Shown here: positions 1-64,000 of the stretch, piece by piece
How positions within the stretch are numbered: position 1 is the first letter of the stretch
How the letters are laid out: every line of letters starts with the position of its first letter
NCBI GenBank assembly: GCA_944320255.1
Contig: CALUGU010000002.1
Span: 10,706-74,705 of the forward strand
Source of the DNA: an uncultured Prevotella sp.
GTDB lineage: Bacteria > Bacteroidota > Bacteroidia > Bacteroidales > Bacteroidaceae
Length of the DNA: 64,000 nucleotides
Reading direction: 5' to 3'
Notes under the pieces: model-generated
The model's database searches: none
Told to the model about the DNA's origin: nothing
The model's input: the letters and a program-made list of their open reading frames with translations, nothing else
Translations under genes and position numbers: made by a program

Positions 1-326
1 ACAAAATCGACGCCCGCCGAGGCGAGCACGAACCCCCAGCGGCTGCGCAGGTAGAGGCGGTTGTACCACGTGCCGAGAGTGATTTGACGGTGCAAAGGCC
101 TACGGCGGAACTTCCAATAATACACGCCGAAGCCTGCAAGCACGGCGAAGAATAAGCCACCGAAGACGCAACCAGAGAGTGCATCGTGGCCGTCAACCAC
201 GGCGGACACCACAGCCACGGCCACCATCACAAGCCCGACGGCGGTGTAAACCTTGCCTTCAAGCACGGGCGAGCACGTATATTTAACAATGTGCGCACCT
301 CCGTAATTCCTTCTGAAAAATCCCAT
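1..326 (-). CDS. Hypothetical membrane protein (3' end outside window), paralog of 349..891
   Basis: Not in the ORF track. ATG at 326 opens MGFFRRNYGGAHIVKYTCSPVLEGKVYTAVGLVMV...RQITLGTWYNRLYLRSRWGFV, which runs off the left edge; hydrophobic helices present. Confidence 0.7.
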   Translation of the reverse strand, partial: MGFFRRNYGGAHIVKYTCSPVLEGKVYTAVGLVMVAVAVVSAVVDGHDALSGCVFGGLFFAVLAGFGVYYWKFRRRPLHRQITLGTWYNRLYLRSRWGFVLASAGVDF

Positions 327-348
327 ATCGCCTTTGTTTACTGTAAAA

Positions 349-891
349 TCAATACCAATCCACCTCCTCGCGCGACGCCACGGGCGAACGGTAATACTCG
401 CGGAAGTCTACATATCGGCGCACAACGCTGTAAAGCATACAGATGAGCAACCAGCCCAACGCCGTGACGATATGGCGGACGCTGCCTGAAAACGTCGCCT
501 CATCATCGTCGAAAAACAGCGTGAGCACGGCTACCAAGGCCGAGTAACCGACAACGACGGCCACAAAACCCACGGGCACGAACCACCGGCCGAGGCGCAG
601 GTAGGCCTTATGCCACACGTCGCCGAGCGTAACGTTGCGCTCCACGGCGCCCTTACGGATGAAGAGGTTGTAAAGTCCGCCGAAGACTATGATGGCCAGC
701 ACTGCGTAAGACACAATCTCGCTGGTGCCCACCCACTTCCCTATCTCGTGGCAGCGGAGCAGCCACAGGGCCGTCATGGGCAGACCGAACAGCACGTCTA
801 CACGCCCCGACACCTTCGGGTCGGTGCTGAAAGACATCAGCTTCTTCTTCGACTTTTTACGTCTGAAAACAGCTTTCAAATCAATCATCAT
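349..891 (-). CDS. Hypothetical multi-pass membrane protein
   Basis: 180-aa ORF with about 4 hydrophobic segments; shares the RxxTLGxxWxxxYLRxxxxFV motif with 1..326. Confidence 0.7.
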   Translation of the reverse strand: MMIDLKAVFRRKKSKKKLMSFSTDPKVSGRVDVLFGLPMTALWLLRCHEIGKWVGTSEIVSYAVLAIIVFGGLYNLFIRKGAVERNVTLGDVWHKAYLRLGRWFVPVGFVAVVVGYSALVAVLTLFFDDDEATFSGSVRHIVTALGWLLICMLYSVVRRYVDFREYYRSPVASREEVDWY

Positions 892-915
892 AATATCTTG
901 ATTATCAACATATTA

Positions 916-1000
916 CAAACGGCGTTGTAAAAAGCCGTCTTTTAGCCTGTAAAAGACGGTCTTTTGCGATGCAAGAGACGGCTTTTCGCAACGCCGTTTG
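916..1000. repeat. Nested palindromic intergenic element (AAAAG..CTTTT family)
   Basis: Perfect outer 12-bp IR CAAACGGCGTTG/CAACGCCGTTTG around AAAAGCCGTCTTTTT, AAAAGACGGTCTTTTG and AAGAGACGGCTTTT units. Confidence 0.8.
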
Positions 1001-1087
1001 CCAGTTATCGGAGAACGGGGAGGCTTGCGACGCGCCACGCATACACAACAACCGCATCGTGACAACGCAGGAACAACGCCGCGGCGT

Positions 1088-1172
1088 CAGCCCAATTATG
1101 AATTACGAATTGTGCATTATGAATTATCTTCCAGCCCAATTATGAATTATGAATTATGTATTGTGCATTACG
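1088..1172. repeat. AATTATG heptamer lattice, two 44-bp units
   Basis: CAGCCC-AATTATG-AATTA(C/T)G... starts at 1088 and again at 1132. Confidence 0.8.
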
Positions 1173-1179
1173 CATTAAA

Positions 1180-2151
1180 TCAATGATTTAAAGTGCCTGT
1201 GTTGACCACCGGCTGGGCCGTGTCGTCGCCGCAGAGCACCACGAGGAGGTTGCTCACCATGGCCGCCTTCTTGTCCTCGTCAAGCTCAACCACAGCCTCG
1301 GCGGAGAGCTTGTCGAGAGCCATCTTCACCATAGATACCGCACCCTCGACAATCTTCTCGCGTGCGGAGATTATCGCCGTGGCCTGTTGGCGGCGCAGCA
1401 TCACGGCCGCAATCTCCGGCGCATACGCCAAGTAGTTGATGCGCGCCTCAACGACCTCGATGCCGGCCATCGTCAGCCGCTCGTCGATCTTGGCCTCAAG
1501 CTCCTTGTTAATCTCGTCGCTGCCGCCGCGGAGGGTAAGCTCCTCGCCCTCAAGTTCGCCGTCGTCATAGGCGTACTGGCCGGCAACCTGGCGCAGGGCG
1601 GCCTCCGACTGTATGCGCACGAACTTCTCAAAGGCGTTCATTATGTTGGCCGTCTTCGCCCCGGCGGCGGCAGCGTCGGACGCGGCCTTTGACTCCGCCA
1701 TCGTCTGCGCGTCGATGTCGAACATCGCCTTGTACGTGTCTTTCAGCTTCCACACGAGCACCATGCCAATCATCACGGGGTTGCCCGTCTTGTCGTTCAC
1801 CTTTATCGGCTCGGCGTCAAGGTTGCGGGCGCGCAGCGAGAGCTTCTTAGCCGAGAGGAAGGGGTTCACCCAATGATACCCCGCACGGGTGAACGTGCCG
1901 CGGTACTTGCCGAAAAACATCATCACGCGGGCCTCGCCCGGCTCTATGAGCATAAAGCCCCCGCTGACGAAGAAGTTGGCGAACACCAGCACGCCGCCGA
2001 CCGTCCCGGCCGCGGCAGCCGCGCCACCGTCAAACGAAACGCAGGCAAGCACGATGAGCGCGATGCCCACGGCGTACATAAGCAGGTTGAAAACGAGCAT
2101 CCAAATGCCGTTAAGCGTGCGTCCTGAAAACGCAAATTCCTGGTTTTCCAT
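1180..2151 (-). CDS. SPFH/Band 7 (stomatin/HflC-like) membrane protein
   Basis: Two N-terminal TM helices, then FMLIEPGEARVMMFFGKY, KVNDKTGNPV and RLTMAGIEVVEARINYLAYAPEIAAVMLRRQQA typical of bacterial SPFH proteins. Confidence 0.9.
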   Translation of the reverse strand: MENQEFAFSGRTLNGIWMLVFNLLMYAVGIALIVLACVSFDGGAAAAAGTVGGVLVFANFFVSGGFMLIEPGEARVMMFFGKYRGTFTRAGYHWVNPFLSAKKLSLRARNLDAEPIKVNDKTGNPVMIGMVLVWKLKDTYKAMFDIDAQTMAESKAASDAAAAGAKTANIMNAFEKFVRIQSEAALRQVAGQYAYDDGELEGEELTLRGGSDEINKELEAKIDERLTMAGIEVVEARINYLAYAPEIAAVMLRRQQATAIISAREKIVEGAVSMVKMALDKLSAEAVVELDEDKKAAMVSNLLVVLCGDDTAQPVVNTGTLNH

Positions 2152-2281
2152 AATCTTTACGTGTTTTGATTAATGTCTTCTATGATATTATTTTGATATT
2201 ACAAAGATATGCAAATATATCGTTCGGCGCATCAACAGGGCGCAGGTTTTTGCAAACTTTAACATTAGACATCCCATCATA

Positions 2282-2326
2282 AATTATGAATTATGAATTA
2301 TGAATTATGAATTAAAACTATTTTTG
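2282..2326 (+). promoter_or_regulatory. ribD -7 promoter (TATTTTTG) preceded by (AATTATG)x4
   Basis: TAnnTTTG at 2319-2326, 4 nt before the ATG; four perfect heptamers at 2282-2309. Confidence 0.65.
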
Positions 2327-2330
2327 CAGT

Positions 2331-3350
2331 ATGGAACAATACGAAATCGACAGTATTTACATGCGCCGCTGCCTGCAACTGGCACGCAACGGACTGCAAA
2401 ACGCCAAGCCGAACCCGATGGTTGGGGCGGTGATAGTGAGCCGCGACGGGCGGATAATAGGTGAAGGGTACCACGTGAGGTGCGGCCAGGGACACGCCGA
2501 GGTGAACGCCTTCGCCTCGGTGAAGCCTGAAGACGAGGCTCTGCTGCCGTCGGCCACGATGTACGTGAGCCTTGAGCCGTGCGCCCATTATGGCCGCACG
2601 CCGCCCTGCGCCGACCTTATCGTAAGGAAAGGCGTGCGCCGCGTGGTGGTGGGTTGCATCGACCCGTTCGCCAAGGTGCAGGGTCTCGGCGTCAAGAAGC
2701 TGCAAGACGCCGGCGTGGACGTAACCGTGGGCGTGTTGGAACGCGAGTGCCTGGAGCTTAACAAGCGGTTCGTCACCTTCAACGAGGCACGAAGGCCGTA
2801 TGTTCTCGTGAAGTGGTGCCAGACCGTCCGCGGCTTCATCGACGACGTGGGCAGGCCGGCGATGCTGTCAACGCCGTTCACCCAGATGCTCTCGCACAAG
2901 CTGCGGGCCGAGTATGACGCCATACTCGTAGGCCGGGTGACGGCGGAGCGCGACAAGCCGCGCCTCAACGTGCGCCACTGGAGCGGGCCTGACCCGCTGC
3001 GGATTGTCATCGACCGCAACAACCCCTTCGACCCATCGGCCGACTTTTCGCGCCCCATAGTGCCGCAGGTGCTGAAATATCTGTACGACAAGGGCGTGCA
3101 GAGCCTCATCGTGGAGGGCGGGGCGAAGACGATACAGGGGTTCTTCGACTGTCCGAAAAGCTGGGACGAGATACGCGTGGAGACATCGCCGCAGGAGCAA
3201 ATACTGACCGGAACGCGCGCGCCAAGGCTGCCGGAGAACGCCAGCTTGGTGAGAAGCGAGAGGTACGGCGGCAACGAAATAAGGTGGTACAGGAACGAAC
3301 TGCCCAGGCTCGCAGGCTACTACCCAGAGTCATACGAGGTGAAAGACTGA
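2331..3350 (+). CDS. ribD: Bifunctional riboflavin biosynthesis deaminase/reductase RibD
   Basis: PNPMVGAV, HAEVNA and SLEPCAHYGRTPPC Zn-deaminase motifs; C-terminal reductase with LIVEGG. Confidence 0.95.
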   Translation: MEQYEIDSIYMRRCLQLARNGLQNAKPNPMVGAVIVSRDGRIIGEGYHVRCGQGHAEVNAFASVKPEDEALLPSATMYVSLEPCAHYGRTPPCADLIVRKGVRRVVVGCIDPFAKVQGLGVKKLQDAGVDVTVGVLERECLELNKRFVTFNEARRPYVLVKWCQTVRGFIDDVGRPAMLSTPFTQMLSHKLRAEYDAILVGRVTAERDKPRLNVRHWSGPDPLRIVIDRNNPFDPSADFSRPIVPQVLKYLYDKGVQSLIVEGGAKTIQGFFDCPKSWDEIRVETSPQEQILTGTRAPRLPENASLVRSERYGGNEIRWYRNELPRLAGYYPESYEVKD

Positions 3351-3377
3351 CGCCCTTGTCGCCGCCCTGTAATCGCT

Positions 3378-3500
3378 TGACTGTCAGGCTGTTTGCAAAG
3401 GCCATCTTTTACACGCTAAAAGATGGTCTTTTGCGTTGCGATTTGCCGTAAATCGCACGGCGTTTTGCCGTCTCTTGCAAAGCCGCCGACAACCGTATGA
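3378..3500. repeat. AAAAG..CTTTT family intergenic repeat
   Basis: AAAGGCCATCTTTT, AAAAGATGGTCTTTTG and GCCGTCTCTTGC units resembling 916..1000. Confidence 0.7.
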
Positions 3501-3587
3501 CTGAAAAAAACGGCGCGGCGGGGATGCGCAGAGCCGTTTTTTTCATTATTTTTGCATCATCATTAGACTAAAGACAAAGGTAAGAGG

Positions 3588-4595
3588 ATGGAAATAAACT
3601 ACAAAATACAGTTCCCCGAAATGATGAAGGGGAAGAAGATACTCTACGTGCACGGCTTCGCCTCGTCGGGACAGTCGGGCACGGTGGCGAAAATCCGCGA
3701 GATGCTTCCCGGCGCAACGGTCATAGCCCCCGACCTGCCCGTACACCCGGAGGAGGCCATCGCCCTGCTCAAGGACACCTGCGAGGCCGAACGCCCCAAC
3801 CTCGTCATCGGCACGTCGATGGGCGGGATGTACGCCGAAATGCTCTACGGCTATGACAGGATATTAGTGAACCCGGCGTTCCAGATGGGCGAGACGATGC
3901 TCAAGCACGGAATGGTGGGCAAGAACACGTTCCTCAACCCGCGGCAGGACAGCGTGCAGGAGTTCATAGTAACCAAGGCTCTGGTGGAGGAATACAAGGA
4001 GGCGACGGCCCGGTGCTTCTCCGCCGTGACGCCGGAGGAGCGCGACAAGCGCGTCTACGGCCTGTTCGGCGACGAAGACCCGGTGGTGCACACGATGGAC
4101 ATCTTCACCGAACATTACCGCAACGCCGTCAGCTTCCACGGCGAGCACCGCATGAACGACAAGATACTGCTGCACTCCGTCATCCCCGTAGTGCGCTGGA
4201 TTGACGACCGCCAGGAGGGCCGCGCGCGACCGATAGTCTACATCGGCATCGACGCCCTGCGCGACGCCCGCGGCAACCAGCAGTCGAGCGCGATGAAGGC
4301 GTACACCTTCCTGCTTGAGTTTTACGACGTCTACATCGTAGCCCCGTCGCCCACGAACGCGCCGGACTACGTGGCGGGCGTGGCCGAATGGGCGCAGCGG
4401 ACGGTCAACGTGCCGGCGTGGAACCACGTGGTGTTCACCAACCGCAAGGACCTTCTTTACGGCGACTACCTCATCGACCCGTCAGACGACTTCGGGGCGG
4501 CCGACTTCGTTGGCACGCGCGTGCGCTTCGGCGACGACACTTTCAAGACGTGGGAGGAGATAATAGAGTTCTTCGGCAGGCTGGGAGGACAGTGA
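3588..4595 (+). CDS. YqiA/YcfP-like alpha/beta hydrolase fused to a degenerate 5'(3')-deoxyribonucleotidase-like HAD domain
   Basis: YVHGFASS, GTSMGG nucleophile elbow, DEDPVV, HGEH; C-terminal VFTNRKDLLYGDYLID...FGDDTFKTWEEI as in NT5C-type HADs. Confidence 0.8.
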   Translation: MEINYKIQFPEMMKGKKILYVHGFASSGQSGTVAKIREMLPGATVIAPDLPVHPEEAIALLKDTCEAERPNLVIGTSMGGMYAEMLYGYDRILVNPAFQMGETMLKHGMVGKNTFLNPRQDSVQEFIVTKALVEEYKEATARCFSAVTPEERDKRVYGLFGDEDPVVHTMDIFTEHYRNAVSFHGEHRMNDKILLHSVIPVVRWIDDRQEGRARPIVYIGIDALRDARGNQQSSAMKAYTFLLEFYDVYIVAPSPTNAPDYVAGVAEWAQRTVNVPAWNHVVFTNRKDLLYGDYLIDPSDDFGAADFVGTRVRFGDDTFKTWEEIIEFFGRLGGQ

Positions 4596-4605
4596 GCAAA
4601 TTAAA

Positions 4606-4750
4606 AATGAACAATTAAAAATGAATAATGAATAATCTGTCGATGGTTGAATGAACAATTAAAAATGAATAATGAATAATCTGTCGATGGTTGAATGAAC
4701 AATTAAAAATGAATAATGAATAATTTGCCAATGATTGAATGAACAATCTA
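4606..4750. repeat. 44-bp tandem repeat x3 (five heptamers + 9 nt)
   Basis: AATGAACAATTAAAAATGAATAATGAATAATCTGTCGATGGTTG at 4606 and 4650, variant at 4694; inverted heptamer tract at about 4820-4850. Confidence 0.9.
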
Positions 4751-4861
4751 AGAATAAACAATGTACAATTAAATGAAAACCATCAGCCATACATAATTAC
4801 CCAACAAACCGCAAATGGATTTTTCATTATTCATTTTTCATTATTCATTAAATAATTTATT

Positions 4862-7800
4862 ATGAATTACTTATATTCCCGCATCGCCGAGATTGTAGGC
4901 CTTTACGGCACGGTGAAGCCCGCCACGCTCAACAAGATGGCGCATGAGACGCTCGTGCTCGCTTGCCACGAGGGGCTGCGCGGCAGCGGACAGGCTTACG
5001 GCAACTTGTTCTCGCAGGTGGATTTCCTATGCCGGAAATGCAGCGTGAGGCTTGCCGACAGGGTGCAGATACAGGCCATGCGCCGCCACACCAACCGTGC
5101 GGAAGCCGTCGGCAGGGACGATTTCATGTATGATATGCGCGCCCTCTGCCGCTTCGTCTCCGCCGTGACGGGCAGCGACGTGCCCGGAGAACTGCTGCGG
5201 CTGCTGCCCGCCAACGACCGCCCGCACGCCAAGGCCGAGGGCCTGGACGTGCTATATGTGCGCTGCATAGTGAGGGAAGAGGCCGGCGGTTACGTCTACG
5301 TGACGGCGGAAAAGGGGCTGCAAGGGCGGCTCTTGGCCGTTGACATCTCGTCGGACGACCTCGCCTACCTGCGCAAGATGGTGCACGAGGGGACGCAACT
5401 GAACCTCCTCGACTGCAAAATCAGCGACGCCGCGGCGGGCACGGAACCTGCCGCGAAGGGCGCGGAGCAGGTGGTCACGCCAGGACTTGTGGTGTTCGAG
5501 CCTGACTACCTGATAGACATCAGCTCGTTGGCGGCGTGCTTTAAGGACTACGGACACCATCCCCTGACTTACACCTTGGAACGGATGCGCCCCAAGGCGG
5601 GCAGCCAAGCCATACTGTTGGGAAACCTCGCGGGCGCCGTGCTGGACGGCATCGTCAACGACGGAGAGGCGTTCAGCCTGACCGGAACAATGCGTTCAAA
5701 CTTCGCCGAGAAGGCTCTTGAGTACTGCGCGTGCAAGAATTTCGACGCCGCGCAGTTCAAAGAGGACATCAAGGCGCAAACGGACAACATACGCGAGGCC
5801 GTCAACGTGATGTTCGCCGACCACGACCGCCGGCTCGCCGTGCTCGAACCGTCGTTCGTCTGCGAACGCCTCGGCCTGCAAGGGCGCGTTGACCTGATGA
5901 CGACTGACTTCCGCCTGCTCGTGGAACAGAAGTCGGGCAAGAACCGCAACATCGGGAACGGACGCCCCGGAAACCACGGCAGCTACCACCTTGAGCCGCA
6001 TTACGTGCAGCTGTTGCTCTATTACGGCATCATGAGATACAACTTCAACCTCGGCTTCAACCACACGGACATACGCCTGCTTTACTCCAAATACCCGCCG
6101 GCGCAGGGTCTCATGGCCGTGGTTTTTTACCGCAAGCTGTTCCGCGAGGCGTTGGAACTGCGCAACAAGATTGTCGCCACCGACTTCATGATTGCCCGCA
6201 AAGGCTTCGGAAGGATACTTCCGCTGCTGACGCCGGAGACCATCAACGCGGCGAAACGCGACGACATGTATTACCACACGTGGCTGCTGCCGAGGATAGA
6301 GGAAGTCACCGCGCCCCTGAAAAGCCTCAACCCGCTGGAACGGGAGTACTTTTGCCGCATGGCGACGTTCGCCTACCGCGAGCAGCTGATAGGCAAAGTG
6401 GGGGCGCAGGAGGGCGTAACGGGATGCACGGCCGACCTCTGGAACATGCCGTTAGCCGAGAAGATAGAGACCGGCAACATATACACGGGACTGAAAATCA
6501 CGGCGAAGGAGGGCGGCGAAGACGGCGGCGCGCCCGACAAGCTGACGCTGCGCGTGCCGGGACAGGGCGAAAGTTTCCTGCCGAACTTCCGCCGCGGCGA
6601 CATGGTTTACCTCTACAGTTACCGCGAGGGGCGGGAACCTGACGTGAGAAACAGCCTGCTTTACCGCGCGAGCATAACCGAAGTGCGCACCGAGGAGATA
6701 AAAGTGGCGTTGCGAAACGGGCAGAAGAACCCGGCGATACTGGCCGTGCAGACCGACGGCGACGGCCTAAGATACGCCATAGAGCACGCCGGCGGCGACA
6801 CCGGAGCCGACGCCGCGCTGCGGAGCCTGTATGAGTTTGCCACCGCGCCGGCCGACCGCAAGGCCCTGCTGCTGGGCCAACGCGCCCCCCGGAGAGACGC
6901 CAGGGCGCGGCTCGCGAGGGCTTACAACGAGGCTTACGACGACATCCTGCTGGCCGCCAGGCAAGCCGAGGACTATTATCTGCTGATAGGCCCGCCCGGC
7001 ACGGGCAAGACTTCGATGGCCATAAGGTTCATTGTGGAAGAAGAATTAAGGCGCGCCGACGCCTCGATACTGCTCACGGCGTACACCAACCGCGCCGTTG
7101 ACGAGCTGTGCGCGATGCTCGCCGAGGCGGGCATCGACTACATCCGGATAGGCAGCGAATACAGCGCCGACCCGCGATGCAAGCCCAACCTGCTGTCTGA
7201 AAGGGTGAAGCGGAACCCGCGGCTGGACGACATCAGGGCGGCGATGGCTTCGGCGCGCGTGGTGACGGGCACCACGTCGATGATGGCGGCGCGGCCTTAC
7301 GTGTTCGACGTGAAGGAGTTTTCGCTGGCCGTGGTTGACGAGGCGTCGCAGATACTCGAACCGAACATCATCGGACTGCTGGCCGCCCACCGCGGCGACG
7401 GCGGCGGACAGGAGCGTTGCAGGATAAGGAAATTCATCCTCGTGGGCGACCACAAACAGCTGCCCGCCGTGGTGCAGCAGGATGAGCAGGCGTCAGCCAC
7501 GGACAGCCCGGCGCTGCGCGCGATGCACTTGGACAACTGCCGCAACTCGCTCTTCGAGCGTTTGCTGCGCACGGAGCGCGCCGCCGGGCGCACGGAGTTC
7601 ACGGGCGTGCTGCGCCGCCACGGCAGGATGCACCCCGACGTGGCCGCATTCCCCTGCCACGAGTTCTACACCTACGAGCGGCTAAGCCCCGTGCCCCTGC
7701 CCCACCAGCGGGAGACAACGCTGCACTACGCCCCCACCGGGCTGGCCGACAGCCTCGACAGCCTGCTCCACACGCGGCGCATGGTGTTCATCCCGTCGCT

Positions 7801-8290
7801 GCCGTGCCGACGGCCCGACCTCTCTGACAAGGTGAACACCGACGAGGCGGCCGTCGTGGCCGACGTGCTGCGCCGCATACGACTGATGACAGGCGACGAC
7901 TTCACGGCCGAACGCACCGTGGGCGTCATCGTGCCGTACCGCAACCAGATAGCCGTGATACGCAAAGAGATAGAGCTTACGGGCATGAAGGAGCTTGAGG
8001 CGGTGTCGATAGACACGGTGGAACGCTACCAAGGAAGCCAGCGCGACGTCATCATCTACTCGTTCACCGTGCAGCGCGAGTGGCAGCTTGAGTTCCTTGC
8101 GGGCAGCTGCTTCAGCGACGGCGGGCGCACCATCGACCGCAAGCTGAACGTCGCACTGACGCGCGCGCGCCGCCAGATGATAATGACGGGCAACCCCGGC
8201 GTGCTGTCAACGAACGCCGTCTTCCGTGAGCTTATCGGTTATGTGAAAAGCAAGGGCGGATACCTTGAACGCCAAGGCACAAACGCATAA
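4862..8290 (+). CDS. Dna2/Nam7-like SF1 helicase with N-terminal RecB/Cas4-like PD-(D/E)xK nuclease
   Basis: Nuclease: GRVDL...VEQKSGK and QLLLY. Helicase: GPPGTGKT, VVDEASQ, LVGDHKQLP, VIVPYRNQ, TVERYQGSQRD, RKLNVALTRAR. Confidence 0.85.
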   Translation: MNYLYSRIAEIVGLYGTVKPATLNKMAHETLVLACHEGLRGSGQAYGNLFSQVDFLCRKCSVRLADRVQIQAMRRHTNRAEAVGRDDFMYDMRALCRFVSAVTGSDVPGELLRLLPANDRPHAKAEGLDVLYVRCIVREEAGGYVYVTAEKGLQGRLLAVDISSDDLAYLRKMVHEGTQLNLLDCKISDAAAGTEPAAKGAEQVVTPGLVVFEPDYLIDISSLAACFKDYGHHPLTYTLERMRPKAGSQAILLGNLAGAVLDGIVNDGEAFSLTGTMRSNFAEKALEYCACKNFDAAQFKEDIKAQTDNIREAVNVMFADHDRRLAVLEPSFVCERLGLQGRVDLMTTDFRLLVEQKSGKNRNIGNGRPGNHGSYHLEPHYVQLLLYYGIMRYNFNLGFNHTDIRLLYSKYPPAQGLMAVVFYRKLFREALELRNKIVATDFMIARKGFGRILPLLTPETINAAKRDDMYYHTWLLPRIEEVTAPLKSLNPLEREYFCRMATFAYREQLIGKVGAQEGVTGCTADLWNMPLAEKIETGNIYTGLKITAKEGGEDGGAPDKLTLRVPGQGESFLPNFRRGDMVYLYSYREGREPDVRNSLLYRASITEVRTEEIKVALRNGQKNPAILAVQTDGDGLRYAIEHAGGDTGADAALRSLYEFATAPADRKALLLGQRAPRRDARARLARAYNEAYDDILLAARQAEDYYLLIGPPGTGKTSMAIRFIVEEELRRADASILLTAYTNRAVDELCAMLAEAGIDYIRIGSEYSADPRCKPNLLSERVKRNPRLDDIRAAMASARVVTGTTSMMAARPYVFDVKEFSLAVVDEASQILEPNIIGLLAAHRGDGGGQERCRIRKFILVGDHKQLPAVVQQDEQASATDSPALRAMHLDNCRNSLFERLLRTERAAGRTEFTGVLRRHGRMHPDVAAFPCHEFYTYERLSPVPLPHQRETTLHYAPTGLADSLDSLLHTRRMVFIPSLPCRRPDLSDKVNTDEAAVVADVLRRIRLMTGDDFTAERTVGVIVPYRNQIAVIRKEIELTGMKELEAVSIDTVERYQGSQRDVIIYSFTVQREWQLEFLAGSCFSDGGRTIDRKLNVALTRARRQMIMTGNPGVLSTNAVFRELIGYVKSKGGYLERQGTNA

Positions 8291-8294
8291 AAAC

Positions 8295-8361
8295 AAAAAA
8301 TGGGTCTCCGCTGAGACCCTCATTCCATTGTTAACCTTAAATCTAATACTATGAAAAACAC
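8295..8361 (-). ncRNA. Candidate small RNA with its own promoter and intrinsic terminator
   Basis: Minus-strand TACTTTTG at 8373-8366, body GTTTTTCATAGTATTAGATTTAAGGTTAAC, hairpin GGGTCTC/GAGACCC (8302-8319) followed by a U6 tail on the minus strand. Confidence 0.55.
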
Positions 8362-8489
8362 TGTGCAAAAGTAACAATTCCGTCGGAAACACGCTAATAT
8401 TATTCGATATTTTTATAAAAACACCGCAATTTATTGATTTATGTCAAAAGAACGGATGTAAATCAGTATTATCCCAGGCATAAAAAGGA

Positions 8490-8735
8490 GCTTCACTGCC
8501 GGCTATGCAAACCGTATGGAAGCCCCAGCCCGCACGTCTCCAAGCGGCAATCTGGCAGGCATCCGCAACCAACGGCTAACCCACTGACAGTCAGCCGCTT
8601 GGCCATTTGCCGCAAATCGCGTTGCAAAAGACGGCAAAACGGCGTGCGAAAGACGGCAAACGGGACGACAAAAGGCGGCATCTTGCAACGCAAAATGCCG
8701 CCTCTGCAAAACGCACGGATGGCCGTGCGCCAAAA
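8490..8735. repeat. AAAAG..CTTTT family intergenic repeat (long degenerate array)
   Basis: Phased AAAAGACGGC / AAAAGGCGGCATCTTG / AAAATGCCG units; shares CTGAC(A/T)GTCAGCCGCTTG with 53955..54125. Confidence 0.65.
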
Positions 8736-8741
8736 GCGTCA

Positions 8742-10754
8742 TTATTTATTATAGTTCTCCAAACCCTTGTTGATGAACTCCATGTACTTGGATATGTCCT
8801 CGTCATAGCTGTAAGAGCCGGCCAGGGGCTGGCCTTTCGCGTCGATGATGACGTAGAACGGCTGGGCGTTGGCGCCGAACTTGCTGCGCTGCAAGTAGCT
8901 CCACTTGTCGCCGACGGTGCGCAAAGTGCGCTTCTTCCCGTTCTCAACCACCTCGATGGTCTTGTCCAACGGCGTCTTGTCATCAACGTAGAGTGATACC
9001 AAAACGAAGTCGTTGTTGAGCTTGTCAGCCACCTGCGGGTCGGTCCATACGGCGGCTTCCATCTTACGGCAGTTGACGCATCCGAAGCCCGTAAAGTCTA
9101 TCATGACAGGCTTCCCTTCGGCTGCGGCAGTGGCCATGGCCTGCTCATAGTTGGTGAAGCGCGGCTTCACCTCGTTGTGGTAGAGGTTGAAGTCCTGCGT
9201 GTTCATAGGCGGAGCGAATGCGCTGACGGCCTTGCAGGGCGCGCCCCAGAGGCCCGGCACCATGTAAACCGAGAACGCCAGCGAAATCAAGCCGAGCATG
9301 ATGCACGGCACGGGCATTGCCTCGGTGGAGTCGCCGTCGCTCTTGAACTTGAGTTTGCCGATGAGATAGAGGCCGAGCAGCCCGAAGATGACAATCCAAA
9401 GGGCGAGGAACACTTCGCGGTCAAGCAGCCCCCATCCGTAAGCAAGGTCGGCCACGGAGAAGAACTTGAGGGCGAAGGCCAGCTCGATGAAGCCGAGCAC
9501 CACCTTGATGGTGTTCATCCATCCGCCCGACTTGGGCGCCTGCTTGAGCCATGTGGGGAACAGGGCGAACAGCGTGAACGGCAGGGCCAGGGCTATGGCG
9601 AAGCCAAGCATGCCGACGGCGGGGCCGATGATGTTGCCCGACGTGCTGACCTCAACGAGCAGGAAGCCGATGATGGGGCCGGTGCACGAGAACGACACGA
9701 GCGTAAGCGTGAACGCCATGAGGAATATGCTGAGCAGTCCGCTCGTTGAAGAAGCCTTGTTGTCCACCTTGTTAGTCCACGAAGACGGCAGCGTAAGCTC
9801 GAACCATCCGAAGAAAGACAGGGCGAACACTACCAGGAGCAGGCAGAAGAAGATGTTGAACACGGCGTTGGTTGACAGCGCGTTGAGCGCGCTCGCGCCG
9901 AGGATGAGCGTGATGGCGAGGCCGAGCACAAGGTAAATCACGACAATCGAGATACCGTATGTTATGGCGTCGCGTATGCCCTTCTTCTTGTCCTTGGAGC
10001 GTTTCAGGAAGAAGCTGACGGTCATCGGGATGATGGGCCACACGCAGGGAGTGAACAGGGCGACAAGTCCGCCGATGAAACCCATGAAGAATATGTAAAT
10101 CCAAGAGTGGTCGGCGCTGCCCTGGCCGCCGTTGTAAGCCTGAAGCTCGTCGATGACCGGCGTCCAAAGACCTGTGGTGTCAACGTTAGCCGGCACAGCC
10201 GCGACCATGCTGTCCGTGGCGGCAGAGTCGGCCACGGCTACGCTGTCGGCCTTGGCCGCGGCGTCTTCCACGGCCGCTTCAGGCGCGTCGGCGGGGCCTT
10301 GCCCCTTGAAGTCGAACTCCACTTGGGTGGGAGGCATGCACATCTGGTCGTTGCAAGCCCCATACTCAAGGTATCCCTTGACGTGGTAAGTCTTTGCGGT
10401 AATCTTGTATTTCTGCACGAACGTGGCGGTCTTCTCAAAGAAGCGGAGCGTCATGCCGAACATTTCGTCGTGCTGGCTTATCACCTTTCCCCTCGGCGTC
10501 AACGAGCCTACGGGCTTCAGGCCCTCCGTTGCGTCGGTGTGGATTGAGGCCGACGTGGGGCCGCCGTCAGGCATTCCTGTGGAATAAACGTGCCACCCGG
10601 CGTCGATTTTCGCCGTGAATACGACCTCGATTTCGTCCGGCGCGGTCTTCTTCTGGCTCACGCTGAAGTGCACGGGGTCTTGCATCTGTGCGGCCGCCGA
10701 CAGGCAGAAAACAGTCAGCAGCAGCGTAATGAATGTAGCCTTTATCTGTTTCAT
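8742..10754 (-). CDS. dsbD: DsbD/CcdA-family thiol:disulfide interchange protein
   Basis: N-terminal CNDQMC domain, TM core with FTPCVWPIIP and FSCTGPIIG, C-terminal thioredoxin FTGFGCVNCRKME. Confidence 0.9.
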   Translation of the reverse strand: MKQIKATFITLLLTVFCLSAAAQMQDPVHFSVSQKKTAPDEIEVVFTAKIDAGWHVYSTGMPDGGPTSASIHTDATEGLKPVGSLTPRGKVISQHDEMFGMTLRFFEKTATFVQKYKITAKTYHVKGYLEYGACNDQMCMPPTQVEFDFKGQGPADAPEAAVEDAAAKADSVAVADSAATDSMVAAVPANVDTTGLWTPVIDELQAYNGGQGSADHSWIYIFFMGFIGGLVALFTPCVWPIIPMTVSFFLKRSKDKKKGIRDAITYGISIVVIYLVLGLAITLILGASALNALSTNAVFNIFFCLLLVVFALSFFGWFELTLPSSWTNKVDNKASSTSGLLSIFLMAFTLTLVSFSCTGPIIGFLLVEVSTSGNIIGPAVGMLGFAIALALPFTLFALFPTWLKQAPKSGGWMNTIKVVLGFIELAFALKFFSVADLAYGWGLLDREVFLALWIVIFGLLGLYLIGKLKFKSDGDSTEAMPVPCIMLGLISLAFSVYMVPGLWGAPCKAVSAFAPPMNTQDFNLYHNEVKPRFTNYEQAMATAAAEGKPVMIDFTGFGCVNCRKMEAAVWTDPQVADKLNNDFVLVSLYVDDKTPLDKTIEVVENGKKRTLRTVGDKWSYLQRSKFGANAQPFYVIIDAKGQPLAGSYSYDEDISKYMEFINKGLENYNK

Positions 10755-10895
10755 ATCGTTAGTTGTTATTGTTTTCTTGATTGGGAAGACTGGGAGAACC
10801 GGGAGTCATGGGAGCACCGGGTGATGCGGGAAACCGAGGCTGACGCCTAAGTATTCACTCTCAACTCTTCATTCTCCGCTCTCCACTCTTAACTT

Positions 10896-12182
10896 TTAAC
10901 TCTTATGTGTCATTATGTCGAGCACGAAGCGGTCGGTCTCGTCCATTCCGCGGCGGCCTATCTCGGTGAGGTTGCGTATGCTCTGGTCAACGTCGTCGTC
11001 GATGATGCCCTCCACCGAGGTTACGTGCTTGTTCTGTATGGCGAGCATCGCGCTAAGGATGGCGGTGCTTACGCCCGACGTCAGCTTCAAGGCACAGCTC
11101 GGCTTGGCGCCGTCGCAAATCATTCCGGTGAGGTTGGCAATCATGTTCTTCACGGCGAAAGATATTTGCTCGTAGCTGCCGCCCATAAGATACGTCATGC
11201 CGCAGCTGCTGCCCGTGCTGGCAACGACGCACCCGCAGAGGGCGGAAAGCGTGCCGAGGTGCTGCTTGATGTAGATGGCCGTGAGGTTGCTTATTATCAA
11301 GGCGCGGATGGTCTCCTCCTCGGTGTTGTGGTTTTCCTCGGCGAACACGGCCACGGGCATCGTGGCGCAGATGCCCTGGTTGCCGCTGCCGCTGTTGCTC
11401 ATCACGGGAATCATGGCTCCGGCCATGCGCGCGTCGCAGGCGCAACTGGTGGCCGAGAGCACCTTTGAGAAGATGCCTTCGCCCATTATTCCGCGCCCCA
11501 AGGGGCTGCAGAGGGTCTTGCCGAGCTGGTGGCCGAAGTTCTCGCGCAGGCCGTCGGCGGCGGCCGCCTCGTTCATGTCGCGCGCCTCAAGGATGAAGCG
11601 CAGCTCTTCGACGTCGGTCTCCGTGGCGAACTCGTACACCTTCCGCAGCGTCAGCTCGACGTCCTCGCCCTGTTCGGCGTTGGCTGCGCACACGGGCTTG
11701 TCGATGATGACGTCGGCGTCGCGGCGCAGGTAGACGAAGTTGGTGTGCTCCGTGGCGATGCGTGCCTCGGCCTCATGGCCGCCGGCGGCGCACTTCACCA
11801 CGATGTAGAGCTTGGCGGGGGCGGCCTCGTCGAGGCTTATGCGTATGCGCCCTTCGGCTATGTACTTCTTGCCGCGCTCCACGGCGGCCTTGTCGCAGTC
11901 TTGCAGCACTTCCAGCTCAAGCTCCGAACGGCCTATGAGCGCGCCGAGGGCCACGGCTATCGGCAGGCCCGTCATGCCCGTGCCGGGTATGCCCACGCCC
12001 ATCGCGTTCTTCAGGATGTTGGCGCTCAGGCTTATCTCTATCTTTTCAGGCAGCGAGCCGAGGGTTTCCCTGGCTTTTGCCACGCAGAGAGCCACGGCTA
12101 TAGGCTCGGTGCAGCCAATGGCAGGCACCACCTGGCGGTGGATCAGCGAGACAATGGCGTTCTTTTCTTCGGTTGTCAGCAT
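10896..12182 (-). CDS. L-cysteine desulfidase / serine dehydratase alpha-like protein (YhaM/CyuA, UPF0597 type)
   Basis: GCTEP, RMAG...PVMSNSGSGNQG, SALCGC and GMICDGAKPSCALK motifs. Confidence 0.85.
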   Translation of the reverse strand: MLTTEEKNAIVSLIHRQVVPAIGCTEPIAVALCVAKARETLGSLPEKIEISLSANILKNAMGVGIPGTGMTGLPIAVALGALIGRSELELEVLQDCDKAAVERGKKYIAEGRIRISLDEAAPAKLYIVVKCAAGGHEAEARIATEHTNFVYLRRDADVIIDKPVCAANAEQGEDVELTLRKVYEFATETDVEELRFILEARDMNEAAAADGLRENFGHQLGKTLCSPLGRGIMGEGIFSKVLSATSCACDARMAGAMIPVMSNSGSGNQGICATMPVAVFAEENHNTEEETIRALIISNLTAIYIKQHLGTLSALCGCVVASTGSSCGMTYLMGGSYEQISFAVKNMIANLTGMICDGAKPSCALKLTSGVSTAILSAMLAIQNKHVTSVEGIIDDDVDQSIRNLTEIGRRGMDETDRFVLDIMTHKS

Positions 12183-12294
12183 GTCTTTTTTATGTTTTTC
12201 CTTTCAACCTGCAAAATTACGAAATAAACCTTGAAAAAAAAGTTTTTCGCCTTAAAAATTTATCAACAAAAATTGCGTCTCAGGCTGTTTTCAT

Positions 12295-12430
12295 AACACA
12301 TTGATAACCAAGGCATTGCAAAACACCGTAAATCAGGCCGCAAAAGGTGGCATTTTGCAAGGTGATTTGCCGTAAAACGCAATGCCGTTTGCCGTGAGTT
12401 GCAAGGCGCGGGGCAAACAACGGCACGTCA
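12295..12430. repeat. AAAAG..CTTTT family intergenic repeat
   Basis: GCAAAAGGTGGCATTTTGCA and GATTTGCCGTAAAACGCA units similar to 3378..3500. Confidence 0.6.
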
Positions 12431-12534
12431 ACACCAGACACACGTTGAAGCGTCCGCCGCCTTGGCAGACCCCGCACGGCGACGGCGCGGCTCCGCCTTA
12501 CGCACATAATCGAGCTTCTTTCACTTACCTTCAA

Positions 12535-12617
12535 CCCCAAATCGGTCATTAGAACGCTAATCATACATTCCTGATTTATTACCAGCTCTTCGGATAAAGC
12601 CTAATGACAGATTGGGA
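12535..12617. mobile_element. MITE-like element (83 bp), TIR CCCCAAATCGGTCATTAG
   Basis: Ends CCCCAAATCGGTCATTAG / CTAATGACAGATTGGGA, flanks TTCAA/TTTAA; inverted homolog at 29298..29379. Confidence 0.6.
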
Positions 12618-12678
12618 TTTAAAATATTATTAGTATATTTGCATAAAATAATTTAACCTGGCAAACAATTCAGAAATC

Positions 12679-15366
12679 ATGGAAAAGCATAACGGAAGAA
12701 TACGCCTATTGGCATTACTGGCAGCACAATGCCTGGCGGCAACATCCGCCGGCGCGGCTGACGTCATCATCCCGGCGGCGCAATACGACCTGAGATGGGG
12801 CACGGTGGTAATCCCGGAACAAAGCATCGAGGACGTGCGGCCGACTGATTATGTGTACTTTTTCGTAACAAACGTTCCTAAAGGATTTGAGCTTACGAAC
12901 TTGAAGATGAACGGCTCAAAGTACATCCATTCGTTCCAGCCCGACAACAACAACGGCTCAATAACGTATGAGACTTACACACAGATAAAATCCTTGGAGC
13001 TTGACGCAAGGCCCCTGCCCATCACTTCGCCGGAAGACCTGGCCAACGTTGTGAACGGCTTTGTACCGAACGGCGCAAGGGTGAACGGCGAGGGGGAGGT
13101 GGAGCTGCTTGGCAAGATCAAGCCCGATTACAACAACTACTCCCAAGCATACCGTGAGCCTTGGAAGATTACAGCCGACATCACCGCCAAAGGAAGCGGC
13201 GGGGATTGCGACGACGACGGTTACAGGGGCGTCTGTGGATTTGACATCGAGATAGAAGACTCTTACATCGTCTCGGAAAACGCATTTGGCCACAATTACC
13301 TTAAGATCACCAATTCAACCATCGCCTTCAAGGGGCCTGACACCTTTACCATCGAAAGCATCAACATATCCACCAAGGGGGACGTGACTTTCAAGGGTGT
13401 TTACGACGATGACGACGAAAGGCGCGACGACGACTGCCCTAACGGCAACAAAACAGTTGGCTTTATATTTGACGACGTGGCCGATTCAAACATAACATTC
13501 GAGAGCCTTTTTGTCTTGCCGAGTGATTTCACGATAGGCCAGTCAACAAGCATCAGCTTCAAGGATTGTTTTTACGCGGCATCATCAGCTTCCGACATAA
13601 TGACAATCAACGGAGGCAAGGCAGAAGTGCAGGATTGCCAGTGGGGATACACTTCAGACACAAGCCACCCGTATCTGCTGGTTGAAAGCGGCAGCCTACA
13701 GGTAAGCCGTTCGCGGGTGAGCAGCGTCACGGCCAATGGCAAGGATGCGGAAATAGAGATAAACAGCGGCTTTTTTGAAGCCCTTACCGTAAACGACGGC
13801 AAAGTAACGGTCAACAACGGCCACTTCCCTAACGGCATCACCGTGACGGGCGGCTCGCTGGAAATGAACGGAGGCACGGCTGCCATACTCGCCGTTAATG
13901 ACGCAAAATGCGACATCGAGCTGAACAACTGCCTGCTCGGAGGGATAAAAATACCCAGCGAGGTGAACAAATCAATCTGGTCGATGCTTGGAGACAACGC
14001 CGGATACTACGACCGAGACAACACTTACATGCCTTTCAGGCTTGAGGAAATCGAGGGCCGAGACGAGACCGAAGGCTCAATCATCACGGCCACCACCTAT
14101 CCCGTGTCTTTCGTGTTCAGTAATTTCAGCTCCGCGCCAACGCCCGCCTACACCGCCGCGCTGGGAGCCGACGTAGGGCCTCACGGCACGGACATAAAGG
14201 TGCGCGCCAACGGCGACCTTGAAATCCTGACCCCGGAAGGCATGGCGTGGCTCGCGTTCTCCGCCTGCGACACCCACGGCCGCGTGAAAACGGGGCGCGA
14301 ATATTTCGACAACGGCAAAGACTGGTACCTCATGGCCGACTTGGACATGGCGGGATATGGCAACCTTTGGCCAAAGTTCAGCATAAGCGGCAGAACATTT
14401 TACGGACAACGCCACCGCATTTACAACCTTGACATCATCCGCCCCGACGCAAGTTTCATCAACACCATAGGCGAAAACGCCGTCGTGCGCGACCTTATTG
14501 TCGAGGGGAGTTCAAACAACATGAAAGACGAAGGAGGGCGCATGCCAGACAACCGCTCGAACCGGATACATTACGACGTGGCAGGGTTTGCACTAACCAA
14601 CCAAGGGCTGATAGTGAATTGCGCGTACAAGGGCGGCGTGTGGAACAGCGCCTTAGGCGGTGTAGACTGGGCCGGCTTTGTAAGATACAACAAAGGATGG
14701 ATTGAAAACTGTTACGCAGCACCGTGCAATGAGATCGTTGGCGGAGCGCGCTACGCCGGCGACACAATGGCGAACGCTTACGTCTGCGGTCCGGGCGAAT
14801 TCTATCGGGGAGCCGGCTTTACGTACCAAAACAACGGACACATCAATAACGGCTATTTCGGCGGCAAGGCGTCATACGGGACCGACCTTCCCGACGAAGA
14901 CGGAATATGGATACGCTTCTCACCTGACGTAAATATGAACAACAATGAAATTTCGGGCTTGTACTACCTTGACTCCGACATCTCGGCGGAAACGCTGAAC
15001 GCCAACGCTCTTGGGCATACGCCCGAAAAGCACGACGGAGACAAGCATCCTTACGTGGAATGGGCCGGATGGGCCGCGAACGAAGCCAAGCAGTGCGGCA
15101 GGCCGTATTTCGTATGGGAGACGGAACTGAACGACACGCCGTCCGGCATCACCGACGCGGCTAACGCGCAAGACGACTTATCCGTGTGGGCCGCCGACGG
15201 GACACTGTATGTAAAAAGCGGCGGGGATGCAAACATTTGCATCTATTCAGCCAACGGCGTCCTGCGCGGACGTTACACCGCCAAGGAAGGAACAATACGC
15301 GTCGCACTGCCAAAGGGGACTTACATCGTAACCAACGGCAAGAGCAACAGAAAAATAACGTTTTAA
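12679..15366 (+). CDS. Secreted beta-helix/GLUG-like protein with T9SS-type C-terminal domain
   Basis: Signal peptide; repetitive beta-rich region; FINTIGENAVVRDLIVEG...AGFALTNQGLIVNC; C-terminus IYSANGVLRGRY...LPKGTYIVTNGKSNRKITF. Confidence 0.7.
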   Translation: MEKHNGRIRLLALLAAQCLAATSAGAADVIIPAAQYDLRWGTVVIPEQSIEDVRPTDYVYFFVTNVPKGFELTNLKMNGSKYIHSFQPDNNNGSITYETYTQIKSLELDARPLPITSPEDLANVVNGFVPNGARVNGEGEVELLGKIKPDYNNYSQAYREPWKITADITAKGSGGDCDDDGYRGVCGFDIEIEDSYIVSENAFGHNYLKITNSTIAFKGPDTFTIESINISTKGDVTFKGVYDDDDERRDDDCPNGNKTVGFIFDDVADSNITFESLFVLPSDFTIGQSTSISFKDCFYAASSASDIMTINGGKAEVQDCQWGYTSDTSHPYLLVESGSLQVSRSRVSSVTANGKDAEIEINSGFFEALTVNDGKVTVNNGHFPNGITVTGGSLEMNGGTAAILAVNDAKCDIELNNCLLGGIKIPSEVNKSIWSMLGDNAGYYDRDNTYMPFRLEEIEGRDETEGSIITATTYPVSFVFSNFSSAPTPAYTAALGADVGPHGTDIKVRANGDLEILTPEGMAWLAFSACDTHGRVKTGREYFDNGKDWYLMADLDMAGYGNLWPKFSISGRTFYGQRHRIYNLDIIRPDASFINTIGENAVVRDLIVEGSSNNMKDEGGRMPDNRSNRIHYDVAGFALTNQGLIVNCAYKGGVWNSALGGVDWAGFVRYNKGWIENCYAAPCNEIVGGARYAGDTMANAYVCGPGEFYRGAGFTYQNNGHINNGYFGGKASYGTDLPDEDGIWIRFSPDVNMNNNEISGLYYLDSDISAETLNANALGHTPEKHDGDKHPYVEWAGWAANEAKQCGRPYFVWETELNDTPSGITDAANAQDDLSVWAADGTLYVKSGGDANICIYSANGVLRGRYTAKEGTIRVALPKGTYIVTNGKSNRKITF

Positions 15367-15424
15367 GCACATTTAACTTGCCTGTACGGCAGTTATTTCG
15401 TATTTTTGTAACAATTACTCAAAC

Positions 15425-16378
15425 ATGCGCACAAGCCAAGGAAGGAAAATGCTGGAAGCCGCAGTCTGCACCGTGGCCGCCGCGCTCTGCCTGCTGTCGT
15501 GCTCGCAAGGCGGCGAAGGCAAGGTGCGCTCCGTGTACTACTGGAGCACGGTGATGGACATCGACTCGGCCAAGCAGCGTTTTCTTGGCGAATACGGTGT
15601 CAACAGGATGTACGTGAGGTACTTCGACGTAGTTCCGGGCGACGACGGGCGGCCCGCGCCGAACGCCACGCTGCGCTTCAAGACGGCTGCGCCGGCGGGC
15701 GTGGAGATAGTGCCGGCGGTGTACATAGTGAACGACTGCATGGCGGGTGACACCGCCGGACTGGCCGAGAGGATATTCAGCCGAGTGACGCAAATGAGCG
15801 AGACGAACGACGTGAGGGGCGTCCGTGAGATTCAGATTGACTGCGACTGGACGCGGCGCACGCGCGGGCGTTACTTCGGTTTCCTGCGCACGCTCTCGGC
15901 TTTGGCCAAGGCCGAGGGCGTGGAGGTGTCGGCCACGATACGCCTGCACCAGCTTGCCGAAAGCCCGCCGCCCGTAAGCCATGGAGTGCTGATGATGTAT
16001 AACACGGGCGACTTCACCGACATTGCCTGCCAAAAGCCCATCCTCGACACGCGCGACGCCGCGCCATACCTGCGCCACCTGCGCGGATACGCCCTGCCCT
16101 TGGCCACGGCTTACCCGATATATTCGTGGCGCATACTGTTCCGCCGGGGCAAGTACGTCGGCATAATGCACCGCGACGACGACCTGCCCGTGCTGCCGGG
16201 CGACTCCATCGTGACGCGCACGCCGGCCATGGGAGACATCATGGAAGCGGCGCGGGCCGTGACGCGGCGGCGCGGGGACGCCAACCGGGAGGTGATTTTA
16301 TTTGATTTAAGCAAACAAAACATAACACGATATAAACCCGAAGACTATGAAACGATTTATAATTGCGGCGGCGTTTAG
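15425..16378 (+). CDS. Lipoprotein with GH18-like TIM barrel (DUF3142-like)
   Basis: Lipobox LLSC; EIQIDCDW...YFGFLRTL...VSATIRLHQ; VLMMYN. Confidence 0.6.
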   Translation: MRTSQGRKMLEAAVCTVAAALCLLSCSQGGEGKVRSVYYWSTVMDIDSAKQRFLGEYGVNRMYVRYFDVVPGDDGRPAPNATLRFKTAAPAGVEIVPAVYIVNDCMAGDTAGLAERIFSRVTQMSETNDVRGVREIQIDCDWTRRTRGRYFGFLRTLSALAKAEGVEVSATIRLHQLAESPPPVSHGVLMMYNTGDFTDIACQKPILDTRDAAPYLRHLRGYALPLATAYPIYSWRILFRRGKYVGIMHRDDDLPVLPGDSIVTRTPAMGDIMEAARAVTRRRGDANREVILFDLSKQNITRYKPEDYETIYNCGGV

Positions 16379-18491
16379 CCTCACCGTGGCGGCGGACGCC
16401 TTGGCTTGCGCCTTTGAAGGGCCTACGCACAACGCCTACGTGTTCAGCGTGTTCAGGCGCGAAAGGATGCAGTCGCCCTTCCGCGAGGACATGAACGACT
16501 GGTGGAAACGCTACGGCGGCGAACCTGCCAGCCGCGACTACTCATACTACGAATGGAACCACGACCGCCTGGCTGACATCGCCCGGCGTAAGGGCGACGA
16601 GGCGATGCTGACGTACATGCGCCTGCTGGACGCTTACCTCGAAGTTAGCCGCAACGTGTCGATGGACTCGTGGGACTATCCCACGAAGCAGGAACTGGCC
16701 TCGCGCGACAGCACCCTGCGCGCCATACTGGCCGAGACGCAAGCCTACAAGGGGCGGAGCCTGCGCGGACAGTTCGCCCTGATGACGATGCGCGCCAACA
16801 TGATGCTGGGACGCGACAAGGCGAACATGCTCTACTGGACGGCCACGGCGGCCAAACTGCCCGGCGGGGTGTGGCGCGACGTGTGCCGCAACATCTACGC
16901 CCGCGCGCTGCTCAACAGCGGACTGCGCCGCGAGGCGTGCGAAATCTACGCCGAACAGGGCGACATGCAGAGCATCAGCTACTGCATGCGAGGCTACCGC
17001 AACATGGCGGGGATAAGGAAAGTGCAGGCCGAGGACCCGTCGTCGCACACCTTATTATATTTAGTGCAAGACCTTGTGAACAACTATCAGGAAACGCTCG
17101 ACGGAGACTTTCCCATAGGGTCGAACAACGTGCGCAACGTGACGCGAGCCGAAGCGGCGGAGTTCACGGCCTTCGCCGACAGCGTGGCGCGCAGCGGACA
17201 GACGCCCTGGCCGTGCCTCTGGGAGAGCGCGGCGGCGATGATTGCCTACCTGGCGGGCGACGCCGAAGCCGCCCTCAGCCTCGCCGACAGGGCCGTGGAA
17301 ATGAAAGGTACGGAGCGCATGAAGGACAACGCGCGCTGCATACGCCTCTTGGTAAAAGCCTCAACAATGCCTCTCGGCGACAAAAGGACGTCAGAATGGC
17401 TGACGGATGAGATGCGCTGGCTCGACGGGAAAATCAACGACGAACGGGGAAATTCGGCTGACTACAACAACCATTACACCGACGTTAAAGAGCGCATAGT
17501 CTACAACGTGCTGGCAAAAAGGTACGGCGCGGCGGGCAAAAACCACATGACAACCGCGCTATACGGTATGATGGAAGAAAACGGCACTGACTTCGACTCG
17601 CGCCTGGCAGGACGCGACGCGCACATAAGACAGAACGGCGACGCTGCCTGGAACTTCACCTACTCGTTCTACAACGACTATTTCGACGCCATGACGTCGA
17701 TGCCCGCCGACAGCCTCGCGGCGTATTACGCTTGGCTCACGTCGGCCAAGACGGACGTCTTCGAGCACTACGTAGCCGAACAGGTGTACGGCGACAAGGA
17801 TTATTACAACGACCTCATCGGCACGCGCTACTTGGCCGAAGGCCGCTTCGCCGAAGCCCTGAAATGGCTCGAAAGAGTGCCGCTGGGCTTCTTGGCTACG
17901 CAGAACATCAGCTGGTACATGGCCTACCGCGACTTCACCGTGCCGCGCTGGTTCGCCCGGCAGAGGATGGACGTGCCCGACGCCGACGGCGCCAACCGCG
18001 CAACGCCCGCAAAGAACCTGAAAGTGGAATACTGCAAGGACATGCTCCGCCTCGAAGCAGAATACAACATAGCCGCCGAAGGCACACACCGCGACAGCCT
18101 CGGCTACGCCCTCGCCGTGCGCTGCTACCAAGCCTCGCCCTACGGCGACTGCTGGTTCCTCACGCACTACGGCCACAGCTCAAGCGACAGCGCACGCTCC
18201 GGCGAGCTTGACTTCGCCGCCGAGGCAGTGAAATATCTGGACGGCTGCGCCCAATCCACGGACATGACGCTGCGCTACCATGCGCTCTACGCCAAGGCGT
18301 CGATGACGTTCGACCCGTGGTACAGCGTAACCTTCGACGCCAACTACGACTTCGTGAACGTGCTCCGCCCGCAGTCATTCCAGTACAAAGCCCTCGCCGC
18401 ACTGGCCGACTTCGCCTCGGAACACCCGCAAGCCATCGACAGTTACACCACCCGCTGCGACGTCCTGCGCCGCTTCATGGCGTCAAAATAA
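16347..18491 (+). CDS. Exported alpha-helical (TPR-like) hypothetical protein
   Basis: 714 aa, signal ending ALAC, helical repeats such as RYLAEGRFAEALKWLERV; overlaps the upstream gene. Confidence 0.65.
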   Translation: MKRFIIAAAFSLTVAADALACAFEGPTHNAYVFSVFRRERMQSPFREDMNDWWKRYGGEPASRDYSYYEWNHDRLADIARRKGDEAMLTYMRLLDAYLEVSRNVSMDSWDYPTKQELASRDSTLRAILAETQAYKGRSLRGQFALMTMRANMMLGRDKANMLYWTATAAKLPGGVWRDVCRNIYARALLNSGLRREACEIYAEQGDMQSISYCMRGYRNMAGIRKVQAEDPSSHTLLYLVQDLVNNYQETLDGDFPIGSNNVRNVTRAEAAEFTAFADSVARSGQTPWPCLWESAAAMIAYLAGDAEAALSLADRAVEMKGTERMKDNARCIRLLVKASTMPLGDKRTSEWLTDEMRWLDGKINDERGNSADYNNHYTDVKERIVYNVLAKRYGAAGKNHMTTALYGMMEENGTDFDSRLAGRDAHIRQNGDAAWNFTYSFYNDYFDAMTSMPADSLAAYYAWLTSAKTDVFEHYVAEQVYGDKDYYNDLIGTRYLAEGRFAEALKWLERVPLGFLATQNISWYMAYRDFTVPRWFARQRMDVPDADGANRATPAKNLKVEYCKDMLRLEAEYNIAAEGTHRDSLGYALAVRCYQASPYGDCWFLTHYGHSSSDSARSGELDFAAEAVKYLDGCAQSTDMTLRYHALYAKASMTFDPWYSVTFDANYDFVNVLRPQSFQYKALAALADFASEHPQAIDSYTTRCDVLRRFMASK

Positions 18492-18642
18492 CCTCCGGCA
18501 AAGGCGTGTGAAATCAAAAAACAAGGCCCATCCTTGGTTTTTCGCCAAAAAGGATGTACCTTTGCACACGGTTTCAGCCTCGCGCACGCCGTCAAGCCGA
18601 CACTTGCCGACGCCGGAACGCAGGCCGGAACGCCACATCCGC

Positions 18643-18724
18643 GCACCCGTGGCGAAATTGGTAGACGCGCCAGACTTAGGATCTGGTGTCTCGCGACGTG
18701 TAGGTTCGAGTCCTATCGGGTGCA
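18643..18724 (+). tRNA. tRNA-Leu (anticodon TAG)
   Basis: Acceptor stem GCACCCG/CGGGTGC, D-loop TTGGTA, anticodon arm CCAGA-CTTAGGA-TCTGG, long variable arm, GTTCGAG T-loop; TACCTTTG promoter upstream; no encoded CCA. Confidence 0.97.
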
Positions 18725-18730
18725 CAAAAC

Positions 18731-18771
18731 AAATCCGCCAAATGGTTAATTGTCAACCATTTGGCGGATTT
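18731..18771. terminator. Intrinsic terminator between tRNA-Leu and the convergent polysaccharide locus
   Basis: Perfect 17-bp IR AAATCCGCCAAATGGTT/AACCATTTGGCGGATTT with a 7-nt loop. Confidence 0.8.
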
Positions 18772-18864
18772 GCTTATATAAAATCCAACTAAGCAACAGT
18801 CTGATGAAATCTTTACTTACATACATACGCTTCTGGATCTACATAACATTGGAGAAATTCGGGC

Positions 18865-19587
18865 TCAGGCGTTCTTCTCCTTCCCGACGTTCAAAAGGAA
18901 AAGAGGATTGCCGATGACATACCTGCGCCACATCCTGCGCGGCTCTTTCACTAAGCGGTAAAGCCATTCGAGCGAATGCTCCTGCCACCAGCGCGGGGCC
19001 CGCTCGTAAGTCCCGGCGAAGAAGTCGAACACCGCGCCTATCGTCCCCACGTGGCAATGGATGTTCAGTTCGTCCCAATGCGAGTAAGCCCACTTCTCCT
19101 GCTTTGGCGCCGTCATGCCTATCCAAAGCAAATCCGGGTCGGCGTCGTTGATGGCTTTCACTATCGCGCGGTTGTCCTCGTCGCTGAACTCCGGCTTGTA
19201 AGGAGGCGAATACGTCACCACCTCAATGGCCGGATACGCCTTTTCAGCTTTTTCTACGATTAAGTCCAACACCTTCGGCGAGCTGCCCATGAACATACAC
19301 CGTCCGCCTGTCTCGTTGAGCCTTGCCATCTCGAACTCGAACAAGTCCCAGCCTGCTACGCGCTCCCGTGGTTGCGATTTGCACTTCAGCCATCTGCAAG
19401 CCTTCACTATGCTCGCCCCGTCAGGTATCAGATAGTCGCCCCGACTCAACGCCTCGGCAAACAGTTCATCCTTTTGCGCCGTGTTGAACGAGTGCGCGTT
19501 TATCGTGTTTATCAGCACCTTACCCTGCGGAATGTCCGCCAAGGCCGCCTTTGACTCAAGGATGGTCAAGTCACTTAGTCTAAGCAT
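18865..19587 (-). CDS. WecB/TagA/CpsF-family glycosyltransferase
   Basis: INTINAH, LIPDGAS, ERVAGWDL, LWIGMTAPKQE, GAVFDFFAG, LEWLYRL. Confidence 0.92.
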   Translation of the reverse strand: MLRLSDLTILESKAALADIPQGKVLINTINAHSFNTAQKDELFAEALSRGDYLIPDGASIVKACRWLKCKSQPRERVAGWDLFEFEMARLNETGGRCMFMGSSPKVLDLIVEKAEKAYPAIEVVTYSPPYKPEFSDEDNRAIVKAINDADPDLLWIGMTAPKQEKWAYSHWDELNIHCHVGTIGAVFDFFAGTYERAPRWWQEHSLEWLYRLVKEPRRMWRRYVIGNPLFLLNVGKEKNA

Positions 19588-19633
19588 CGAATTATTTAAT
19601 TTGCATTATACGGGTTGCATAATTTCTTTATAT

Positions 19634-20674
19634 TCACTCAGCCAATTCAGCGTATATACGCCTAATCTTAGCATTTACATTGTTAACATTAAAAATCGTC
19701 TCAGACAATTCTGTAGACTTCAATGAAATCCGGTCTCTCAAGTCTGCATCTGACATCATCCGCTCCATTTGCGTAGCCAAGGCATTAACGTCGCCAGGAG
19801 CAAACAGCAGCATATTAACGCCGTCTTGCGCCACGTCTGGAATACCGCCTACAGGAGTGGTCATCACAGGCAAGCCATAAGCCCAGGCATCGAGCACCGC
19901 CATCGGGAAGCCCTCGGCGTAACTCGGCAAGCAGAACACCGACGCTTCCTTGAACGCCTTGTCCTTCGCCTCGCCAGACACCCAGCCCAAGAACACCGTC
20001 TGCTCCGCTATGCCAAGCCGCGCGGCCAACGCCCGCCCCTGCTCCACTTCGCCATTACCTGCAAAAACAATCTGCCAGTCATGGAAGTTTCCGGCAACCT
20101 TGGCAAACGCCTCAATCATATCCTTATACCCCTTGCGGGCGTTCACCGTACCGGCATAAAGTATTTGTTTCTTTTTCTTATAAGCACGTGGATACGCCTT
20201 TGCCGTGCAAGGGTTATACACCACACGCACCTTGCCATTCAAATCGAAAGCCGCAGTCACGTATTTCTTCCAAGTTTCTGAAAGCACTATCACAGCATCC
20301 GCTTTCGTGAAAAGGTAGCGGTAAACGTTTTTATACTTTCCGTTTATCGTGGTGTCGGGCGAAAAGGCGTGGAAATGCACTATCACTTTTTTACAGGCCA
20401 GCTTTGCCAACGCCATAAACAAGCATTTGCGCATGGCCGAAGGCGGTTCGCTTGTATGGATGTGAACAATCCTGCACCACGGCAACAGGACAACAAACTC
20501 AAACAAGCCCTTCAACAAATAAACCAATTTCCACACCACCCCGCGGTCGATGTGCGTCTCAATCCACCTGCAATGGTACTCCTTCCACTGCCTGCCCGTC
20601 TCGTGCGCTTTCACAACTGAAGTTATGCCGCCTCGCGTCTTGCGCGACGTGGCGACAACAAGAACCTTTGTCAT
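19634..20674 (-). CDS. Glycosyltransferase family 4
   Basis: GT-B fold: LYAGTVNARKG, FCLPSYAEGFPMAVLDAWAYGLPVMTTPVGGIPD. Confidence 0.9.
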   Translation of the reverse strand: MTKVLVVATSRKTRGGITSVVKAHETGRQWKEYHCRWIETHIDRGVVWKLVYLLKGLFEFVVLLPWCRIVHIHTSEPPSAMRKCLFMALAKLACKKVIVHFHAFSPDTTINGKYKNVYRYLFTKADAVIVLSETWKKYVTAAFDLNGKVRVVYNPCTAKAYPRAYKKKKQILYAGTVNARKGYKDMIEAFAKVAGNFHDWQIVFAGNGEVEQGRALAARLGIAEQTVFLGWVSGEAKDKAFKEASVFCLPSYAEGFPMAVLDAWAYGLPVMTTPVGGIPDVAQDGVNMLLFAPGDVNALATQMERMMSDADLRDRISLKSTELSETIFNVNNVNAKIRRIYAELAE

Positions 20675-20708
20675 ACTAATTCGTATTTTGACTGTGGGTT
20701 ATCAAAAA

Positions 20709-20840
20709 GGAGTTAACAGTAGAGACGCAAAATTTTGCGTCTGCATAACGAACAAATGTCAAGTTGCTGTAAGATATGGTATTATCCGTTAACTCCGGCG
20801 AGTGAAACGAGTCTGACTCCTGTTAACTACTGATAACTCC
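20709..20840. repeat. GGAGTTA-lattice element with terminal inverted tracts (homolog at 54144..54284)
   Basis: Shares CCGTTAACTCCGGCGAGTGAAACGAG exactly, plus AACGAACAAATG and ACTCCTGTTAACT, with the second copy. Confidence 0.8.
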
Positions 20841-21276
20841 AGAATTATGATACACCTTCATTAGAATGTAACAGGCCTGATAACACCGAATTTTAACAAC
20901 CGGTTAATCCATTCACAATCGCTTTCCTTGAACGCCTGCGGCCATATCCTTGCCAAACAACGCAACACGTAGGCAACTATCAAGATTTAAACAGAATTCT
21001 TTATCACCTGTCATTTTTTGACATAATGCTCTGGTTTGCAGCAATTTACATTCTGACAGAGAAGCAATGTACCTGTCAGCAGTCCATACACCTCGCCTGA
21101 CAGAGGCTGACACTCGCCTTAATCATCTGTCAGCCGGTAACAGGCTGATTATCTGCCAGTTGCACAGAAACTGACAGATGACGGGAAAATACGATCGTTT
21201 TATATGATTATGTAATTACGAAATGCCGCCAAATACATTGCAAGACACGGTGTTTCGCCTTGCCGTTTGCGGCCTT

Positions 21277-21654
21277 TCACACGGCAAAAAGCCGCCTTTG
21301 GTTTTCCAGCTCCTCACGCTTCAGCCTCTCGCCTTCAGGATACAGCTGCCTTTCATGCTCAAGAACCTCGTCAACAGAGAACCTGAACTTAAGCACTTTT
21401 GCCGGCACGCCGCCGATAATGGAATAAGGAGGACAGCTCCGCGTCACCACGGCACCGGCCGCGACAACCGAGCCACGGCCGACGGTGACGCCGGCCAAGA
21501 GAGTCACATTTATGCCAAACCAAGAGTCGCCTTCTATCACAACGTCCTTATCATCGTCCGCACTCTTGCCATAGTCGCCGTCGAACATGAAACGACCTAC
21601 ACATTTCACGTTATGGTTGCCTGTTATTATCTTCAAATAAGGGGCTATCCCCAT
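21277..21654 (-). pseudogene. Hexapeptide-repeat O-acetyltransferase, apparently 5'-truncated
   Basis: IITGNH...[51 protein letters not shown]; an in-frame TGA lies 7 codons upstream of the ATG, so the usual N-terminal part is absent. Confidence 0.55.
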
Positions 21655-21727
21655 TTCATATAAAGGAATACTCCTTCATCGCACAAATCAATGTTTTATG
21701 TAAAATTCAGATAGTCTCAAATTCTTT

Positions 21728-22891
21728 TCAGCCACCAATAACTTCATTATAAAAATGTATATATAATTCTGCTATATTATCCGGTGAATATCTGTTTAGA
21801 TTGCTTACATTAATTCTTTCATCGTATTTTTTATTTTTAATTATCCATTTCATTTTCTCATACAAATCGTCCTTATCTTTTTTGTTAAAAATGCACCCAT
21901 ATTTTAAATCTTTTACAATATCAATAAGACCTCCACTATTTGCCACAAGAAGATAAATATTGTGAGCGGCAGCTTCAATTGCCACTCTTCCAAAAGGTTC
22001 TGGCCATAATGACGGGATAATTAAAATATCTATATTTTGGAAAAAGACATTGCTCTTTTGATACCCCATAAATGTAATTCTTGGATCTTTATATCTTGAC
22101 TTTAAATAAGTCATATACGTTTTGCTGCCATTTCCTGCAACATAAAAATGAGCACAAGAATCTTTTACACGGAGAAAACTGTCTAATGCTAATTCCAACC
22201 CTTTAGCTTTAACAATCCTACCAATAAAACCGAATCTTATATTTTTATAACTCACATTTTTTTTCTTTTCCACTGTAAGGAATGGGTTAGGAATTATTGA
22301 TTTGCATATTGCATTCTTAAAATATCCATTTTGTAAATGAATATTAAGTATAAAGCTGCTGACACCTACAACTCCATCCACATAATTTGAATATTGTTTT
22401 TTTGAGAGATTAAACATTCTACACAACAAACATTTTCCATTACAAGAACAACCATATCTTTGTAAAGAACGAGCACAAACAAGATAATAATCTCTTAATG
22501 TATGAATTATTGGTATATTAAGTTTTTTAATTTGCCGCCATAGTACACATGAGAAACCTTGAATGCAATTTGTATGTACGATGTTGGGGGCAATTTCATT
22601 TATTATTGAGGAAATTTTATTTGCAGACTTAACATCATATAAATCATTCATCATCCATACAAACTTTCTTGCTTTACTCCATTCAAGAGTCTCTATAAAT
22701 GAAGTTTTATAAAGTTTTACATAATAAATTGTATAAGAATCTTTTACAATTATTTCATCCTTATCGCCTTGCGTTATAACATAAACGATATGCCCTTTTT
22801 TACTTAAACATTCAGCTAAAATACGCGTAGATATTTGAGAGCCTCCATTAATGTTTGGCCAATATACTGAATTTATTATTGCTATTTTCAT
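21728..22891 (-). CDS. Glycosyltransferase family 4 (AT-rich)
   Basis: GGSQIS, FGFIGRIVKAKG, IIPSLWPEPFGRVAIEA. Confidence 0.88.
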   Translation of the reverse strand: MKIAIINSVYWPNINGGSQISTRILAECLSKKGHIVYVITQGDKDEIIVKDSYTIYYVKLYKTSFIETLEWSKARKFVWMMNDLYDVKSANKISSIINEIAPNIVHTNCIQGFSCVLWRQIKKLNIPIIHTLRDYYLVCARSLQRYGCSCNGKCLLCRMFNLSKKQYSNYVDGVVGVSSFILNIHLQNGYFKNAICKSIIPNPFLTVEKKKNVSYKNIRFGFIGRIVKAKGLELALDSFLRVKDSCAHFYVAGNGSKTYMTYLKSRYKDPRITFMGYQKSNVFFQNIDILIIPSLWPEPFGRVAIEAAAHNIYLLVANSGGLIDIVKDLKYGCIFNKKDKDDLYEKMKWIIKNKKYDERINVSNLNRYSPDNIAELYIHFYNEVIGG

Positions 22892-24044
22892 TACATTTTA
22901 TTTTAGCAGTTACAATGTATGTAAATACGAAAGCCATCCAAAATGGATATGAGCGTTGCAATAAAAGAAGGAAAAATAAAAAAATATAACCAAAAACTTC
23001 TTTTTTATTTATAGTTCGCATTCCCGTAAGCAAATAAAATAAAAATATAATTATATATGAGATTATACCATACCTCATTATAAAAACTTGAAAACCTGGT
23101 CCAGACGCATCTAAATCTTCAGTAGCCTGTTTACCTATACCCCAAAACAACTCAGAGGAAGTTAAATTAATAAATGACATTCGTGCTCCATAGTTGATTC
23201 TATTGTTTCCTGAAATTCCACGTTCTTCATCAAATTCCAATCTCTCAATAATTAATTCATTCACCAAATTTCTTCCATCATTGTATGATCTAACCATATA
23301 AAATACAATGAAACAAGATATTGACAAAGTGAGGACATTTAATATTGAGACCTTATTCTGTATTTTTATTAATAAAAATCCCAACCCACACAGAACATAA
23401 GCCGCAAGTGAAAACGTAAAGCACAATCCAATAAACAAGATTACTACAAATTTATCACGGAAATCAAATTTATTAATATACAACAGCAATGATATTACCA
23501 TACCCAAATGCCCCGGCTCACAAAAAACGGAATGAAATCTATAATGGTAAAAATCATTTATCAATAATATCCCATAATTATAATATTTATAAATTGAAGC
23601 TGCGCCTTCGTAAGTAATCTGCCCTAATGAAGGTAAATAACCTATAAGAAGAATTATAAAATAAAGCGGAAGTGATAGCAATATAATTATTGCCAAATTT
23701 TTAGTAAAACAATGCAAGATTGAATATTTATAAACATTCTTCATGAATAGTAAAATAAATACGATTAAAGCATAAATTATGCAAGAAATACATTTCTCAA
23801 TACTTTCAAAAGCATCGTAAGCAAAAACCTCTCCTATAAAAAATAAAAATATAAGCCAATAGTGATGTTTTCTATTCGCATAAAAAACATATGGATATTT
23901 ATTTAACATTAACAATAAAATTAAAAATATGAACAAGTAGAAAAAGCCACTATTAATATACCAAAACAAGTAAAAATTCATTGATTTAATAAATCCTATA
24001 AATAGTGCAAATTTCAACAATCTGAATAATTGTCTTTCTCTCAT
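22848..24044 (-). CDS. wzy: Polysaccharide polymerase Wzy-like membrane protein (AT-rich)
   Basis: About 10 TM helices, RFHSVFCEPG motif, large periplasmic loop; lies between glycosyltransferases near wzx. Confidence 0.65.
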   Translation of the reverse strand: MRERQLFRLLKFALFIGFIKSMNFYLFWYINSGFFYLFIFLILLLMLNKYPYVFYANRKHHYWLIFLFFIGEVFAYDAFESIEKCISCIIYALIVFILLFMKNVYKYSILHCFTKNLAIIILLSLPLYFIILLIGYLPSLGQITYEGAASIYKYYNYGILLINDFYHYRFHSVFCEPGHLGMVISLLLYINKFDFRDKFVVILFIGLCFTFSLAAYVLCGLGFLLIKIQNKVSILNVLTLSISCFIVFYMVRSYNDGRNLVNELIIERLEFDEERGISGNNRINYGARMSFINLTSSELFWGIGKQATEDLDASGPGFQVFIMRYGIISYIIIFLFYLLTGMRTINKKEVFGYIFLFFLLLLQRSYPFWMAFVFTYIVTAKIKCNENSNNKFSILAKH

Positions 24045-24919
24045 ACTTTACTTTTTAGGTAACTAAATAAATCAAATATAAACTGCTTGTATGAAACTAG
24101 ATTGTAATAATATAGAGTTTCATTGATAAGAAAAAAAAGATTTATATCATACGCTTTTTTCAATAAACCAAAACAATCGTTCTTCTTATCATCCATTCCT
24201 TTTTTATGTAAAAACATATTTCGCTTTGCACGTTCTTTAATTCTCGAATGAATAACTTCTTTTGATAAAGTGTATGATAAGCTATTAGAACTTATTGTTA
24301 TGACATAAATTATATCTCCACAGACCTTTATATTCTTTGCATAAAAATCAGCTTTTGTAGAAAATAGGATGTCGTTTCCAGATACAACTTCTTCAAAAAA
24401 AATATTGTTCTCTATCAAAAAATCGTATCTAAACACCTTATTCCAAACATCAAAGATTTTAAATCTAATATCAACAGATTTCATTAAATAATTCGATATA
24501 TGCCGATTTATTAATGTATTGCGATTTGCAGGTTCCAATGTTTTTGAATCACAACTATCGACCATATAATAAAAAATATCATAATCATATTGTTTACTAA
24601 CAATATCATTCAAAATTTTACGTAGATGTTCAGAATAAAAGTCATCAGCATCTGCAAATAGTATCCATTTCCCATTAGCGTGTTGCAGGCCAATATTTCT
24701 AGCATATCCAGCACCTTTTCCTTCTTTTGTTAAATAGATTTCCGTATTTACTCTATCTTTTCCTGGGAAATTATTAAAATCAACAATTCTTGAATCACTG
24801 TCATCATCAACAATTATCACTTGGATGTCATCCCTATCTGGTATAGAATCTATACATCGTTGCAATAATTTTGGAGTATTTTTATGCGGTATAATAATAG
24901 AAAAGTTGTAGTTCTTCAT
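24041..24919 (-). CDS. Glycosyltransferase family 2 (AT-rich)
   Basis: SIIIPHKN, IIVDDDS, GAGYARNIG, ILFADADD. Confidence 0.92.
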   Translation of the reverse strand: MKNYNFSIIIPHKNTPKLLQRCIDSIPDRDDIQVIIVDDDSDSRIVDFNNFPGKDRVNTEIYLTKEGKGAGYARNIGLQHANGKWILFADADDFYSEHLRKILNDIVSKQYDYDIFYYMVDSCDSKTLEPANRNTLINRHISNYLMKSVDIRFKIFDVWNKVFRYDFLIENNIFFEEVVSGNDILFSTKADFYAKNIKVCGDIIYVITISSNSLSYTLSKEVIHSRIKERAKRNMFLHKKGMDDKKNDCFGLLKKAYDINLFFLINETLYYYNLVSYKQFIFDLFSYLKSKV

Positions 24920-24943
24920 TTTTTATTATTTTCTAACTAACAA

Positions 24944-26482
24944 TCATTTGACAATTCTATGCAAATAAGAAATGATTTTATCATTAATTTTAACTCGTTC
25001 CATCGACGTTATTCCACACAAATATACAATTATAGCTACAATCGAACAAGTTATGAAAGATGTTAAAATAAACGCACCCAAACTTACAGGAAAAAGATTA
25101 TTTATATAATGAGCACTCACAATACAGAATGTTCCAAGTACAAGATTTTTTCCAACTACTTTAACAGCAAAATACCGAAGCCTGTAAACCGGAACTAATC
25201 GCTTTAATACGATGAAACGAGCAAATAACCCAATCAAAGTAACCAATACCGTCGGATACATTGCCATATATGGCTTTCCTCCAAAAAACAGTATCAAATA
25301 AGCCAATGGGAGTTCGCATAACATAATTATACAAATTAATATTTGAAAAAACTTTATATTACCCGTTGCGTGTAATGCGGTAACCAACGGTTGCGACATA
25401 GAATTGATTAATGCGGAAATCAAAGCTAACAACAAAAATGTAGATGTGTATTCTGGAACTATTCCTAACCAAAGTTTCAATAGATAATCAAGATTAATCA
25501 TCACAGGAATCGAAATAAATGCTAGCAGGAAGAATGAATAACGACAACCGGCGTAAACAAGCCTGACGCTTTCGGCTGTGTTGCCTGCGGCGTATTGTTT
25601 GGTTATCTGTGGGTTCAGGGCCATCATAAAGTTTGTTGAAAAGCCTGATATAATGCCGTTTACCTGCAACGCCACTCCACGCGCGGCATTGACGACCGTA
25701 CCGAAAAACAGGTTAAGGATGACGTTCGCCACTTGGTCTTTGAACGAAAAGCCCAAATTGCCGACCACGCTCCAACCTGCAAAGGAGAACATTTCCCTAA
25801 ACAGGCTTTTGTCAAAGCTGAAACGGTAGGTGCATTCATCAAAATGGCGTTTGCAATAAATGCCGTATGTGAGCCTGACGACCAACGCAACGCCAAACAC
25901 GAGGACGCTATAGATAGTCAGTTTATCATAGTTTATCAAAAGCAACAAATAGACAATAAGCAGCTTCAACGCAACCTCAAGTATGCTGATATACGCGAAA
26001 GCGTCCATGTGTTCATGGGCTACGATGCATGAATTGTAAGGCACGCTGACGACAGTAAGCATGAACGTGAATATCGAGCATTGGTAAACCCAGTTAGCCG
26101 CAGTCATGCGTGAGGGGTCGATGTTCAAGTGCGTGTTAACAAACCAAAGACCGACAGTCTCCGCCACGACAAATATTATCACTGCAAGCACGGCATGGAT
26201 TGTCACCGACGTGCAAAATATCTGCTTAAGACGCTGCCGGTCGCCACGGCCAAGCTCGAACGATATGAACCTTTGCGAGGCCGCCGTCAACGCGGAATTG
26301 AGGAATGAAAGCATGGCGACAATGCCGCCGACAACGTTGTAAACGCCGTAATCGCTCACTCCCAAGGTGTTGAGAACCACGCGGCTGGTATATAACCCAA
26401 CCGCAATGGTCAACAACATCCGGAAGTAAAGCAACAGCGTGTTTTTGGCAATACGCCTGTTGTTCCCCATTGTTTGAGACAT
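24944..26482 (-). CDS. wzx: Wzx/MATE-like polysaccharide flippase
   Basis: RIAKNTLLLYFRMLL...SRVVLNTLGVSDYGVYNVVGG; 12-14 TM helices. Confidence 0.88.
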   Translation of the reverse strand: MSQTMGNNRRIAKNTLLLYFRMLLTIAVGLYTSRVVLNTLGVSDYGVYNVVGGIVAMLSFLNSALTAASQRFISFELGRGDRQRLKQIFCTSVTIHAVLAVIIFVVAETVGLWFVNTHLNIDPSRMTAANWVYQCSIFTFMLTVVSVPYNSCIVAHEHMDAFAYISILEVALKLLIVYLLLLINYDKLTIYSVLVFGVALVVRLTYGIYCKRHFDECTYRFSFDKSLFREMFSFAGWSVVGNLGFSFKDQVANVILNLFFGTVVNAARGVALQVNGIISGFSTNFMMALNPQITKQYAAGNTAESVRLVYAGCRYSFFLLAFISIPVMINLDYLLKLWLGIVPEYTSTFLLLALISALINSMSQPLVTALHATGNIKFFQILICIIMLCELPLAYLILFFGGKPYMAMYPTVLVTLIGLFARFIVLKRLVPVYRLRYFAVKVVGKNLVLGTFCIVSAHYINNLFPVSLGAFILTSFITCSIVAIIVYLCGITSMERVKINDKIISYLHRIVK

Positions 26483-26491
26483 AAGCCTGTG

Positions 26492-27742
26492 TCAGTCGCG
26501 CCGGAATATGTCCCTCGTGTAGACCTTTTCTTTCACGTCGTCGAGGCAGGCGTCGTAGCGGTTGGCGATGATGGCCTGGCTCTGCTGCTTGAAGTCGTCG
26601 AGGCTGTTGACAACTTTGCTGCCGAAGAACGTGGAGCCGTCGGCGAGGGTAGGTTCGTAGATGATGACTTCCGCGCCCTTGGCCTTGACGCGCTTCATCA
26701 CGCCTTGGATTGACGACTGGCGGAAGTTGTCGCTGTTAGACTTCATCGTCAGGCGGTAAACGCCGATGACGCAACGCTTTTCTTCATCCGGATTAAAGTC
26801 GCCGCGGTTGTAATAGTCGTAATACCCGGCCTTGCGGAGCACGCGGTCGGCGATGAAGTCCTTGCGCGTGCGGTTGCTCTCGACGATGGCCTGGATTAGA
26901 TTTTCAGGCACGTCGGCGTAGTTGGCCAGCAGCTGCTTGGTGTCTTTTGGCAGGCAATAGCCGCCGTAGCCGAACGAGGGGTTGTTGTAATGAGTGCCTA
27001 TGCGGGGGTCGAGACACACGCCGCTGATGATGGCCTGCGTGTCGAGTCCTTTCATCTCGGCGTAGGTGTCAAGCTCGTTGAAATATGACACGCGCAGGGC
27101 GAGGTAGGTGTTGGCAAAGAGTTTCACGGCCTCGGCCTCAGTAGTACCCATAAATAAGGTGTCTATATTTTCCTTTATCGCCCCTTCCTGCAACAAGGCG
27201 GCGAACTCGCGGGCGGCTTTGTCGAGACGCTCGTCGCCTTCGGGACGGCCTACGATTATGCGACTGGGGTAGAGGTTGTCGTAAAGGGCCTTGCTTTCCC
27301 GCAGAAATTCAGGTGAGAAAATGATGTTGTCCGAAGACATTTTCTTCCGTATCATCTCTGTATATCCTACCGGGATGGTGCTTTTTATCACCATTATCGC
27401 TTTCGGGTTGACGCTTTTCACCAACGAGATTACTTCCTCCACGTGGCTCGTGTCAAAATAGTTTTTCACGGGGTCGTAATTCGTCGGTGCTGCTATGACC
27501 ACATAATCGGCGTCGGCGTAAGCCTTGGCACCGTCGAGCGTGGCTGTCAGGTCGAGGTCTTTCTCGGCAAGATATTTCTCAATGTAATCATCTTGTATCG
27601 GCGACTTGCGCTGGTTTATCAAATCTACTTTTTCGGGAACAACGTCTACAGCCGTGACATGATGGTGCTGGCTGAGGAGCGTCGCGATGCTAAGGCCTAC
27701 GTAGCCTGTGCCGGCTACGGCTATTTTCAAATTCTTATCCAT
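26492..27742 (-). CDS. ugd: UDP-glucose 6-dehydrogenase
   Basis: Start refined to [16 protein letters not shown]; [34 protein letters not shown]. Confidence 0.95.
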
Positions 27743-27810
27743 ATATATTAAGAAATTAAAGATGTCTGGTACGACAGTCTTCGGAAAGCCATCACACGGC
27801 CATGCGGTAC

Positions 27811-28827
27811 TTACATCGCCTTTCCATACTCCTCCAGGTCGGCGATGACGTCGCGCTGCTTGGGCGTCAGCTTGGTTTTGTCCCAAAGGGCGGTGACGGC
27901 CTCGGCGGCGCGGCGGTGTTTAGGGTCGCCCGTGGCGGCGTACATCGAGGCGAGGATGAAAGCGCGGGTGGTGGCGTTGGTGACGGCGGGCAGGGCGGCG
28001 CGGCACTCCCAGGCGTAATAGTCGCGGCGGGCGGCGTCGCCGAGCACGGCGTGGCTCATCATCATGAAGGCCAGGTATTTGGCGCGGATCTTGTCCGACG
28101 GTATGCTCACGCCGCCGAAGCGGGCCACGAAAGCCTCAACGTGGCGACGGTCGGCGGCGGCCACGCCCTGCGGCGTAAGGCTGGCGCGCATGGCCCGGCG
28201 TATGCGTGGATAGTAGCTGTCGAGCTTCTTGTAAAGGTGCTTGCCGTCCTTGGCGAAGGCTATCACCTTGATGTATTCGGGACGCACCGTGAGCGTGGAG
28301 ACGGTGAAGCGGTTGCACACGTCGATGACTACGCAGCCGCCGTCTTTGCCTTTCTGCGTAAGCAGCACGCCCTCGACGCCTGAGAAGGGCCCGCCCATTA
28401 TCCTCACCCTGTCGCCCTTGCCAAGCGTGGCGCGGCAGGGCGGCAGACAGGGCATCGTGCCAGCCAGGGCGGAGGCTATCAGCTGCATCATGCGCATCTC
28501 CGGGTCGCCGACGTAAAGGTAGTCGCCAGCGGCGGCTGTCTTAGTGCGGCGTATCGGGTTGTAATGCGGGTGCGCCCGGCGGAACCCGCTGATTTCAGCC
28601 GCATCCAGGCGGACGAACACATAGTTGAGGTAAAGGGGCTTCTCTACAAGGCGCGCCTTGCCGCCCGCCTTGTCTACGTCAATGAACACGGGCGCGAAGT
28701 ATTCAAGCGGGGGCAGGAAATCCCTGCGCCGGCGGCGGTCCTCGGCGTCGAGCTCGTCCTTAGCCTTGTTGTTCGACTTAGGCAAACGGAATATATACCA
28801 ACGTTTTTCTTGTTTTTGTGTTGGCAT
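27811..28827 (-). CDS. upxY: UpxY/NusG-family transcription antiterminator with a C-terminal helical (UpxZ-like) extension
   Basis: NGN domain (WY..., [15 protein letters not shown]), KOW ([18 protein letters not shown]), then about 145 extra residues; first gene of the polysaccharide operon. Confidence 0.85.
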
Positions 28828-28968
28828 CAAAAAACGTATAAGCGCAGTCCTCTCCTTTACCAGATTGTGTAACTATCTGATATACAAAGGTTTTACTGAA
28901 ACAGCCGTACAACTTGGGAAAACTTTCAAAATAATGCGTCCAAGAAGCCGGCGTTTTACCGGAGCCGC

Positions 28969-28976
28969 CATTATTG
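28969..28976 (-). promoter_or_regulatory. -7 promoter of the polysaccharide operon
   Basis: Minus-strand TACTTTTG about 140 nt upstream of upxY. Confidence 0.6.
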
Positions 28977-29186
28977 CACGAGGCAGACATCCTGCTGCAA
29001 AAGTAATTAAAATATCAGAAATAATGTACGCTTCATATAGAAAAATATTCGTTTATTTGTTTTTTTGCCGTAAAAAAGAGGAAACAAAGCTGTAGGAAAA
29101 CGGGCAAACGGGCTGGCAAGGGACGAGGAGACAATCCTGCGGGGGACAAGCGAACAAGCGGACGAAGGCTGGCGGCTGGCTGAACA

Positions 29187-29384
29187 CCCCCTATCGGGCA
29201 TCAGGCCGCATAAGTCCGGATATTGCATACACTCATACTCTTTGCCTGACATAAACACATGGGCAGCCTAAAGGGCTGACGACCGATTGGGGTTAAACCC
29301 AAATCGGTCATTAGACTTTATCCGTATTTCGTGCTGCCGTCAGGCAGATTGTTTTTAGTGGCCTGACGACCGATTGGGGTTAAA
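29187..29384. mobile_element. Two tandem MITE-like units separated by TTAAA
   Basis: Unit B 29298..29379 (CCCAAATCGGTCATTAG...CTGACGACCGATTGGGG) has TTAAA on both sides; unit A 29187..29292 has a degenerate left end and the same right end. Confidence 0.6.
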
Positions 29385-29387
29385 AAC

Positions 29388-29424
29388 AAAAGAGTGGCGG
29401 ACAAGCTGCCTGTCCGCCACTCTT
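29388..29424 (-). terminator. Intrinsic terminator of the glyQS-FKBP operon
   Basis: 14-bp IR AAGAGTGGCGGACA/TGTCCGCCACTCTT with an adjacent A-run. Confidence 0.8.
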
Positions 29425-29444
29425 AAAATATCATTATGACTGTT

Positions 29445-30080
29445 TCACTCCGTAATCCATACGCCGGACACGGCCGCCCTTGAACCCGTGGGCGTGCCGG
29501 CACGGTAATAGGCGCGGAGCGCAATGTCGAACACGAGGGTGCTGTAGGCCGGGATGTCGCCGTTGTCAACCTCGCCGTAGCCCAGCTGGTAAGGGATGTA
29601 CACACGCCAATGGTCGCCTATGTGCATATACTGCAACACCGTGGCGAAACCGTCAACGACGCCTCCGACATACAGTTTCGCGGGCTTCGCCGTGGCTGGG
29701 TTGTAGTCGCCGTCGTAAGACTGGTCGAAGACGTAGCCGTCTTCATACGACGTCGAGGGGAGCAGCCGGCCGCGATAGTCCACCAGCACGGAGTCGGTGT
29801 ACATCGGGCATCCGCTGCCTGTGCCCGCTTCGAGCACCTCTACTACGATGCTGTTCTCCGCCGTGGCTTCGATGTCGTCGTTAAAGGTGAAATTCTTTAT
29901 CACCTTCCACGAGCCGTCGCTCACGCCGGCGGCGTAATTGTAGAGGCTCGCGAAGTAGGCGTTGTTGGTGTTCTCCCAGTCGGGAAACTCCTCTACGGTG
30001 TTGTCCTCCTCGCTGCACGACGCAAGGAACAGCGGCGCGAGCAAGGCCAAGAGGAAATATGTAAACTTGCTAAGTCTCAT
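29445..30080 (-). CDS. FKBP-type peptidyl-prolyl cis-trans isomerase (lipoprotein)
   Basis: Lipobox FLASC; VDYRGRL, VFDQS, VVDGFATVLQYMHIGD, YIPYQLGYG, IPAYSTLVFDI. Confidence 0.92.
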   Translation of the reverse strand: MRLSKFTYFLLALLAPLFLASCSEEDNTVEEFPDWENTNNAYFASLYNYAAGVSDGSWKVIKNFTFNDDIEATAENSIVVEVLEAGTGSGCPMYTDSVLVDYRGRLLPSTSYEDGYVFDQSYDGDYNPATAKPAKLYVGGVVDGFATVLQYMHIGDHWRVYIPYQLGYGEVDNGDIPAYSTLVFDIALRAYYRAGTPTGSRAAVSGVWITE

Positions 30081-31622
30081 TTATTGCAGTTTTTTGAGCA
30101 GGCTCGTTATGCTAACCTTGTCCTCGATGATGCCGCGCAGGTCGGCTATGTTGACACGTTCCTGCTCCATAGTGTCGCGGAAACGCAGCGTAACGGTGTT
30201 GTTCTCCAGCGTGTCGTGGTCTACGGTCACGCAATAGGGCGTGCCTATGGCGTCCTGGCGGCGGTAACGCTTGCCGATGGAGTCTTTCTCGTCGTACTGG
30301 CAGTTGAAGTGGAACTTCAGCTCGTTGATTATCTCGCGGGCCTTTTCGGGCAGTCCGTCTTTCTTCAGCAGGGGCATCACGCAGAGCTTCACGGGCGCCA
30401 AGGCTGCGGGCAGCTTCAGCACAACGCGCGTCTCGCCGTTCTCAAGCTGCTCCTCGCAGTAAGAGTGGCACATCACGGAGAGGAACATACGGTCTACGCC
30501 GATCGAGGTCTCGATGTCGTAAGGGGTGTAGCTCTCGCCCGTCTGCGGGTCGAAGTATTTAATCGACTTGCCCGAGAACTTCTCATGCTGCGACAGGTCG
30601 AAGTCGGTGCGGCTGTGTATGCCTTCCACCTCCTTGAAGCCGAACGGCATGTGGAACTCGATGTCCGTGGCGGCGTTGGCGTAGTGGGCCAGCTTCTCGT
30701 GGTCGTGGAAGCGATAGTTCTCCGCGCCGAAGCCGAGGGCCTGGTGCCACTTCATGCGCAGTTCCTTCCACTTGTTGAACCATTCCATCTCCGTGCCGGG
30801 CTTAACGAAGAACTGCATCTCCATCTGCTCGAACTCGCGCATGCGGAAGATGAACTGGCGGGCTACGATTTCGTTACGGAAGGCCTTGCCTATCTGGGCG
30901 ATGCCGAAGGGTATCTTCATGCGGCCCGTCTTCTGCACGTTCAGGTAGTTGACGAATATTCCCTGTGCCGTTTCGGGGCGCAGGTAGATCTTGCTTGTGG
31001 CGTCGGCGGCCGAACCCATCTCGGTAGAGAACATCAGGTTGAACTGGCGCACGTCTGTCCAGTTCTTCGTGCCGCTGATGGGGCACACTATGCCTTCGTC
31101 GATGATTATCTGCTTCAGCTCGGCCAGGTCGGGGCCTTGCATGGCCTTGGTGTAACGCTCGTGCAGGGCGTCGCGCTTCTGCTGGTGGGCTATCACGCGC
31201 GGGTTGGTCTCGCGGAACTTGGCCTCGTCGAAGGCCTCGCCGAACTTCTTGCGCGCCTTCTCCACCTCCTTGCTGATTTTCTCCTCGTACTTCGCCATCT
31301 GGTCTTCTATCAGCACGTCGGCGCGGTAACGCTTCTTCGAGTCGCGGTTGTCTATGAGCGGGTCGTTGAAGGCGTCAACGTGGCCGCTGGCCTTCCATAT
31401 CGTGGGGTGCATGAAGATGGCCGAGTCGATGCCCACGATGTTCTCGTGGAGCAGCACCATGCTCTTCCACCAGTATTCCTTTATGTTGTTTTTCAGCTCC
31501 ACGCCGTTCTGTCCGTAGTCGTAAACGGCTGCGAGGCCGTCGTAAATGTCGCTGCTGGGGAACACGAAGCCGTACTCCTTGCAGTGGGACACTATTTTCT
31601 TAAAAACATCTTCCTGTGCCAT
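30081..31622 (-). CDS. glyQS: Glycine--tRNA ligase (alpha2 type)
   Basis: LRPETAQGIF, GKAFRNEI, FRMREFEQMEMQFF, IETSIGVDR, IGKRYRRQDAIGTP. Confidence 0.96.
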   Translation of the reverse strand: MAQEDVFKKIVSHCKEYGFVFPSSDIYDGLAAVYDYGQNGVELKNNIKEYWWKSMVLLHENIVGIDSAIFMHPTIWKASGHVDAFNDPLIDNRDSKKRYRADVLIEDQMAKYEEKISKEVEKARKKFGEAFDEAKFRETNPRVIAHQQKRDALHERYTKAMQGPDLAELKQIIIDEGIVCPISGTKNWTDVRQFNLMFSTEMGSAADATSKIYLRPETAQGIFVNYLNVQKTGRMKIPFGIAQIGKAFRNEIVARQFIFRMREFEQMEMQFFVKPGTEMEWFNKWKELRMKWHQALGFGAENYRFHDHEKLAHYANAATDIEFHMPFGFKEVEGIHSRTDFDLSQHEKFSGKSIKYFDPQTGESYTPYDIETSIGVDRMFLSVMCHSYCEEQLENGETRVVLKLPAALAPVKLCVMPLLKKDGLPEKAREIINELKFHFNCQYDEKDSIGKRYRRQDAIGTPYCVTVDHDTLENNTVTLRFRDTMEQERVNIADLRGIIEDKVSITSLLKKLQ

Positions 31623-31817
31623 TGTTTATTTACCTTAAATATATTGTCTTATCAAAATACAAAGATGCCGAAATGCAGCATCTTTGCGCCTTTGGGTTGC
31701 AAAGATAGTGTAAATCAAGTGAAGCGCAAAATAAAAGTGAGGGAAACAAACTTTTATTTTACATTAAAACCGTGGCAGAACCAATACCTGAGCATAAACG
31801 CATGGCACTAAGGCTTT

Positions 31818-32063
31818 TCATATGGCGTTAATCTCGTCAAGAGACAAACCCGTTATCCGGGCTATTACATCAGGAGACAAACCCAGCCGTTTCGCATTAC
31901 GCGCATTATCCAACTTTTCTTCCGCACGGCCCTCTGCACGGCCCTCGTTTCTCGCATACGCCTCGGTGACGAGGTTGTCACGGTAGATCTTGATTGCCTC
32001 GTCATACTTCATACGGTCTTCCTTTGACAGGGCTGATATGTCTTTTATGTCTTCAATCCTCAT
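31818..32063 (-). CDS. Small protein copying the Rpn C-terminal domain (RpnS-like), 81 aa
   Basis: ATG at 32063, 1 nt after the Rpn TAG; MRIEDIKDISALSKEDRMKYDE...EGRAEGRAEEKLDNARNAKRLGLSPDVIARITGLSLDEINAI. Confidence 0.65.
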   Translation of the reverse strand: MRIEDIKDISALSKEDRMKYDEAIKIYRDNLVTEAYARNEGRAEGRAEEKLDNARNAKRLGLSPDVIARITGLSLDEINAI

Positions 32064-32064
32064 A

Positions 32065-32925
32065 CTACAAGGCGGTAATCTCGTCAAAAGACAAACCCGT
32101 TATCTGGGCTATTACATCAGGAGACAAACCCAGCCGTTTCGCATTACGCGCATTATCTAACTTTTCTTCCGCACGACCCTCTGCACGGCCCTCTGCACGG
32201 CCCTCTGCACGGCCCTCGTTTCTCGCATACGCCTCGGTGACGAGGTTGTCACGGTAGATCTTGATTGCCTCGTCATACTTCATACGGTCTTCCTTTGACA
32301 GGGACGCGATGTCTACAATCTCCTCCAACTTCATAAACACTGCTTTTTTAGCCTTGAAAGGCAACCTTTCCAACACTTCCATATTCTTCAACACATATAT
32401 CCAACGCTCAAAATCAGTCTCACACTCACTTTCGTCCTTGTTGAACGACGGCAACTGCAAGAACACATAGCGCATCTTGTCACTGAAAAGCTCATAGCTG
32501 TCACGGTCGGCCAGCACAACATCGGTGCGCAACTTGTCGGGCAGTCCGTCAAGGCGGAAGTTCATAAAGAACACGCCGTAAACGGCCTTCAAGTCAAACA
32601 TCCAAGACGCGCCGCGCTCACCCTGCCTCACCACCGCCTGCGACACGTAATAAAGCGCACGCTCGCGGAAATTCTGCTGCCGGCGGTTCTGCATTTCCAC
32701 GATAAACTGCTCGCCGTCCTCGTTCGTGCAATAAATATCGTAAATACAGCTCCTGTCCTCGATGGTGCCGCCAAGCACTTCCTTATCGAGGAAACGGATG
32801 TCTTTGATATGTTTCTCGCCCACAAGCAGACTGTTAAGGAAGTCTATCAACAAATCTTTGTTGATTTCTTGCCCGAAGATGCGCTTGAAGCCCACGTCCG
32901 TGAACGGATTGATAAACCTTGCCAT
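32065..32925 (-). CDS. Rpn-family PD-(D/E)xK nuclease (annotated as putative transposase)
   Basis: FINPFTDVGFKRIFG, IYDIYC...FIVEMQ, RALYY, YVFLQLPSF, FERWIYVLKNM; EGRA repeats and HTH-like tail. Confidence 0.9.
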   Translation of the reverse strand: MARFINPFTDVGFKRIFGQEINKDLLIDFLNSLLVGEKHIKDIRFLDKEVLGGTIEDRSCIYDIYCTNEDGEQFIVEMQNRRQQNFRERALYYVSQAVVRQGERGASWMFDLKAVYGVFFMNFRLDGLPDKLRTDVVLADRDSYELFSDKMRYVFLQLPSFNKDESECETDFERWIYVLKNMEVLERLPFKAKKAVFMKLEEIVDIASLSKEDRMKYDEAIKIYRDNLVTEAYARNEGRAEGRAEGRAEGRAEEKLDNARNAKRLGLSPDVIAQITGLSFDEITAL

Positions 32926-32989
32926 TGCGTAAAGTCTTTTCTATACCGCAAAAATAATGTTTTTTATCGTAAACGCAAAACAAAAACAC

Positions 32990-33385
32990 AGGAAAATACG
33001 GCAAAACGCACGCCAAAAGGCCGTCATCTGCAACCCAAGAAACGGTCTCTTGGAAAACAATCGGCAACGGCTTGACAGCCAAGGACATACAACCGCAAGA
33101 ACACGCAATACAAAAAGGCAACAAAAAAGCGGCCTTTGGCAACGCCAAAAGCCGCTTCCAGGAAACTGTTTTTGATTTTTTTGTCCGATGTTTTTAGATG
33201 TATTACCAAGACGTTTACGATTACATTTTTCGACGTTTAGCACGCTAAACTTTCTCAAAAAACAAATGGAAACGGCTGGTAAGACGCTAAAAACACGGCC
33301 AAAGGACATCGGAAACGCCCAAAAACGGCGTCCTGAAAAAACCAGAAACAGTTTCTCAAAATAATGACAACGGCAAAACGCCGCC
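32990..33385. repeat. Long degenerate AAAAG..CTTTT-family tract
   Basis: Phased A/T tracts with AAAAGGCCGTCATC, AAAAGCGGCCTTTG and AAAAGCCGCTT units. Confidence 0.55.
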
Positions 33386-33389
33386 TTGA

Positions 33390-33908
33390 TTACATCTTCA
33401 CCTTAATGTGTTTCATTACAGCGTAGCCGCCAAATACTTGCACGAGGATGCCCGGCCAGCCCAAGCGGACGTCTTGGAGGGCGTCGGCAAGCGAACCGGT
33501 CACGCCCCACTCGGCGAGCATTCCCGCCGCCTGATAAGCCACTACGGCCAAAGCGACAGCCCAAAGGGCCACGCCGCGCACGCGGGAAGCTATGCCGGCG
33601 GCGGCCAAGGCGAGCAATACCGACTTGATGAGGATGGTGGGCAGCGACGCCGCAGCAGGCATCCCGAAGAACAGGCTGTTGACAACAGGCGAGGCAATGG
33701 CCGTCAAGAGACCTGCCGTAAGGCCGAACTTATAGGCCGCTACAAGCGTGAAGAAATAGATGGGGAGCCACACTAAGCCGCCTTGCGGCACCAAGTGGCA
33801 CAACTGGGGCAGCACGATGTTGCCCGCAACGAACAGCGCGGCCATCATGTAGGCGCGGCTGTCGCGGCAGCTCAATGAGCAAACCGCCGATGCAGATGTC
33901 GTTTTCAT
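33390..33908 (-). CDS. ECF transporter S-component-like membrane protein
   Basis: GNIVLPQLCHL..GG..WLPIYFFTLVAAYKFG..AGLLTAIASPVVNSLFFGMP; about 5-6 TM helices. Confidence 0.7.
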   Translation of the reverse strand: MKTTSASAVCSLSCRDSRAYMMAALFVAGNIVLPQLCHLVPQGGLVWLPIYFFTLVAAYKFGLTAGLLTAIASPVVNSLFFGMPAAASLPTILIKSVLLALAAAGIASRVRGVALWAVALAVVAYQAAGMLAEWGVTGSLADALQDVRLGWPGILVQVFGGYAVMKHIKVKM

Positions 33909-33939
33909 TGTTGTTATTGATGTTAAAATATTGTCCTTT

Positions 33940-34075
33940 TTGAAGTTATAGAAGTTAAAGAAGTTATCGCTCCCTACTGTCGCTAAGAAGTTAAAGCCGT
34001 ATGCCTTGCATTCTGTTATTCACCACAGGGGTAATGGCTGTAACTTCTCCAACTTCTTTTAATTCTATAAATTCT
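33940..34075. repeat. GAAGTTA-lattice element
   Basis: GAAGTTATAGAAGTTAAAGAAGTTATCGCT...CGCTAAGAAGTTAAAG with an inverted TAACTTC tract; homologs at 36135..36275, 38070..38130 and 56040..56105. Confidence 0.75.
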
Positions 34076-34547
34076 TATCTTTCAGAAACTCTTTTATCAT
34101 CCGATACGCCTCGTCGGGCGAGTCCGTGCCGGCCGTGAGCTTCTCCACGGGGCAGACGTCGGTGCCGGCGCGGTTGATGATATTGGCCACTTCCTCGCCG
34201 AAAGACACCTCCATGCCGGCCCGGCGGAGCACTTCGAGCGCGCCGGAGCTTATCACTTGGGCGTAAACACGGCTCACGCCGCCCTTCACAAGGAGCAGGG
34301 CTGCGCCGCGACCGATTATTTTATCGGCAACGGATGCGCCGCGCAGGAAGGCGGGGTCGTCGGTGACGAGGGCGAAAAGGTCGGCCACGCCGCGACGCTC
34401 AAACTTGCGTATCTCGCCCGAAACAGAGCGGACAATGCCGCGGCAGGTGTCGCTAAAGCTGACACCCACACCAAACTCTTCCCCAACGGAGGGGCTTAGC
34501 ATGCCTTGCTTGTCTGTTTTCTCTTCCACAATTCTTTTCTTAAACAT
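34065..34547 (-). CDS. DUF1893-family protein
   Basis: RGVADL, VADKIIGRGAALLL, YAQVISSGA, IINRAGTDVCPVE; N-terminus extended by repeat-derived sequence. Confidence 0.75.
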   Translation of the reverse strand: MFKKRIVEEKTDKQGMLSPSVGEEFGVGVSFSDTCRGIVRSVSGEIRKFERRGVADLFALVTDDPAFLRGASVADKIIGRGAALLLVKGGVSRVYAQVISSGALEVLRRAGMEVSFGEEVANIINRAGTDVCPVEKLTAGTDSPDEAYRMIKEFLKDKNL

Positions 34548-34606
34548 TATCAGTCAGCCATCAACAGCATCCTCACTCCTCCCCTTGGGGAGGTCGGGAG
34601 GGGGCT

Positions 34607-36121
34607 TCATACGTCCTGCTTCAGCGTCTCCACGAACTCGTCAATGCGTTGCATCTCCTTCGGGATGTTTATTCCCTGCGGACAATGGTCTACACATTGG
34701 CCGCAACCGATGCAGTGGTCGGCCTGGCGGAGGCGGGGAACGCTGCGGTCGTAGCCTATCAGGAAGGCGCGGCGCGCACGCCGGTACTCACTCATAGCAG
34801 ACGAGTTACGAGTTGACGAGTTGACAAGAGGATTTGCATTGTTGGCTTGTCTGCTCGTCTGCTCGTCTGCTCGTCTACTTGTTTGCTTGTCTGCTTGTCC
34901 GTTTGTCTGCTCAACCACAGGCATATTGCCTTCCTTTATGCACCTGTTATAATGTAAAAGAATGCCCGGAATGTCTATTCCGTAAGGACAAGGCATGCAG
35001 TATTTGCAGTCGTTGCAGGGTATTGTCTTCAGGTTGTAGATGTCGCCGGCAATCTCCATGAGGAACTTCCGCTCCTCGCCCGTCAGCGGTTTCAGCGGCG
35101 AATAGGTGCAAAGGTTTTCACGAAGGTGCTCCATGTAAGTCATTCCAGACAGCACGGTGAGCACCCCGTCCGGCGTTCCGGCGAAGCGGAAAGCCCACGA
35201 CGCCACGCTCTGCTCAGGCTCACGCTGCTTCATCTTGGCCACGATGGCGTCGGGCACGTTGGCCAGGCGGCCGCCAAGCAACGGCTCCATGATTATGGCC
35301 GGTATGCCGCGCTTTTTCAGTTCGCCGTACAGATACACGGCGTCAGTGTTGCGCTTGTTAATCTCGTCGGCATAGTTCCAGTCGAGATAGTTAAGCTCTA
35401 TCTGCACAAAGTCCCAATGGTAACGCCCCTCGTCGTGCCAACGCAGCAGCATGTCGTATATCTTCACGTCGCCGTGATACGAGAAACCGAGGTTGCGTAT
35501 GCGTCCTTTGCGCTTCTGCTCAACGAGCCAGTCGAGTATGCCGTTGTCCATATAACGGCTGTTGAACATACCAAGCGCATCCTTGCCCTGCCCTATCGAG
35601 TGGAGCAGCAGATAGTCAACATAGTCAACCTGAAGCTCCTTGAGCGAGTTCTCGAACATCTTTATCGACTCCTCGCGAGGCCAAGTTTCTGGCGAGAAGT
35701 TCGACATCTTGGTTGCAATGAAGTACTCCGACCGCTTGTGGCGGCTCAAGGCGATGCCCGTGGCGCGCTCCGACTTGCCCTGGCAGTAGGCGGGCGACGT
35801 GTCAAAATAGTTGACTCCGTGCTCTATCGCATAGTCAACCTGGCGGTTCACCATCTCTTGGTCGATGTCCATCTCGCCCGTCCCTGTTGACGGGTCTTTG
35901 CCCTCGTTCTTGTCAGGCAGGCGCATCATGCCGTAACCCAAGAGCGACACGCGGTCCTTCGTGTTGGGGTTCACCCTGTAAGTCATCTTCCCTTTCTCCG
36001 GCTCCTGCTGCCTGGCGGTGGTCTGCTTGTCGTCCTTGCATGCCGCGAGCAACGCCGACGAAGCAACGGCCCCGCCTCCGAGAGCCTTCAGGAAATTGCG
36101 TCTTGATATGTCTTTTGCCAT
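34607..36121 (-). CDS. Tat-exported aldo/keto reductase with C-terminal 4Fe-4S domain (lipoprotein)
   Basis: SRRNFLK...LLAAC signal; SLLGYGMMRL, YFDTSPAY, IATKM, DYLLLH, IMEPLLGG; CNDCKYCMPC and CIGCGQCVDHCP. Confidence 0.9.
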   Translation of the reverse strand: MAKDISRRNFLKALGGGAVASSALLAACKDDKQTTARQQEPEKGKMTYRVNPNTKDRVSLLGYGMMRLPDKNEGKDPSTGTGEMDIDQEMVNRQVDYAIEHGVNYFDTSPAYCQGKSERATGIALSRHKRSEYFIATKMSNFSPETWPREESIKMFENSLKELQVDYVDYLLLHSIGQGKDALGMFNSRYMDNGILDWLVEQKRKGRIRNLGFSYHGDVKIYDMLLRWHDEGRYHWDFVQIELNYLDWNYADEINKRNTDAVYLYGELKKRGIPAIIMEPLLGGRLANVPDAIVAKMKQREPEQSVASWAFRFAGTPDGVLTVLSGMTYMEHLRENLCTYSPLKPLTGEERKFLMEIAGDIYNLKTIPCNDCKYCMPCPYGIDIPGILLHYNRCIKEGNMPVVEQTNGQADKQTSRRADEQTSRQANNANPLVNSSTRNSSAMSEYRRARRAFLIGYDRSVPRLRQADHCIGCGQCVDHCPQGINIPKEMQRIDEFVETLKQDV

Positions 36122-36537
36122 GTTTTTTATTTTTGAAATTATAGAAGTATTGCTGAGAAGTTAAAGAAGTCAGAGAAGTTTTTCACTTCGTTCAAGGGAA
36201 CTCTCGCTCGTTTCACTCGCTAAGAAGTTAAAGCCAAATGCCTTGTCGCCAAGATTTTGTTACTAACTTCTCGCCGTTCTTCACTCTCATCTTCTTGCTT
36301 TTTGTTTATATTCATAACTCATTGTGTGTCAACGCCTTATGTTTCACTATGCAAAAGGCGTCCTTTTAGCACGTGAAAGGTGTCCTTTTGCAGCACGAAA
36401 AGGCATCTTTCGCACGGCGTTTTGGCAATGTCTGCACAAAGAGATTTGTTTGTTGAAACGAAAGTTCAGATTTATTTGCAAATAAATTCTTCACTCTTCG
36501 TTCTTCGCTCTTCACCCCCCTTGGGGAGCCGGAGGGG

Positions 36538-38040
36538 CTAAACCTCCCTGTGCACCTCGTGGCCTTCAACGTAAATCGCACTGAACGGACGCGCCGGACA
36601 CAGGTTTTCGCACGCTCCGCAGCCTATGCAACGGGCTTCGTTGACGGCTGGTATCTTCAGCGAATGCTCGTCCTTAGGATTTATCGGCACCATTGTGATG
36701 GCTCCTGTAGGGCAATGGCGCGCGCAGTTGCCGCATTCCACTCCGTCAGTCAGGGGCACGCAGTTCTTCTTAATCCACACCGCATGGCCTATCTGCGTGG
36801 CCGACTTGTAGGCGCGGGTTATCGGCTTGATGGCTCCCGTGGGGCAAACGTCGCCGCACTTGGTGCATTCAGGGCGGCAATAGCCACGCTCGTAGGACAT
36901 CGTGGGCTGCATAAACGTAGACAAACTGGTTGACGGACGCAGCACGTCGTTGGGACAGTTTGACACGCAAAGCTGGCAAGCCGTGCAGTGCTGGGCGAAA
37001 TGCCGGGCCGACAAAGAGCCGGGAGGGGTTATCGGAGTAAGCCTTTCAGGAGCTATCTTTTCCTCGATGGCCGCCAGTCCGCCGTCCACCTTTTTCTTCT
37101 CTTGCGCCAAAGCGGCACCCGTCGTGGCAATAGCCATGCCAAGAAGGAACGAGCGGCGGCCGACCCCCTCAACTCCCCCAGTGGGGGAGCTTTGGCCATC
37201 TGGCTTTAAGCCCTCCCTACGGGGGAGGGTTTGGGAGAGGCTTATCGCGCCCTTGTTGCACTTTTCGATGCAATCGCCGCACACGACACAACGGCTGTAA
37301 TCTATCCGATGGTTCTTAAAGTCGATTGCCGACGCCTTGCAGTTCTTCGTGCACAGTCCGCAGTTTACGCATTTTGAGTCGTCGATGCGTACCTTGAACC
37401 ATGAGAAACGGGCCAGAAAACTGAGTATAGTTCCTACCGGACAGACCGTGTTGCAGTACGTCCTGCCGCCCCGCCAGGCAAGTACGGCGATGACAACGAG
37501 CGTCACAGAGGCTACAACGAGCGTCGGCAGGCTCTTCATCCACACATCGACGCTGTAAAAAGCATAGCTGTTGAAATGCTCGGCGATGGCCGCCAGCACG
37601 TTGTTCCCGGCCTCGTAGACGGGCTTCATCAGGCTGCCGGCGATGCGTCCGTATGAGCTGTACGGCGCAAGAAGCGACACAACGGCGTTAACTCCGGCCA
37701 AAGCTGAAGCTATGAAGACCACCAGCACTCCGTAGCGCAACCACCGCTTTTCCTTTGAATAGGTAAACCTGTTCTTCTTACGGATGCCGTGCAGGTGCGA
37801 TATGACGTCCTGCATCACGCCGAGAGGACATATTACGGAACAGTAAATGCGCCCGAACACGAGCGTAAGCACCACCAACAGTGCCACAACACCTATGTGC
37901 AGGGCGAGCAAGGCCGGCCAAAACTGAATGCTGGCGAGCCACCCGAAATACTTGTGCAGCGTGCCCGTAACGTCCAAGAAGAGCAACGTTATCAGCACAA
38001 ACACCACAAGGGCGAGGGTCGTTCTGATTTTTCTTAGCAT
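36538..38040 (-). CDS. Membrane polyferredoxin (NapH-like + NapG/MauM-like 4Fe-4S domains)
   Basis: Start refined to MLRKIR; GRIYCSVICP and GRTYCNTVCP, several CxxCxxCxxxCP motifs, internal GRRSFLLG followed by a hydrophobic helix. Confidence 0.88.
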   Translation of the reverse strand: MLRKIRTTLALVVFVLITLLFLDVTGTLHKYFGWLASIQFWPALLALHIGVVALLVVLTLVFGRIYCSVICPLGVMQDVISHLHGIRKKNRFTYSKEKRWLRYGVLVVFIASALAGVNAVVSLLAPYSSYGRIAGSLMKPVYEAGNNVLAAIAEHFNSYAFYSVDVWMKSLPTLVVASVTLVVIAVLAWRGGRTYCNTVCPVGTILSFLARFSWFKVRIDDSKCVNCGLCTKNCKASAIDFKNHRIDYSRCVVCGDCIEKCNKGAISLSQTLPRREGLKPDGQSSPTGGVEGVGRRSFLLGMAIATTGAALAQEKKKVDGGLAAIEEKIAPERLTPITPPGSLSARHFAQHCTACQLCVSNCPNDVLRPSTSLSTFMQPTMSYERGYCRPECTKCGDVCPTGAIKPITRAYKSATQIGHAVWIKKNCVPLTDGVECGNCARHCPTGAITMVPINPKDEHSLKIPAVNEARCIGCGACENLCPARPFSAIYVEGHEVHREV

Positions 38041-38179
38041 ATATTCATAATGTTTTTTCAAATATTCTTCAGAAGTTAAAGAAGTTATAGGAGTTATCAC
38101 TCACTTCGTTCGCTTAGAAGTTAAAGGACAAATGCCTTGCTTACAAGCGTCCTTTTTACCGTTTTACCTTTTTACTTTT

Positions 38180-38935
38180 TTACCTTTTTCCACGGGTTTG
38201 CCTTACTATCACCACGCTTGCCTCATAAAGCAGCCAGATCGGCAACGACACGAGCAGCAGCGTGAAAGCGTCCGACGTGGGCGTGACGACCGCCGCAACG
38301 GCCACTATCGCCACCACGGCGTGCTTGCGGTAACGGCTCATCCACTCGGCCTTGAGCAACCCGAAACGGGCTAAAAGCCAACAGACGACGGGTATCTCGA
38401 ACACAACGCCGAACACGATGCTCATCATCACCAGCGTGTCAACATAAGACGAGAGCGTCAGCAGGTTGTCAACGTCGGCGCTCACGGAGTAAGTGCCGAG
38501 GAAACGCACCGTCAGCGGAAAAATGACAAAGTAATTGACAAGCAGCCCAACGATGAACATCGCATAAGCCGCGACCGTCAGCCTGACCGAGCACCGCCGT
38601 TCGTTCTCGTACAGCGCGGGCGAGATGAAGCGGAAAAGCACATATAATATATAAGGAGAGGCCATCAGCACGCCGGCTGCGAAAGCCATCTTCATGTGCA
38701 CCATGAACTGTTCGGTAAGCCCAGTGTTGACAAGCCGGATGCTGAAATGCTCCGCACCAAGCAGCCTGTAAGTCACGAAGTCGTCGCGGCTTGGCGCCAG
38801 CACCACGCTGAACAGCCAGTCCTTGAGCACGAAAGCCACTACGCCGGCGGCCACGGCGGCCACCAACATACGTATCAGGCTGCCACGGAGCACGTCAAGA
38901 TGCTCCCAGAACGTCAGCCCGCCGTCGTCACTCAT
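38180..38935 (-). CDS. tatC: Twin-arginine translocase TatC
   Basis: [37 protein letters not shown]. Confidence 0.95.
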
Positions 38936-39104
38936 CTTTCTTCTTCGGTTCTTCCTGTTCGTCGTCCAGCTTTCCGTTCATGCCGTCCTTGAAACTCTTT
39001 ACGCCCTTGCCCAGGCCCTTCATCAGCTCCGGTATCTTCTTGCCGCCGAACAGCAACAGGATGATCAGGGCGAGGACGAGTATCTCTTGCATTCCTATTC
39101 CCAT
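38928..39104 (-). CDS. tatA: Twin-arginine translocase TatA/E (58 aa)
   Basis: Not in the ORF track in this frame; [39 protein letters not shown]. Confidence 0.92.
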
Positions 39105-39120
39105 ATTTTCTTATTTTAGG

Positions 39121-39225
39121 AACAAGCTGACAAGTCACGAGCTGACAAGGAGATATGCCTTGTCGTCTTTCCAACATCTGAACAAACTTGCTTGTCTGCT
39201 CGTCACTTGTAAACTTGTTTACTTG
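39121..39225. repeat. ACAAG heptamer-lattice element
   Basis: ACAAGCTGACAAGTCACGAGCTGACAAG with an inverted CTTGCTTGTCTGCTCGTCACTTGTAAACTTG tract; homologs at 55960..56035, 58060..58190 and 34795..34915. Confidence 0.75.
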
Positions 39226-41094
39226 TTAAATATTAATATTCACGCCACCCATGAATGTAGCCTTGGGCATAGGGTAGCCGTACATTATCTCATATTTCTG
39301 CGCCAGCAGGTTCTCGCCTTTAGCCCAGACGCCGAGCCAAGGCAAGGCACGGTAAGCCGCGGTGACGTTCAGCAGGATGAAGTTCTCCTTGACTTCCGCC
39401 GGGTCAACCTGCGTGTACAGACCGCCGACATATTGCAGTCCACCCGCCAGAGTCCACCGTCCGCGGCGGTATCCCGCGCCAAGGTAAGCCTTGTGTTCAG
39501 GTGCGGCGAGCACCTTGTTGTGCATCTTCAGGTAACTGTAGTTGGCGTTCAGGCTGAAGTAACGGCTGGCGCGCCACGCGGCCTCGGCCTCCACGCCGCA
39601 GTTCTCTATCGCCCCCGTGTTCACGTTCATCGGACGGCCGTCAACCATCGCGGTCTGGATGATGTTGTCGCCGTTGATGTAAAACAGGTTCAGTCCGTAA
39701 GAGAAAGCCCCGCCCATAAGCCTTTGCTTCCACGAAAGCTCATAGTTCACCGCCTCCTCCGGGCGCAAAGCGTCGTTGGCCGGACGCCAGAGGTACATCT
39801 CGCGGATGGTAGGGTTGCGGAAACCTTTGCTCACCATGGCCTTCAGCTCGCCGTCTTCCACTACGCGGAACACCACTCCGCCCTGCGGCACCCACTCCGT
39901 ACCGGCCTGCGAATGATGATCCAAGCGCACCCCGGCGTCCACCGTGAGCCAGCGGAACAAGTCTTGCCTGAAATCCACGTATCCGGCAATCTCGTTCTCG
40001 TGGTGGTGGCCTATGCCGCCCGTCACCTCGCGCGAGCCGATGGACTCGTTCCACGCCTTGCCGTAGATATGCTGGTAGTCAACGCCCACAGTGACGCGGT
40101 TGCCCGTGAAGAACGTCGCGCTCTGGTAGACGGAGAAGCCCGTCAGCGCGTCTTTCGACATGAAATAGTCCGTCTGGGGCTGTTCGCCAGGGCCGTAACC
40201 GTCGTTTATCTTATGCCGGCCGAAGTTGTGGTACACGCTCACCGCACCCGAAGTGCGCCCGTAATGGTTCTCCACCACGGCCGTGGCCACGCCCCTCGTA
40301 ATCCATTGGCGCGCCCCAAGGAGCGGCTCGTGCATGCTGCCTGGGTAAGACGAGTTGAAATGCGTCACGTTGACATCGGCGTAAGCCGTCCAGTGGGGAG
40401 AAAAGTCATAGCCTAACTTAACGTAGCCGCCATACTGCTCGAAGCCGAAGTCAGGGCGGTTGTTGCCGCTGCGGCCATACTGGCCCGACACAACGCTGTA
40501 GAAGCCGCCGCTCCTTATCCTGTTGGTGAACTCGCCCTGGAACGTGCCATACGAACCTGCGCCGAGGTTGACGTCGGTCTTAACGCCGTCGCCCTCCATC
40601 CTGCGCGTCACGATATTCACCACTCCGCCCATGGCGTTAGAGCCGTAAAGCATCGACGCCGGGCCGCGCAACACCTCAACGCGCTCGGCCATCATCGTCT
40701 GGTAAGAGTCGCTGATGGAGTGTCCGAAGATGCCTTGGTACTGCGGATGTCCGTCTACGAGCACCATCATGCGCCCGCCTCCGCTGCCCAGTCCGCGCAG
40801 GCTGATGCCTCCCGCGGCGCCGTCGCTCACGGCGTAGCCCATCATAGAGCGCGACGTGACGAACAGTCCCGGCACCACCTCGGCCAGCGTCGGCAGCACG
40901 TTCACGCGCTGGCTCTCTGCCAGCCGGCGCCTGCCCACCACGGATATTGTCATCGGCAGGTGTCTCACGTCGGTGGTAGAGCGCGTGCCCGTCACCACCA
41001 CGTCGCCCAGCCTGTGCGCCGTAGTGTCGCGCTGGGCGCGGACTTCGCCTGTGGCACACACCAATATCGCTGCTGCAAAAATAAAAGTTTTCAT
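39226..41094 (-). CDS. TonB-dependent receptor (plug + barrel, non-SusC type)
   Basis: DVVVTGTRS, plug ERVEVLRGPASMLYGSNAMGGVVNIVT, C-terminal GENLLAQKY...GYPMPKATFMGGVNINI. Confidence 0.92.
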   Translation of the reverse strand: MKTFIFAAAILVCATGEVRAQRDTTAHRLGDVVVTGTRSTTDVRHLPMTISVVGRRRLAESQRVNVLPTLAEVVPGLFVTSRSMMGYAVSDGAAGGISLRGLGSGGGRMMVLVDGHPQYQGIFGHSISDSYQTMMAERVEVLRGPASMLYGSNAMGGVVNIVTRRMEGDGVKTDVNLGAGSYGTFQGEFTNRIRSGGFYSVVSGQYGRSGNNRPDFGFEQYGGYVKLGYDFSPHWTAYADVNVTHFNSSYPGSMHEPLLGARQWITRGVATAVVENHYGRTSGAVSVYHNFGRHKINDGYGPGEQPQTDYFMSKDALTGFSVYQSATFFTGNRVTVGVDYQHIYGKAWNESIGSREVTGGIGHHHENEIAGYVDFRQDLFRWLTVDAGVRLDHHSQAGTEWVPQGGVVFRVVEDGELKAMVSKGFRNPTIREMYLWRPANDALRPEEAVNYELSWKQRLMGGAFSYGLNLFYINGDNIIQTAMVDGRPMNVNTGAIENCGVEAEAAWRASRYFSLNANYSYLKMHNKVLAAPEHKAYLGAGYRRGRWTLAGGLQYVGGLYTQVDPAEVKENFILLNVTAAYRALPWLGVWAKGENLLAQKYEIMYGYPMPKATFMGGVNINI

Positions 41095-41239
41095 CAAAAA
41101 CCGAAAATTTTATATCTTAAAATTCAAGAGTATTTTACAGAGTGAAGAACGAAAAGCAAAGAATTAAAAATCCCGACGCCTGCGACCATAACACCCATTA
41201 TTCATTATTCATTTTTAATTTTTAATTTTTAATTTAAAA

Positions 41240-41463
41240 GCGTGGCCGCCCGCGCTCACCGCGCACCGCCACGCATGAAGAAGTTATTGATTGTCTATAT
41301 CTATGAGGACGCAGGCCTCACTCCCAAGGCCCGCCGTCACTGCATAGCCAACGGCATAATCACCCTTGCATCCGCCGAAAGCGGACAGGTTGTCCGGCGC
41401 AGGTATTACAAACGTCTTCATATCCTCCGTTTTTCCAACACATACTTTTACGTTGCAAAAATA
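41240..41463 (-). promoter_or_regulatory. Structured 5' leader of the TBDR operon (promoter, uORF, terminator-like hairpin)
   Basis: TATTTTTG near 41456-41463; uORF 41421..41284; hairpin GCGTGGC/GCCACGC at 41240-41274 followed by TTTT. Confidence 0.5.
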
Positions 41464-41679
41464 CAACTATATTTTCATTAAAACCGTATATATTTCACCT
41501 ATTTAACTACCAATTTTACATTTTTACGGACAAGGCGTCCGCATTCCCAATTTCCACACGTCCAACCCTGTCTCCTCTAATTTGCAATCCTCGTACTCGA
41601 ACCTGCGGATTGCAAACCAACAGGAACAGAAAATCCGCAGGAACAGGCATCCTACAAAAGCAAAAAAGCCGTAACTGAA

Positions 41680-41711
41680 AAGCCCCAAGACCATATATGG
41701 CCTTAGGGCTT
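41680..41711 (-). terminator. Intrinsic terminator after the Omp28-like gene
   Basis: AAGCCCCAAGACCA/TGGCCTTAGGGCTT imperfect hairpin with an adjacent A-run. Confidence 0.6.
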
Positions 41712-41740
41712 CTCTTTTATAATCAATCTAAAACTTGGCT

Positions 41741-42625
41741 TCATTCAGCTTCGCCGCTGGCGTCATCACCGGCCTGGGTGTCTATCACCGGCACGCGAAC
41801 AGCCTGCTGCACGCCGTCGTTGTTGTAAACGAATGCTACCACGTGCATATCTTCAGGTTTCCACCTTACGTATTCGCTGCCCTCGTCCTCGTGCTCCTTG
41901 ATGTACTTGGCTTCAAGTTCGTCAAGGCTGATGGTGTATTCGAGGGTCTTCTCATCGTTCCAACCGAGCGTGAAGTCCTCACCGTCACGTCCGTTGACAG
42001 CGGCGCGGAACACGTGGTTGTGGACGTAGTTGTAATCATACGCACCGTTGGGCGGCGTTACTTGGTAGCTTACGATGTTGTCTTCAGTCAGCCAAAGCTG
42101 GATTTTTCCGCTTACGTCAAGCTGTCCCTTGGCTATGATGCTTACCGTAGCCGTGCGGGTGGTTTCATCATAACTTGAACTTGCCTCCAATGTCAACGGA
42201 GCCGAAACTGCCAATGCGTTGCTCACCAACGTAGGCCACGTAGAATAATTCTCCGTGTAACTACCCCTGTCAACAACCGCTGTAGGTTGTGCACTTATAG
42301 GCCATTGAGAATAATAATATTCTGCATCTGAAGTCCACAGGGGAGTATGACCAAACATTCCGACCGACTGGGTGCCGCTGTGCATCCCGACGACAATCAC
42401 AGTTTCGGGCGTATATTGCTCCGTCAACTGTTCCAAAACAGCTGAACCGTTAGGACACTGCACGCAAAACTGGCCGGTGAAATCCTCAACAAGGATATTC
42501 CTCTCCACGGGAACTGGCTCCACGTATATATAACGGTCGTCCTCGTCAATGTTGTCGCAAGCCGCAAAAGACACTGCGGACAAGGCGCAAAGAGCTATCT
42601 TAGCATAAATATTCGTCAATTTCAT
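41741..42625 (-). CDS. Omp28-related outer-membrane lipoprotein
   Basis: Lipobox FAAC; VEDFTGQFCVQCP thioredoxin-like motif; LTEDNIVSYQ, YVHNHVFRAAVNG. Confidence 0.85.
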   Translation of the reverse strand: MKLTNIYAKIALCALSAVSFAACDNIDEDDRYIYVEPVPVERNILVEDFTGQFCVQCPNGSAVLEQLTEQYTPETVIVVGMHSGTQSVGMFGHTPLWTSDAEYYYSQWPISAQPTAVVDRGSYTENYSTWPTLVSNALAVSAPLTLEASSSYDETTRTATVSIIAKGQLDVSGKIQLWLTEDNIVSYQVTPPNGAYDYNYVHNHVFRAAVNGRDGEDFTLGWNDEKTLEYTISLDELEAKYIKEHEDEGSEYVRWKPEDMHVVAFVYNNDGVQQAVRVPVIDTQAGDDASGEAE

Positions 42626-42633
42626 TTCTCGAA

Positions 42634-44331
42634 TCAGAAGTTATAGTTATACGAAAGTGTAACACCCTTGCTCGACGGTGTGTAGCGGCACACGCCTCCA
42701 GCACAGTTGTAACCGGCGCGTGTACGACCGTAACCGAGCTGAATGCGGTGGGCGCCCGTGGTGAATGTCACAAGACCCTGATAATAGTGGCGGTTGGTGA
42801 CGCCGCTGTTATACATGTCGGCCACGGTGAACATCCAGTTTGGCAGGAACGAAAGTTCCAACAGGCCGTACCACCAGTTGCCCATGTCCTCGCTGGTAGA
42901 AAGGAACTGCACTTCGCCGCGGAGCGTCAACTTGCGGTTGAACTTGTATTTAGCGTCGGCGATGAAGATGTCCGAATGTATCATCTTGTCTTCGGTCTCG
43001 GCAATACGGTTGATGGCGTTGTTGAAGAACTGGTTCATATACATGAAGTGCAAGTCGAACGAGCGCGAGAACTTCTTGCCGATCTGGATGTTCAAGTCCT
43101 GGTAATACTTGCCGTCGTCGCCCCACTTCCAGAATGCCGAGCCGTAACCGTCGGTGCCCATGCCGCCGCCGTCTTTGGTGCTGCGGTCGATACCACGCAC
43201 ATAAGAGAAGTTGACGCGCACCTTAGTACCGTATTTACCTCCGAGGAAGGTGTGACGCTTGAAGTTGTAACCCAGTTGCGCCTGGTAAGCCCACTCACCG
43301 TCAGGGTTTGTGGCATAAGGATACATGGCTGCCAAGGCGTAGGTCTGATCCATGGTGAACGCCGGCAGGTGGTTGATCATTGACGGGTTGCCCGTGTCAG
43401 AGCGGCGGCTGCGGAACGACATATTGTCGCTGCGCTTTGCCTGGAGCAAGAGGCTCATGCCGCGCTGCGAATAAGAGGCGGAGAGCATGGCCACGGTTCC
43501 CTTGCGGTAAATGTAGCCGTTGTCGAACGACGGGTCTTGCGTTTTCCATGCATACTCGGCCAACAGTCCGAAACCGCCCTTCTGCAAGTTGGCGCGAACG
43601 TCGAAGGCATTGACCGAAGTAGGAATGTTGAGCTTGTTGTTGGGCTTGTCTGTAACCCAGATGTCTTCGTCGCTTTCATACTTGTTCACCCACGAAGCAC
43701 CGAGGGTAAGATAAGTGCCGCTGTTGGAGAGGCCCTTGAACCACTGGTCAAGGCTAAGCTCAAGGTCGGCACCGCTCACCCAAGCGTCATTATGCGACCA
43801 GTAACGGCGCTGCTTGCCGCTCAACACCTTGACGGCCACGCCCTTTACGGGGCGGATGGTGAAACGTCCGCCAAGCAACGAGTTGTCGATGCCGAGCGTG
43901 CGCTCCTCGTAAGTGCGGAGAATGAAGCCCGAACCGAACTGTTCATAGAAATTACCGAGGGTGAGATCCCAGTTCTTGAAGTGTGTTTTTACATAGAAAT
44001 AAGGTACGCCCCAGCCAGCATAGTCTTTGGTGAGACCTGGCGGGCGGAAGCCTGGAAGAGGGTGTTTCAAGAACTCGAAGCGCGCTCCGGCGTCTACGTG
44101 CTCGCTCATGATGTTCACATCGGCGAACGTGTTGGTGACGGCCCACTCGTCAATACGTTCTGACTCCTGCATCGTCTCAGAGTCAAACTGCGGAATGAGG
44201 ATGTCGCTCTGGACGCTACCTGACACGGTAACTTTCTTGCTTTCCGCATTTTCCTGCCCTTCTTGCGCAACGGACGAAACAGCCGGGGCAAGCGCGGCGA
44301 GTAGGCATATCAGTTTGCTTTTTGTATTCAT
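42634..44331 (-). CDS. Outer-membrane beta-barrel protein (DUF6029-like)
   Basis: Signal peptide; GNFYEQFGSGFILRTYEERTLGIDNSL; YNCAGGVCRY; terminal aromatic YNF. Confidence 0.75.
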   Translation of the reverse strand: MNTKSKLICLLAALAPAVSSVAQEGQENAESKKVTVSGSVQSDILIPQFDSETMQESERIDEWAVTNTFADVNIMSEHVDAGARFEFLKHPLPGFRPPGLTKDYAGWGVPYFYVKTHFKNWDLTLGNFYEQFGSGFILRTYEERTLGIDNSLLGGRFTIRPVKGVAVKVLSGKQRRYWSHNDAWVSGADLELSLDQWFKGLSNSGTYLTLGASWVNKYESDEDIWVTDKPNNKLNIPTSVNAFDVRANLQKGGFGLLAEYAWKTQDPSFDNGYIYRKGTVAMLSASYSQRGMSLLLQAKRSDNMSFRSRRSDTGNPSMINHLPAFTMDQTYALAAMYPYATNPDGEWAYQAQLGYNFKRHTFLGGKYGTKVRVNFSYVRGIDRSTKDGGGMGTDGYGSAFWKWGDDGKYYQDLNIQIGKKFSRSFDLHFMYMNQFFNNAINRIAETEDKMIHSDIFIADAKYKFNRKLTLRGEVQFLSTSEDMGNWWYGLLELSFLPNWMFTVADMYNSGVTNRHYYQGLVTFTTGAHRIQLGYGRTRAGYNCAGGVCRYTPSSKGVTLSYNYNF

Positions 44332-44420
44332 TGTTTGTTATTTAATGGGGGGGGGTGCTGGGAGTACTGGGAGAGCTGAGAAAGCCGGGAGTACTGGGAG
44401 GTCTGGGAGACCGCACCACC

Positions 44421-44909
44421 TTATTTATTAATTAGCTCGCGTACTTTCTCGATGAGTTCCTGCTCGTCGCCCTCCTTATAGCCGTTGTGCTTGTAAACGA
44501 TGTTGCCCTGGCCGTCAACGATGATGGTGTAAGGTATCATCTGGATGCCGAGGGCGCGCTTGAAGTCGCTGTTAGGGTCGAGAAGCACGTAGTAAGGCCA
44601 TTCGTTGCTGTCAACGAGGGGGCGCACCTTGTTGATGTTCTGCGCCTGGTCGATCGACACGGCGATGACTTTCACGCCGGTCTCCTCCTGCCACTCCTCG
44701 TAGACTTCGTTGATGGCGTTAAGCTCACGGTTGCACGGATGGCACCATGTGGCGAAGAAGTCGATGATGAACGGCTTGCCGTTGTTCGACAGCGTGTCGG
44801 TGCGGACTGTCTTGCCGTCGATGTCCTTCAATGTTATCGACGGGAGCTGGGCGTTGGCTGTGCAAACGCAGCCAAGCAACACTACGATTGATAATAAAAA
44901 TTGTTTCAT
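44421..44909 (-). CDS. TlpA-family thiol-disulfide oxidoreductase
   Basis: IDFFATWCHPCNREL, VIAVSID, LDPNSDFKRALG. Confidence 0.9.
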   Translation of the reverse strand: MKQFLLSIVVLLGCVCTANAQLPSITLKDIDGKTVRTDTLSNNGKPFIIDFFATWCHPCNRELNAINEVYEEWQEETGVKVIAVSIDQAQNINKVRPLVDSNEWPYYVLLDPNSDFKRALGIQMIPYTIIVDGQGNIVYKHNGYKEGDEQELIEKVRELINK

Positions 44910-45362
44910 CTTTATCGGTTTTTGTTAATTCTTAATTAATAATAAGCAATCTCCAATCGACAAAATTAAGCATATTTTCAATAAGTACAAAATTTTAGCA
45001 CAAAAAAAACATTTATTAAAAACGTTTTTGCAAACGATAAAATTAGGAGCGGGAAAACGCACAAACTGACATTTTAAGCACGACAAAACTTTCAGTTTTA
45101 ACACAGTTCTATTGTAAGGCGTACACTTTATTATGAGAGCTTGTTCCCGTCCCCGTAACGGGCTGATATAAAGACAGTTGCAAAAGACGGTCTTCCACGT
45201 TGCAATAAACGACTTTTCACGCGACGAAAAGCAGCAAATGAGAATGAGAAAGATGGCATACGGGGTTCATCTACAAGCCTTCTGGATGTTTTATAATAAT
45301 CTCACCTCCTTCGTCTCCTCGGATTTGCGATCCGCAGGGAACGGCGCAAGAACTGCTGCAAC

Positions 45363-45398
45363 AAAAAAAACGGGCGGGCACATCGAGTGTGTCCGCCC
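45363..45398 (-). terminator. Intrinsic terminator of 45437..46684
   Basis: GGGCGGGCACA/TGTGTCCGCCC hairpin with A8 on the left. Confidence 0.75.
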
Positions 45399-45436
45399 GC
45401 AGCGTTAATAAAAACGCTTATCCCGCGCCGTTTTTT

Positions 45437-46684
45437 TTATTTCATCACCTTAACGGCCTTGCTTGTGCCGTCGGCGTATTTCTCAACCTTGATGCTTACG
45501 CCCTTCTCGGCTGCGCTGATGCGGCGGCCTGACAGGTCGTAGTATTCCACAGATACGGCCTCCTTGTCAGTTGACGTCTCAACATTGTTGATGCCAGTGG
45601 GAGTACCCTTGCCAAGCACTATATTCTCATATATAACCGTATTTGTCGGTGTAGTTTCTGTCGGGAAAGACAAGTCGAACAAATATTCCCCGTCTTCTTG
45701 AGTGATTTCATCTGTAGCACTGTTATATGTAAACGTGCAAATATTAGGCGTGGAAAGACATTCCAATATTGATCCTAAAGTGAGTCCTTCGTATGTATCA
45801 TTAACGAAAAGCACGATTTCGTCATTGAGCACGACTGGCTGTACAATTAAGCTATTAGAATTTTTCTCATCCTTGAACATAGGCATCCATGCATTTGGAT
45901 ACATAGGAAGCAATCCTTTTACCAAACGGACACCAATACCTGTGTCGAGATCTTCAACTGTATATTCCTTATTTTCCATACCTGCGCTTGACAGTTCTAC
46001 GCATGCCGCCTTACGTGTGAGAGATGCATACGGGAACATTGCCTTGTTTTCAAGCGGATAATAAGTAAATACAAAATCAAGGACATAGCGTTGTACCTTG
46101 GTGTCGTTTAATTTTACAAACAGGCCTAAAAGAACCGATTGGTTAGTATTATATATCACGCCTTCTTGTATGTCAACATTTAAAACAAACGAAGATGAAG
46201 AAGGGCCACCGTCTGAGCCTACAATGCTTACAAAAACATCGTGTCCTTCAATATTGCCTACAACCTGACCGCTTTCAACGGTTATTTGAGTGCCAGTTGA
46301 ATTTAATTTACCAACCAAATACGAGGTGCCCTCAAATTGTGAAGTGTAAAGAAAGTTCGGAATGTAAACGGTTGTATTATCATCCGAGAATATCAGTGTT
46401 TCTTTTGAGAACTTAACAAACGGCGTTCCACTAAGATAGCCTGTCGCCCCACGGACTGTTTCATATCTCATCAAGTAAAAGTCACGTGTTGTACCAGCGG
46501 GTGTTTCGCCAGCTCGCGTCCTTGCAGCAACGCTTACTTTTTTATCCAATTTGCCGACTATAACGTTTTCAGACTCACCTAAAGAGACTTTGGCTGGATT
46601 CATATAACGGCTCATGTCGTATTTCTGTGCCGACGCACCCAGTGAGAGCAGCGCAACGGCTGCTAAGAGTATAAGTTTTTTCAT
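45437..46684 (-). CDS. Secreted hypothetical protein with T9SS-type C-terminal domain
   Basis: Start refined to MKKLILLAA; tail TGINNV...EYYDLSGRRIS...KGVSIKVEKYADGTSKAVKVMK. Confidence 0.75.
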   Translation of the reverse strand: MKKLILLAAVALLSLGASAQKYDMSRYMNPAKVSLGESENVIVGKLDKKVSVAARTRAGETPAGTTRDFYLMRYETVRGATGYLSGTPFVKFSKETLIFSDDNTTVYIPNFLYTSQFEGTSYLVGKLNSTGTQITVESGQVVGNIEGHDVFVSIVGSDGGPSSSSFVLNVDIQEGVIYNTNQSVLLGLFVKLNDTKVQRYVLDFVFTYYPLENKAMFPYASLTRKAACVELSSAGMENKEYTVEDLDTGIGVRLVKGLLPMYPNAWMPMFKDEKNSNSLIVQPVVLNDEIVLFVNDTYEGLTLGSILECLSTPNICTFTYNSATDEITQEDGEYLFDLSFPTETTPTNTVIYENIVLGKGTPTGINNVETSTDKEAVSVEYYDLSGRRISAAEKGVSIKVEKYADGTSKAVKVMK

Positions 46685-46971
46685 GTGATTGTAATTTAAA
46701 TGTTTAACTTTTCGGCGACAAAGATAGTGCTTTTTGTGATACGACAAGAGTATTTGACGTGATATTTTGTTTTTTTAATATTGAATGGTCGCAAACGTTT
46801 GCGTAAATGACGACGAATGGGGATGCGGGAGTAAAAAACGGCGGATTTTTTGCACGGCTCGATTTTTTAATGTACCTTTGCAAGGTTACAGCTTACACCT
46901 TATAATATATATGCAGCATAGCCTATGGGCCGCGAGGACGCGGCGCGGGGTGTGGCATTTACCGAAGATAC

Positions 46972-49722
46972 ATGGACAACGACATAAACGACATCAAGGA
47001 CGACGAGATATTGGACGCTGCCGACGGCGGCCGCACAGCCGGAGACGGCGGCGAACGGCACGGGGATGAAGCCGCCGCGGGGTTCACGCCCGCGGGGAGG
47101 TTTGACGCCTCGGCCGTGCGCAACCTCGGCGGGATGTACCAAAACTGGTTCCTGGATTACGCCTCTTACGTGATCCTGGAGCGCGCCGTGCCGCACATCG
47201 AGGACGGCCTGAAGCCCGTGCAGCGGCGAATACTGCACTCGATGAAGCGCATGGACGACGGACGCTACAACAAGGTGGCGAACATCGTGGGGCACACGAT
47301 GCAGTTCCACCCGCACGGCGACGCCTCGATTGGCGACGCCTTAGTGCAGCTGGGGCAGAAGGACTTGCTCGTGGACTGCCAGGGAAACTGGGGAAACATC
47401 CTCACGGGCGACCGCGCCGCCGCGCCGCGATACATTGAGGCGAGGCTGTCAAAGTTCGCGTTGGACGTGGTGTTCAACCCGAAGACCACGGAGTGGCAGC
47501 TAAGCTACGACGGCAGGAACAAGGAGCCGATAACGCTCCCGGCGAAGTTTCCACTGCTGTTGGCGCAGGGGGCGGAGGGCATCGCCGTGGGACTGTCGTC
47601 GAAGGTGCTGCCGCACAACTTCAACGAGATATGCGACGCCGCCGTGAGCTACCTGCACGGCGAGCCGTTCACTCTATATCCCGACTTCCCCACGGGCGGC
47701 AGCATCGACGTGAGCAAGTATAACGACGGGCAGCGCGGCGGGCAGCTGAAGGTGAGGGCGAAGATTGAGAAGCTCGACACGAAGACGCTCGTGATACGGG
47801 AGATACCTTACGGAAAGACAACCTCGACGCTCATCGACTCGATACTGAAAGCCATCGAGAAGGGGAAAATCAAGGCGCGCAAGGTGGACGACAACACGGC
47901 GGCGCAGGTGGAGATACAGGTTCACCTGGCTCCGGGCGTGTCGTCGGACAAGACGCTCGACGCCCTTTACGCCTTCTCGGACTGCGAGGTGAACATCTCG
48001 CCTAACTGCTGCGTCATCGAAGACAACAAGCCGCAGTTCCTCTCGGTGAGCGACGTGCTCAAATATTCGGTCAACCACACGATGGGGCTGCTCCGCCAAG
48101 AGCTTGAGATACGCAAGCACGAGCTGCAAGAGCAACTGCACTTCGCCTCGCTGGAAAAGATTTTCATCGAGGAACGCATATACAAGGACCGCAAGTTCGA
48201 GCAGGCTCCCGACATGGACGCCGCCTGCGCACACATAGACGAGAGGCTGACGCCGTTCTACCCGCAGATGATACGCGAGGTGACGAAGGACGACATCCTG
48301 CGCCTCATGGACATCAAGATGGCGCGCATCCTGAAGTTCAACAAGGACAAGGCCGACGAGCTGATGGCCAAGATCAAGGCGGAGATAGCCGACATTGACC
48401 GCAAGCTGGCCGACATGGTGGAGGTGACGGCGGACTGGTTCAAGTACCTCAAGCAGAAATACGGCGCCGCCCACCCGCGCCTCACCGAGATAAAGAGCTT
48501 CGACACGATAGAGGCCACCAAGGTGGTGGAGGCCAACGAGAAGCTCTACATCAACCGAAACGACGGCTTCATAGGCACCGCGCTGAAGAAGGACGAGTTC
48601 GTCTGCAACTGTTCAGACATCGACGACATCATCATTTTCTACAAAGACGGAAAGTACAAGGTGGTGAAGGTAGCCGACAAGATATTCGTAGGCAAGAACA
48701 TCCAGCACGTAGCCGTGTTCAAGAAGAACGACAAGCGCACGATATACAACGTGGTTTACCGCGACGGAAAGCTCGGCAAGTACTACATGAAACGCTTCAA
48801 CGTCACCAGCGTGACGCGCGACAGGGAGTATGACTTGACGATGGGCACGCCCGGTTCGCGCGTGGTTTACTTCACCGCCAACCCCAACGGCGAGGCCGAG
48901 GTGATAAAGGTGACGCTCGACCCGGCGCCGCGCCTGAAGAACATCTTTAAGGAAAAAGACTTCTCCGAAGTGGCAATAAAGAACCGTAGCGCGAAAGGCG
49001 TGGTGATGACACGCTTCAACGTGCACCGCATTTCACTCAAGAGCCACGGGCACAGCACGCTGGGCGGACGCAAGGTGTGGTTCGACCCGGACGTGAAACG
49101 CCTCAACTACGACGACCACGGACGGTTGCTCGGCGAGTTCAACGAGGGCGACAGCATCCTCGTAATCCTCGACAACGGCGACTTCTACCTGTCAAACTTC
49201 GACGTGAACAACCACTACGAGGACAACATCAAAGTCATAGAGAAATACGACGGGCACAAAGTGTGGACGGCGGTGCTTTACGACGCCGACCAGCAAGGCT
49301 ATCCCTACCTGAAGCGTTTCATGCTCGAAGGCTCGAAACGCAAGCAGAACTACATCGGTGAAAACAAGGACAGCCGCCTCGTCTGCCTGACGGACGAGCC
49401 TTATCCGCGCTTCAGGCTCACCTTCGGCGGCAACGACGCTTACCGCGACCCGATGGAGGTTGACGCCGAGGAGTTCATCGCCGTGAAGGGCTTCAAGGCC
49501 AAAGGCAAGCGGCTTACGACGTGGACGGTTGACTCGATAGAGCAACTTGAACCGCTGAAGCGGCCCGAAGACGACGCTGAAGACGGCGGCGGAGACGACG
49601 AAGAGCAGCCCGGCACGCCTGAAGACGAGAACCTCGACCCCGATGCAGGCAAGAGCCAGCAGCAGGTAATAGACGAGATTACAGGCCAGCTGAACCTGTT
49701 CGGCGACGAAGAACAACAATAG
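46972..49722 (+). CDS. parC: DNA topoisomerase IV subunit A
   Basis: WFLDYASYVILERAVPHIEDGLKPVQRR, HPHGD, AAPRYIEARL (catalytic Tyr); Bacteroidetes ParC-type N-terminus. Confidence 0.92.
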   Translation: MDNDINDIKDDEILDAADGGRTAGDGGERHGDEAAAGFTPAGRFDASAVRNLGGMYQNWFLDYASYVILERAVPHIEDGLKPVQRRILHSMKRMDDGRYNKVANIVGHTMQFHPHGDASIGDALVQLGQKDLLVDCQGNWGNILTGDRAAAPRYIEARLSKFALDVVFNPKTTEWQLSYDGRNKEPITLPAKFPLLLAQGAEGIAVGLSSKVLPHNFNEICDAAVSYLHGEPFTLYPDFPTGGSIDVSKYNDGQRGGQLKVRAKIEKLDTKTLVIREIPYGKTTSTLIDSILKAIEKGKIKARKVDDNTAAQVEIQVHLAPGVSSDKTLDALYAFSDCEVNISPNCCVIEDNKPQFLSVSDVLKYSVNHTMGLLRQELEIRKHELQEQLHFASLEKIFIEERIYKDRKFEQAPDMDAACAHIDERLTPFYPQMIREVTKDDILRLMDIKMARILKFNKDKADELMAKIKAEIADIDRKLADMVEVTADWFKYLKQKYGAAHPRLTEIKSFDTIEATKVVEANEKLYINRNDGFIGTALKKDEFVCNCSDIDDIIIFYKDGKYKVVKVADKIFVGKNIQHVAVFKKNDKRTIYNVVYRDGKLGKYYMKRFNVTSVTRDREYDLTMGTPGSRVVYFTANPNGEAEVIKVTLDPAPRLKNIFKEKDFSEVAIKNRSAKGVVMTRFNVHRISLKSHGHSTLGGRKVWFDPDVKRLNYDDHGRLLGEFNEGDSILVILDNGDFYLSNFDVNNHYEDNIKVIEKYDGHKVWTAVLYDADQQGYPYLKRFMLEGSKRKQNYIGENKDSRLVCLTDEPYPRFRLTFGGNDAYRDPMEVDAEEFIAVKGFKAKGKRLTTWTVDSIEQLEPLKRPEDDAEDGGGDDEEQPGTPEDENLDPDAGKSQQQVIDEITGQLNLFGDEEQQ

Positions 49723-49729
49723 TTGGACA

Positions 49730-50548
49730 ATGAAGGCAATACAAATATTCGCCGTTTTGGCAGCATCCGCACTTCCTTTTGCGGCAAGCGCGCAGGAGGC
49801 CGACACCATTCCGAGCGCCAAGGTGATAACCAACGCCCAGATGATAGGCGTAGGAGCGGCAAACATCCTCGACACATATCTCTCGCCGGAGAAGTATTCG
49901 GGCACGGAAGTGCGCTACGTCTCCCATACGTTGCGCCGCCGCGAAGGCCGCCGGTGGTCGCGCATGCTGGTTCACCAGGGCAGCTTCGCCTACGCCGACA
50001 ACCGCGCCGGAGAGGGCGGCGAGATGATGGGGATGTACACGTTCACCTACGGCGTGCATTACAACTGGGACTTCCTTGGCGGACGATTGAACGTGATGGC
50101 GGGCGGACAAGCCGACGTGGAAGCAGGCTTCCTTTACAACACACGCAACGGCAACAACCCCGCACAAGCGCGTTTGAGCCTGAACATCGCGCCGTCGGCA
50201 GCCGTAAGGTACCGCTTCAAGCTGTGGAACACCCCGTTCGCGGCACGCTATGAAGTCAGCGCACCGCTTTTCGGAGTGATGTTCAGCCCGAATTACGGGC
50301 AGTCATATTACGAGATTTTCTCACGCGGCGACTACGACCACAACGTTGTGCCGACGACAGTGGCCAGCCGTCCGTCGCTCCGCCAGATGCTCACCCTTGA
50401 CTTCACTCTCGGCAAGACTACGCTGCGCATCGGCTATCTTGGCGACTTCCGCCAGGCCGATGTCAACAATCTTAAATATCACACGTATTCAAACATGTTC
50501 CTTATAGGTTTTGTAAGGACATTCAAACTCACCAACATCATCCCATGA
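49730..50548 (+). CDS. DUF3316-like outer-membrane protein
   Basis: Signal peptide; DTYLSPEKYSG, YNTRNGNNPAQA, FSPNYGQSYYEIF. Confidence 0.7.
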   Translation: MKAIQIFAVLAASALPFAASAQEADTIPSAKVITNAQMIGVGAANILDTYLSPEKYSGTEVRYVSHTLRRREGRRWSRMLVHQGSFAYADNRAGEGGEMMGMYTFTYGVHYNWDFLGGRLNVMAGGQADVEAGFLYNTRNGNNPAQARLSLNIAPSAAVRYRFKLWNTPFAARYEVSAPLFGVMFSPNYGQSYYEIFSRGDYDHNVVPTTVASRPSLRQMLTLDFTLGKTTLRIGYLGDFRQADVNNLKYHTYSNMFLIGFVRTFKLTNIIP

Positions 50549-51579
50549 ACAAGCTGTTTTACCTGTTGCTGCCGCTGCTTTGCGGCCTTGCCGCGTCGTC
50601 GTGCGTCGATGTGGATGAGTACGACGACAGCCCCCGCGGCAACTTCGAGGCCCTGTGGCAGATAATGGACGAGCATTACTGTTTCTTCGATTACAAGCGC
50701 GAGGCTTACGGGCTTGACTGGAACGAGGTGCGGGCAAAGTACAGCGCAAGGGTCAACGACGGCATGACCGAAGACCAGCTGTTCGAGGTCTTGGGCGACA
50801 TGCTCGCCGAACTGCGCGACGGCCACGTCAACATGTACTCACCATTCGACAACGCACGCTACTGGAGCTGGAAGGAGGACTACCCCGCCAACTTCAGCGA
50901 CTCGCTGCTGCGCCGCTATCTCGGCACTGATTACAAGATAGCTTCAGGCCTTGAATACCGCAAGCTCGACGACAACACAGGCTACATCCGCTGCTCTTCT
51001 TTCTCCAACGCCATCGGCGGAGGCAACTTAGACGAGGTGCTTTACGCCCTCGCCCCGTGCAACGGCCTGATTATAGACGTACGCGGCAACGGCGGCGGGA
51101 TGCTCACTTCGGCCGAGACATTGGCGGGACGCTTCACCGACGAGAACATCCTCGTAGGCTACATCCGCCACAAGACGGGCGCGGGGCACTCCGACTTCTC
51201 GGCGCCTGAAGAACAGAGGCTGAAGCCGTCGAGCGGCATACGGTGGCACAAGCAGGTGGTGGTGCTCACCAACCGCGAGGTGTACAGCGCGGCCAACGAG
51301 TTCGTAAAGTACATGAAATGCTGCCCCAACGTCACCGTCGTGGGCGACAAGACCGGCGGCGGGGCCGGCATGCCGATGAGCAGCGAGCTGCCCAACGGCT
51401 GGGCGGTGAGGTTCAGCGCCTGCCCGATGTACGACCGCGAAATGCAGTGCACGGAGTTCGGCATAGAGCCTGACTACAACGTGAGCCTCACCGACGACGA
51501 CTTCCGCCGCGGCAAGGACACAATTATCGAGTTCGCGAGAAAACTTCTTTCCAACGAAGAATTGAAAATGGAGAATTGA
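50545..51579 (+). CDS. S41-family peptidase (lipoprotein)
   Basis: HYCFFDYK, LRDGHVN, IIDVRGNGGG, YSAANEF, GDKTGGGAG, GIEPD. Confidence 0.9.
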   Translation: MNKLFYLLLPLLCGLAASSCVDVDEYDDSPRGNFEALWQIMDEHYCFFDYKREAYGLDWNEVRAKYSARVNDGMTEDQLFEVLGDMLAELRDGHVNMYSPFDNARYWSWKEDYPANFSDSLLRRYLGTDYKIASGLEYRKLDDNTGYIRCSSFSNAIGGGNLDEVLYALAPCNGLIIDVRGNGGGMLTSAETLAGRFTDENILVGYIRHKTGAGHSDFSAPEEQRLKPSSGIRWHKQVVVLTNREVYSAANEFVKYMKCCPNVTVVGDKTGGGAGMPMSSELPNGWAVRFSACPMYDREMQCTEFGIEPDYNVSLTDDDFRRGKDTIIEFARKLLSNEELKMEN

Positions 51580-51730
51580 GAATGGAAAATTATGATTTGC
51601 CTTGTTAATGCAACGAGTGTGCTTACATTCTAAAAGGCAATCATAATTCTCCAATCGCAATTCCAATTCCCATCCCTCAATTATAAAATGTAATCATAAT
51701 TTTCAATTCTCCATTTTCAATTTTCAATTA
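51560..51730. repeat. AT-rich heptamer lattice in inverted arrangement
   Basis: GAATTGAAAATGGAGAATTGAGAATGGAAAATT then AATTTTCAATTCTCCATTTTCAATTTTCAATT. Confidence 0.75.
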
Positions 51731-51737
51731 CAAAGAA

Positions 51738-52526
51738 ATGTCATCCATAACCCTCTCCTCCCTCACCATAGGCTACCGCCTGAAAGGCGGCTGCAAGGCC
51801 GTAGCCTCTGGCATCGACGCCTCGCTGCACGACGGCGAGCTTACCTGCCTCGTCGGGGCCAACGGCGCGGGCAAGTCAACGCTGCTCAAGACGATGGCAG
51901 CCTTCCTGCCGAAGCTCGGCGGCAACATATATATAAAAGGTAAGGACATTGCCGAATACACCAACCGCGAGCTTTCGCGGCTCATCAGCGTGGTGCTGAC
52001 GAGCCGCCCGGAAGCCGAGAACATGACGGCGGAAGAGGTGACGGGCCTCGGCCGCACGCCTTACACCGGCTTCTGGGGCACGCTCGGCACCGACGACAAG
52101 CGCGTCGTAGCCGAGAGCATGGAGCAGGTGGGTGTGGCTCATCTTGCCGGGCGCACCATCGCCACGCTCAGCGACGGCGAACGCCAGAAGGTGATGATAG
52201 CCAAGGCGTTGGCGCAACAGACGCCGGTGATAATACTCGACGAGCCTACGGCATTCCTCGATTATCCCAGCAAGGTGGACACGATGCTGCTGCTTGCCCG
52301 CCTCGCCCACGAGGCCGGCAAGACGGTCTTCCTCTCCACCCACGACCTTGAGCTTGCCCTCCAGACCGCTGACCGCCTCTGGCTGATGCCGGGCGACGGC
52401 CGCATAGTCACTGGCACGCCGCGCCAGTTGGCCGACGGCGGCGAACTGTCGGCCTTCATCGAGCGGCGCGGAATAGCCTTCGACCGCGACACGCTGAGGA
52501 TAAGGGTGGAGAGAAATGAAAAATGA
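51738..52526 (+). CDS. ABC transporter ATP-binding protein (FepC/BtuD-like)
   Basis: GANGAGKSTLL, LSDGERQKV, LDEPTAFLD, STHDL; no cognate permease in the window. Confidence 0.9.
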   Translation: MSSITLSSLTIGYRLKGGCKAVASGIDASLHDGELTCLVGANGAGKSTLLKTMAAFLPKLGGNIYIKGKDIAEYTNRELSRLISVVLTSRPEAENMTAEEVTGLGRTPYTGFWGTLGTDDKRVVAESMEQVGVAHLAGRTIATLSDGERQKVMIAKALAQQTPVIILDEPTAFLDYPSKVDTMLLLARLAHEAGKTVFLSTHDLELALQTADRLWLMPGDGRIVTGTPRQLADGGELSAFIERRGIAFDRDTLRIRVERNEK

Positions 52527-52625
52527 AAAATGAAAAATGAAGAATTATTGCCGTCTTTGCGGTTTTCCGTTTTCATTTTTGAGCAGAAAAGTCTTTCCTT
52601 AAACCAAGAAAACAACAGGGAAAGG

Positions 52626-53300
52626 CTATAAATACAGATTGTTTTCCTTGATAAACCGTGCCACCACGGGCGGCACGAGACCGTCGATGGGCTGGCCGCA
52701 GGCTATGCGGCGGCGCACTTCGGTGCTGCTGCCGGGCACGAGGCCGGTGTCGGCGAGAGTGACGCCGGGAGGGAACTCGGCGGGATTGAGCGGCGACCCT
52801 TCGCGCGGGTAAACCACCACGCGGTGGGCGGCGAGGATGTCGCGCCAGGCGCGCCACTCGGTGAAGCGCGCCCAGTTGTCGGCGCCGATGAGGAGGACGA
52901 ACTCACAGCCGGGATGGCCTTCAGCCAGTGTTTGCAGCGTGCGCCACATATACGACGGCTTGGGCAGGCCGAACTCGCAGTCGGACGCCTTCATGCGCGG
53001 CTCGCCGGCGAGGGCAAGCTCCACCATGCGGAGGCGCAGGGCGTCGTCAAGGAGGCGTTCGCCCTGCTTGAAGGGGTTTTGCGGAGACACCACGAACCAC
53101 ACTTCGTCGAGCCTTGCAAGCTCCAACAGGCGGCGGGCAAGCTCCACGTGGCCGTTGTGCACGGGATTGAACGAGCCGCCGAACACGCCGACGCGGAGAC
53201 CGGCCCCACGATCGGAGGGCTGGGAGAGCTGGGAGGACGGGGAAAGCCGGGGAAGCCGGAAGGCTAATGAATTCTTCACTCTTAATTCTTCACTCTTCAC
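52626..53300 (-). CDS. nadD: Nicotinate-nucleotide adenylyltransferase
   Basis: FGGSFNPVHNGH, VSPQNPFK, LIGADNW, SSTEVR; start codon uncertain (GTG within a repeat). Confidence 0.92.
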   Translation of the reverse strand: MKSEELRVKNSLAFRLPRLSPSSQLSQPSDRGAGLRVGVFGGSFNPVHNGHVELARRLLELARLDEVWFVVSPQNPFKQGERLLDDALRLRMVELALAGEPRMKASDCEFGLPKPSYMWRTLQTLAEGHPGCEFVLLIGADNWARFTEWRAWRDILAAHRVVVYPREGSPLNPAEFPPGVTLADTGLVPGSSTEVRRRIACGQPIDGLVPPVVARFIKENNLYL

Positions 53301-53862
53301 TTAAAAACTCACTTACGGCGGCGTAGGCTTCGGCAACGGCGCGGTCGAGGTCGTCGTTGACCACCACCTTGTCAAACTTCGGGGCGAACGTCAGCTCAAA
53401 CTCGGCGCGCGCCAGGCGGTCTTCTATGACGGCGGGGGCGTCGGTGCCGCGGCCTTCGAGACGCCGGCGCAGCTCGCCGATCGACGGCGGCTGGATGAAA
53501 ACCGCCAAGGCGCGCGAGCCGTAATGCTGCTTGATGTTGCACGCCCCTTTCACGTCAACGTCGAGCACAACGTTGTCGCCGGCCTCCAGCTGGCGTTCCA
53601 CCTGGCTTTTCAGCGTGCCGTAGTAACGGTCTTTGTAGACCTCCTCGTACTCAAGGAAGTCGCCGGCGGCGATGCGGCGGCGGAACTCGTCGGGCGTTAC
53701 GAAGAAGTATTCCACGCCGTCGCGCTCCGTGCCGCGCGGTTGCCTGCTCGTGCACGAGATGCTGAACGCCATGTTAAGCTCACTGTGAGCCATCAGCTTA
53801 CCGATGATGGTGCTCTTTCCGCTGCCGCTGGGAGCGGAGAAGATTATTATTTTTCCTGGCAT
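53290..53862 (-). CDS. gmk: Guanylate kinase
   Basis: Start refined; SAPSGSGKS, TSRQPRGTERDGVEYFF, YYGT, DVDVKGA. Confidence 0.95.
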   Translation of the reverse strand: MPGKIIIFSAPSGSGKSTIIGKLMAHSELNMAFSISCTSRQPRGTERDGVEYFFVTPDEFRRRIAAGDFLEYEEVYKDRYYGTLKSQVERQLEAGDNVVLDVDVKGACNIKQHYGSRALAVFIQPPSIGELRRRLEGRGTDAPAVIEDRLARAEFELTFAPKFDKVVVNDDLDRAVAEAYAAVSEFLSEE

Positions 53863-53884
53863 AACATATAATTTATTAAAAAAC

Positions 53885-54284
53885 AGCCCCTCACCGACCC
53901 TACAGCCCCTCACCAGCCCTCACGGAGGGAGGGGGCTTGGTTGGCGGGCTGGCAACTTGCTGACTGTCAGCCGCTTGCCCGTTTGCCGTGTTTCGCAGGG
54001 CGAAAGACGGCAAAACGCCGTCTGTTTTGCGGCATTTTGCAGGGCGATTTACCACCTTTTACTTAATAAGCCCAATGAGCCTGATGGGCCAAATACGCCA
54101 TTGCAAAACCCGACAAGGCATTTTAAGGAGGGTGTATCAAAATGGAGTAAACAGGAGTTAGACGCTTCGCGTCGGAGTTATCAGGAGTTAACGAACAAAT
54201 GCTAAGTTATTGTTGCATAGGGTGTTGTCCGTTAACTCCGGCGAGTGAAACGAGCCTAACTCCTGTTAACTCCTGATAACTTCC
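53885..54284. repeat. Composite intergenic repeat block (CCCCT/GGGAG hairpin + AAAAG..CTTTT family + GGAGTTA element)
   Basis: CAGCCCCTCACC x2 and GGAGGGAGGGGGCT at 53885-53940; phased A/T units at 53955-54125; homolog of 20709..20840 at 54144-54284. Confidence 0.7.
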
Positions 54285-54300
54285 TCTGGGTGCTTGATAT

Positions 54301-55176
54301 TTACAGCACGTTGAGCACCTGCTCCTTTATCTGCTCCAGCTCGTCTTTCATCTTCACCACGATGTTCTGCATCTCGGCGTTGTTGCTCTTGCTGCCGGTG
54401 GTGTTGATTTCGCGCCCCATCTCCTGGGCTATGAAGCCGAGCTTCTTGCCCTGTCCGGGGGCGTCGGCGAGGGTCTCGCGGAAGTATTTCAGGTGGTTGG
54501 CCAGCCGCTGTTTCTCCTCGTTGATGTCAAGTTTCTCGATGTAGTATATGAGTTCCTGCTCAAGGCGGTTCTTGTCATACTCCACGTCGGGTATCTGCTT
54601 CAGGCCTTCCACGATGCGCGTGCGTATCTTCTCAACCCGCGATTTCTCGTAAGGCTCTATCGAGGCGAGCAGCGCGGCGATGTTGTCTATCTTCTCGTTG
54701 AACTTCCGGCAAAGGGCTTCGCCCTCCTGCGTGCGGAAGTCCACCAGCGCGGCCAACGCCTCGTCAACGCCGCGGCGCACGGCGGTCCACTCCTCGGCGG
54801 TCAGCTCCTCCACCTCGGTCTTGGCCATGACGTCGGGCAGGCGCAGCAGCGTGCCAAACCAGTCTTGCGGCACGGGCAGGCCCGTGGCTTCGGCTATCTC
54901 GGTTATCTGCCTGTAATAGTCGGCCACCAGCGCGCCGTTGATGTGCGAAGCGTCGGCTGCGGCGTCCTTCTCCACCCAGATGGTGAAGTCAACCTTGCCG
55001 CGCAGCAGCACGGCGGCCACGGCCTGGCGCACCTCCATCTCCTTCTCGCGGTAGAGGGGAGCTATGCGCGTGGAGAGGTCCAACGCCTTGCTGTTGAGCG
55101 ACTTAATCTCGACATGGATTTTCTTCTCGTTGAAAGTTACGACTGACTTGCCGTAACCCGTCATTGACTGTATCAT
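54301..55176 (-). CDS. yicC: YicC/YloC-family endoribonuclease
   Basis: MIQSMTGYG, EIKSLNSK, RGKVDF, DINEEKQRL, GKKLGFIAQEMGREINTTGSKS, EQIKEQVLN. Confidence 0.93.
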   Translation of the reverse strand: MIQSMTGYGKSVVTFNEKKIHVEIKSLNSKALDLSTRIAPLYREKEMEVRQAVAAVLLRGKVDFTIWVEKDAAADASHINGALVADYYRQITEIAEATGLPVPQDWFGTLLRLPDVMAKTEVEELTAEEWTAVRRGVDEALAALVDFRTQEGEALCRKFNEKIDNIAALLASIEPYEKSRVEKIRTRIVEGLKQIPDVEYDKNRLEQELIYYIEKLDINEEKQRLANHLKYFRETLADAPGQGKKLGFIAQEMGREINTTGSKSNNAEMQNIVVKMKDELEQIKEQVLNVL

Positions 55177-55266
55177 ACGATATATGTAGTTAAATTTATG
55201 CAAAAGTACATATTTATTCGGAAAAAAGCGTATTTTTGCACTTATTTAAAAAGCAATTCCCTATTT

Positions 55267-55959
55267 ATGCCGTGTATATTGAACATTGAGACAAGCACCG
55301 ACGTGTGCTCGGTGGCCGTGAGCCGTGACGGCGAATGCCTGCTGAACAAGGAAGACCACTGCGGGCCCAACCACGCGGTGCGCTTAGGGTCGTTCGTTGA
55401 CGAGGCCCTGGCCTACATCGACAGCCGCTCCATTCCGCTCGACGCCGTGGCCGTGAGCTGCGGGCCGGGCTCTTACACGGGGCTGCGCATAGGCGTGTCG
55501 ATGGCCAAGGGCGTGTGTTACGGCCGCGGCGTCAGGCTGATAGCCGTGCCCACGCTTGAGCTGCTGGCCGTGCCGGTGCTGCTGGGCCATTACGAACTTG
55601 ACGACGACACGCTGCTGTGCCCCATGCTCGACGCGCGCCGCATGGAGGTTTACGCCGGCGTCTACGACCGCGCCCTGCGCGAGGTAAGGGGCGTGCAGGC
55701 CGACGTCGTTGACGGCGACACATATAAAGAATATCTTGACAAGGGCGAAGTATGCTTCTTCGGCAACGGGGCGTGCAAGTGCTTCGACGTCATCGCCCAC
55801 CCCAACGCCAGGCTGGTGAAGGGCGTGGAGCCGTTGGCTAAGAACATGATGCCGCTGGCAGAAAAGCGCATGGCCGAAGGCCGCTTCGAGGACGTGGCGT
55901 ACTTCACGCCGTTCTACCTTAAAGACTTCGTGGCGAAAACGCCTAAGAAACTGTTGTAA
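55267..55959 (+). CDS. tsaB: tRNA threonylcarbamoyladenosine biosynthesis protein TsaB
   Basis: LNIETST, GPGSYTGLRIG, DARRMEVY, PFYLK. Confidence 0.93.
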   Translation: MPCILNIETSTDVCSVAVSRDGECLLNKEDHCGPNHAVRLGSFVDEALAYIDSRSIPLDAVAVSCGPGSYTGLRIGVSMAKGVCYGRGVRLIAVPTLELLAVPVLLGHYELDDDTLLCPMLDARRMEVYAGVYDRALREVRGVQADVVDGDTYKEYLDKGEVCFFGNGACKCFDVIAHPNARLVKGVEPLAKNMMPLAEKRMAEGRFEDVAYFTPFYLKDFVAKTPKKLL

Positions 55960-56113
55960 AACAAGCAGACGAGCAGACAAGCAAGCAAACAAGGGACAAG
56001 CAGACAAGCAAACAAGCAAACAAGGGATGAGCCGGCAAAGCATTTGGCTTTAACTTCTTAGCGAACGGAGTGAGCGATTACTTCTTTAACTTCTGAAGAA
56101 AACTTCTAAAAAA

Positions 56114-56713
56114 ATGAACATCGAAGGACTTGACTATAACACACAGCGCGAACAGCTGATACTGCCCGAATACGGGCGCGAGGTGCAGAAGATGGTTGAC
56201 TACGCCATGACGCTGCCTACGAAAGCCGAAAGGCAGGCTTGCGCCGAAACGATAATCGGCATCATGGAAAGGATGTCGCCGCAGGCGCACGACAACGCCG
56301 ACAACGTGCAGAAGCTCTGGGACCACCTGGCGATAATGAGCAACTTCAAGCTCGACATCGACTACCCCGTTGACATCAACGAGGCGAAAAGCATGATGAA
56401 CAAGCCGCAGCCGATGGACTACCCCAAACAGACCAACCCGATAAAGCATTACGGGAGCATGGTGTTCGAGCTGTTCGAGAAGCTCAAGGGCATGGAGCCT
56501 GGGCCTGAGCGCGACGAGCTGACAAGGCTCACGGCCAACCAGATGAAGCGCAACCTGATACAATGGAGCCACGGGTCGAGCGACGACGAGAAGATAGCCT
56601 CTGACCTGGCACGCTTCACCGACGGGAAAATACAGCTCGACCTCGACAAGTTCAAGTTCAGCATCGGCAACATGAAAGAGCCGGGGGAAAGGCGGCGCAA
56701 CAAAAGGAAATAG
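56114..56713 (+). CDS. DUF4290-family protein
   Basis: LDYNTQR..LILPEYGR, KLWDHL, DIDYP, HYG; usual position upstream of murA in Bacteroidetes. Confidence 0.8.
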   Translation: MNIEGLDYNTQREQLILPEYGREVQKMVDYAMTLPTKAERQACAETIIGIMERMSPQAHDNADNVQKLWDHLAIMSNFKLDIDYPVDINEAKSMMNKPQPMDYPKQTNPIKHYGSMVFELFEKLKGMEPGPERDELTRLTANQMKRNLIQWSHGSSDDEKIASDLARFTDGKIQLDLDKFKFSIGNMKEPGERRRNKRK

Positions 56714-56750
56714 CGCGCCGCGCACACGCTAACAGACAAAAACAGGCACA

Positions 56751-58076
56751 ATGGAATCTTTCATCATAGAGGGCGGACACAGGCTGAGCGGCACGATAAC
56801 GCCGCAAGGAGCCAAGAACGAGGCGCTTGAGGTGATATGCGCCTCGCTGCTCACGGCCGACGAGGTGAGGATAAAGAACATTCCCGACATCCTCGACGTG
56901 AAAAACCTCATAAAACTGTTGGCCGACATCGGCGTAGAAATATCCCGCGAGGGGAAGAACGACTACCTGTTCCGCGCGAAGGACATCAACCTCGACTACC
57001 TTGAGAGCGACGAGTTCATACGCAAGTGCGCGTCGCTGCGCGGCAGCGTGCTCATGATAGGCCCGCTGCTGGCGCGCTTCGGCCGCGCCGTGGTGACAAA
57101 GCCCGGCGGCGACAAGATAGGCCGCCGCAGGCTCGACACCCACTTCCTCGGCTTCGCACATTTAGGCGCGACGTTCACGCACAACGACGAGCGTGGCACG
57201 TTCGAGATTGACGGCGGCAACCTCAAGGGATGCTACATACTGCTCGACGAGGCGTCGGTCACCGGCACGGCCAACATCATAATGGCCGCCGTGCTGACGC
57301 CCGGCACCACGACGATATACAACGCCGCGTGCGAGCCTTACATACAACAGCTGTGCCACCTGCTCAACGCCATGGGGGCGCGCATCAGCGGAATAGCCTC
57401 GAACCTGCTGACAATCGTAGGCGTGGAAAGCCTGCACGGCGCAACGCACAAGATACTGCCCGATATGATTGAGGTAGGCTCGTTCATCGGCATGGCGGCG
57501 ATGGTTGGCGACGGCATACGCATCAAGAACGTGTCGGTGCGCAACCTCGGCATCATACCCGAAGCCTTCAGGAGGCTCGGCGTGAAGGTGCAGGTGGAAG
57601 GCGACGACATCGTAATCCCGCGCATGGAACATTACGAAATAGAGTCGTTCATCGACGGTTCCATCATGACGCTGGCCGACGCCCCGTGGCCGGGGTTGAC
57701 GCCCGACCTCATTTCGGTGCTGCTCGTCGTAGCCACACAGGCCCGCGGCAGCGTGCTGTTCCACCAAAAGATGTTCGAGAGCCGCCTGTTCTTCGTTGAC
57801 AAACTGATTGACATGGGCGCGCAGATAATACTCTGCGATCCGCACCGGGCCGTAGTCGTAGGCCACGACCACGAGAAACGCCTGCGCGCCGGGCGCATGA
57901 CAAGCCCCGACATACGCGCCGGCATCGCCCTGCTCATAGCCGCCCTCAGCGCCAACGGCACCAGCCGCATCGACAACATAGCGCAGATAGACCGCGGATA
58001 CGAGGACATCGAGGCGCGCCTCAACGCCTTAGGGGCGAACATCAAGAGAGTGACGAGCAAAGAAGCAGGCAAGTGA
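56751..58076 (+). CDS. murA: UDP-N-acetylglucosamine 1-carboxyvinyltransferase (Asp-type active site)
   Basis: GAKNEAL, LRGSVL, PGGDKIGRR, SVTGTANII, PDMIEVGSF, DIRAG, IDRGYE. Confidence 0.95.
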   Translation: MESFIIEGGHRLSGTITPQGAKNEALEVICASLLTADEVRIKNIPDILDVKNLIKLLADIGVEISREGKNDYLFRAKDINLDYLESDEFIRKCASLRGSVLMIGPLLARFGRAVVTKPGGDKIGRRRLDTHFLGFAHLGATFTHNDERGTFEIDGGNLKGCYILLDEASVTGTANIIMAAVLTPGTTTIYNAACEPYIQQLCHLLNAMGARISGIASNLLTIVGVESLHGATHKILPDMIEVGSFIGMAAMVGDGIRIKNVSVRNLGIIPEAFRRLGVKVQVEGDDIVIPRMEHYEIESFIDGSIMTLADAPWPGLTPDLISVLLVVATQARGSVLFHQKMFESRLFFVDKLIDMGAQIILCDPHRAVVVGHDHEKRLRAGRMTSPDIRAGIALLIAALSANGTSRIDNIAQIDRGYEDIEARLNALGANIKRVTSKEAGK

Positions 58077-58205
58077 CGAGTTTTTTCGGCAGGCAAGGGA
58101 CAAGCAGGCAAGCAAGCAAACAAGTAACAAGGGACAAGCTACAAGCAAACGAAGCATACAGGCTTGTTTGCTCGTTGCTTGTCTGCTTGTCAACTAAATA
58201 AAACA

Positions 58206-58733
58206 ATGATAAGAGAAGACGAAGTTTACAAGATAGGCAAGATAGGCAAGCCGCACGGCGTGAAGGGCGAAGTGTCACTGATGTTCAGCGACGACGTGTT
58301 CGACCGCGTTGACGCCGACTATCTCGTGCTGATGGTTGACGGCATACTCGTACCTTTCTTCTTCGAGGAATACCGCTTCAAGAGCGGCGAGACGGCTTTG
58401 GTGAAGTTCTGCGACATCGACACCAAGGAACAGGCGCAGGAACTTACGGGCTGCGACGTGTACTTCCCCAAGGCGCTTTCAGACCGCGGCGAGGACGAGC
58501 TTACATGGGACGAGCTTGCCGGGTTTGAGATTATCGACGCCGACAACGGCGGCGCGCTCTTAGGGACGCTGGCTTACGTTGACGACGCCACGGAAAACGT
58601 GCTTTTCAACGTAAAGCGGCCCGACGGCGGGGAAATACTGATACCTGCGGCCGAGGACTTCATCATTTCCGTGGAAGCGGACAAACGCCAAATCAGGGTG
58701 AGCCTGCCCGACGGACTGCTCGACTTAGGCTGA
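58206..58733 (+). CDS. rimM: Ribosome maturation factor RimM
   Basis: IGKIGKPHGVKGE, LVPFF, AQELTG, EILIP. Confidence 0.93.
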   Translation: MIREDEVYKIGKIGKPHGVKGEVSLMFSDDVFDRVDADYLVLMVDGILVPFFFEEYRFKSGETALVKFCDIDTKEQAQELTGCDVYFPKALSDRGEDELTWDELAGFEIIDADNGGALLGTLAYVDDATENVLFNVKRPDGGEILIPAAEDFIISVEADKRQIRVSLPDGLLDLG

Positions 58734-58790
58734 CGCCCGCCGCGGCGGAGGCTGCGCAATAACAAGAAACGTGTTCAACACCAACCATAT

Positions 58791-59951
58791 ATGAAAAAAC
58801 AAATCGCCATACTCGGCTCAACAGGCTCGATAGGCACGCAGGCGTTGCAAGTGATAAAAGAACACTCCGACCTGTACGAAGCCTACTGCCTGACGGCCAA
58901 CAACAGTGTGGAAGAACTCGCCCGGCAGGCGCGCAAATTCAATCCCGCCGCCGTGGTGATAGCCAACGAGGACAAATACGACGAACTGAAACGGCTGCTG
59001 GCCGACCTGCCCGACATCAAGGTCTATGCCGGACGCCGTGCCATAGACGAGATTGTGGAGGCCGGACCCATCGACATGGTGCTCACGGCGATGGTAGGCT
59101 TCGCCGGACTAAGCCCCACAATCCACGCCATCAAGGCGCACAAGAAAATCTGCCTGGCCAACAAGGAGACGCTCGTCGTGGCGGGCGAGCTGATCTGCCG
59201 CCTCGCAGCCGAGCACCACTCGCCCATCATACCCGTTGACAGCGAGCATTCGGCGATATTCCAGAGCATCATGGGCGAAGGCGACAACCGCATCGAGAAG
59301 CTGCTGCTCACGGCGTCGGGCGGCCCGTTCCGCAACTTCACTAAGGAACAGCTGGCCACCGTGACGAAAGCGGACGCCCTGAAACATCCCACATGGCACA
59401 TGGGCGCTAAAATCACGATAGACAGCGCGACGATGATGAACAAGGGCTTCGAGGTGATCGAGGCTAAATGGCTCTTCGGCGTGCCGGCGGACAAGATACA
59501 AGTGCTCGTCCATCCGCAAAGCATCGTCCACAGCGCGGTGCAGTTCTGCGACGGAGCGGTGAAAGCGCAGCTCGGCGTGCCTGACATGCGCCTGCCCATA
59601 CAGTTCGCCTTCTCCTACCCCGACCGCCTTCACCTCGAAGGCCCGCGCCTCGACCTGTTCAGCCACCCGCTTGAGTTCTTCGAGCCTGACATGGACAAGT
59701 TCCGCTGCCTGCAACTGGCCTTCGACGCCATCAGCAAAGGCGGCAACATGCCTTGCATAGTGAACGCAGCCAACGAGGTGGTCAACCGCGGATTTCTTGA
59801 AGACCGCTGCTCGTTCACGCAGATGGCCGACGTCATAGAGAAGACGATGCAGCGCGTGGCGTTCAGTGCAAGCGCGGACTATGACACCTACATCAGCACC
59901 GACGCCGAGGCGCGCCGCGTGGCAAAAGAACTTTTGGGAATTGAAAGTTAA
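58791..59951 (+). CDS. dxr: 1-deoxy-D-xylulose-5-phosphate reductoisomerase
   Basis: LGSTGSIG, LANKETLV, PVDSEHSAIFQ, TASGGPFR, MGAKITIDSATMMNKGFEVIEA. Confidence 0.97.
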   Translation: MKKQIAILGSTGSIGTQALQVIKEHSDLYEAYCLTANNSVEELARQARKFNPAAVVIANEDKYDELKRLLADLPDIKVYAGRRAIDEIVEAGPIDMVLTAMVGFAGLSPTIHAIKAHKKICLANKETLVVAGELICRLAAEHHSPIIPVDSEHSAIFQSIMGEGDNRIEKLLLTASGGPFRNFTKEQLATVTKADALKHPTWHMGAKITIDSATMMNKGFEVIEAKWLFGVPADKIQVLVHPQSIVHSAVQFCDGAVKAQLGVPDMRLPIQFAFSYPDRLHLEGPRLDLFSHPLEFFEPDMDKFRCLQLAFDAISKGGNMPCIVNAANEVVNRGFLEDRCSFTQMADVIEKTMQRVAFSASADYDTYISTDAEARRVAKELLGIES

Positions 59952-60051
59952 GAATTAATAATTAAGAAAGTTAGTTTTTAAAGCGACGAAGGCCTGCGAC
60001 TGAAGCCTTTGCATTCTTCACTCTCCGTTCTTCGTCCTTCACTTAAAGATT

Positions 60052-61428
60052 ATGGAAATATTTTTGATACGCCTGCTCCAATTCATGCTGGCAATCTCAA
60101 TCTTAGTGCTCCTCCACGAGGGCGGACACTTCTTTTTCGCAAAACTTTTCGGCGTAAGGGTGGAGAAATTCTACCTGTTCTTCGATCCCTGGTTTCACTT
60201 GTTCGAGTTCAAGCCTAAGAAAAGCGACACCACCTACGGCGTAGGCTGGCTGCCGCTGGGCGGCTACTGCAAGATTTCGGGCATGATAGACGAGTCGTTC
60301 GACACCGAACAGATGAAGAAGCCCGCACAGCCTTGGGAGTTCCGCTCGAAGCCCGCCTGGCAACGCCTGCTCATAATGGTGGGCGGCGTGCTGGTGAACT
60401 TCCTCCTCGCCCTGTTCATCTACGCGATGGTGCTGTTTACCTGGGGCGACTCTTACTACGCCCTCAGCGACATGAAGATGGGCATGAAGTTCAACGAGTC
60501 GGCCAAGCAGATAGGCTTCCGCGACGGCGACATACTGCTGCGAACAGACGAAAAGACGTTCGAGAAGTTCGACGTTGACATGTACCGCGCCATAGCCAAC
60601 GCCAAGACCGTCACCGTAAAGCGCCAAGGCAAGGACGTGACGATAGCCATGCCCGAAGACATGAGCCTGCTCACGATGGTGAAGGAGCAGCCCGTCTTCG
60701 CGCGGCCCTTCATCCCCGCCGACGTTGACAGCGTGCTGGCAGGCTCGCCGGCGGAGAAAGCCGGCATGCGAAAGGGCGACAAGCTGCTGGCCATCGGCGG
60801 CAAGCCGATAGACTCGTGGAACGAGTTTGACGACCAGATGGGCCGCCTGCAAGACGTGCTGGCCGCCGCTACGCCCGCCGACAGCCTGAAGGCGCGCACC
60901 ACGACCGTAGTATTCGCCCACGACGGCGGCAAGGCGCGCCCCGACACCGTGCAGATGACGCTCAACCCCGACCTCACGCTCGGCGTAGGCCGCACCTACC
61001 TCGGCACTTACTACAAGCCCGTCACCCTCGAATACGGCTTCCTTGAGAGCTTCCCCGCCGGCGCGATCTACGGCGTTGACGTGCTCCGCGGCTACGTCGA
61101 TGACATGAAATACGTCTTCTCGGCCGAAGGAGCCAAGTCATTGGGCGGCTTCGGAGCAATCGGCAGCCTCTTCCCCCCGACGTGGGACTGGATGATGTTC
61201 TGGCGCATGACGGCCTTCCTCAGCATCATCCTCGCCTTCATGAACATCCTGCCCATCCCCGCCTTGGACGGCGGCCACGTGCTCTTCCTGCTCTACGAGA
61301 TGATAACGCGCCGCAAACCCAGCGAGAACTTCCTCATCAAGGCCGAGTACGTAGGCTTCGGCATACTCATCCTCCTCATGGTCGTCGCCAACATGAACGA
61401 CATCCTCCGCTGGCTTGGGTATATGTAA
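60052..61428 (+). CDS. rseP: RIP metalloprotease RseP
   Basis: HEGGH, LPLGGYCKI, PDZ domain, MNILPIPALDGGH. Confidence 0.95.
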   Translation: MEIFLIRLLQFMLAISILVLLHEGGHFFFAKLFGVRVEKFYLFFDPWFHLFEFKPKKSDTTYGVGWLPLGGYCKISGMIDESFDTEQMKKPAQPWEFRSKPAWQRLLIMVGGVLVNFLLALFIYAMVLFTWGDSYYALSDMKMGMKFNESAKQIGFRDGDILLRTDEKTFEKFDVDMYRAIANAKTVTVKRQGKDVTIAMPEDMSLLTMVKEQPVFARPFIPADVDSVLAGSPAEKAGMRKGDKLLAIGGKPIDSWNEFDDQMGRLQDVLAAATPADSLKARTTTVVFAHDGGKARPDTVQMTLNPDLTLGVGRTYLGTYYKPVTLEYGFLESFPAGAIYGVDVLRGYVDDMKYVFSAEGAKSLGGFGAIGSLFPPTWDWMMFWRMTAFLSIILAFMNILPIPALDGGHVLFLLYEMITRRKPSENFLIKAEYVGFGILILLMVVANMNDILRWLGYM

Positions 61429-61486
61429 GCGGGGAATGAAAAATGAAGAATGAAGAATTAAGAATGAAAAATTAAAAGTGAAAAAT

Positions 61487-61522
61487 AAAAAATCCAACAG
61501 CTGCGTGGCTGTTGGATTTTTT
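61487..61522. terminator. Bidirectional intrinsic terminator
   Basis: 15-bp perfect IR AAAAAATCCAACAGC/GCTGTTGGATTTTTT between convergent genes. Confidence 0.85.
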
Positions 61523-61529
61523 ATTGTCC

Positions 61530-61559
61530 GTTCCTGCGGACTTGCAAATCCGCAGGAAC
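61530..61559. repeat. Palindromic GTTCCTGCGGA..TCCGCAGGAAC element
   Basis: Perfect 11-bp IR; related copies at about 41599-41644 and 45318-45342. Confidence 0.7.
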
Positions 61560-61587
61560 GGAGAAATACGAGAATGCGGGGAAACGG

Positions 61588-63096
61588 TTATTTCACCATC
61601 ACCTTCACGGCCCGTCCGCCGGCCTTGACCACGTAGACGCCCGCGCCGGGCACGGCTATCACCGTGCGCTCGCCGCCGTCGCCCATACCGACCAATGCGC
61701 CCGCGAGGCTGTAGACTGCCACGCGCCCTGCGGCGTTGCCCACAACGACGTTGCCGCCCTCAACGCTTACGTCCATGCCTCCGTCAACCTCAACGCCTGC
61801 GATGCCCGTAGGGTCGAACTCGCGGAATTTCAAAAAGTTTCTCCAATAGTCGGCGTATAGATATGACTTCAACGAGCCTTTCGGCACGTAAAGGGTTGCA
61901 TTTTCATAAACAGAGCTTTCAAAAGCAATGCCGCCGTAAGCCAAAATGAAACTTGGCGGCGTTGGATTTAATGAATAAATTGTCGTTATTTTATCACAAC
62001 CATAAAAGGCATCATCATCAATCCTTGTAACAGAGCTGCCGATAGTCACACTCGCAAGATTTGTACAATTTTTAAACACACTATTGCCAATCCTGGTAAC
62101 AGAATTTCCGATGCCTACGTTTGTCAGGCTCGTACAATTTTCAAACGCACTACCTCCAATACCTGTAACGGAGTTGCCAATGGTTACGTTTGTCAGGTTT
62201 GTACAGCCGGCAAACGCACTTGTTCCAATATATGTAACGGAGTTGCTAATGGTTAAGTCCGTCAGGTTTGCACAGTCCTTAAACGCAGAACTGCCAATCT
62301 CGGTAACAGAATCTGGAATTTTAATTCCCGTCAGGCTCGTACAATTTTCAAACGCAGAACTGCCAATCTCGGTAACGAAGTCAGGGATTTTAAATTCTGT
62401 CAGACTTGAACAATTTTCAAACATACCAGCCCCAATCTCGGTGACGGAATTAGGAATGGTTATGCTCTTCAGGCTTGAACAGCCGGAAAACGCATAAGAA
62501 CCTATCGCGGTGGCGGAGTTAGAGATGGTTACGCCTTCCAGGTTTGCACAGTTGTAAAACGCCATTTCACCAATAACACTAAAACCAAGAGAGTTTACGT
62601 TTTTGAGGCTTGAGCAATCGCGAAACGCATAATCCCCAATCTCAGTAGCGTTACGGATGTGTACGTCGGTAAGGCTTGCACAGCTGGAAAACGCATAAGA
62701 ACCTATCGCAGTTGCTCCATTACATTCCACCTCAACCAAATTGGGACAGTATCTAAATGCACCATCGCCTATTAACGTAACAGTGTCCGGACACTTAACG
62801 GAGAACAATGTCTGGGAACTATTACTATAAAAAGTAGCTCCAAATGCATAATCCCCTATTGCCGTAACAGTGAACGTCCGGCCTGAATATGTAACCTTCT
62901 CAGGTATTACGATGTCGCCAGAATAAGAACTTACAATAATATTTTCTTTACGTGTTACTTCGCAGGTCATATCCGCCATGCTAAGGATGTTGTAATAAAC
63001 CCCGCCAGACATGAAATCATACGCTTGCGCCTGCACCGCGCCCAAGAGGCAGAGGGCGGCGGCCAGCAGGCGACTCTTAATGTTGTTGAGTTTCAT
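61588..63096 (-). CDS. BspA-like leucine-rich-repeat surface protein with T9SS-type C-terminal domain
   Basis: Repeats such as LTxIxIPDSVTEIGSSAFxNC; YSGDIVIPEKV; TLYVPKGS; tail VYSLAGALV...GVYVVKAGGRAVKVMVK. Confidence 0.92.
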   Translation of the reverse strand: MKLNNIKSRLLAAALCLLGAVQAQAYDFMSGGVYYNILSMADMTCEVTRKENIIVSSYSGDIVIPEKVTYSGRTFTVTAIGDYAFGATFYSNSSQTLFSVKCPDTVTLIGDGAFRYCPNLVEVECNGATAIGSYAFSSCASLTDVHIRNATEIGDYAFRDCSSLKNVNSLGFSVIGEMAFYNCANLEGVTISNSATAIGSYAFSGCSSLKSITIPNSVTEIGAGMFENCSSLTEFKIPDFVTEIGSSAFENCTSLTGIKIPDSVTEIGSSAFKDCANLTDLTISNSVTYIGTSAFAGCTNLTNVTIGNSVTGIGGSAFENCTSLTNVGIGNSVTRIGNSVFKNCTNLASVTIGSSVTRIDDDAFYGCDKITTIYSLNPTPPSFILAYGGIAFESSVYENATLYVPKGSLKSYLYADYWRNFLKFREFDPTGIAGVEVDGGMDVSVEGGNVVVGNAAGRVAVYSLAGALVGMGDGGERTVIAVPGAGVYVVKAGGRAVKVMVK

Positions 63097-63159
63097 AATG
63101 AATTAAGTTTTTATTGAATTATTAATTGTTACTTGTTAATTTCCGCGTAGCGGATTTTG

Positions 63160-63642
63160 TCAGGGCAGCTTTGATAAGTCTGTCACCACGTAGCGCGCGA
63201 GGGCGGGGCGCACCTTGCCCCTGCCGGCGAGGGTTATGGAGCACTTGCCGGCGTTCTTTGTGCCGGGGCGGTTGAAGCTGCCGTAACGGGCCACGTCGGC
63301 GGAGTGCATCAGCCACATCACGCCAATGTCTTCAACGTAGAACACGAACCAATAGTTTGCCCTCGGCTCGCACGTGAAGGCGGCAAACGGGCCACTGCTT
63401 TTGCCCGACTTCACCTGCACTTCCTGGAAGTCCTCTTCAAGGCACCGCCGCTTCATCTCGGCGTCGGCCTCGTCAAAGCAGTAAAGGCCCTCGGCGGGCA
63501 GGCTGTCGCCGCGGCGCGTGCGCACGATGAGGTCCACGCCGTGGTCGTCAACCACGGGCAGGTAAGTCTCGCGCAGGCCTGCCATCAGTTTGGAAACAAC
63601 CAAGTTCTCGGCTGATTTCCATAAATAAAGCTTATTGTTCAT
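63160..63642 (-). CDS. PD-(D/E)xK restriction-endonuclease-like protein (DUF4365-like)
   Basis: SAENLVVSKL, DDHGVDLIV, EVQVKS, WFVFY; start refined to MNNKLYL. Confidence 0.6.
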   Translation of the reverse strand: MNNKLYLWKSAENLVVSKLMAGLRETYLPVVDDHGVDLIVRTRRGDSLPAEGLYCFDEADAEMKRRCLEEDFQEVQVKSGKSSGPFAAFTCEPRANYWFVFYVEDIGVMWLMHSADVARYGSFNRPGTKNAGKCSITLAGRGKVRPALARYVVTDLSKLP

Positions 63643-63789
63643 AAGCAATAACATTTAGTTTTAAATAACTTTCCTCATTCATATTACGTATTATAAATGT
63701 CCGCAATCACCCTGTCCCCTGTTCCAGAGGAGCTTCTATACCCGGCAGGGCACAGGCGCTTACGGTTTGTCACGTCACGACGGCTTTTG

Positions 63790-63915
63790 GTTACGGTTTC
63801 CGCTTGCTTCCGGCAAGTCTGCAAAAGGCGTCCTTTCGCAATGCGAATTGCCATCTTTCGGAAGACGAAAAGCCGTGTCTTGCAAGCTGAAAGGACGTCA
63901 TTTGAAACTGTTACC
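63790..63915. repeat. AAAAG..CTTTT family intergenic repeat
   Basis: GCAAAAGGCGTCCTTT is shared with 36350; AAAAGCCGTGTCTTG and AAAGGACGTCATTTG units follow. Confidence 0.7.
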
Positions 63916-63948
63916 ACAGCCGTGCAGCACGCATCTCGGACGGCACGG

Positions 63949-64000
63949 TCATTTCACCATCACCTTCACGACCCGTCCGCCGGCCTTCACCACGTAGACG
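63949..64000 (-). CDS. 3' end of a second T9SS cargo gene (partial), paralog of the 61588..63096 tail
   Basis: Encodes ...VYVVKAGGRVVKVMVK-stop; 49/52 nt identical to 61588..61639. Confidence 0.8.
   Translation of the reverse strand, partial: VYVVKAGGRVVKVMVK

Follow-up and report, generated by a model that had tools for sequence, protein, structure and literature searches.

The closest described relatives of the sRNA gene analyzed here belong to the FopS family, defined by Ruttiger et al. 2025 in Bacteroides thetaiotaomicron, where there are 14 paralogs (FopS-01 to -14) (PMC11697453). Members have a single-stranded 5' seed, a Rho-independent terminator and canonical sigma-ABfr promoters. 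The transcripts are ~65 and 70 nt, are induced by bile salts, and come from 12-15 copies in Bacteroides genomes (PMC11697453). To repress its targets, mainly susC-type transporter mRNAs, B. thetaiotaomicron FopS base-pairs beside the start codon, and the paralogs have additive effects. The RRM-1 protein RbpB binds FopS, with a CLIP peak that lies within the 5' part of the RNA, and relieves repression. This mechanism was established experimentally by in-line probing, compensatory mutants and in vitro translation (PMC11697453). The authors reported conservation of FopS within Bacteroidaceae only, and the supplements of that paper contain no mention of Prevotella.

Two other sRNAs are useful for comparison. 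GibS of B. thetaiotaomicron also has the R1 seed at its 5' end. SrcF of Segatella copri (El Mouali et al. 2024, as cited in PMC13750123) is described there as the sole characterized trans-acting sRNA of the Prevotella group, tied to carbohydrate use, single-copy and under a hybrid two-component system. We set SrcF and the sRNA analyzed here side by side by description alone and claim no relationship between them.

Here, we analyzed a 64,000-nt stretch of DNA (the window) from an uncultured Prevotella sp. We conclude that the minus-strand region from 8361 to ~8295 is very probably a stand-alone gene for a trans-acting FopS sRNA of ~67 nt that is expected to repress translation by seed pairing.

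Anatomy and family assignment

The elements of the gene, and the hairpins that close the next gene upstream, are as follows (window coordinates):

8394..8397, minus strand: putative -33 element, degenerate (TTAG for TTTG), at -36 to -33 from the predicted start
8366..8373, minus strand: -7 box TACTTTTG, of the sigma-ABfr type (consensus TAnnTTTG), at -12 to -5, read from the sequence
8320..8361, minus strand: single-stranded 5' body, sRNA nt 1-42 (Rfam alignment and centroid fold)
within the 5' body, minus strand: conserved FopS seed region R1/R1', sRNA nt 1-31
8302..8319, minus strand: terminator hairpin GGGTCTC-AGCG-GAGACCC, 7 bp, 5/7 G-C (terminator scan and fold)
8289..8300, minus strand: U-tract of T6, G, T5 (T6 at 8300-8295, T5 at 8293-8289), with an A between the hairpin and T6
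8668..8731, minus strand: two strong hairpins with U-runs directly after a dsbD-like gene (fold -44.4 kcal/mol, z -5.8)

The predicted start is the G at 8361, the first base of the body GUGUUUUUCAUAGUAUUAGAUUUAAGGUUAAC. A short linker joins the body to the terminator hairpin, and the predicted transcript runs from 8361 to about 8297-8293, a length of 65-69 nt. In the plus-strand direction, TCATTCC comes after the hairpin and there is no T-run, so the hairpin should be an efficient terminator for the minus strand only. A terminator scan of 7800-9200 found this single site; shuffled sequences gave 1.9, so the hit is by itself not above chance. We found no credible open reading frame in the sRNA unit, and the RNA contains just AUG-GAA-UGA. 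A 61-codon GTG frame (8392-8207) was rejected; it begins upstream of the predicted start and crosses the terminator. We also rejected AUG-GAA-UGA and a plus-strand seven-codon frame (MKNTVQK) as small ORFs; in our view, they arise incidentally from the seed and the promoter box.

A first-pass annotation of the window had described, on the minus strand, a -7 box, an AU-rich single-stranded body, a GC hairpin whose U6 tail exists for that strand alone, and no ORF. All of these elements were located where that annotation had put them, with accurate coordinates: TACTTTTG lies at 8373-8366, the centroid fold leaves nt 1-42 unpaired, T6 is at 8300-8295 with TCATTCC on the plus-strand side, and the GTG frame overruns both start and terminator.

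The same annotation had suggested a likeness to the paralogous FopS family of Bacteroides, and the proposed comparison with Rfam upheld it. In a scan of 7800-9000 with Rfam 15, the covariance model RF04319 (BTncRNA_FopS) matched 8290-8361 on the minus strand with 73.6 bits (gathering score 56 bits), over model positions 1-71, the full model. The E-value was 1.3e-10 in this local scan and 6.7e-9 over the whole window, far above chance, and RF04319 was the sole sRNA family at gathering threshold anywhere in the window. Matches to BTnc231 and isrG were at chance level and were set aside. Judged by sequence and predicted structure, the window locus is an intact FopS-family sRNA gene, and thus a further member of the family described in 2025.

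The locus resembles B. thetaiotaomicron FopS in its sequence and structure score (73.6 bits), Rho-independent terminator, TAnnTTTG promoter, intergenic position, multicopy nature and predicted size (~67 nt here). The unpaired 5' seed has two differences from the FopS model consensus in the first 32 positions, and the window copy has a linker and a hairpin sequence of its own. Unlike B. thetaiotaomicron FopS, it has a Prevotella-type host in which we found no RRM-1/RbpB gene; there are 4-5 copies in this genome, in contrast to 12-15 in Bacteroides; and SusC start regions here are not clearly the best seed matches (see below).

We rejected GibS (RF04182) as the identity of the locus. The match scored 41.6 bits, with a cut-off of 115, and skipped large model segments. 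The alignment runs only through the shared R1 seed and covers GUGUUUUUCAUAGUAUUAGAU. In contrast to GibS, the window sRNA does not have the ~70 nt that bear seed R2, and its promoter has the canonical -7 box and no PM2 motif. No GibS match above 115 bits was found anywhere in the genome from which the window comes.

Copies in the genome and in relatives

In the genome assembly (2.75 Mb, 52% GC, 92% complete), four FopS matches exceed the cut-off, namely the window copy and those on contigs C15, C92 and C126. A fifth match, on C144, is cut by the contig end. The paralogs on C15, C92 and C126/C144 score 74-77 bits, and their alignment extends from the TAnCTTTGCA box across the body. C144 and C126 have overlapping end sequences and probably represent one copy, so the genome has 4-5 copies; the first-pass annotation had supposed a paralogous family, and this genome-wide count is in line with it.

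There is a second FopS subtype in this genome (L002:1501-1572, on C15) and at two other loci (L010 and L016). Its body contains an inserted TA (GATTATTAAGG), and it has a hairpin of its own, GGTTGTC...GACAATC. This subtype is kept in at least three species of the genus, indicating at least two maintained paralog lineages. We also noted a decayed FopS-like stretch (L147:302-348, corresponding to C6:22801-22847, minus strand) that scores 28 bits and has neither a -7 box nor a hairpin.

FopS was present in 23/24 genomes of the same genus and in 9/9 further ones (32/33), and across the surrounding family in 140/149 genomes, representing 26/27 genera. An exact 31-mer core was found in records named Bacteroides, Phocaeicola, Prevotella and Segatella, and also in records named Alloprevotella, Paraprevotella, Mediterranea and Paludibacter. 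Parabacteroides records and a small number of phage records contain similar sequence. The loci nearest to the window copy among named records are from Prevotellaceae and Prevotella MAGs. The host group is broader than the range (Bacteroidaceae) stated for FopS in PMC11697453.

Among 128 unique FopS loci from named genomes, TAnnTTTG was exactly at -12, the modal position, in 109, TTTG was at -35/-36 in 61, and a hairpin followed by at least T4 was present in 127. We also aligned 16 sequences, picked by the covariance model or by synteny. The -7 box was invariant, as were nt 1-31 save for A/G at nt 12; one subtype had a 2-nt insertion. There was no conservation of DNA upstream of -13, and in the terminator stem 5/6 consensus pairs were kept by compensatory double substitutions. 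Because the box and nt 1-31 are fixed while the flanks and the stem diverge, we infer purifying selection. The pattern points to selection on promoter, seed and terminator function and argues against a neutral repeat. Conservation of the body plus promoter in relatives, on which the first-pass annotation had staked its reading, was found to be nearly complete for the -7 box and nt 1-31. In three same-species assemblies (L144-L146), the 491 nt that align with it are 100% identical to the window, so these assemblies are uninformative.

Candidate targets and protein partners

By analogy with B. thetaiotaomicron, the unpaired 5' seed (core UUUUUCAU) would pair across the start codons of mRNAs, this pairing would block ribosome loading and so repress translation, and the paralogs would act additively. 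We scanned 2030 start regions of the genome for duplexes with the seed (nt 1-25). The scan was crude; it used self-called ORFs and had no accessibility term or mapped 5' ends. Duplexes of -14 kcal/mol or stronger were found at 53/2030 start regions, compared to a mean of 14.3 (maximum 31) for 20 shuffled seeds and 13 for windows inside genes. That is, the seed is statistically biased towards gene starts in its own genome. The seed core UUUUUCAU is complementary to AUGAAAAA, with which exported proteins commonly begin.

The start regions of SusC genes are mildly favored, and the enrichment is weak. In this crude scan, eight full-length SusC start regions ranked at 0.02-0.40 of all genes, and the best of them (C30:20683) formed a duplex of -14.5 kcal/mol.

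None of the top candidates that we checked in orthologs (iorA, araA and fucI) was a conserved target that would support the pairing mechanism. The start region of iorA (C6:22838), the gene for the alpha subunit of indolepyruvate:ferredoxin oxidoreductase, matches the FopS antisense at 27/31 positions (-28.1 kcal/mol). Complementarity was present in 0/29 orthologs, and we read the site as a decayed FopS insertion: the decayed stretch on C6 lies antisense across the iorA start, which accounts for the match of the mRNA start to the FopS antisense. The iorA site may thus be a target site made by the remnant of an sRNA gene. For araA and fucI, the ortholog means were -8.7 and -10.0 kcal/mol, respectively, with a background of -8.3, and complementarity was absent from 25 and 8 orthologs, respectively. 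The top 53 start regions include araA, fucI, galM, rhaB, rhaD and pfkA. We dropped an enrichment for sugar catabolism among targets because it was post hoc.

Exact complements of the body of at least 11 nt occurred at 53 sites in the genome, about the chance expectation. One site (C1:19978-19992, minus strand) is perfectly complementary to FopS over 15 nt (nt 9-23), with ~0.1 such matches expected by chance in the genome. The start codon that it covers belongs to an 83-codon ORF directly following a RadC-like gene. Separately, a multicopy element interrupts the assembly and accounts for at least six contig ends (C3, C42, C46, C54, C66 and C136). Its shared end begins TGAATTGTCC (for example at C3:66751-66792), and the remainder is unassembled. 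At a possible start codon, this element carries ATGAAAAACAC, 11 nt that are perfectly complementary to the 5' end of FopS.

The first-pass annotation had also described the family as bound by RRM proteins. This holds for B. thetaiotaomicron (PMC11697453) and does not carry over to this organism. No RRM-1 domain (PF00076) was found in the 92%-complete genome, and the best E-value in a tblastn search of it with six Bacteroidales RRM proteins was 0.69. RRM-1 was found in 0/24 and 1/9 genomes of the same genus (1/33), some of them incomplete assemblies. Across the surrounding family, in a sample that also includes incomplete genomes, RRM-1 was found in 38/150 genomes, compared to 140/149 for FopS. 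Hfq, ProQ and KhpA were not found in the genome either. RbpB binding is a feature of the B. thetaiotaomicron circuit and is no part of the definition of RF04319.

With no RRM-1 found, the step in which RbpB antagonizes FopS cannot operate in this organism, and FopS is expected to act either without RbpB or with another partner. Likewise, since the 5' sequence is conserved without RbpB, it is either target pairing or another partner that constrains it. We tentatively suggest, with confidence somewhat short of even, that FopS may be a module both older and more widespread than the partner described for it, based on how the two are distributed among genomes. If this is true, then in most lineages FopS does its work with no RbpB, either alone or through an undiscovered partner; its targets may extend beyond SusC; and antagonism by RbpB would be an add-on specific to Bacteroides. 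We found no statement of FopS without RRM-1 in the papers searched.

It is possible to suppose that the RNA is made and that its main job is something other than pairing with mRNAs. It might titrate or guide a protein, and the invariant 31 nt, which exceed the length that typical seeds need, would then be a protein-binding site. The CLIP peak of RbpB in B. thetaiotaomicron falls in this same 5' portion (PMC11697453), and we found no conserved mRNA target in the organism itself. However, the sole known binder, RbpB, is absent, as are Hfq, ProQ and KhpA as far as could be found; the seed has an excess of complementary matches at start regions; and direct pairing and translational repression have been shown for the family (PMC11697453). 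We consider this explanation improbable and prefer translational repression by seed pairing.

The locus is an ordinary object and its interest is modest; what comparative interest there is lies in the missing RRM partner. The published FopS circuit centers on RbpB (PMC11697453). The same seed is found letter for letter in Prevotella-type genomes without RRM-1, Hfq, ProQ or KhpA, and these hosts are a natural test of the parts of FopS function that depend on RbpB. Our results suggest that gut Bacteroidales in general use sRNAs to control translation initiation. The practical value is mainly in annotation, because public records leave FopS genes unannotated.

Genomic context

Copies of FopS evidently move or turn over, as judged from their positions in related genomes. 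No FopS was found within 1.5 kb of 29 dsbD loci of the same genus that were examined. At two other loci (L020 and L015) a dsbD homolog precedes a FopS copy, and at a third (L030) a helicase homolog (50% identity) is convergent on one. The FopS core is also present, unannotated, in Bacteroides phage BX-TP2 (PQ571285.1:44818-44859), three contigs of uncultured phages, and a replicon of Prevotella sp. oral taxon 299 that is in a plasmid-collection record (NC_022111.1:1393012-1393091). Dissemination of FopS by phages has been proposed (PMC11697453), and the copies on phages and the replicon fit this idea.

The lack of synteny with the 29 congeners, the phage copies, the occurrence of copies at contig ends in the assembly, the missing RbpB partner and the plainly decayed copy on C6 could all be explained if the FopS-like block were a silent relic, a repeat that phages or other mobile DNA have dispersed and that is neither expressed nor used in this lineage. 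We think this is very unlikely. The decayed copy shows what lost constraint looks like (28 bits, no -7 box, no hairpin), whereas the promoter box, seed and terminator of the window copy are all intact. In addition, flanks and stems have diverged in relatives and the box and nt 1-31 have not, consistent with purifying selection, and FopS is near-universal in the genus and family. A functional sRNA gene remains our preferred reading.

The immediate neighbors of the gene are on either strand. On the plus strand, an ORF of 1142 aa for a helicase of the SF1 type (AAA_11/AAA_12) has its stop codon at 8288-8290, five bases from T6. It faces the minus-strand sRNA, so the sRNA gene is convergent on the helicase, as had been noted at first pass; the final two bases of the U-tract are antisense to the helicase stop codon. 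The next gene on the minus strand encodes a 670-aa DsbD-like protein (DsbD_N/DsbD_TM/thioredoxin) and stops at 8742. Because this gene has its own tandem terminators, the FopS unit is separate from it and is not its 3' UTR. With its own -7 box and terminator, and with the dsbD terminators insulating the upstream side, the sRNA gene is self-contained, as had also been proposed.

Action on the neighbors, as an antisense partner of the helicase mRNA with a two-way terminator hairpin or as a 3' product of dsbD, is the least likely explanation: the hairpin is 12 nt past the helicase stop without a plus-strand T-run, read-through RNA would be complementary to FopS, and related neighbors recur at L030, L020 and L015, but overlap with helicase coding sequence is limited to the stop codon, the sRNA unit has its own promoter, dsbD closes with two strong terminators ~300 nt upstream, other paralogs have unrelated neighbors, and the arrangement is absent in 29 congeners.

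No public sequencing run that holds the locus is on record as RNA. The runs that hold it include a chicken-gut metagenome. In contigs from three chicken-gut runs, the block at ~8328-8373 was common to the contigs of many organisms. Its summed depth was 100-1000x that of the flanks, which says nothing of expression.

The helicase gene is without a terminator of its own; the sole hairpin past its stop lacks a plus-strand T-run (8288-8320, plus strand). RNA reading through from the helicase gene would therefore be perfectly complementary to FopS, including all paralogs. It is possible that such read-through RNA is a FopS sponge.

On the other side of the gene, the spacer that separates the dsbD terminators from the FopS promoter (8374-8667, ~290 nt) is GC-rich and contains two direct repeats of ~19 nt (8624-8642 and 8647-8665). 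At L020, just ~110 nt separate dsbD from FopS.

Follow-up and report, generated by a model that had tools for sequence, protein, structure and literature searches.

An UpxY-like NusG paralogue of a Prevotella polysaccharide locus with a predicted UpxZ-like C-terminal domain

The gene analyzed here, which lies ahead of a set of polysaccharide genes in a 64-kb window (the whole stretch of DNA of an uncultured Prevotella sp. that was analyzed), raises the question of whether a putative capsule antiterminator can carry its own UpxZ in the same polypeptide and, if so, on which protein that domain would act. UpxY and UpxZ are the model for single-capsule expression in gut Bacteroides, and canonical Bacteroides loci have the gene order upxY then upxZ. 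The sites at which UpxY of B. fragilis joins paused RNA polymerase (RNAP), opsX, span ~40 bp and combine a pause hairpin with a non-template YGCGNAGCR hairpin (PMC11685472). Direct binding of UpxZ to non-cognate UpxY blocks this recruitment: a high-confidence AF3 model places UpxZ on the NGN surface that contacts the clamp helices of RNAP and the upstream DNA (PMC11685472).

The upxY-like gene and its locus

The ORF listing of the window gave a frame of 339 aa on the minus strand with a TTG start (27811–28830), and an ATG lies one codon inside it, at 28827. The start of a 98% identical homologue (P0001) aligned with this ATG, and gene calls on 12 independent metagenomic contigs, where the neighbor genes are also the same, gave exactly the 338-aa product. 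The true start of the gene is the ATG at 28827 and not the TTG at 28830, so that positions 27811–28827 comprise the gene and its stop codon. Residue numbers throughout count the 339 codons from the TTG; numbers counted from the ATG are lower by 1. The features of the locus are collected in Table 1.

Table 1. Features of the upxY-like gene and its surroundings in the window
Feature	Position	Strand	Residues and basis
Long-form upxY-like gene	27811..28827	(-)	338 aa + stop; NGN, KOW, hinge, UpxZ-like helical domain
NGN domain	28465..28803	(-)	residues ~10-122; Pfam NusG PF02357, 23.1 bits (cutoff 22.2)
KOW domain	28258..28422	(-)	residues ~137-191; Pfam KOW match; modelled beta-barrel
Putative hinge and family signature F-x3-G-K-H-x-Y-K-K-x-D-S	28216..28257	(-)	residues 192-205, directly after KOW
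Predicted seven-helix UpxZ-like domain	27814..28239	(-)	residues 198-339; AlphaFold2 and Foldseek
Tail part with sequence-level UpxZ homology	27820..28092	(-)	residues ~247-337; last four helices, W...LT..Q..I..L motif
Wzx/Wzy-type polysaccharide operon	18865..27742	(-)	downstream of the upxY-like gene; Pfam scans, ORFs
Candidate leader hairpin, 8-bp stem UAUCAGAU/AUCUGGUA	28858..28882	(-)	encloses invariant TATCAGATAGTT; ~30 nt before the ATG
Invariant leader 15-mer AAGTTTTCCCAAGTT	28911..28925	(-)	candidate recruitment or pause element
Candidate -7 promoter element TACTTTTG (TAnnTTTG)	28998..29005	(-)	read from sequence
Intrinsic terminator of the upstream FKBP gene	29390..29424	(-)	16-bp stem + T-run

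Residues 11–187 matched UpxY, RfaH and NusG models in Pfam and NCBIfam scans, and the Pfam matches together with the AlphaFold2 model gave the two-domain NusG-like fold of NGN and KOW. The full-length model, built on a 29-sequence alignment, had a pLDDT of 85.8 and a pTM of 0.71; in it the KOW beta strands spanned residues 140–191, the last strand being 187–191, and its N-terminal half matched the NGN domains of RfaH and NusG (8phk_P, 9a56_B, 5ond) in a Foldseek search of the PDB, with E-values down to 2.5e-6. The best family match was the NCBIfam UpxY model NF033644 (E = 4.5e-18, model positions 1–164 of 164), at 65.8 bits against a curated cutoff of 100 bits. The scores for the RfaH model TIGR01955 (42 bits, cutoff 144.5) and the housekeeping NusG model TIGR00922 (13.8 bits, cutoff 135.7) also lay below their cutoffs, and LoaP scored far below UpxY in the NCBIfam scan. 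Every long form tested scored best against NF033644; the long-form relatives reached 68–107 bits, and only P0016 (107 bits) passed the cutoff. Judged by these sequence models, UpxY is the closest family of the window protein, which belongs to a divergent subgroup and lies strictly outside NF033644 by the curated threshold.

The stop codon of the upxY-like gene and the start of Ugd (27742) are 68 nt apart. Ugd, the UDP-glucose dehydrogenase gene, comes first after the upxY-like gene and is followed by genes for a MatE-type flippase, a GT2, a Wzy-like protein, a GT4, an acetyltransferase remnant, a further GT4 and a WecG-family transferase; a low-GC cassette (28–33% GC) occupies 22–26 kb of the window. 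The upxY-like gene is thus the first gene of a polysaccharide operon, with a putative promoter region of its own, and the operon is insulated by the strong terminator of the upstream FKBP gene. The initial annotation had stated that the locus has no separate upxZ gene, and this was borne out: a scan of all ORFs of at least 50 aa in the 64-kb window with an HMM of genuine UpxZ proteins picked no other ORF (best other matches, E = 7.2 and 9), and Ugd follows directly.

The C-terminal tail and its relation to UpxZ

About 145 extra helical residues had been described after the NGN and KOW domains, and AlphaFold2 modelling agreed with this description: residues 192–339 contained seven helices (198–217, 225–238, 246–262, 266–282, 286–300, 303–313 and 323–338) with a pLDDT of >90, and the C-terminal sequence quoted earlier was present at the C-terminus of the ORF translation. 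When the tail was modelled alone, the pLDDT was 91.7 and the pTM 0.86. In the full-length model the pLDDT fell to 68 at residues 191–200, suggesting that these residues may form a hinge. This stretch overlaps the family signature, in which F192, H198, Y200, K202 and S205 were invariant and K201 and D204 near-invariant in the family alignment.

A profile of 20 family tails (A2) was searched against 177,635 distinct PDB sequences with hmmsearch. The sole significant match was 4epz_A (E = 1.2e-5), the crystal structure of the "transcription anti-terminator antagonist UpxZ" of Bacteroides uniformis (BACUNI_04315), which is a true PF06603 member. A2 positions 71–151 aligned to 4EPZ residues 66–151, without gaps over the last ~70 positions, where the 4EPZ stretch ...GYSETYDEELAHEAHQLIETWNISDLTDEQKEIIEELRNFE has Y, T, D, A, W, L-T, Q, I and L in register. 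At the profile level, where the controls described below failed, the ungapped match to the C-terminal part of UpxZ proposed in the initial annotation therefore held; for single sequences it did not, BLASTP of the window tail against one UpxZ being not significant (E = 15).

Profile–profile comparison gave the same partner. A search seeded with the 4EPZ segment returned 34 proteins, all of which carried PF06603. The hhalign comparison of A2 with 21 of these 34 proteins gave a probability of 91.1% (E = 1e-6), with tail positions 62–152 matching UpxZ positions 56–151 of 161; with 53 unique full-length UpxZ proteins from metagenomes the values were 93.3% and 2.7e-7. When the tail side was deepened to 44 diverse sequences (Neff 6.1), the probability was again 93.3%, and the lowest E-value across runs was 2.6e-7. 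The controls, one reversed profile and 20 column-shuffled UpxZ profiles, reached at most 2.2%, with scores of at most 19.9 versus 44.8. An HMM of genuine UpxZ applied to all ORFs of 24 loci and the window ranked the long forms at the top, each match being individually weak.

The structural comparison, one of the checks that the initial annotation had suggested, also ranked 4EPZ first. With the full-length model as the query, 4EPZ was the only significant non-NusG match of Foldseek in the PDB (E = 4.6e-4); with the tail alone it was the top match (E = 1.4e-3, probability 1.00, 142 of 154 columns). The TM-score between the tail and 4EPZ was 0.62 in both normalizations at 13% identity, the query being a predicted model. 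The runner-up was about 200-fold worse (E = 0.3) and was followed by generic TPR/14-3-3-like similarities only. Another suggested check, a comparison with PF06603, failed: at E-values up to 10, hmmscan found nothing in the window protein or its tail, nor in any of the 20 family tails and the 10 short fragments that carry the tail only. As the tail escapes both PF06603 and pairwise BLAST, the proteins that carry it are annotated only as "transcriptional regulator". The failure of PF06603 reflects a lack of sensitivity and not a lack of homology.

Taken together, the profile evidence (hhalign, 91–93%) and the structural match support the earlier proposal of an UpxY-type protein with an UpxZ-like domain, and the refuting outcome named there, the absence of a significant profile or structural match to UpxZ, did not occur. 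The tail is very probably a remote homologue of UpxZ that spans the whole UpxZ fold; it lies outside PF06603 membership, and by sequence the recognizable similarity is limited to the C-terminal ~90 residues, that is, the last four helices. If the tail were instead a helical-repeat extension that a NusG paralogue acquired without any relation to UpxZ, resembling it by convergence or chance, the silence of PF06603 and the BLASTP result would be expected, and for an all-helical domain a TM-score of 0.62 at 13% identity is not high. We consider this very improbable, because three independent methods picked UpxZ alone from whole databases while reversed and shuffled controls failed, because the HMM of genuine UpxZ placed the long forms at the top among thousands of ORFs, and because the order of the fused domains is the canonical gene order, upxY then upxZ. 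Given the homology to UpxZ, the fused domain would most plausibly bind an NGN face, and by this analogy the tail is reasonably likely to be an NGN-binding module. The lack of recognition by PF06603 and the nil pairwise similarity mean that the binding properties of UpxZ may not have been kept.

Relatives of the window protein

A homologue search returned 28 proteins of 280–406 aa, none with a precomputed PF06603 match. The KOW domain was the most conserved part of the family, with 56–93% identity where the NGN domain and the tail were far lower. At deep divergence, identity was 20–25% for the NGN domain and 22–31% for the C-terminal half of the Z-like domain, and still 56–60% for the KOW domain; the NGN domain and the Z-like C-terminal half are thus the fastest-diverging parts, in parallel. 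Within the tail, the most conserved elements were the putative hinge and the first helices (GKHxYKKxDS, F..RF), for which hhalign found no sequence counterpart in the UpxZ profiles. Twelve of the 29 family sequences (forms of 280–298 aa) lack the last two helices, the most UpxZ-like part, so that the motif in these helices cannot be essential to what the family has in common.

This pattern of conservation bears on whether the tail, although an UpxZ homologue, has another partner. It could be a positive accessory module that contacts RNA polymerase, NusA, the ribosome or leader RNA or DNA and contributes recruitment specificity, UpxZ being a later offshoot that gained NGN binding. The best-conserved tail elements would then be those without a UpxZ counterpart, as observed, and the short-tail members, which are kept in syntenic housekeeping positions despite the loss of the most UpxZ-like helices, would also be accounted for. 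To be recruited, UpxY of Bacteroides must make extended contacts with the ops DNA, over about 40 bp, and with the pause hairpin (PMC11685472), and a conserved leader is present here as well. We found no positive evidence for such a partner, however, and beyond 4EPZ the Foldseek matches were only generic TPR/14-3-3-like ones with E-values of 0.3 or worse; an accessory role of this kind appears rather improbable.

A HMMER search with the tail profile against 1.84 billion representatives found 184 clusters, 91 of them at E-values up to 1e-10. In 115 of the best 150 of these 184 clusters the tail followed residue 150, in proteins of ~290–400 aa. Short tail-only matches were considered as stand-alone missing links, and those inspected were fragments: the three starting at profile position 1 begin inside the KOW domain, and the rest enter mid-profile at their first residue. 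No stand-alone copy of the tail occurred in the fetched loci, and in the sequences compared the tail is known only fused to NGN-KOW. Genome matches came from Prevotellaceae, Muribaculaceae (Sangeribacter), Bacteroidaceae and other Bacteroidales MAGs, and no paper in our literature search connected UpxZ to a fused NusG paralogue. The most fitting description of NGN-KOW-[UpxZ-like] is that of a new variant in the architecture of the UpxY/UpxZ system; it is spread widely through Bacteroidales and at present lacks an annotation.

The genomic settings of the relatives varied. Close relatives of the window protein stand at the head of polysaccharide loci: P0002 (83% identical) occupies the same GlyRS-FKBP site, with an entirely different set of biosynthetic genes behind it; P0003 (66% identical) lies ahead of genes for a TIR-domain protein, Ugd, an epimerase, Wzx and Wzy; P0006 is placed after a tyrosine recombinase. 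A 349-aa "transcriptional regulator" of the same architecture heads the rfb locus of an Alistipes indistinctus plasmid. Other members stand alone among housekeeping genes: a 298-aa Prevotella clade lies between malic enzyme-Maf and the convergent xseA, and a further member lies between a glycine-transporter-family gene and cutC. The clade of the window protein had one locus in each of 19 different assemblies, a count that rests on MAGs and clade-specific search patterns.

One strain of Parabacteroides distasonis had five matches with the N-terminal type of the long forms. The three proteins examined (351–373 aa) each lie behind a site-specific integrase and ahead of CPS genes, and their tails matched the tail HMM (E = 1e-18 to 1e-21) and aligned with the window tail. 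No P. distasonis upxY was reported to be coupled to upxZ, which was called surprising (PMC9409006). Ten of 12 P. distasonis CPS loci start with a "transcriptional regulator/NusG" and not with an annotated UpxY (PMC12118408); these genes have been noted only as NusG-like regulators, and the literature speaks of an "alternative NusG-mediated mechanism" (PMC9409006, PMC12118408). The second gene of the P. distasonis and Alistipes loci, of ~130 aa, had no PDB, Pfam or NCBIfam match, and as a cryptic UpxZ it was rejected (hhalign, 0.1%). A 170-aa gene that follows the relative in locus L027 showed 25% identity to this ~130-aa family, in an unconvincing alignment. On Bacteroides plasmids with an annotated UpxY, no UpxZ adjoined it.

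These copy numbers bear on a second alternative, the first of the two functions proposed in the initial annotation, in which the NGN-KOW part would activate its own operon while the fused Z-like domain sequesters the other UpxY-type factors of the same cell, enforcing one polysaccharide at a time with a fixed 1:1 stoichiometry of activator and inhibitor. Such trans inhibition is a direct extrapolation from the function of UpxZ (PMC11685472). It would suit the P. distasonis strain, where several paralogues head separate CPS loci, in a species from which no upxZ has been reported (PMC9409006), and the fast divergence of the NGN domain and the C-terminal half of the tail is as expected of specificity determinants. 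The single copy in each of the 19 genomes of the window clade argues against it, as do the several relatives that lie outside polysaccharide loci altogether, and an NGN domain tethered in cis, at high local concentration, would compete with any target in trans. We regard this as an unlikely account of the window protein.

Leader, proposed function and comparison with known systems

The candidate -7 element is followed by about 160 nt of leader and is kept as TTACTTTTGCA in the aligned leaders of relatives. We take TAnnTTTG to be the Bacteroidetes-type -7 consensus, and on this assumption TACTTTTG would be a promoter element. An invertible promoter was considered and rejected: no recombinase lies upstream, and the sole flanking repeat (13 nt, 85% pair) was read as a chance match.

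The leader 15-mer was invariant in five leaders whose proteins are 55–83% identical and whose flanking DNA has diverged; it occurred once in the window, with 0.1 chance matches expected. The hairpin of Table 1, which is conserved in the leader alignment, appeared in the MFE fold of the leader and, by analogy with opsX, is a candidate pause hairpin. The stability of the whole-leader RNA was not unusual (z = -0.39). No copies of the leader motifs that could serve as targets in trans were found elsewhere in the window, the 12-mer TATCAGATAGTT recurring once with 1 mismatch in a coding region. No GCG..AGC or YGCGNAGCR non-template hairpin of the Bacteroides opsX type was recognizable in the leader. 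With a plausible hairpin but without the GCG..AGC element, the leader is, on sequence grounds, only a candidate recruitment site.

The reading that we tentatively prefer, at a little short of an even chance, is that the window protein is an operon-specific NusG paralogue of the UpxY type whose tethered Z-like domain would mask an NGN domain, most likely its own. The protein probably antiterminates its own operon. Through its NGN domain it would join RNA polymerase that has paused in the conserved leader, and once recruited it would make transcription of the long polysaccharide operon processive. The tethered Z-like domain would bind the clamp-helix-binding face of an NGN domain, most likely its own and in cis, and the factor would remain autoinhibited until a cognate leader signal frees the NGN domain, which would be the logic of RfaH carried out with a different domain. 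Because of the tether, the protein's own NGN domain would be the most available partner, which suggests RfaH-like autoinhibition. That cis autoinhibition is the main role of the tail is, by this analogy, possible but somewhat doubtful.

For this protein, the apparent single copy and the stand-alone relatives outside capsule loci favor autoinhibition over the silencing of rivals; together with the parallel divergence of the NGN domain and the Z-like half, the single copy and the rfaH-like stand-alone members suggest a cis role in the window clade. Where a genome has many paralogues, as in P. distasonis, rivals could be bound by this domain too, and for such species trans inhibition would be equally attractive. 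Against the preferred reading stand the UpxY score below the cutoff, the failure of PF06603 and BLASTP to see the tail, a sequence-level alignment confined to the C-terminal ~90 residues, the conserved hinge and first helices without a UpxZ counterpart, the short-tail members and the leader without a YGCGNAGCR hairpin.

A natural covalent fusion of Y and Z-like parts would provide independent "Rosetta-stone" support for the Y–Z interaction, and it may answer why Parabacteroides and many Prevotellaceae capsule loci have NusG-like first genes without upxZ. It raises the testable hypothesis that RfaH-style autoinhibition arose twice among NusG paralogues, the second time from a different domain, and it suggests an origin for UpxZ. 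An evolutionary extension of the preferred reading, which we hold to be somewhat unlikely, is that the fused form is ancestral and the more widespread in Bacteroidales, gating its own NGN domain, that the free-standing UpxZ of Bacteroides arose by fission, and that species such as P. distasonis, with many paralogues and no upxZ, use the fused form for cross-locus control. If this were true, RfaH-like autoinhibition would have been invented independently with a different domain, and the fission that gave UpxZ would have turned a cis autoinhibitor into a trans inhibitor enforcing a capsule hierarchy. The ~184 clusters currently carry no better label than "transcriptional regulator" or "hypothetical protein", so that capsule loci across Bacteroidales would gain in annotation from a new domain model, and P. 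distasonis, which is cultured and genetically tractable and has the same architecture, makes the idea directly testable.

Compared with UpxY of B. fragilis (UpaY–UphY), the window protein shares NGN and KOW over the full 164-position model and, like UpxY, is encoded by the gene that opens a polysaccharide operon; the C-terminal 145-residue domain roughly doubles its length, it scores 65.8 bits against the cutoff of 100, and its locus lacks an adjacent upxZ and an evident GCG..AGC ops-type element in the leader. With UpxZ (PF06603, 4EPZ), the predicted domain shares the fold (TM 0.62), the C-terminal ~90 residues including W-x4-LT-x-Q-x2-I-x2-L, and a place immediately behind the UpxY unit, which mirrors the order of upxY and upxZ in Bacteroides. 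UpxZ is a separate protein of ~150–160 aa, whereas the window domain is fused in frame to NGN-KOW, and GKHxYKKxDS and the N-terminal helices of the window tail have no sequence counterpart in UpxZ. The genes heading most P. distasonis CPS loci encode the same architecture and a similar tail (GKHvY..LD ... LYGCT ... W), but the proteins are only 27–30% identical to the window protein, and occur as multiple paralogues per genome, each with a tyrosine recombinase before it and the conserved ~130-aa non-UpxZ gene behind it. Like RfaH of E. coli, the window protein is a specialized NusG paralogue associated with a long surface-polysaccharide operon, and some members of its family stand alone, as rfaH does; the proposed logic, in which a helical module would mask the RNAP-binding face of the NGN domain until an ops-type signal is met, is also alike. 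In RfaH, the KOW domain itself refolds into the alpha-hairpin that serves as the mask, whereas the model of the window protein shows KOW as a normal beta-barrel, to which the helices are added as a further domain.

Composition and probable exchange of the polysaccharide cassette

The part of the window operon that encodes the glycosyltransferase, Wzy and flippase has a GC content of 28–33%, as against ~56% for the genome. In the locus of the 83%-identical relative (L027), a wholly different biosynthetic cassette was found at the same GlyRS-FKBP-regulator site. The window locus has the look of a conserved regulatory gene in front of a polysaccharide cassette that is hypervariable and is exchanged horizontally. 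The sole ORF within the operon gap, which on our own reading of its sequence resembles a hexapeptide-repeat acetyltransferase over the C-terminal part of that enzyme, is followed by ~600 bp of non-coding DNA, and is therefore probably a decayed gene.

Two copies of the ~31-nt element GGGCTGACGACCGATTGGGGTTAAACCCAAA lie in the stretch that separates the FKBP terminator from the promoter of the operon. The element contains an internal palindrome, resembles a small repeat of the REP/MITE type and was not conserved in the leaders of the relatives. Elsewhere in the window, an ORF of 286 aa carries a (GRAE)n tandem repeat close to its C-terminus. The next ORF, of 89 aa, is a near-exact copy of the C-terminal ~85 residues of the first, and the pair is a partial tandem duplication.

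Coordinates of features in the window and in the loci of relatives
Feature	Source	Position	Strand
Low-GC part of operon	window	22000-26000	
Operon gap	window	20675-21727	
125-aa ORF in operon gap	window	21277-21654	minus
~31-nt element, two copies	window	29271-29390	
286-aa and 89-aa ORFs	window	31818-32925	minus
~130-aa gene	L021	6184-6579	
~130-aa gene	L022	6045-6425	
~130-aa gene	L023	6034-6423	
~130-aa gene	L024	6092-6493	
TIR-domain gene	L001	7397-8380	
TIR-domain gene	L025	9505-10380	
TIR-domain gene	L026	9525-10400	
Genes around 298-aa regulator (example)	L013	3117-8192	

Genes at the head of related polysaccharide loci

In the CPS loci of P. distasonis and Alistipes indistinctus, the long-form regulator is always followed by a conserved family of ~130-aa proteins (motif HLYCTGPYWVAFERSAYQL...YPFPVVMVSVTD), which occupies the slot of UpxZ. 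This family matched nothing in Pfam, NCBIfam or PDB, and is distinct from UpxZ. In the relatives at 66% identity, the long-form regulator and Ugd are separated by a gene whose product has a TIR domain of the CAP12/Pycsar-effector type (PF10137, E=1.8e-36), which places a defence-type gene within the head of a polysaccharide operon.

A near-identical ~98–104 kb plasmid is common to many Bacteroides and Parabacteroides species (B. uniformis pMMCAT plasmid, L020; ~98-kb plasmids in 8 other species). On it, a canonical 192-aa UpxY, with an integrase in front, heads a MraY/Wza/Wzc polysaccharide locus that has no UpxZ.

Short-tail regulators in Prevotella

The 298-aa regulators of a short-tail Prevotella clade (L009, L013 and L016-L019) are encoded outside any polysaccharide locus, in a conserved housekeeping synteny consisting of a malic enzyme/PTA fusion, Maf, the regulator and a convergent exonuclease VII large subunit. 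This setting suggested that, in these Prevotella species, the short-tail regulator is RfaH-like and acts in trans as a global factor.

Follow-up and report, generated by a model that had tools for sequence, protein, structure and literature searches.

A free-standing copy of the Rpn C-terminal domain beside an rpn gene of gut Prevotella: a putative partner protein and recombination donor with signs of gene conversion

Introduction

The closest described systems to the locus reported here are the Rpn nucleases of Escherichia coli, in which a small protein, RpnS, binds and inhibits the nuclease RpnL (PMC10400941). Zhong et al. 2023 (PNAS) also described separate downstream copies of RpnS (rpnSs, e.g. 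ypaA), their loss through fusion, and variation in 4-aa repeats (PMC10400941). Such rpnSs genes lie downstream of both rpnE and rpnC, and the copy at rpnE (ypaA) is translated (PMC10400941). For E. coli RpnC, repeat number is decisive: RpnL is blocked only by an RpnS of equal repeat number, and a mismatch of a single repeat abolishes inhibition (PMC10400941). The origins of C-terminal repeat variation in Rpn proteins, and of the downstream small copies, were both left open (PMC10400941).

Here we describe a locus from a chicken-gut Prevotella in which an Rpn toxin-nuclease gene is followed by a separate small gene duplicating its tail domain, within a stretch of 64,000 nt (hereafter, the window). 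Our main reading, to which we assign a probability of roughly 0.6, is that the locus is an rpnL-rpnSs module whose old, converted tail copy is a putative partner of the nuclease as well as a recombination donor. If E. coli RpnS and RpnSs are a guide, the small protein would pair with the nuclease's C-terminal helix, thereby keeping the nuclease inactive or at least modulated; the small gene would meanwhile act as a nearby recombination partner, providing the nuclease gene with alternative C-terminal alleles. The advance is a modest one, since the arrangement of rpn plus downstream tail copy is already in print; what is added here is sequence exchange between the copies, and loci of this kind bear on both of the questions left by Zhong et al.

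Locus layout and family assignment

Table 1. Features of the rpn locus, in window coordinates.
Feature	Position	Strand	Evidence
rpn gene (RpnL-type), 286 aa, TAG stop at 32065-32067	32065..32925	-	ORF list, PF12784, TIGR01784, pN/pS
PD-(D/E)XK nuclease domain, rpn codons 1-197, not duplicated	32335..32925	-	Pfam match; 85.5% nt identity to orthologs
Unit A, rpn codons 198-286 plus stop (MKLEEIVDIASLSKEDRMKYDE...EITAL*), copy within the nuclease gene	32065..32334	-	alignments
Unit B, free-standing 81-aa ORF (MRIEDIKDISALSKEDRMKYDE...EINAI*), ATG 32063-32061, stop TGA, rpnSs-type	31818..32063	-	ORF list, TIGR01784, 7TH0 match
Spacer of 1 nt, rpn stop to small-ORF ATG	32064..32064	-	read from sequence
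Unit A near-identical core (putative converted tract)	32071..32303		repeat finder, alignment, site patterns
Unit B near-identical core (putative converted tract)	31824..32032		repeat finder, alignment, site patterns
12-nt (4-aa RAEG) repeat array of unit A, 3.9 copies	32171..32217		Tandem Repeats Finder
12-nt repeat array of unit B, 1.9 copies	31924..31946		Tandem Repeats Finder
First 12 codons of unit B, copy-specific, unconverted, under purifying selection	32028..32063	-	comparison with L011
Met182 codon (MEVLERLP), candidate internal start	32380..32382	-	invariant in 36 homologs (alignment)
Met198 codon, first codon of unit A, homologous to the small-ORF ATG, candidate internal start	32332..32334	-	alignments
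Met215 codon (MKYDE) in rpn, candidate internal start	32281..32283	-	sequence
Small-ORF Met18, counterpart of rpn Met215	32010..32012	-	sequence
TATTTTTG, match to the -7 promoter motif of Bacteroidetes (TAnnTTTG), 24 nt ahead of the rpn ATG	32949..32956	-	pattern search, consensus match only

The rpn product matches PF12784 over residues 7-227 (E 2.3e-62; 222/229 profile positions) and scores 112.8 bits against TIGR01784, for which the cut-off is 52.1; the D63...E77-x-Q79 columns are invariant among 36 aligned homologs. The small ORF matches positions 198-272 of TIGR01784 (E 3e-9), and a profile built from its homologs matches PDB 7TH0, the crystal structure of E. coli RpnA-S (E 1.9e-5). An AlphaFold model of the small protein (pLDDT 80; helices at residues 14-59, 64-71 and 75-80) aligns to 7TH0 in Foldseek with a probability of 0.85, a target TM-score of 0.76 and an rmsd of 1.0 Å across 38 columns at 34% identity; the model of full-length Rpn (pLDDT 49.5) was too poor for use. 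Matches to PPR proteins in the PDB were set aside as spurious, each stretch reaching only E ~100 and the total merely summing designer repeats. Relatives are assigned to PF27070 (HTH_Rpn_C); the small ORF itself had no match in the Pfam set used, which lacks PF27070, and PF14261 (DUF4351) gave no match at E ≤ 1. The latter annotation was given for 'some species' only (PMC10400941), and is not defining for the rpnSs class. The Rpn C-terminal domain is a long helix carrying 4-aa repeats followed by a small helix-turn-helix (HTH), homologous to RpnS. By sequence, the rpn gene classes as RpnL-type, having a PD-(D/E)XK domain, an RpnS-like C-terminal domain and variable 4-aa repeats, and the small ORF classes as rpnSs, being a separate same-strand ORF directly downstream of rpn with homology to its C-terminal domain.

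A pattern search found no -7 motif within rpn on its own strand, so that rpn and the small ORF are probably co-transcribed as one operon; a sigma-70 promoter scan carries no information for Bacteroidota. A search for RNA runs returned none. Around the pair lie housekeeping genes (glyS, an FKBP-domain gene and an aldo-keto reductase) and not a defence island, and PADLOC returned no hit. Many stand-alone homologs begin at the position equivalent to Met182.

Two copies of one tail

The small ORF (81 aa) repeats the last 89 codons of rpn. A repeat finder returned two families of direct repeats, pairing 31824-31946 with 32071-32193 (96% identity) and 31921-32064 with 32192-32335 (91%), and a gapped alignment of the cores (~31824-32032 and ~32071-32303) leaves 4 substitutions and one 24-nt gap. 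According to Tandem Repeats Finder, this gap falls in a 12-nt array, GCACGGCCCTCT, and equals two 4-aa repeats. Two 200-nt copies at 98% identity cannot have arisen by chance. At the 5' end, the first ~32 nt of the units share only ~60% nucleotide identity, yet their peptides are alike (MKLEEIVDIAS vs MRIEDIKDISA), and the 3' ends differ in their final codons and stop (ITAL-TAG vs INAI-TGA). The observations on which the original prediction was built are upheld: near-identical repeats separated by 4 substitutions and a 24-bp indel, DNA that diverges outside the core around a similar protein, a small-ORF ATG (32063-32061) lying 1 nt after the Rpn stop, and an MKYDE methionine in both copies (M215 of rpn, M18 of the small ORF).

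The same tandem structure is present in several independent assemblies (at least 5) and in a chromosome assembled from HiFi reads for a sister species (L018), which rules out an assembly artefact; the sister species also has the 1-nt spacer. A TTG start at 32087, which would give an 89-aa ORF, was rejected on the grounds that upstream extensions vary between relatives.

Age of the duplication and gene conversion

In related species (glyS 91.5-91.9% identical) the same rpn/small-ORF pair adjoins glyS, and the nuclease domain (codons 1-197) compares with its orthologs at 85.5% nucleotide identity, with a pS of 0.57, a pN of 0.036 and a pN/pS of 0.06. Site patterns were scored in quartets of the window against 7 related loci. 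Sites that group orthologs (8-10) fall only within nt 5-31, at nt 141 (once) and in the stop codon, those that unite both copies from a single genome (16-19) lie almost entirely within nt 51-223, with the exception of nt 6, and the third grouping was supported by 0 sites in these quartets. As the copy-specific 5' flanks and stop codons are common to the species, the duplication is old, and these comparisons place it before at least two Prevotella species diverged. Core sites, by contrast between species and agreement within a genome, support repeated homogenisation of both cores by gene conversion. A separate duplication in each species is ruled out by the 5' flanks, the TAG/TGA stops and the 1-nt spacer that recur across species. 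The proposal of an older duplication kept in step by gene conversion is borne out by this division between ortholog sites in the 5' flank and stop and concerted sites in the core. The nuclease-gene alleles found in the sister species form complementary mosaics, and each is identical over part of its length to a near-invariant small-gene copy. In the window lineage, conversion appears to have run from the nuclease gene to the small gene, because the small-gene repeat is of the RAEG type.

Fused alleles and cassette exchange

In the window's species, some strains have a single fused gene in which the nuclease domain continues into the small-ORF end (alleles P0111, P0231 and P0232; 278 aa). In two loci (L098 and L099) the nuclease domain is identical to that of the window at 591/591 nt, and is followed by B-type repeats, end and downstream flank. 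Judged from ENA assemblies alone, such alleles could be products of loop-skipping by the assembler; they are taken as real because junction k-mers are missing in Logan contigs and because the fused alleles carry a private SNP found in neither window copy. Over the junction region 31948-32145, runs X5-X7 (~20x) and X8 (~5x) gave no Logan contigs, and in X8 one contig runs straight from 31942 to 32166. On this evidence, recombination between the copies has given rise to fused single-gene alleles in the window's species.

Exchange extends to whole cassettes in Bacteroides. Two genomes, L102 and L103, represent one species (nuclease domain 99.3% and metF 98.8% identical); in L102 the nuclease gene contains cassette X' and the small gene Y, and in L103 the nuclease gene contains Y and the small gene X. 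Between its two positions, cassette Y is identical at 164/170 nt, and the two cassettes of one genome share only ~70% identity and differ by a 72-nt indel. As read from these alignments, the repeat-plus-HTH cassette of this species resides in the nuclease gene or in the small gene depending on strain. Recombination between the nuclease tail and the free copy thus has three visible outcomes: homogenisation, deletion-fusion and whole-cassette movement within species.

A more tentative reading, possible though doubtful, is that the free-standing copy is half of a two-slot cassette system and not mainly an antitoxin, with homologous recombination, possibly stimulated by the Rpn nuclease itself, shuttling repeat-plus-HTH cassettes between the genes. 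Were this true, a lineage could alter its defence toxin's specificity for partners whilst keeping both alleles.

Selection on the small ORF and its recurrence

Compared with L011, the first 12 codons of unit B have 7 synonymous changes over 7.3 sites and 2 non-synonymous changes over 28.7 sites (Fisher p = 4e-6), with a local pS of ~0.96. The small ORF is intact in all of the tandem loci examined in two species, and in ~20 further protein clusters that differ mainly by in-frame 12-nt repeat changes. Purifying selection on private 5' codons argues for translation of the small ORF, which is very likely. That the copy is a separate, selected gene, as the original prediction proposed while leaving its function open, agrees with the constraint on its private codons, and the decay in relatives that would speak against it was seen in none of the tandem loci examined in the two species; in one relative, L031, the downstream copy is interrupted by a stop.

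The small ORF is also not peculiar to the window. A downstream copy consisting of the C-terminal domain only was found at 6/57 full-length Rpn loci in the GTDB genomes sampled, which are dominated by Bacteroidales, and such copies occur in Prevotella, Phocaeicola, Bacteroides, Gallipaludibacter and Sangeribacter; the recurrence on which the prediction depended is therefore present, and in several genera. Searching with the small ORF yielded nothing but short proteins, owing to a bias in the word-based candidate step, and the full-length search was run separately. A search of a representative library gave 23,203 representatives at E ≤ 0.001; of the best 150, ~2/3 are ≤140 aa, many of which may be contig-end fragments, and these counts are not taken as a frequency.

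Two alternatives would deprive the small protein of any role. Firstly, the small ORF may be a functionless leftover of tandem duplication, repaired by conversion from the selected nuclease gene. Its core is indeed homogenised with that gene, E. coli ypaA is called a pseudogene by RefSeq, and one can point to the stop in L031 and to the loss of the ORF by fusion in some strains; we nevertheless consider this very unlikely, given that start codon, first 12 codons and stop are kept across species, beyond the reach of conversion and despite saturated synonymous change, and that the arrangement occurs independently in several genera. Secondly, the small ORF might be mainly a silent donor cassette for the nuclease C-terminus, of the pilS/pilE type, with an irrelevant protein product. 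Such a reading would account for the sister-species mosaics, for the existence of fused alleles and for a cassette position that varies between strains. A silent cassette, though, is a donor without start codon or without expression, and free of coding selection, whereas here the ATG and open frame are kept everywhere, the unconverted first 12 codons are constrained (7 synonymous vs 2 non-synonymous), and conversion in the window lineage appears to run in the opposite direction, from nuclease gene to small gene. We regard it as the least probable of the explanations weighed.

Repeat number and the choice of partner

Across tandem-locus orthologs, the rpn array holds 0-6 extra RAEG units and the small-gene array 1-5 extra [RYF]A[EK]G units; homologous 77-aa products have no extra repeats, and run X13 has a 24-nt deletion in the unit A array (32171-32217). 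Adjacent copies are equal in repeat number in only 2/11 genomes, and their repeat sequences usually differ too. Repeat number, as aligned here, changes independently in each copy. Set against the RpnC rule of E. coli, this mismatch implies that the small protein may be unable to neutralise the nuclease beside it.

This bears directly on the simplest functional account, in which the small ORF does no more than supply the neighbouring nuclease with a second, dedicated antitoxin, and exchange is a side effect of tandem homology that is not under selection. It has a precedent in E. coli, where ypaA/RpnE-Ss is presumed to be such an antitoxin (PMC10400941), and the operon-like 1-nt spacing and selected private N-terminus would fit it. 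Nonetheless we judge it unlikely: repeat numbers seldom agree between neighbours, when a difference of one suffices to abolish inhibition in RpnC, and the Bacteroides family often has quite unlike cassettes in one genome. The usual mismatch makes the assumption of a spare antitoxin testable, in abundant gut Bacteroidales.

Mismatch with the neighbour could equally mean that the small protein acts elsewhere, either neutralising a repeat-matched Rpn paralogue or regulating transcription of the operon through its HTH. The predicted C-terminal fold would allow the latter and, with 5835 homologs at E < 1e-30 in the full-length search, Bacteroidales appear to carry many Rpn paralogues. No other Rpn was found within the 64-kb window, however, and both physical linkage and co-variation tie the small gene to the adjacent one, so that action elsewhere seems highly improbable. 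The reading of a putative partner that is also a recombination donor is retained in preference.

Comparison with known systems

The nearest relative of this arrangement is E. coli rpnE-ypaA. Both have a same-strand small ORF immediately downstream that duplicates the C-terminal domain; when compared directly, both pair a near-identical core with a diverged 3' end and a difference in 12-nt/4-aa repeat number, and in both the duplicated unit begins at the internal RpnS start region, here a candidate one. As with E. coli rpnSs genes more widely, the copy can vanish by fusion of the nuclease domain to the downstream copy, and is closest to its own upstream gene. The differences are also clear. The phylum is Bacteroidota, and the nuclease domain is PF12784 (PDDEXK_2), whereas PF04754 is described for the E. 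coli proteins (PMC5350276). At 81 aa the small protein is longer than ypaA (61 aa), its start lying ahead of the long helix, and a single nucleotide, with no duplicated RBS, separates the two genes, where E. coli has 12 nt and a duplicated RBS. Finally, the cross-species data here show an old duplication with later conversion, whereas the E. coli work reads clustering as independent origins and makes no mention of gene conversion (PMC10400941).

The intragenic RpnS of RpnA/B/C (7TH0) shares with the small protein a homologous C-terminal HTH and with the locus hypervariable 4-aa repeats in the long helix, but is encoded inside rpn, whereas the small protein has its own gene. Type II toxin-antitoxin operons likewise set the gene for a toxic enzyme beside a small helical or HTH partner, probably on one transcript; in contrast to these, the partner is here a paralogue of the toxin's own domain and the toxin gene comes first. 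Lastly, pilE/pilS and vlsE resemble the locus in that a nearby partial copy swaps a variable segment with an expressed gene. Unlike those systems, the locus has only one cassette, a direct repeat that is at the same time a coding gene under selection, and exchange seems to be bidirectional.

Architecture of the tandem pair

The pair comprises an rpn-type nuclease gene and a small ORF immediately beyond it. Residues 7-227 of the rpn product match PF12784 (PDDEXK_2; E 2.3e-62), and the product scores 112.8 bits (cut-off 52.1) with TIGR01784, the NCBIfam Rpn family of recombination-promoting nucleases or putative transposases; the small ORF matches this family in its tail only (positions 198-272, E 3e-9). 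As originally predicted, the small ORF has its own ATG and is a near-copy of the nuclease's tail: a repeat finder, Tandem Repeats Finder and gapped alignment all recovered units A (in rpn) and B (the small ORF) as head-to-tail copies. Their cores differ by four substitutions and a 24-nt gap, which falls within an array of 12-nt repeats coding RAEG units (3.9 copies in A, 1.9 in B); at both ends the units diverge, sharing ~60% identity over their first ~32 nt and having different final codons and stops. A match to the Bacteroidetes -7 motif (TAnnTTTG) 24 nt ahead of the start codon of rpn is the only one near the pair on this strand, with none found inside rpn by the minus-strand search, so that both genes probably share one transcript, as far as a consensus match can indicate. 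A TATCTTTG box, hairpin and T-rich tail precede glyS and could either terminate the rpn operon or form a structured leader of glyS.

An assembly artefact is ruled out as the source of the tandem, since DNA of 100% identity occurs in several independent metagenome assemblies and the same pair is present in the closest GTDB genome, a hifiasm assembly of an uncultured Prevotella sp. (OZ006992.1, locus L018). Public runs with the window's DNA are mostly chicken-gut or faecal metagenomes.

Coordinates of the features discussed (in the window unless another locus is named)
Feature	Position	Strand	Remarks
rpn ORF, 286 aa	32065-32925	minus	stop TAG 32065-32067
Small ORF, 81 aa (unit B)	31818-32063	minus	ATG 32063-32061, 1 nt past rpn stop
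Unit A, last 89 rpn codons	32065-32334	minus	
Core of unit A	~32071-32303		
Core of unit B	~31824-32032		
Junction between copies	31948-32145		
Box, hairpin and T-rich tail	31659-31707	minus	between small-ORF stop and glyS ATG (31622)
TATCTTTG box	31700-31707	minus	fits -7 promoter motif
Hairpin, 12-bp stem	31687-31659	minus	downstream of the box
Region compared with sister loci L010-L017	32926-33908		synteny on glyS side only
Aldo-keto reductase / ferredoxin-type protein, 504 aa	34607-36121	minus	low-complexity insert
rpn locus, third Prevotella species	L019 3354-4267		rpn split by frameshift
rpn plus small copy, Candidatus Gallipaludibacter MAG	L031 1297-1635		
rpn plus small copy, Bacteroides gallinaceum	L032 4263-4601		
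Mini-Rpn ORF	L085 3968-4189		
Mini-Rpn ORF	L092 3905-4291		
ypaA, E. coli K-12	L105 12817-13002		pseudogene in RefSeq

Evidence for an old duplication and for gene conversion

At ten loci of a sister species (L009-L018) the same pair is found, with glyS and an FKBP-domain gene immediately downstream; the flank opposite glyS is not alike between the two species. The window and the sister loci share 91.5-91.9% nucleotide identity in glyS and 85.5% in the nuclease domain (pS 0.57, pN/pS 0.06). Throughout, unit A starts MKLEEIVDIAS and stops at TAG, and unit B starts MR[IV]EDIKDI[SA]A and stops at TGA. Quartet site patterns between the window and seven relatives, over 234 aligned non-repeat positions, yielded 8-10 sites grouping orthologs (at nt 5-31, once nt 141, and the stop codon), 16-19 grouping both copies of one genome (nearly all at nt 51-223, with an exception at nt 6) and none supporting the third possible grouping; both window copies encode IKIYRD, for instance, and both copies of every relative IKVYRD. 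Such a pattern is what an ancestral duplication leaves when its core is later homogenised within lineages. The original prediction of an old duplication kept in step by gene conversion is thus supported on both counts: the copy-specific 5' flanks and TAG/TGA stops are common to both species, and flank sites group orthologs whereas the concerted sites, nearly all in the core, group same-genome copies. Exchange is still under way inside the window's species, with copy A carrying the B state at 32158 in runs X9 and X13, and copy B the A state at 31858 in several runs.

Upstream of rpn the window has genes for a 172-aa membrane protein, a TM1506-family protein and an aldo-keto reductase, and the sister species an SDR gene, KduI and TyrRS; identity over the 175 nt preceding rpn is ~70%. 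The 504-aa aldo-keto reductase / ferredoxin-type protein carries its insert (…QADKQTSRRADEQTSRQANN…) near the C-terminal third. In a third species of Prevotella, whose GlyRS is 97% aa identical, the split rpn at the same glyS locus has a single A-type C-terminal domain without the small ORF; an intact 285-aa version exists (P0113).

Fused alleles and cassette exchange

A full-protein search returned a 278-aa cluster (P0111, P0231, P0232). Two loci (L098, L099) match the window at all 591 of 591 nt of the nuclease domain, which is followed by an A-type 5' flank, then B-type repeats, C-terminus and stop, then B's 195-nt downstream spacer and glyS, an order that reads as the expected product of recombination between the two cores. 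Skipping of the repeat loop by the assembler, as a source of these contigs, is argued against by a SNP absent from both window copies and by the absence of the junction between copies. This junction is wholly missing in Logan contigs of runs X5-X7 (~20x) and X8 (~5x), one X8 contig joining 31942 straight to 32166, and is found in X1, X9 and X13, so that, taken with the private SNP, the window's species is polymorphic for tandem and fused alleles.

In a Bacteroides family located between a GH43 gene and metF (L029, L100, L102-L104), 5' flanks are fixed by position (33/72 nt between A and B, 70-74 of 72-75 between orthologs), copies are 95-100% identical in the core, and the cassette of repeats plus HTH segment varies in position between strains. 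Nuclease gene and small gene carry, respectively, cassette types X' and X in L100, X' and Y in L102, Y and X in L103 and L104, and a mosaic of X and Y with X in L029. As L102 and L103 are one species (nuclease domain 99.3%, metF 98.8% identical), and cassette Y is 164/170 nt identical across the two positions whereas the two cassettes of one genome share ~70% identity with a 72-nt indel, the genes swap whole C-terminal cassettes. A rival reading is that the small ORF is purely a recombination cassette.

Recurrence across Bacteroidales

Among 80 GTDB loci fetched with the small ORF, 57 contained a full-length Rpn and six of these a downstream copy of the C-terminal domain only, a proportion that is no estimate of frequency because the sample is biased towards query-like sequences. 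The six come from several genera: Prevotella (L018), Phocaeicola (L022), Bacteroides sp. Marseille-P3684 (L029), Gallipaludibacter (L031, with a stop inside the copy), B. gallinaceum (L032) and Sangeribacter (L074, where the contig ends). The L031 and L032 loci are near-identical, with an internal stop in the MAG's copy (TDWE*GFAQ), a situation that could reflect horizontal transfer, MAG contamination or sequencing error. Two mini-Rpn ORFs, in which the first ~15 Rpn residues (RYINPYTDF motif) are fused to the repeat/HTH tail by in-frame deletion of the nuclease core, add a third way of obtaining a protein that is tail only, alongside tandem copies and 5'-truncated orphans (L021, L024, L025, L081).

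Coding status and possible function

No tandem locus examined from either species has a disrupted small ORF, and another ~20 protein clusters, whose products range from 77 to 97 aa, are set apart chiefly by in-frame changes of the repeats. Because a selected nuclease gene could keep the core open through conversion alone, the private 5' flank is the informative part. Its first 12 codons differ between the window and L011 by 7 synonymous changes on 7.3 sites and 2 non-synonymous, conservative changes on 28.7 sites (Fisher p = 4e-6), which argues for translation from ATG 32063, not solely from the internal MKYDE methionine. A search for RNA runs yielded none. The intact frame and constrained private codons support the proposal of a selected, separate gene; a relic is a rival reading.

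A profile of 52 small-ORF homologs matches the RpnA-S structure 7TH0 (E 1.9e-5), on which the small ORF's AlphaFold model (pLDDT 80; helices at residues 14-59, 64-71 and 75-80) superposes with rmsd 1.0 A, target TM-score 0.76 and 34% identity; profile match and predicted fold support homology of the tail domain to RpnA-S. PDB matches to designer pentatricopeptide repeats are misleading: EGRAEEKLDNARNAKRLGLSPDVIA (Rpn residues 249-278, small ORF 44-73) resembles their consensus and produces deceptively small whole-sequence E-values, each stretch having E near 100.

By analogy, the small protein would pair with the nuclease's C-terminal helix and restrain it. Repeat number is the main difficulty for this analogy. 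Extra repeats in nuclease gene/small gene are 3/1 in the window and 0/5, 1/2, 4/3, 3/3, 4/3, 3/3, 0/3, 1/3, 6/3 and 1/5 in relatives, so adjacent copies agree in 2 of 11 genomes; the number changes independently in each copy, and repeat sequences are usually unlike (RAEG versus RAKG/YAEG/FAEG). RpnC is inhibited only by RpnS of equal repeat number (PMC10400941); if this rule is valid here, the small protein would often be unable to bind its neighbour, and a matched antitoxin would need an internal start, for which Met182, invariant in homologs, is a candidate. Given this mismatch, we favour, with a probability of about 0.6, a small ORF whose product is a translated modulator and whose gene is also a recombination partner; that the small protein is purely an antitoxin, or that it acts elsewhere, are further rivals.

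Comparison with E. coli Rpn systems

In E. coli, Rpn proteins act as toxic nucleases that are inhibited by RpnS, a product of internal initiation that corresponds to their C-terminal domain; the helix common to both contains 4-aa repeats that vary between strains, Bacteroides fragilis included, and one plasmid-encoded Rpn gives protection from certain phages (Zhong et al., PNAS 2023, PMC10400941). The pair architecture is already published in that study as rpnSs, a separate downstream gene for RpnS (ypaA after rpnE and, in some strains, a copy after rpnC), which the original prediction missed, whilst its proposal of an RpnS-like gene stands as regards homology and selection. RpnE-Ss protein is made, and rpnSs genes can disappear, either through deletion or when they fuse to the N-terminal domain of rpn (PMC10400941). 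Each downstream copy clusters with its upstream gene, which was read as independent origins (PMC10400941); gene conversion has no mention in that paper or its commentary, and the site patterns described here show that such clustering may also come from conversion after an old duplication.

By direct comparison, ypaA of E. coli K-12 lies 12 nt downstream of rpnE; the two have in common a near-identical stretch that takes in the internal RBS and start, differ by one 12-nt repeat and diverge at the 3' end. In anatomy this pair matches the window's. The RefSeq annotation of ypaA is a pseudogene, yet its protein was detected (PMC10400941). To this known architecture, the present analysis adds clear sequence evidence of recombination between the two copies, and the finding that the repeat numbers of adjacent copies usually disagree.

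Follow-up and report, generated by a model that had tools for sequence, protein, structure and literature searches.

A seven-gene cluster in an uncultured Prevotella possibly serving cofactor salvage for an exported aldo-keto reductase

Gene content and layout of the locus

Gene calls and profile searches of the 64,000-nt window (the whole stretch of DNA from an uncultured Prevotella sp. that was analysed) identified seven co-oriented genes on the minus strand, all of them at the place given by the sequence-only reading (33390-41094). From the receptor to the S component, the intergenic gaps are 121, -8, 79, 416, 59 and 156 nt, the negative value being an 8-nt overlap between tatC and tatA. 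A Bacteroides-type -7 box (TAnnTTTG), TATTTTTG, starts at 41463 and is the sole non-coding match on the minus strand between 33300 and 41800, a second match at 41083 lying inside the receptor gene. We infer that 41098..41463 (minus strand) is the regulatory region of the receptor gene, with a putative promoter and an untranslated leader of ~365 nt; an Rfam search gave no family at E<=1. Directly 3' of the last gene, a terminator-like hairpin, GGCGGCGTTTTGCCGTT followed by a T-rich tail, was recognized by consensus match alone (33366..33385, minus strand). The polyferredoxin and AKR genes are separated by a 416-nt spacer (36122..36537, minus strand), whereas the gap in relatives is ~30-100 nt. 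It has a hairpin immediately after the polyferredoxin stop and carries genome-specific repeats, of which GGCTTTAACTTCTTAGCGA...ACTTCTTTAACTTCT recurs at 56046 and 5' of both the polyferredoxin and the S-component genes; a scan for a -7 box inside the spacer found none.

The first gene (39226..41097) encodes a BtuB-sized TonB-dependent receptor (TBDR) of 623 aa, with its ATG at 41094, where the sequence-only reading had ended the cluster. Plug (PF07715, E 8e-20) and barrel (PF00593, E 2e-38) domains were both detected, matches to the specific NCBIfam models (BtuB, siderophore, heme) were all far under their cut-offs, and among solved receptors BtuB alone aligns over the full length (E about 1e-11). 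TatA (38928..39104; PF02416, E 1e-15; TIGR01411, 62 bits with a cut-off of 54) and TatC (38180..38935; PF00902, E 7e-63; TIGR00945, over cut-off) follow; a longer ORF of 81 aa in another frame is not TatA. This is the only Tat system of the genome: the TatC of the cluster is the single match genome-wide, and a crude motif scan of the genome found convincing Tat signals in the AKR and the polyferredoxin alone.

The polyferredoxin (36538..38100) has four strongly hydrophobic transmembrane segments, two CxxxCP motifs and six four-Cys motifs (2+4), with an RR at residues 315-316 preceding a weakly hydrophobic fifth segment and KKK. Sub-threshold NCBIfam matches to NapH, NapG and NapF fall on the fitting halves of the protein, as in a NapH-NapG fusion. 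The aldo-keto reductase (AKR, 34607..36121) begins with SRRNFLK and a lipobox Cys28, followed by the AKR barrel and, in a C-terminal 2x[4Fe-4S] domain, eight invariant Cys; its Pfam matches are PF00248 (E 7e-34), Fer4 families and TAT_signal. Across 40 orthologs, RRxFLK and C28 are near-invariant, as are Y112, K138 and H174, while D107, H216 and the eight Cys are invariant. The enzyme is thus predicted to be exported as a lipoprotein rather than to stay in the cytoplasm, in agreement with the export claimed earlier. Between its two Cys clusters lies an in-frame tandem-repeat insertion (34831..34920, minus strand; eight copies, 8-nt spacing), which is missing from most orthologs (alignment columns 461-500) and coincides with a pLDDT below 50 at residues 405-439 of the model.

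The DUF1893/TM1506 protein (34065..34547; PF08973, E 3e-42) has the conserved motifs VADK(V/I)(V/I)GK and CPxE, and neither a signal peptide nor a transmembrane segment was found in it. The last gene (33390..33908) encodes a 172-aa membrane protein whose match to Pfam ECF_trnsprt is under threshold (E 0.018). Its family profile matches RibU 3p5n (E 0.006), and in a Foldseek search of the PDB with the AlphaFold2 model (pLDDT 94), the 11 best matches (TM 0.52-0.72) were all ECF S components, namely RibU, ThiT, FolT and S subunits from two complete ECF transporters. The absence of ECF A/T genes, claimed earlier for the cluster, holds genome-wide: the assembly, which is 92% complete, gave no match to CbiQ/EcfT, and the S component is solitary.

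Recurrence of the gene set across Bacteroidales

Among 80 loci centred on DUF1893 and drawn from many genera of Bacteroidales, polyferredoxin and Tat-AKR are present, adjoining each other, in 53 and the S component in 54, with all four core genes in 40; TatC is added in 19 loci and the receptor in 19. All seven families are co-directional in five loci, three of them with differing gene order. The cluster therefore recurs more than by chance, the order being shuffled and the set kept, so that co-conservation, expected from the sequence-only reading, as well as co-orientation, seen in it, are borne out. In a second sample of 301 genomes of the order, AKR and S component are associated (odds ratio 27, p 2e-13, kinship ignored); of the 29 genomes carrying the S component, 27 also encode an exported enzyme with a polyferredoxin partner. 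Within the genus, the S component is found in 10/13 AKR-positive and 0/12 AKR-negative genomes, and TatC in 12/13 versus 4/12.

In four loci (L129-L132), a receptor ortholog (57-62% identity) and the S component stand by themselves as a pair of genes. This supports a single uptake route made of both proteins, as had been proposed for the pair. Such sub-units, together with polyferredoxin-AKR pairs lacking the other cluster genes (L016, L022, L024 and L025), might also suggest that the neighborhood is mostly coincidental, that is, a self-contained AKR and polyferredoxin lying by their translocase, with receptor, DUF1893 and S component as a separate vitamin-uptake unit that tends to lie nearby, and internal promoters could sit in the 416-nt and 156-nt gaps. 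We consider this highly improbable, since the S component is nearly confined to genomes with a polyferredoxin-partnered enzyme, unlinked cases included, the set is kept despite the shuffled order, and the same S component re-pairs with a different exported enzyme and polyferredoxin. The latter is seen in other Bacteroidales, where it (49-57% identity) lies beside a small phosphoribosyltransferase, a Tat-signal DUF362 protein and a polyferredoxin paralog. Moreover, cytoplasmic variants exist, in which DUF1893 and an equally close S-component ortholog accompany a signal-less Fe-S AKR.

Linkage to lar and nickel genes

DUF362 and the LarA N-terminal domain belong to one Pfam clan (PMC11770544). 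The Tat-DUF362-polyferredoxin pair divergently adjoins larC-larE-larB at 9 of the 20 LarC loci, and its presence in a genome goes with that of LarC (odds ratio 5.9, p 1e-7, kinship ignored); LarA is absent from 29 of 46 LarC genomes. Receptor relatives (35-42% identity) are found in larC/nikR loci, two of which (L150 and L152) hold a permease, nikR and larC. In another locus (L112), larE-larC-larB, a nickel-type permease, receptor, lipoprotein, DUF1893 and S component are co-directional beside nikR. This locus has lar genes alongside the S component, an arrangement that suits a finished cofactor as cargo no better than nickel or a precursor.

In the 301 genomes, LarC never occurs with the S component (p 0.012, kinship ignored) or with the Tat-AKR (p 9e-4, kinship ignored). 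Nor was LarC found in any of the 25 genomes of the genus, and a search of this genome for LarB, LarC and LarE found none. These patterns bear on the possibility that receptor and S component import nickel, as an ion or small chelate, for an AKR that is a nickel enzyme and gets its metal possibly via a DUF1893 metallochaperone or a lar-independent route. The nickel-linked loci named above and the invariance of the nickel-ligand His of the AKR would agree with it, but with no LarC in the S-component genomes of the 301-genome sample and no LarB, LarC or LarE here, the known pincer cofactor could not be built from imported nickel. The S components known for nickel (NikM/CbiM) are bigger proteins that function with EcfA/T, and EcfT is absent from this genome. 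The phosphoribosyltransferase of the DUF362 variant suggests, in addition, an organic cargo. Import of nickel itself thus seems quite unlikely to us.

Possible cofactor salvage and comparison with known systems

Four independent lines point to a nickel-pincer link: the match of the AKR to the nickel-pincer enzyme NphT, the DUF362/lar loci, L112, and the receptor relatives in larC/nikR loci. Tentatively, with a probability of about 0.45, we read the cluster as a means to salvage a nickel-pincer-type cofactor and supply it to an exported AKR that is probably wired to quinol. In its first half, the lipid-anchored AKR with two [4Fe-4S] clusters would be exported folded via the neighboring TatA/TatC. 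The membrane half of the polyferredoxin would draw electrons from menaquinol or deliver them to it, and its Tat-translocated four-cluster half would pass electrons to the AKR's own clusters. As a member of an NphT-like branch, the AKR most likely has its nicotinamide site occupied by a nickel-pincer-type nucleotide instead of free NAD(P)H; outside the cytoplasm, such a cofactor could connect hydride chemistry with one-electron transfer by Fe-S clusters. The second half would be micronutrient supply, in which the small receptor carries the cargo over the outer membrane and the solitary S component over the inner membrane; in the cytoplasm, DUF1893 would then bind or handle it ahead of AKR loading and export. 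Given that the genus lacks larB/larC/larE, the cargo would most likely be either the complete nickel-pincer cofactor or a fragment of it that contains nickel, scavenged from producing neighbors; the cofactor or chelate suggested earlier fits these findings. If true, a gut Prevotella obtains by uptake a recently discovered cofactor that it cannot make. Neither S component nor LarC is present in 21/41 Tat-AKR and 58/103 Tat-DUF362 genomes of the 301, which implies another supply route or a cofactor that is not strictly needed.

We think that the AKR uses the imported material and does not process it. The sequence-only reading had assigned AKR and polyferredoxin to processing during import. Spelled out further, the receptor would bring in a cofactor or chelate in oxidised form, or a heteroaromatic base, the AKR would reduce or remodel it in the periplasm with quinol electrons via the polyferredoxin, the S component would import the product, and DUF1893 (in the DUF362 variant, the phosphoribosyltransferase) would trap it in the cytoplasm. 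The gene set, its co-conservation and the single uptake route are compatible with this, and base salvage would suit both the Gpt-like phosphoribosyltransferase beside the S component and the deaminase-like fold of DUF1893/TM1506, with its nucleotide-type ligand pocket (PMC3239186). However, the cytoplasmic AKR variants would reduce after import with an equally similar S component, the transporter is absent in about half of the AKR-polyferredoxin genomes, one genome (G013) has three AKR paralogs and one S component, and the AKR resembles NphT, an enzyme that uses its cofactor. In cofactor-making genomes, where the DUF362-polyferredoxin pair lies beside larC-larE-larB without the transporter, an enzyme preparing a nutrient for import would be pointless, and ten Fe-S clusters would probably be costly for a trace nutrient. 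Periplasmic processing is therefore unlikely in our judgement, whereas import, loading and optional export, as in the salvage reading, account for exported and cytoplasmic variants alike.

For the electron path, a comparison can be made with the MLMS-1 polyferredoxin, a NapH-NapG fusion shown to depend on both Sec and Tat, whose unfused homologs form a quinol dehydrogenase (PMC5449189). The cluster polyferredoxin has the same architecture; by analogy, it is predicted to be inserted through both Sec and Tat and presumed to be a quinol dehydrogenase, in line with the quinone link claimed earlier.

The AKR retains the canonical Asp-Tyr-Lys-His tetrad of its family, as well as a Gln of the kind usual in nicotinamide-binding sites, and Foldseek retrieved canonical NAD(P)H AKRs alone from the PDB (library to 2026-04-08; as the NphT paper dates from June 2026, its structure 9YEB is possibly absent). 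These features, the missing lar genes and the finding of TM1506 as ADP-ribosylated and with a nucleotide-like ligand (PMC3239186) would suit an AKR that, like Zymomonas glucose-fructose oxidoreductase, receives its NAD(P)(H) in the cytoplasm and keeps it tightly bound during Tat export, with DUF1893 as an NAD/ADP-ribose-binding helper and uptake genes serving an unrelated or niacin-type nutrient. This scenario, which we regard as very unlikely, would not explain why the partner genes are linked to lar and nikR. Reduction of a nicotinamide by Fe-S clusters is not readily possible without a flavin-like mediator. Canonical AKRs have Ser-Asn-Phe at the nicotinamide site, whereas the cluster AKR has Ser-Tyr-His, as does NphT. 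The latter, whose cofactor is of the kind proposed for the salvage reading, is the nearest solved relative by sequence (9YEB, E 1.4e-13, residues 84-360), and its nickel ligand His144 (PMC13524815) aligns with the invariant His in the G-F-S-Y-H-G of the AKR. The cofactor-tethering Lys of NphT is replaced by Glu in the exported AKRs; in contrast, a divergent cytoplasmic AKR adjoining DUF1893 and S component (L081) keeps an NphT-like Lys tether.

Gene arrangement and conservation of the cluster

All seven genes of the cluster were located on the minus strand, as the sequence-only reading had described: the TonB-dependent receptor (window 39226-41097), tatA (38928-39104), tatC (38180-38935), the polyferredoxin (36538-38100), the aldo-keto reductase (AKR; 34607-36121), DUF1893 (34065-34547), and a 172-aa membrane protein referred to as the S component (33390-33908). 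A sigma-70 promoter scan was discarded, as it is not meaningful for Bacteroidetes, and a motif search for the Bacteroides-type -7 box was used in its place. Between 33300 and 41800, the sole such box outside coding DNA on the minus strand is placed 365 nt 5' of the receptor gene, and none was found in the internal gaps of the cluster; this single placement weakly suggests that the cluster may be transcribed as one unit. The leader of ~365 nt between the box and the receptor start (41098-41463, minus strand) is a candidate ligand-sensing element that could reveal the cargo. The riboswitch/Rfam search returned nothing relevant at E ≤ 1 across 31000-47000, leader included.

Several repeats accompany these genes. 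An intergenic repeat (GGCTTTAACTTCTTAGCGA ... ACTTCTTTAACTTCT) occurs at window 33930-34008, 36130-36245, 38067-38140, and 56046-56115, just 5' of the start codons of the S-component, AKR, and polyferredoxin genes and of a gene near 56116, and could be a promoter or translation-related element. Tandem lattices of 8 nt, which characterise the intergenic DNA of this genome, are found at 34831-34920, 38151-38190, 39188-39204, and 55960-56020, the first being in-frame within the AKR gene between both Cys clusters, where it gives a low-complexity loop missing from most orthologs. Upstream on the same strand, genes for an Omp28 lipoprotein, a DUF6029 protein, and a TlpA/ResA-like thioredoxin (41741-44909) are followed by a palindromic repeat (41672-41719) and probably form a separate operon.

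To describe conservation, we used 80 loci fetched by a DUF1893 search from Prevotella, Bacteroides, Phocaeicola, Alistipes, Muribaculaceae, Rikenellaceae, Odoribacter, and others, the nearest being uncultured Prevotella assemblies, including Candidatus Prevotella intestinigallinarum. The neighbourhood is conserved as a set, which recurs across Bacteroidales in these DUF1893-centred loci with its order shuffled. The polyferredoxin and the Tat-signal AKR (Tat-AKR) are present in 53 of the 80 loci. In relatives the two are always adjacent, and around them tatA-tatC, the receptor, DUF1893, and the S component are arranged in variable order. The S component is found in 54 loci, all four core genes (polyferredoxin, Tat-AKR, DUF1893, S component) in 40, and TatC and the receptor in 19 each; five loci contain all seven families co-directionally, three of them in a different gene order. 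Recurrent additional genes encode secreted proteins of two kinds, a Flavodoxin_4 lipoprotein and a DUF362 protein. There is also a cytoplasmic variant, composed of DUF1893, the S component, and an Fe-S AKR that lacks a signal peptide.

Some context clues from single loci did not hold. A vitamin B12 reading, prompted by a cbiA-polyferredoxin-AKR-cobQ arrangement and by weak full-length similarity of the receptor to BtuB, was rejected because the arrangement is a one-off (L016:7729-13806, same genus, where cbiA-like and cobQ-like amidotransferase genes flank the polyferredoxin-AKR pair co-directionally); no corrinoid genes are recurrent in the 80 loci. Rfam models run on eight related loci gave a single cobalamin riboswitch (L014:6248-6442, 101 bits), which is directed away from the cluster; no gene follows it on its own strand, and its target seems to have been displaced by an AT-rich 769-aa gene on the opposite strand. 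A Fur-family regulator, identified by eye, lies directly 5' of polyferredoxin-AKR in another locus of the genus (L022:12615-13070), and was set aside as a clue since it does not recur.

The predicted exported AKR and its proposed electron supply

According to textbooks, AKRs are cytoplasmic enzymes that use NAD(P)H. The one encoded here has a PF00248 barrel (E 7e-34), its predicted model reaches TM 0.7-0.8 to AKR structures, and it is a predicted Tat substrate, with SRRNFLK at residues 6-12, an uncharged h-region, the lipobox LLAAC, and Fe-S motifs. Among 40 orthologs, the lipobox Cys28 is near-invariant, the eight C-terminal Cys are invariant, and the catalytic tetrad is kept. A crude motif scan recovered no other canonical N-terminal Tat signal in the genome, and tatC is present as a single copy in the 2.75-Mb assembly. 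TatC is patchy in the genus, being found in 12/13 AKR-positive and 4/12 AKR-negative genomes. The lipobox Cys is followed by K-D-D (window 36070-36030; residues 28-32), in what we take to be a resemblance to the lipoprotein surface-export signal of Bacteroidetes; surface exposure of the AKR nevertheless appears unlikely, since orthologs do not conserve the acidic patch.

Among solved structures, the best sequence match of the AKR is NphT (9YEB; E 1.4e-13, nearly full length), and canonical AKRs align with it over the N-terminal third only. The nickel ligand of NphT, His144, corresponds to H216 of the AKR in G-F-S-Y-H-G, which is invariant in the 40 orthologs, cytoplasmic variants included, as is the preceding Thr/Ser that NphT and the AKR share. 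Lys200, which tethers the cofactor in NphT, is not kept: the position is a near-invariant Glu (E279, I-M-E-P-L), and the Lys is present only in a divergent cytoplasmic AKR from Alistipes (L081), encoded beside a receptor, DUF362, DUF1893, and the S component. The His occurs without the Lys in 40% of lar-linked AKRs (PMC13524815). Another mark of NphT-type AKRs is a shortened cofactor cavity, which leaves no room for the AMP half of NAD(P). A Foldseek search of the PDB with the AKR model returned only canonical AKRs, from a library that may predate 9YEB and so could not rank it. LarB, LarC, and LarE are all missing from this genome, and LarC from the 25 genomes of the genus and from the 41 Tat-AKR genomes of the order. 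Literature searches on COG1453 and on Tat/AKR in Bacteroides yielded nothing relevant.

In the 40-ortholog alignment, the AKR keeps part of the canonical nicotinamide-site residues, in line with an enzyme that holds a tightly bound NAD(P). We consider this very improbable. Our favoured reading is that the AKR uses an imported cofactor, in which case an AKR fed through Fe-S clusters would not rely on nicotinamide.

The polyferredoxin has four strongly hydrophobic transmembrane segments (residues 28-46, 64-82, 125-143, and 190-208), CxxxCP motifs at residues 87 and 216, and cytoplasmic four-Cys motifs at 244 and 271. Residues RR315-316 precede a weak fifth segment (313-331; mean hydropathy 1.03 vs 2.4-2.9 in the others), which is followed by EKKK and by later Cys motifs at residues 372, 408, 447, and 491. 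With SRRNFLK in the AKR and this RR pair, the Tat genes do sit beside two RR-motif Fe-S proteins, as had been claimed. The protein scores below the cut-offs of all NCBIfam Nap models, including the curated NapH (78 bits vs 234) and NapG (76 bits vs 269). Its layout is that of a NapH-NapG fusion, an architecture shown to need both Sec and Tat (Tooke et al., eLife 2017, PMC5449189), and unfused homologs form a quinol dehydrogenase (PMC5449189). As a side observation, the secreted Flavodoxin_4 lipoprotein family lies directly upstream of the polyferredoxin in ~10 related loci, and in the present genome one member adjoins a TatA-like fragment broken by a stop codon (contig C122:1757-2490).

Predicted uptake genes, lar genes, and a sister module

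The S component is modelled as a six-helix fold (pLDDT 94) whose top 11 Foldseek PDB matches are all ECF S components. By sequence it falls below the PF12822 gathering threshold (15.5 bits vs 30.7, E 0.018), and its family profile reaches RibU (E 0.006). CbiQ/EcfT had no match in the genome, which extends the earlier claim that no ECF T gene lies nearby, and the S component is therefore solitary, as had been proposed. The solitary S-component vitamin importers of Gram-negatives work with a TonB-dependent receptor, as BtuM does with BtuB. Here the receptor is generic by its best curated-model matches (siderophore subfamily, 131 bits vs 224; BtuB, 121 bits vs 600). In four loci away from the AKR, the S component forms a two-gene unit with a receptor ortholog (57-62% identity), and in the genus it is found in 10/13 AKR-positive and 0/12 AKR-negative genomes.

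DUF1893 matches PF08973 (143.9 bits vs 27) and has no signal peptide; Bacteroides thetaiotaomicron encodes a DUF1893 protein as well. Iyer et al. (NAR 2011, PMC3239186) had previously described DUF1893 in association with an AKR and a 5-TM protein in Firmicutes and Bacteroidetes, along with DUF1893 fusions to TonB-type receptors. These authors took the AKR C-terminus for a zinc ribbon and the 5-TM protein for a channel, and proposed redox sensing or regulatory ADP-ribosylation (PMC3239186). A short DUF1893 subtype (~115 aa, without CPxE), unrelated to the AKR cluster, is found at three fetched loci (L033:10049-10402, L034:9889-10236, L036:206-553). At L033 and L036 it adjoins a Sir2-type deacylase gene, identified by eye, a neighbour of note given the reported ADP-ribosylation of TM1506.

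At the level of the order, a sample of 301 genomes was used, in which co-occurrence p values ignore phylogeny. Tat-AKR was found in 41 genomes, the S component in 29, LarC in 46, Tat-signal DUF362 (Tat-DUF362) in 103, and LarA in 23. The S component is associated with Tat-AKR (odds ratio 27, p 2e-13, phylogeny-uncorrected), and 27 of the 29 S-component genomes encode a polyferredoxin-partnered enzyme. Within this sample, LarC never occurs with the S component (p 0.012) or with Tat-AKR (p 9e-4), and 32 of the 46 LarC genomes encode Tat-DUF362 (odds ratio 5.9, p 1e-7; all three phylogeny-uncorrected). LarA is missing from 29 of the 46 LarC-positive genomes.

In eight genomes the S component occurs without the AKR, and five of these have a sister module, composed of the S component, a small Gpt-like phosphoribosyltransferase (PF00156), a Tat-signal DUF362 protein (PF04015), and a polyferredoxin paralog (41-45% identity), to which tatA-tatC or the receptor is added in some cases (L133, L135, L136, L137, L138, and also L139). 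DUF362 belongs to the Pfam clan of the LarA N-terminal domain (PMC11770544); a DUF362 profile run against PDB sequences did not reach LarA. In nine of 20 LarC loci (L142, L144, L146-L149, L151, L154, L161), Tat-DUF362-polyferredoxin divergently adjoins larC-larE-larB, identified as NCBIfam equivalogs above cut-offs, with the S component in none of the nine. From this context and the lack of LarA in 29 LarC-positive genomes, DUF362 is a candidate exported user of the nickel-pincer cofactor, one hitherto undescribed.

A Tannerellaceae locus (L112:3028-10344) contains, co-directionally, larE, larC, larB, a DsbD_2-type permease with HSHHSH, a receptor, a 202-aa lipoprotein, DUF1893, and the S component, while nikR is encoded on the opposite strand. 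Permeases of this type occur at seven other larC loci, nikR at six, and a related receptor at two. This locus has both LarC and the S component, and many enzyme-positive genomes have neither of them (half of those with the AKR, over half of those with DUF362). Both facts weaken the case for a strict "LarC or S component" complementarity.

A possible salvage route and its relation to known systems

The S component, together with DUF1893 or the phosphoribosyltransferase and often a receptor, fills the slot beside an exported enzyme-polyferredoxin pair that is held elsewhere by larCEB. Given this shared slot, the swap can be read as supply by uptake replacing synthesis. The AKR and DUF362, the two alternative enzymes, each fall within one of the two protein families in which the nickel-pincer cofactor is known to be bound. 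The same order of import, loading, and export in cytoplasmic and exported variants would follow if the cargo supplies the enzyme. On these three grounds we favour the AKR as a user of the imported compound, with a probability of roughly 0.45, over its role as a processor. The absence of the Lys tether from exported AKRs, the partly kept nicotinamide-site residues, the presence of both supply sets at L112, and the many AKR and DUF362 genomes with neither count against a cofactor user. The sequence-only reading had the AKR process the cargo in the periplasm before it passes to the S component; that earlier pathway is unlikely in our estimate. Nickel itself as the cargo would accord with the invariant nickel-ligand His and with nikR at the larC loci; we judge it decidedly unlikely.

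If the AKR is a user, gut Bacteroidales that do not synthesize the cofactor would scavenge the nickel-pincer cofactor, or its nickel-bearing core, from neighbouring microbes through a dedicated TonB-dependent receptor and the solitary S component. In the cytoplasm, DUF1893 would load the cargo, or the small phosphoribosyltransferase would rebuild the nucleotide, and the holo-enzyme would then leave via Tat. Outside the cytoplasm, the cofactor would allow hydride chemistry to be driven by one-electron transfer along an Fe-S wire fed by quinol. Taken as a whole, with every step in place, this scheme is speculative and rather unlikely.

Only a few racemases were thought to use the nickel-pincer cofactor before 2026, when AKRs were reported to use it as well. 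Our data suggest a larger, respiratory-type set of users, with Tat-DUF362 as a new one from the LarA clan, and a salvage route in organisms without the biosynthetic genes. If true, nickel-pincer nucleotides would have their first salvage pathway, an AKR or LarA-clan enzyme would for the first time be linked to the respiratory chain, and the cofactor would be a cross-fed "vitamin" of the gut. An exported, lipid-anchored Fe-S AKR wired to a NapGH-type polyferredoxin would represent a new mode of extracytoplasmic carbonyl/hydride chemistry, and one that is common in the order (41/301 genomes; DUF362 sister module, 103/301). The use and sharing of the cofactor in the gut becomes testable in cultivable Bacteroides, Phocaeicola, and Alistipes, as do roles for two old unknowns, DUF1893 and DUF362.

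Regarding known systems, the LarA/LarB/LarC/LarE system is linked through larC-larE-larB, which adjoin the sister module and, in L112, the receptor, DUF1893, and S-component genes, whereas this genome lacks all of these lar genes. NphT (Semersky et al., Nat Chem 2026, PMC13524815; 9YEB) shares the AKR TIM barrel and the nickel-ligand His. However, it is a soluble hydride shuttle whose gene adjoins lar genes, whereas the AKR here has a Tat signal, a lipobox, fused 2x[4Fe-4S], and a membrane polyferredoxin partner, has Glu in place of the tether Lys, and comes from a genome without larBCE. Tat export, the polyferredoxin, the S-component fold, and a lar link are absent from the account that Iyer et al. 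gave of their operons (PMC3239186). As in the solitary importers and in RibU, ThiT, and FolT, there is an S-component fold, no EcfT, and pairing with a BtuB-sized receptor; unlike in the solitary importers, the protein scores below the Pfam ECF_trnsprt threshold, no riboswitch was found, and BtuM and CbrT are absent from the fold matches. The polyferredoxin resembles the fusion of delta proteobacterium MLMS-1 (PMC5449189) in its four Sec-type segments with CxxxCP, its cluster motifs (two on the cytoplasmic side, four on the periplasmic), and an RR ahead of a fifth, weakly hydrophobic segment that has positive charges after it. While NapGH serves a nitrate reductase system, the conserved partner here is the AKR (or DUF362). 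Finally, by analogy, the pair would be comparable to MsrPQ (discussed in PMC5449189), a periplasmic reductase system in which a Tat-exported catalytic protein and a quinol-oxidising membrane partner draw on the respiratory chain, although folds and cofactors are unrelated, with molybdopterin and heme b in MsrPQ and an AKR with Fe-S clusters here.
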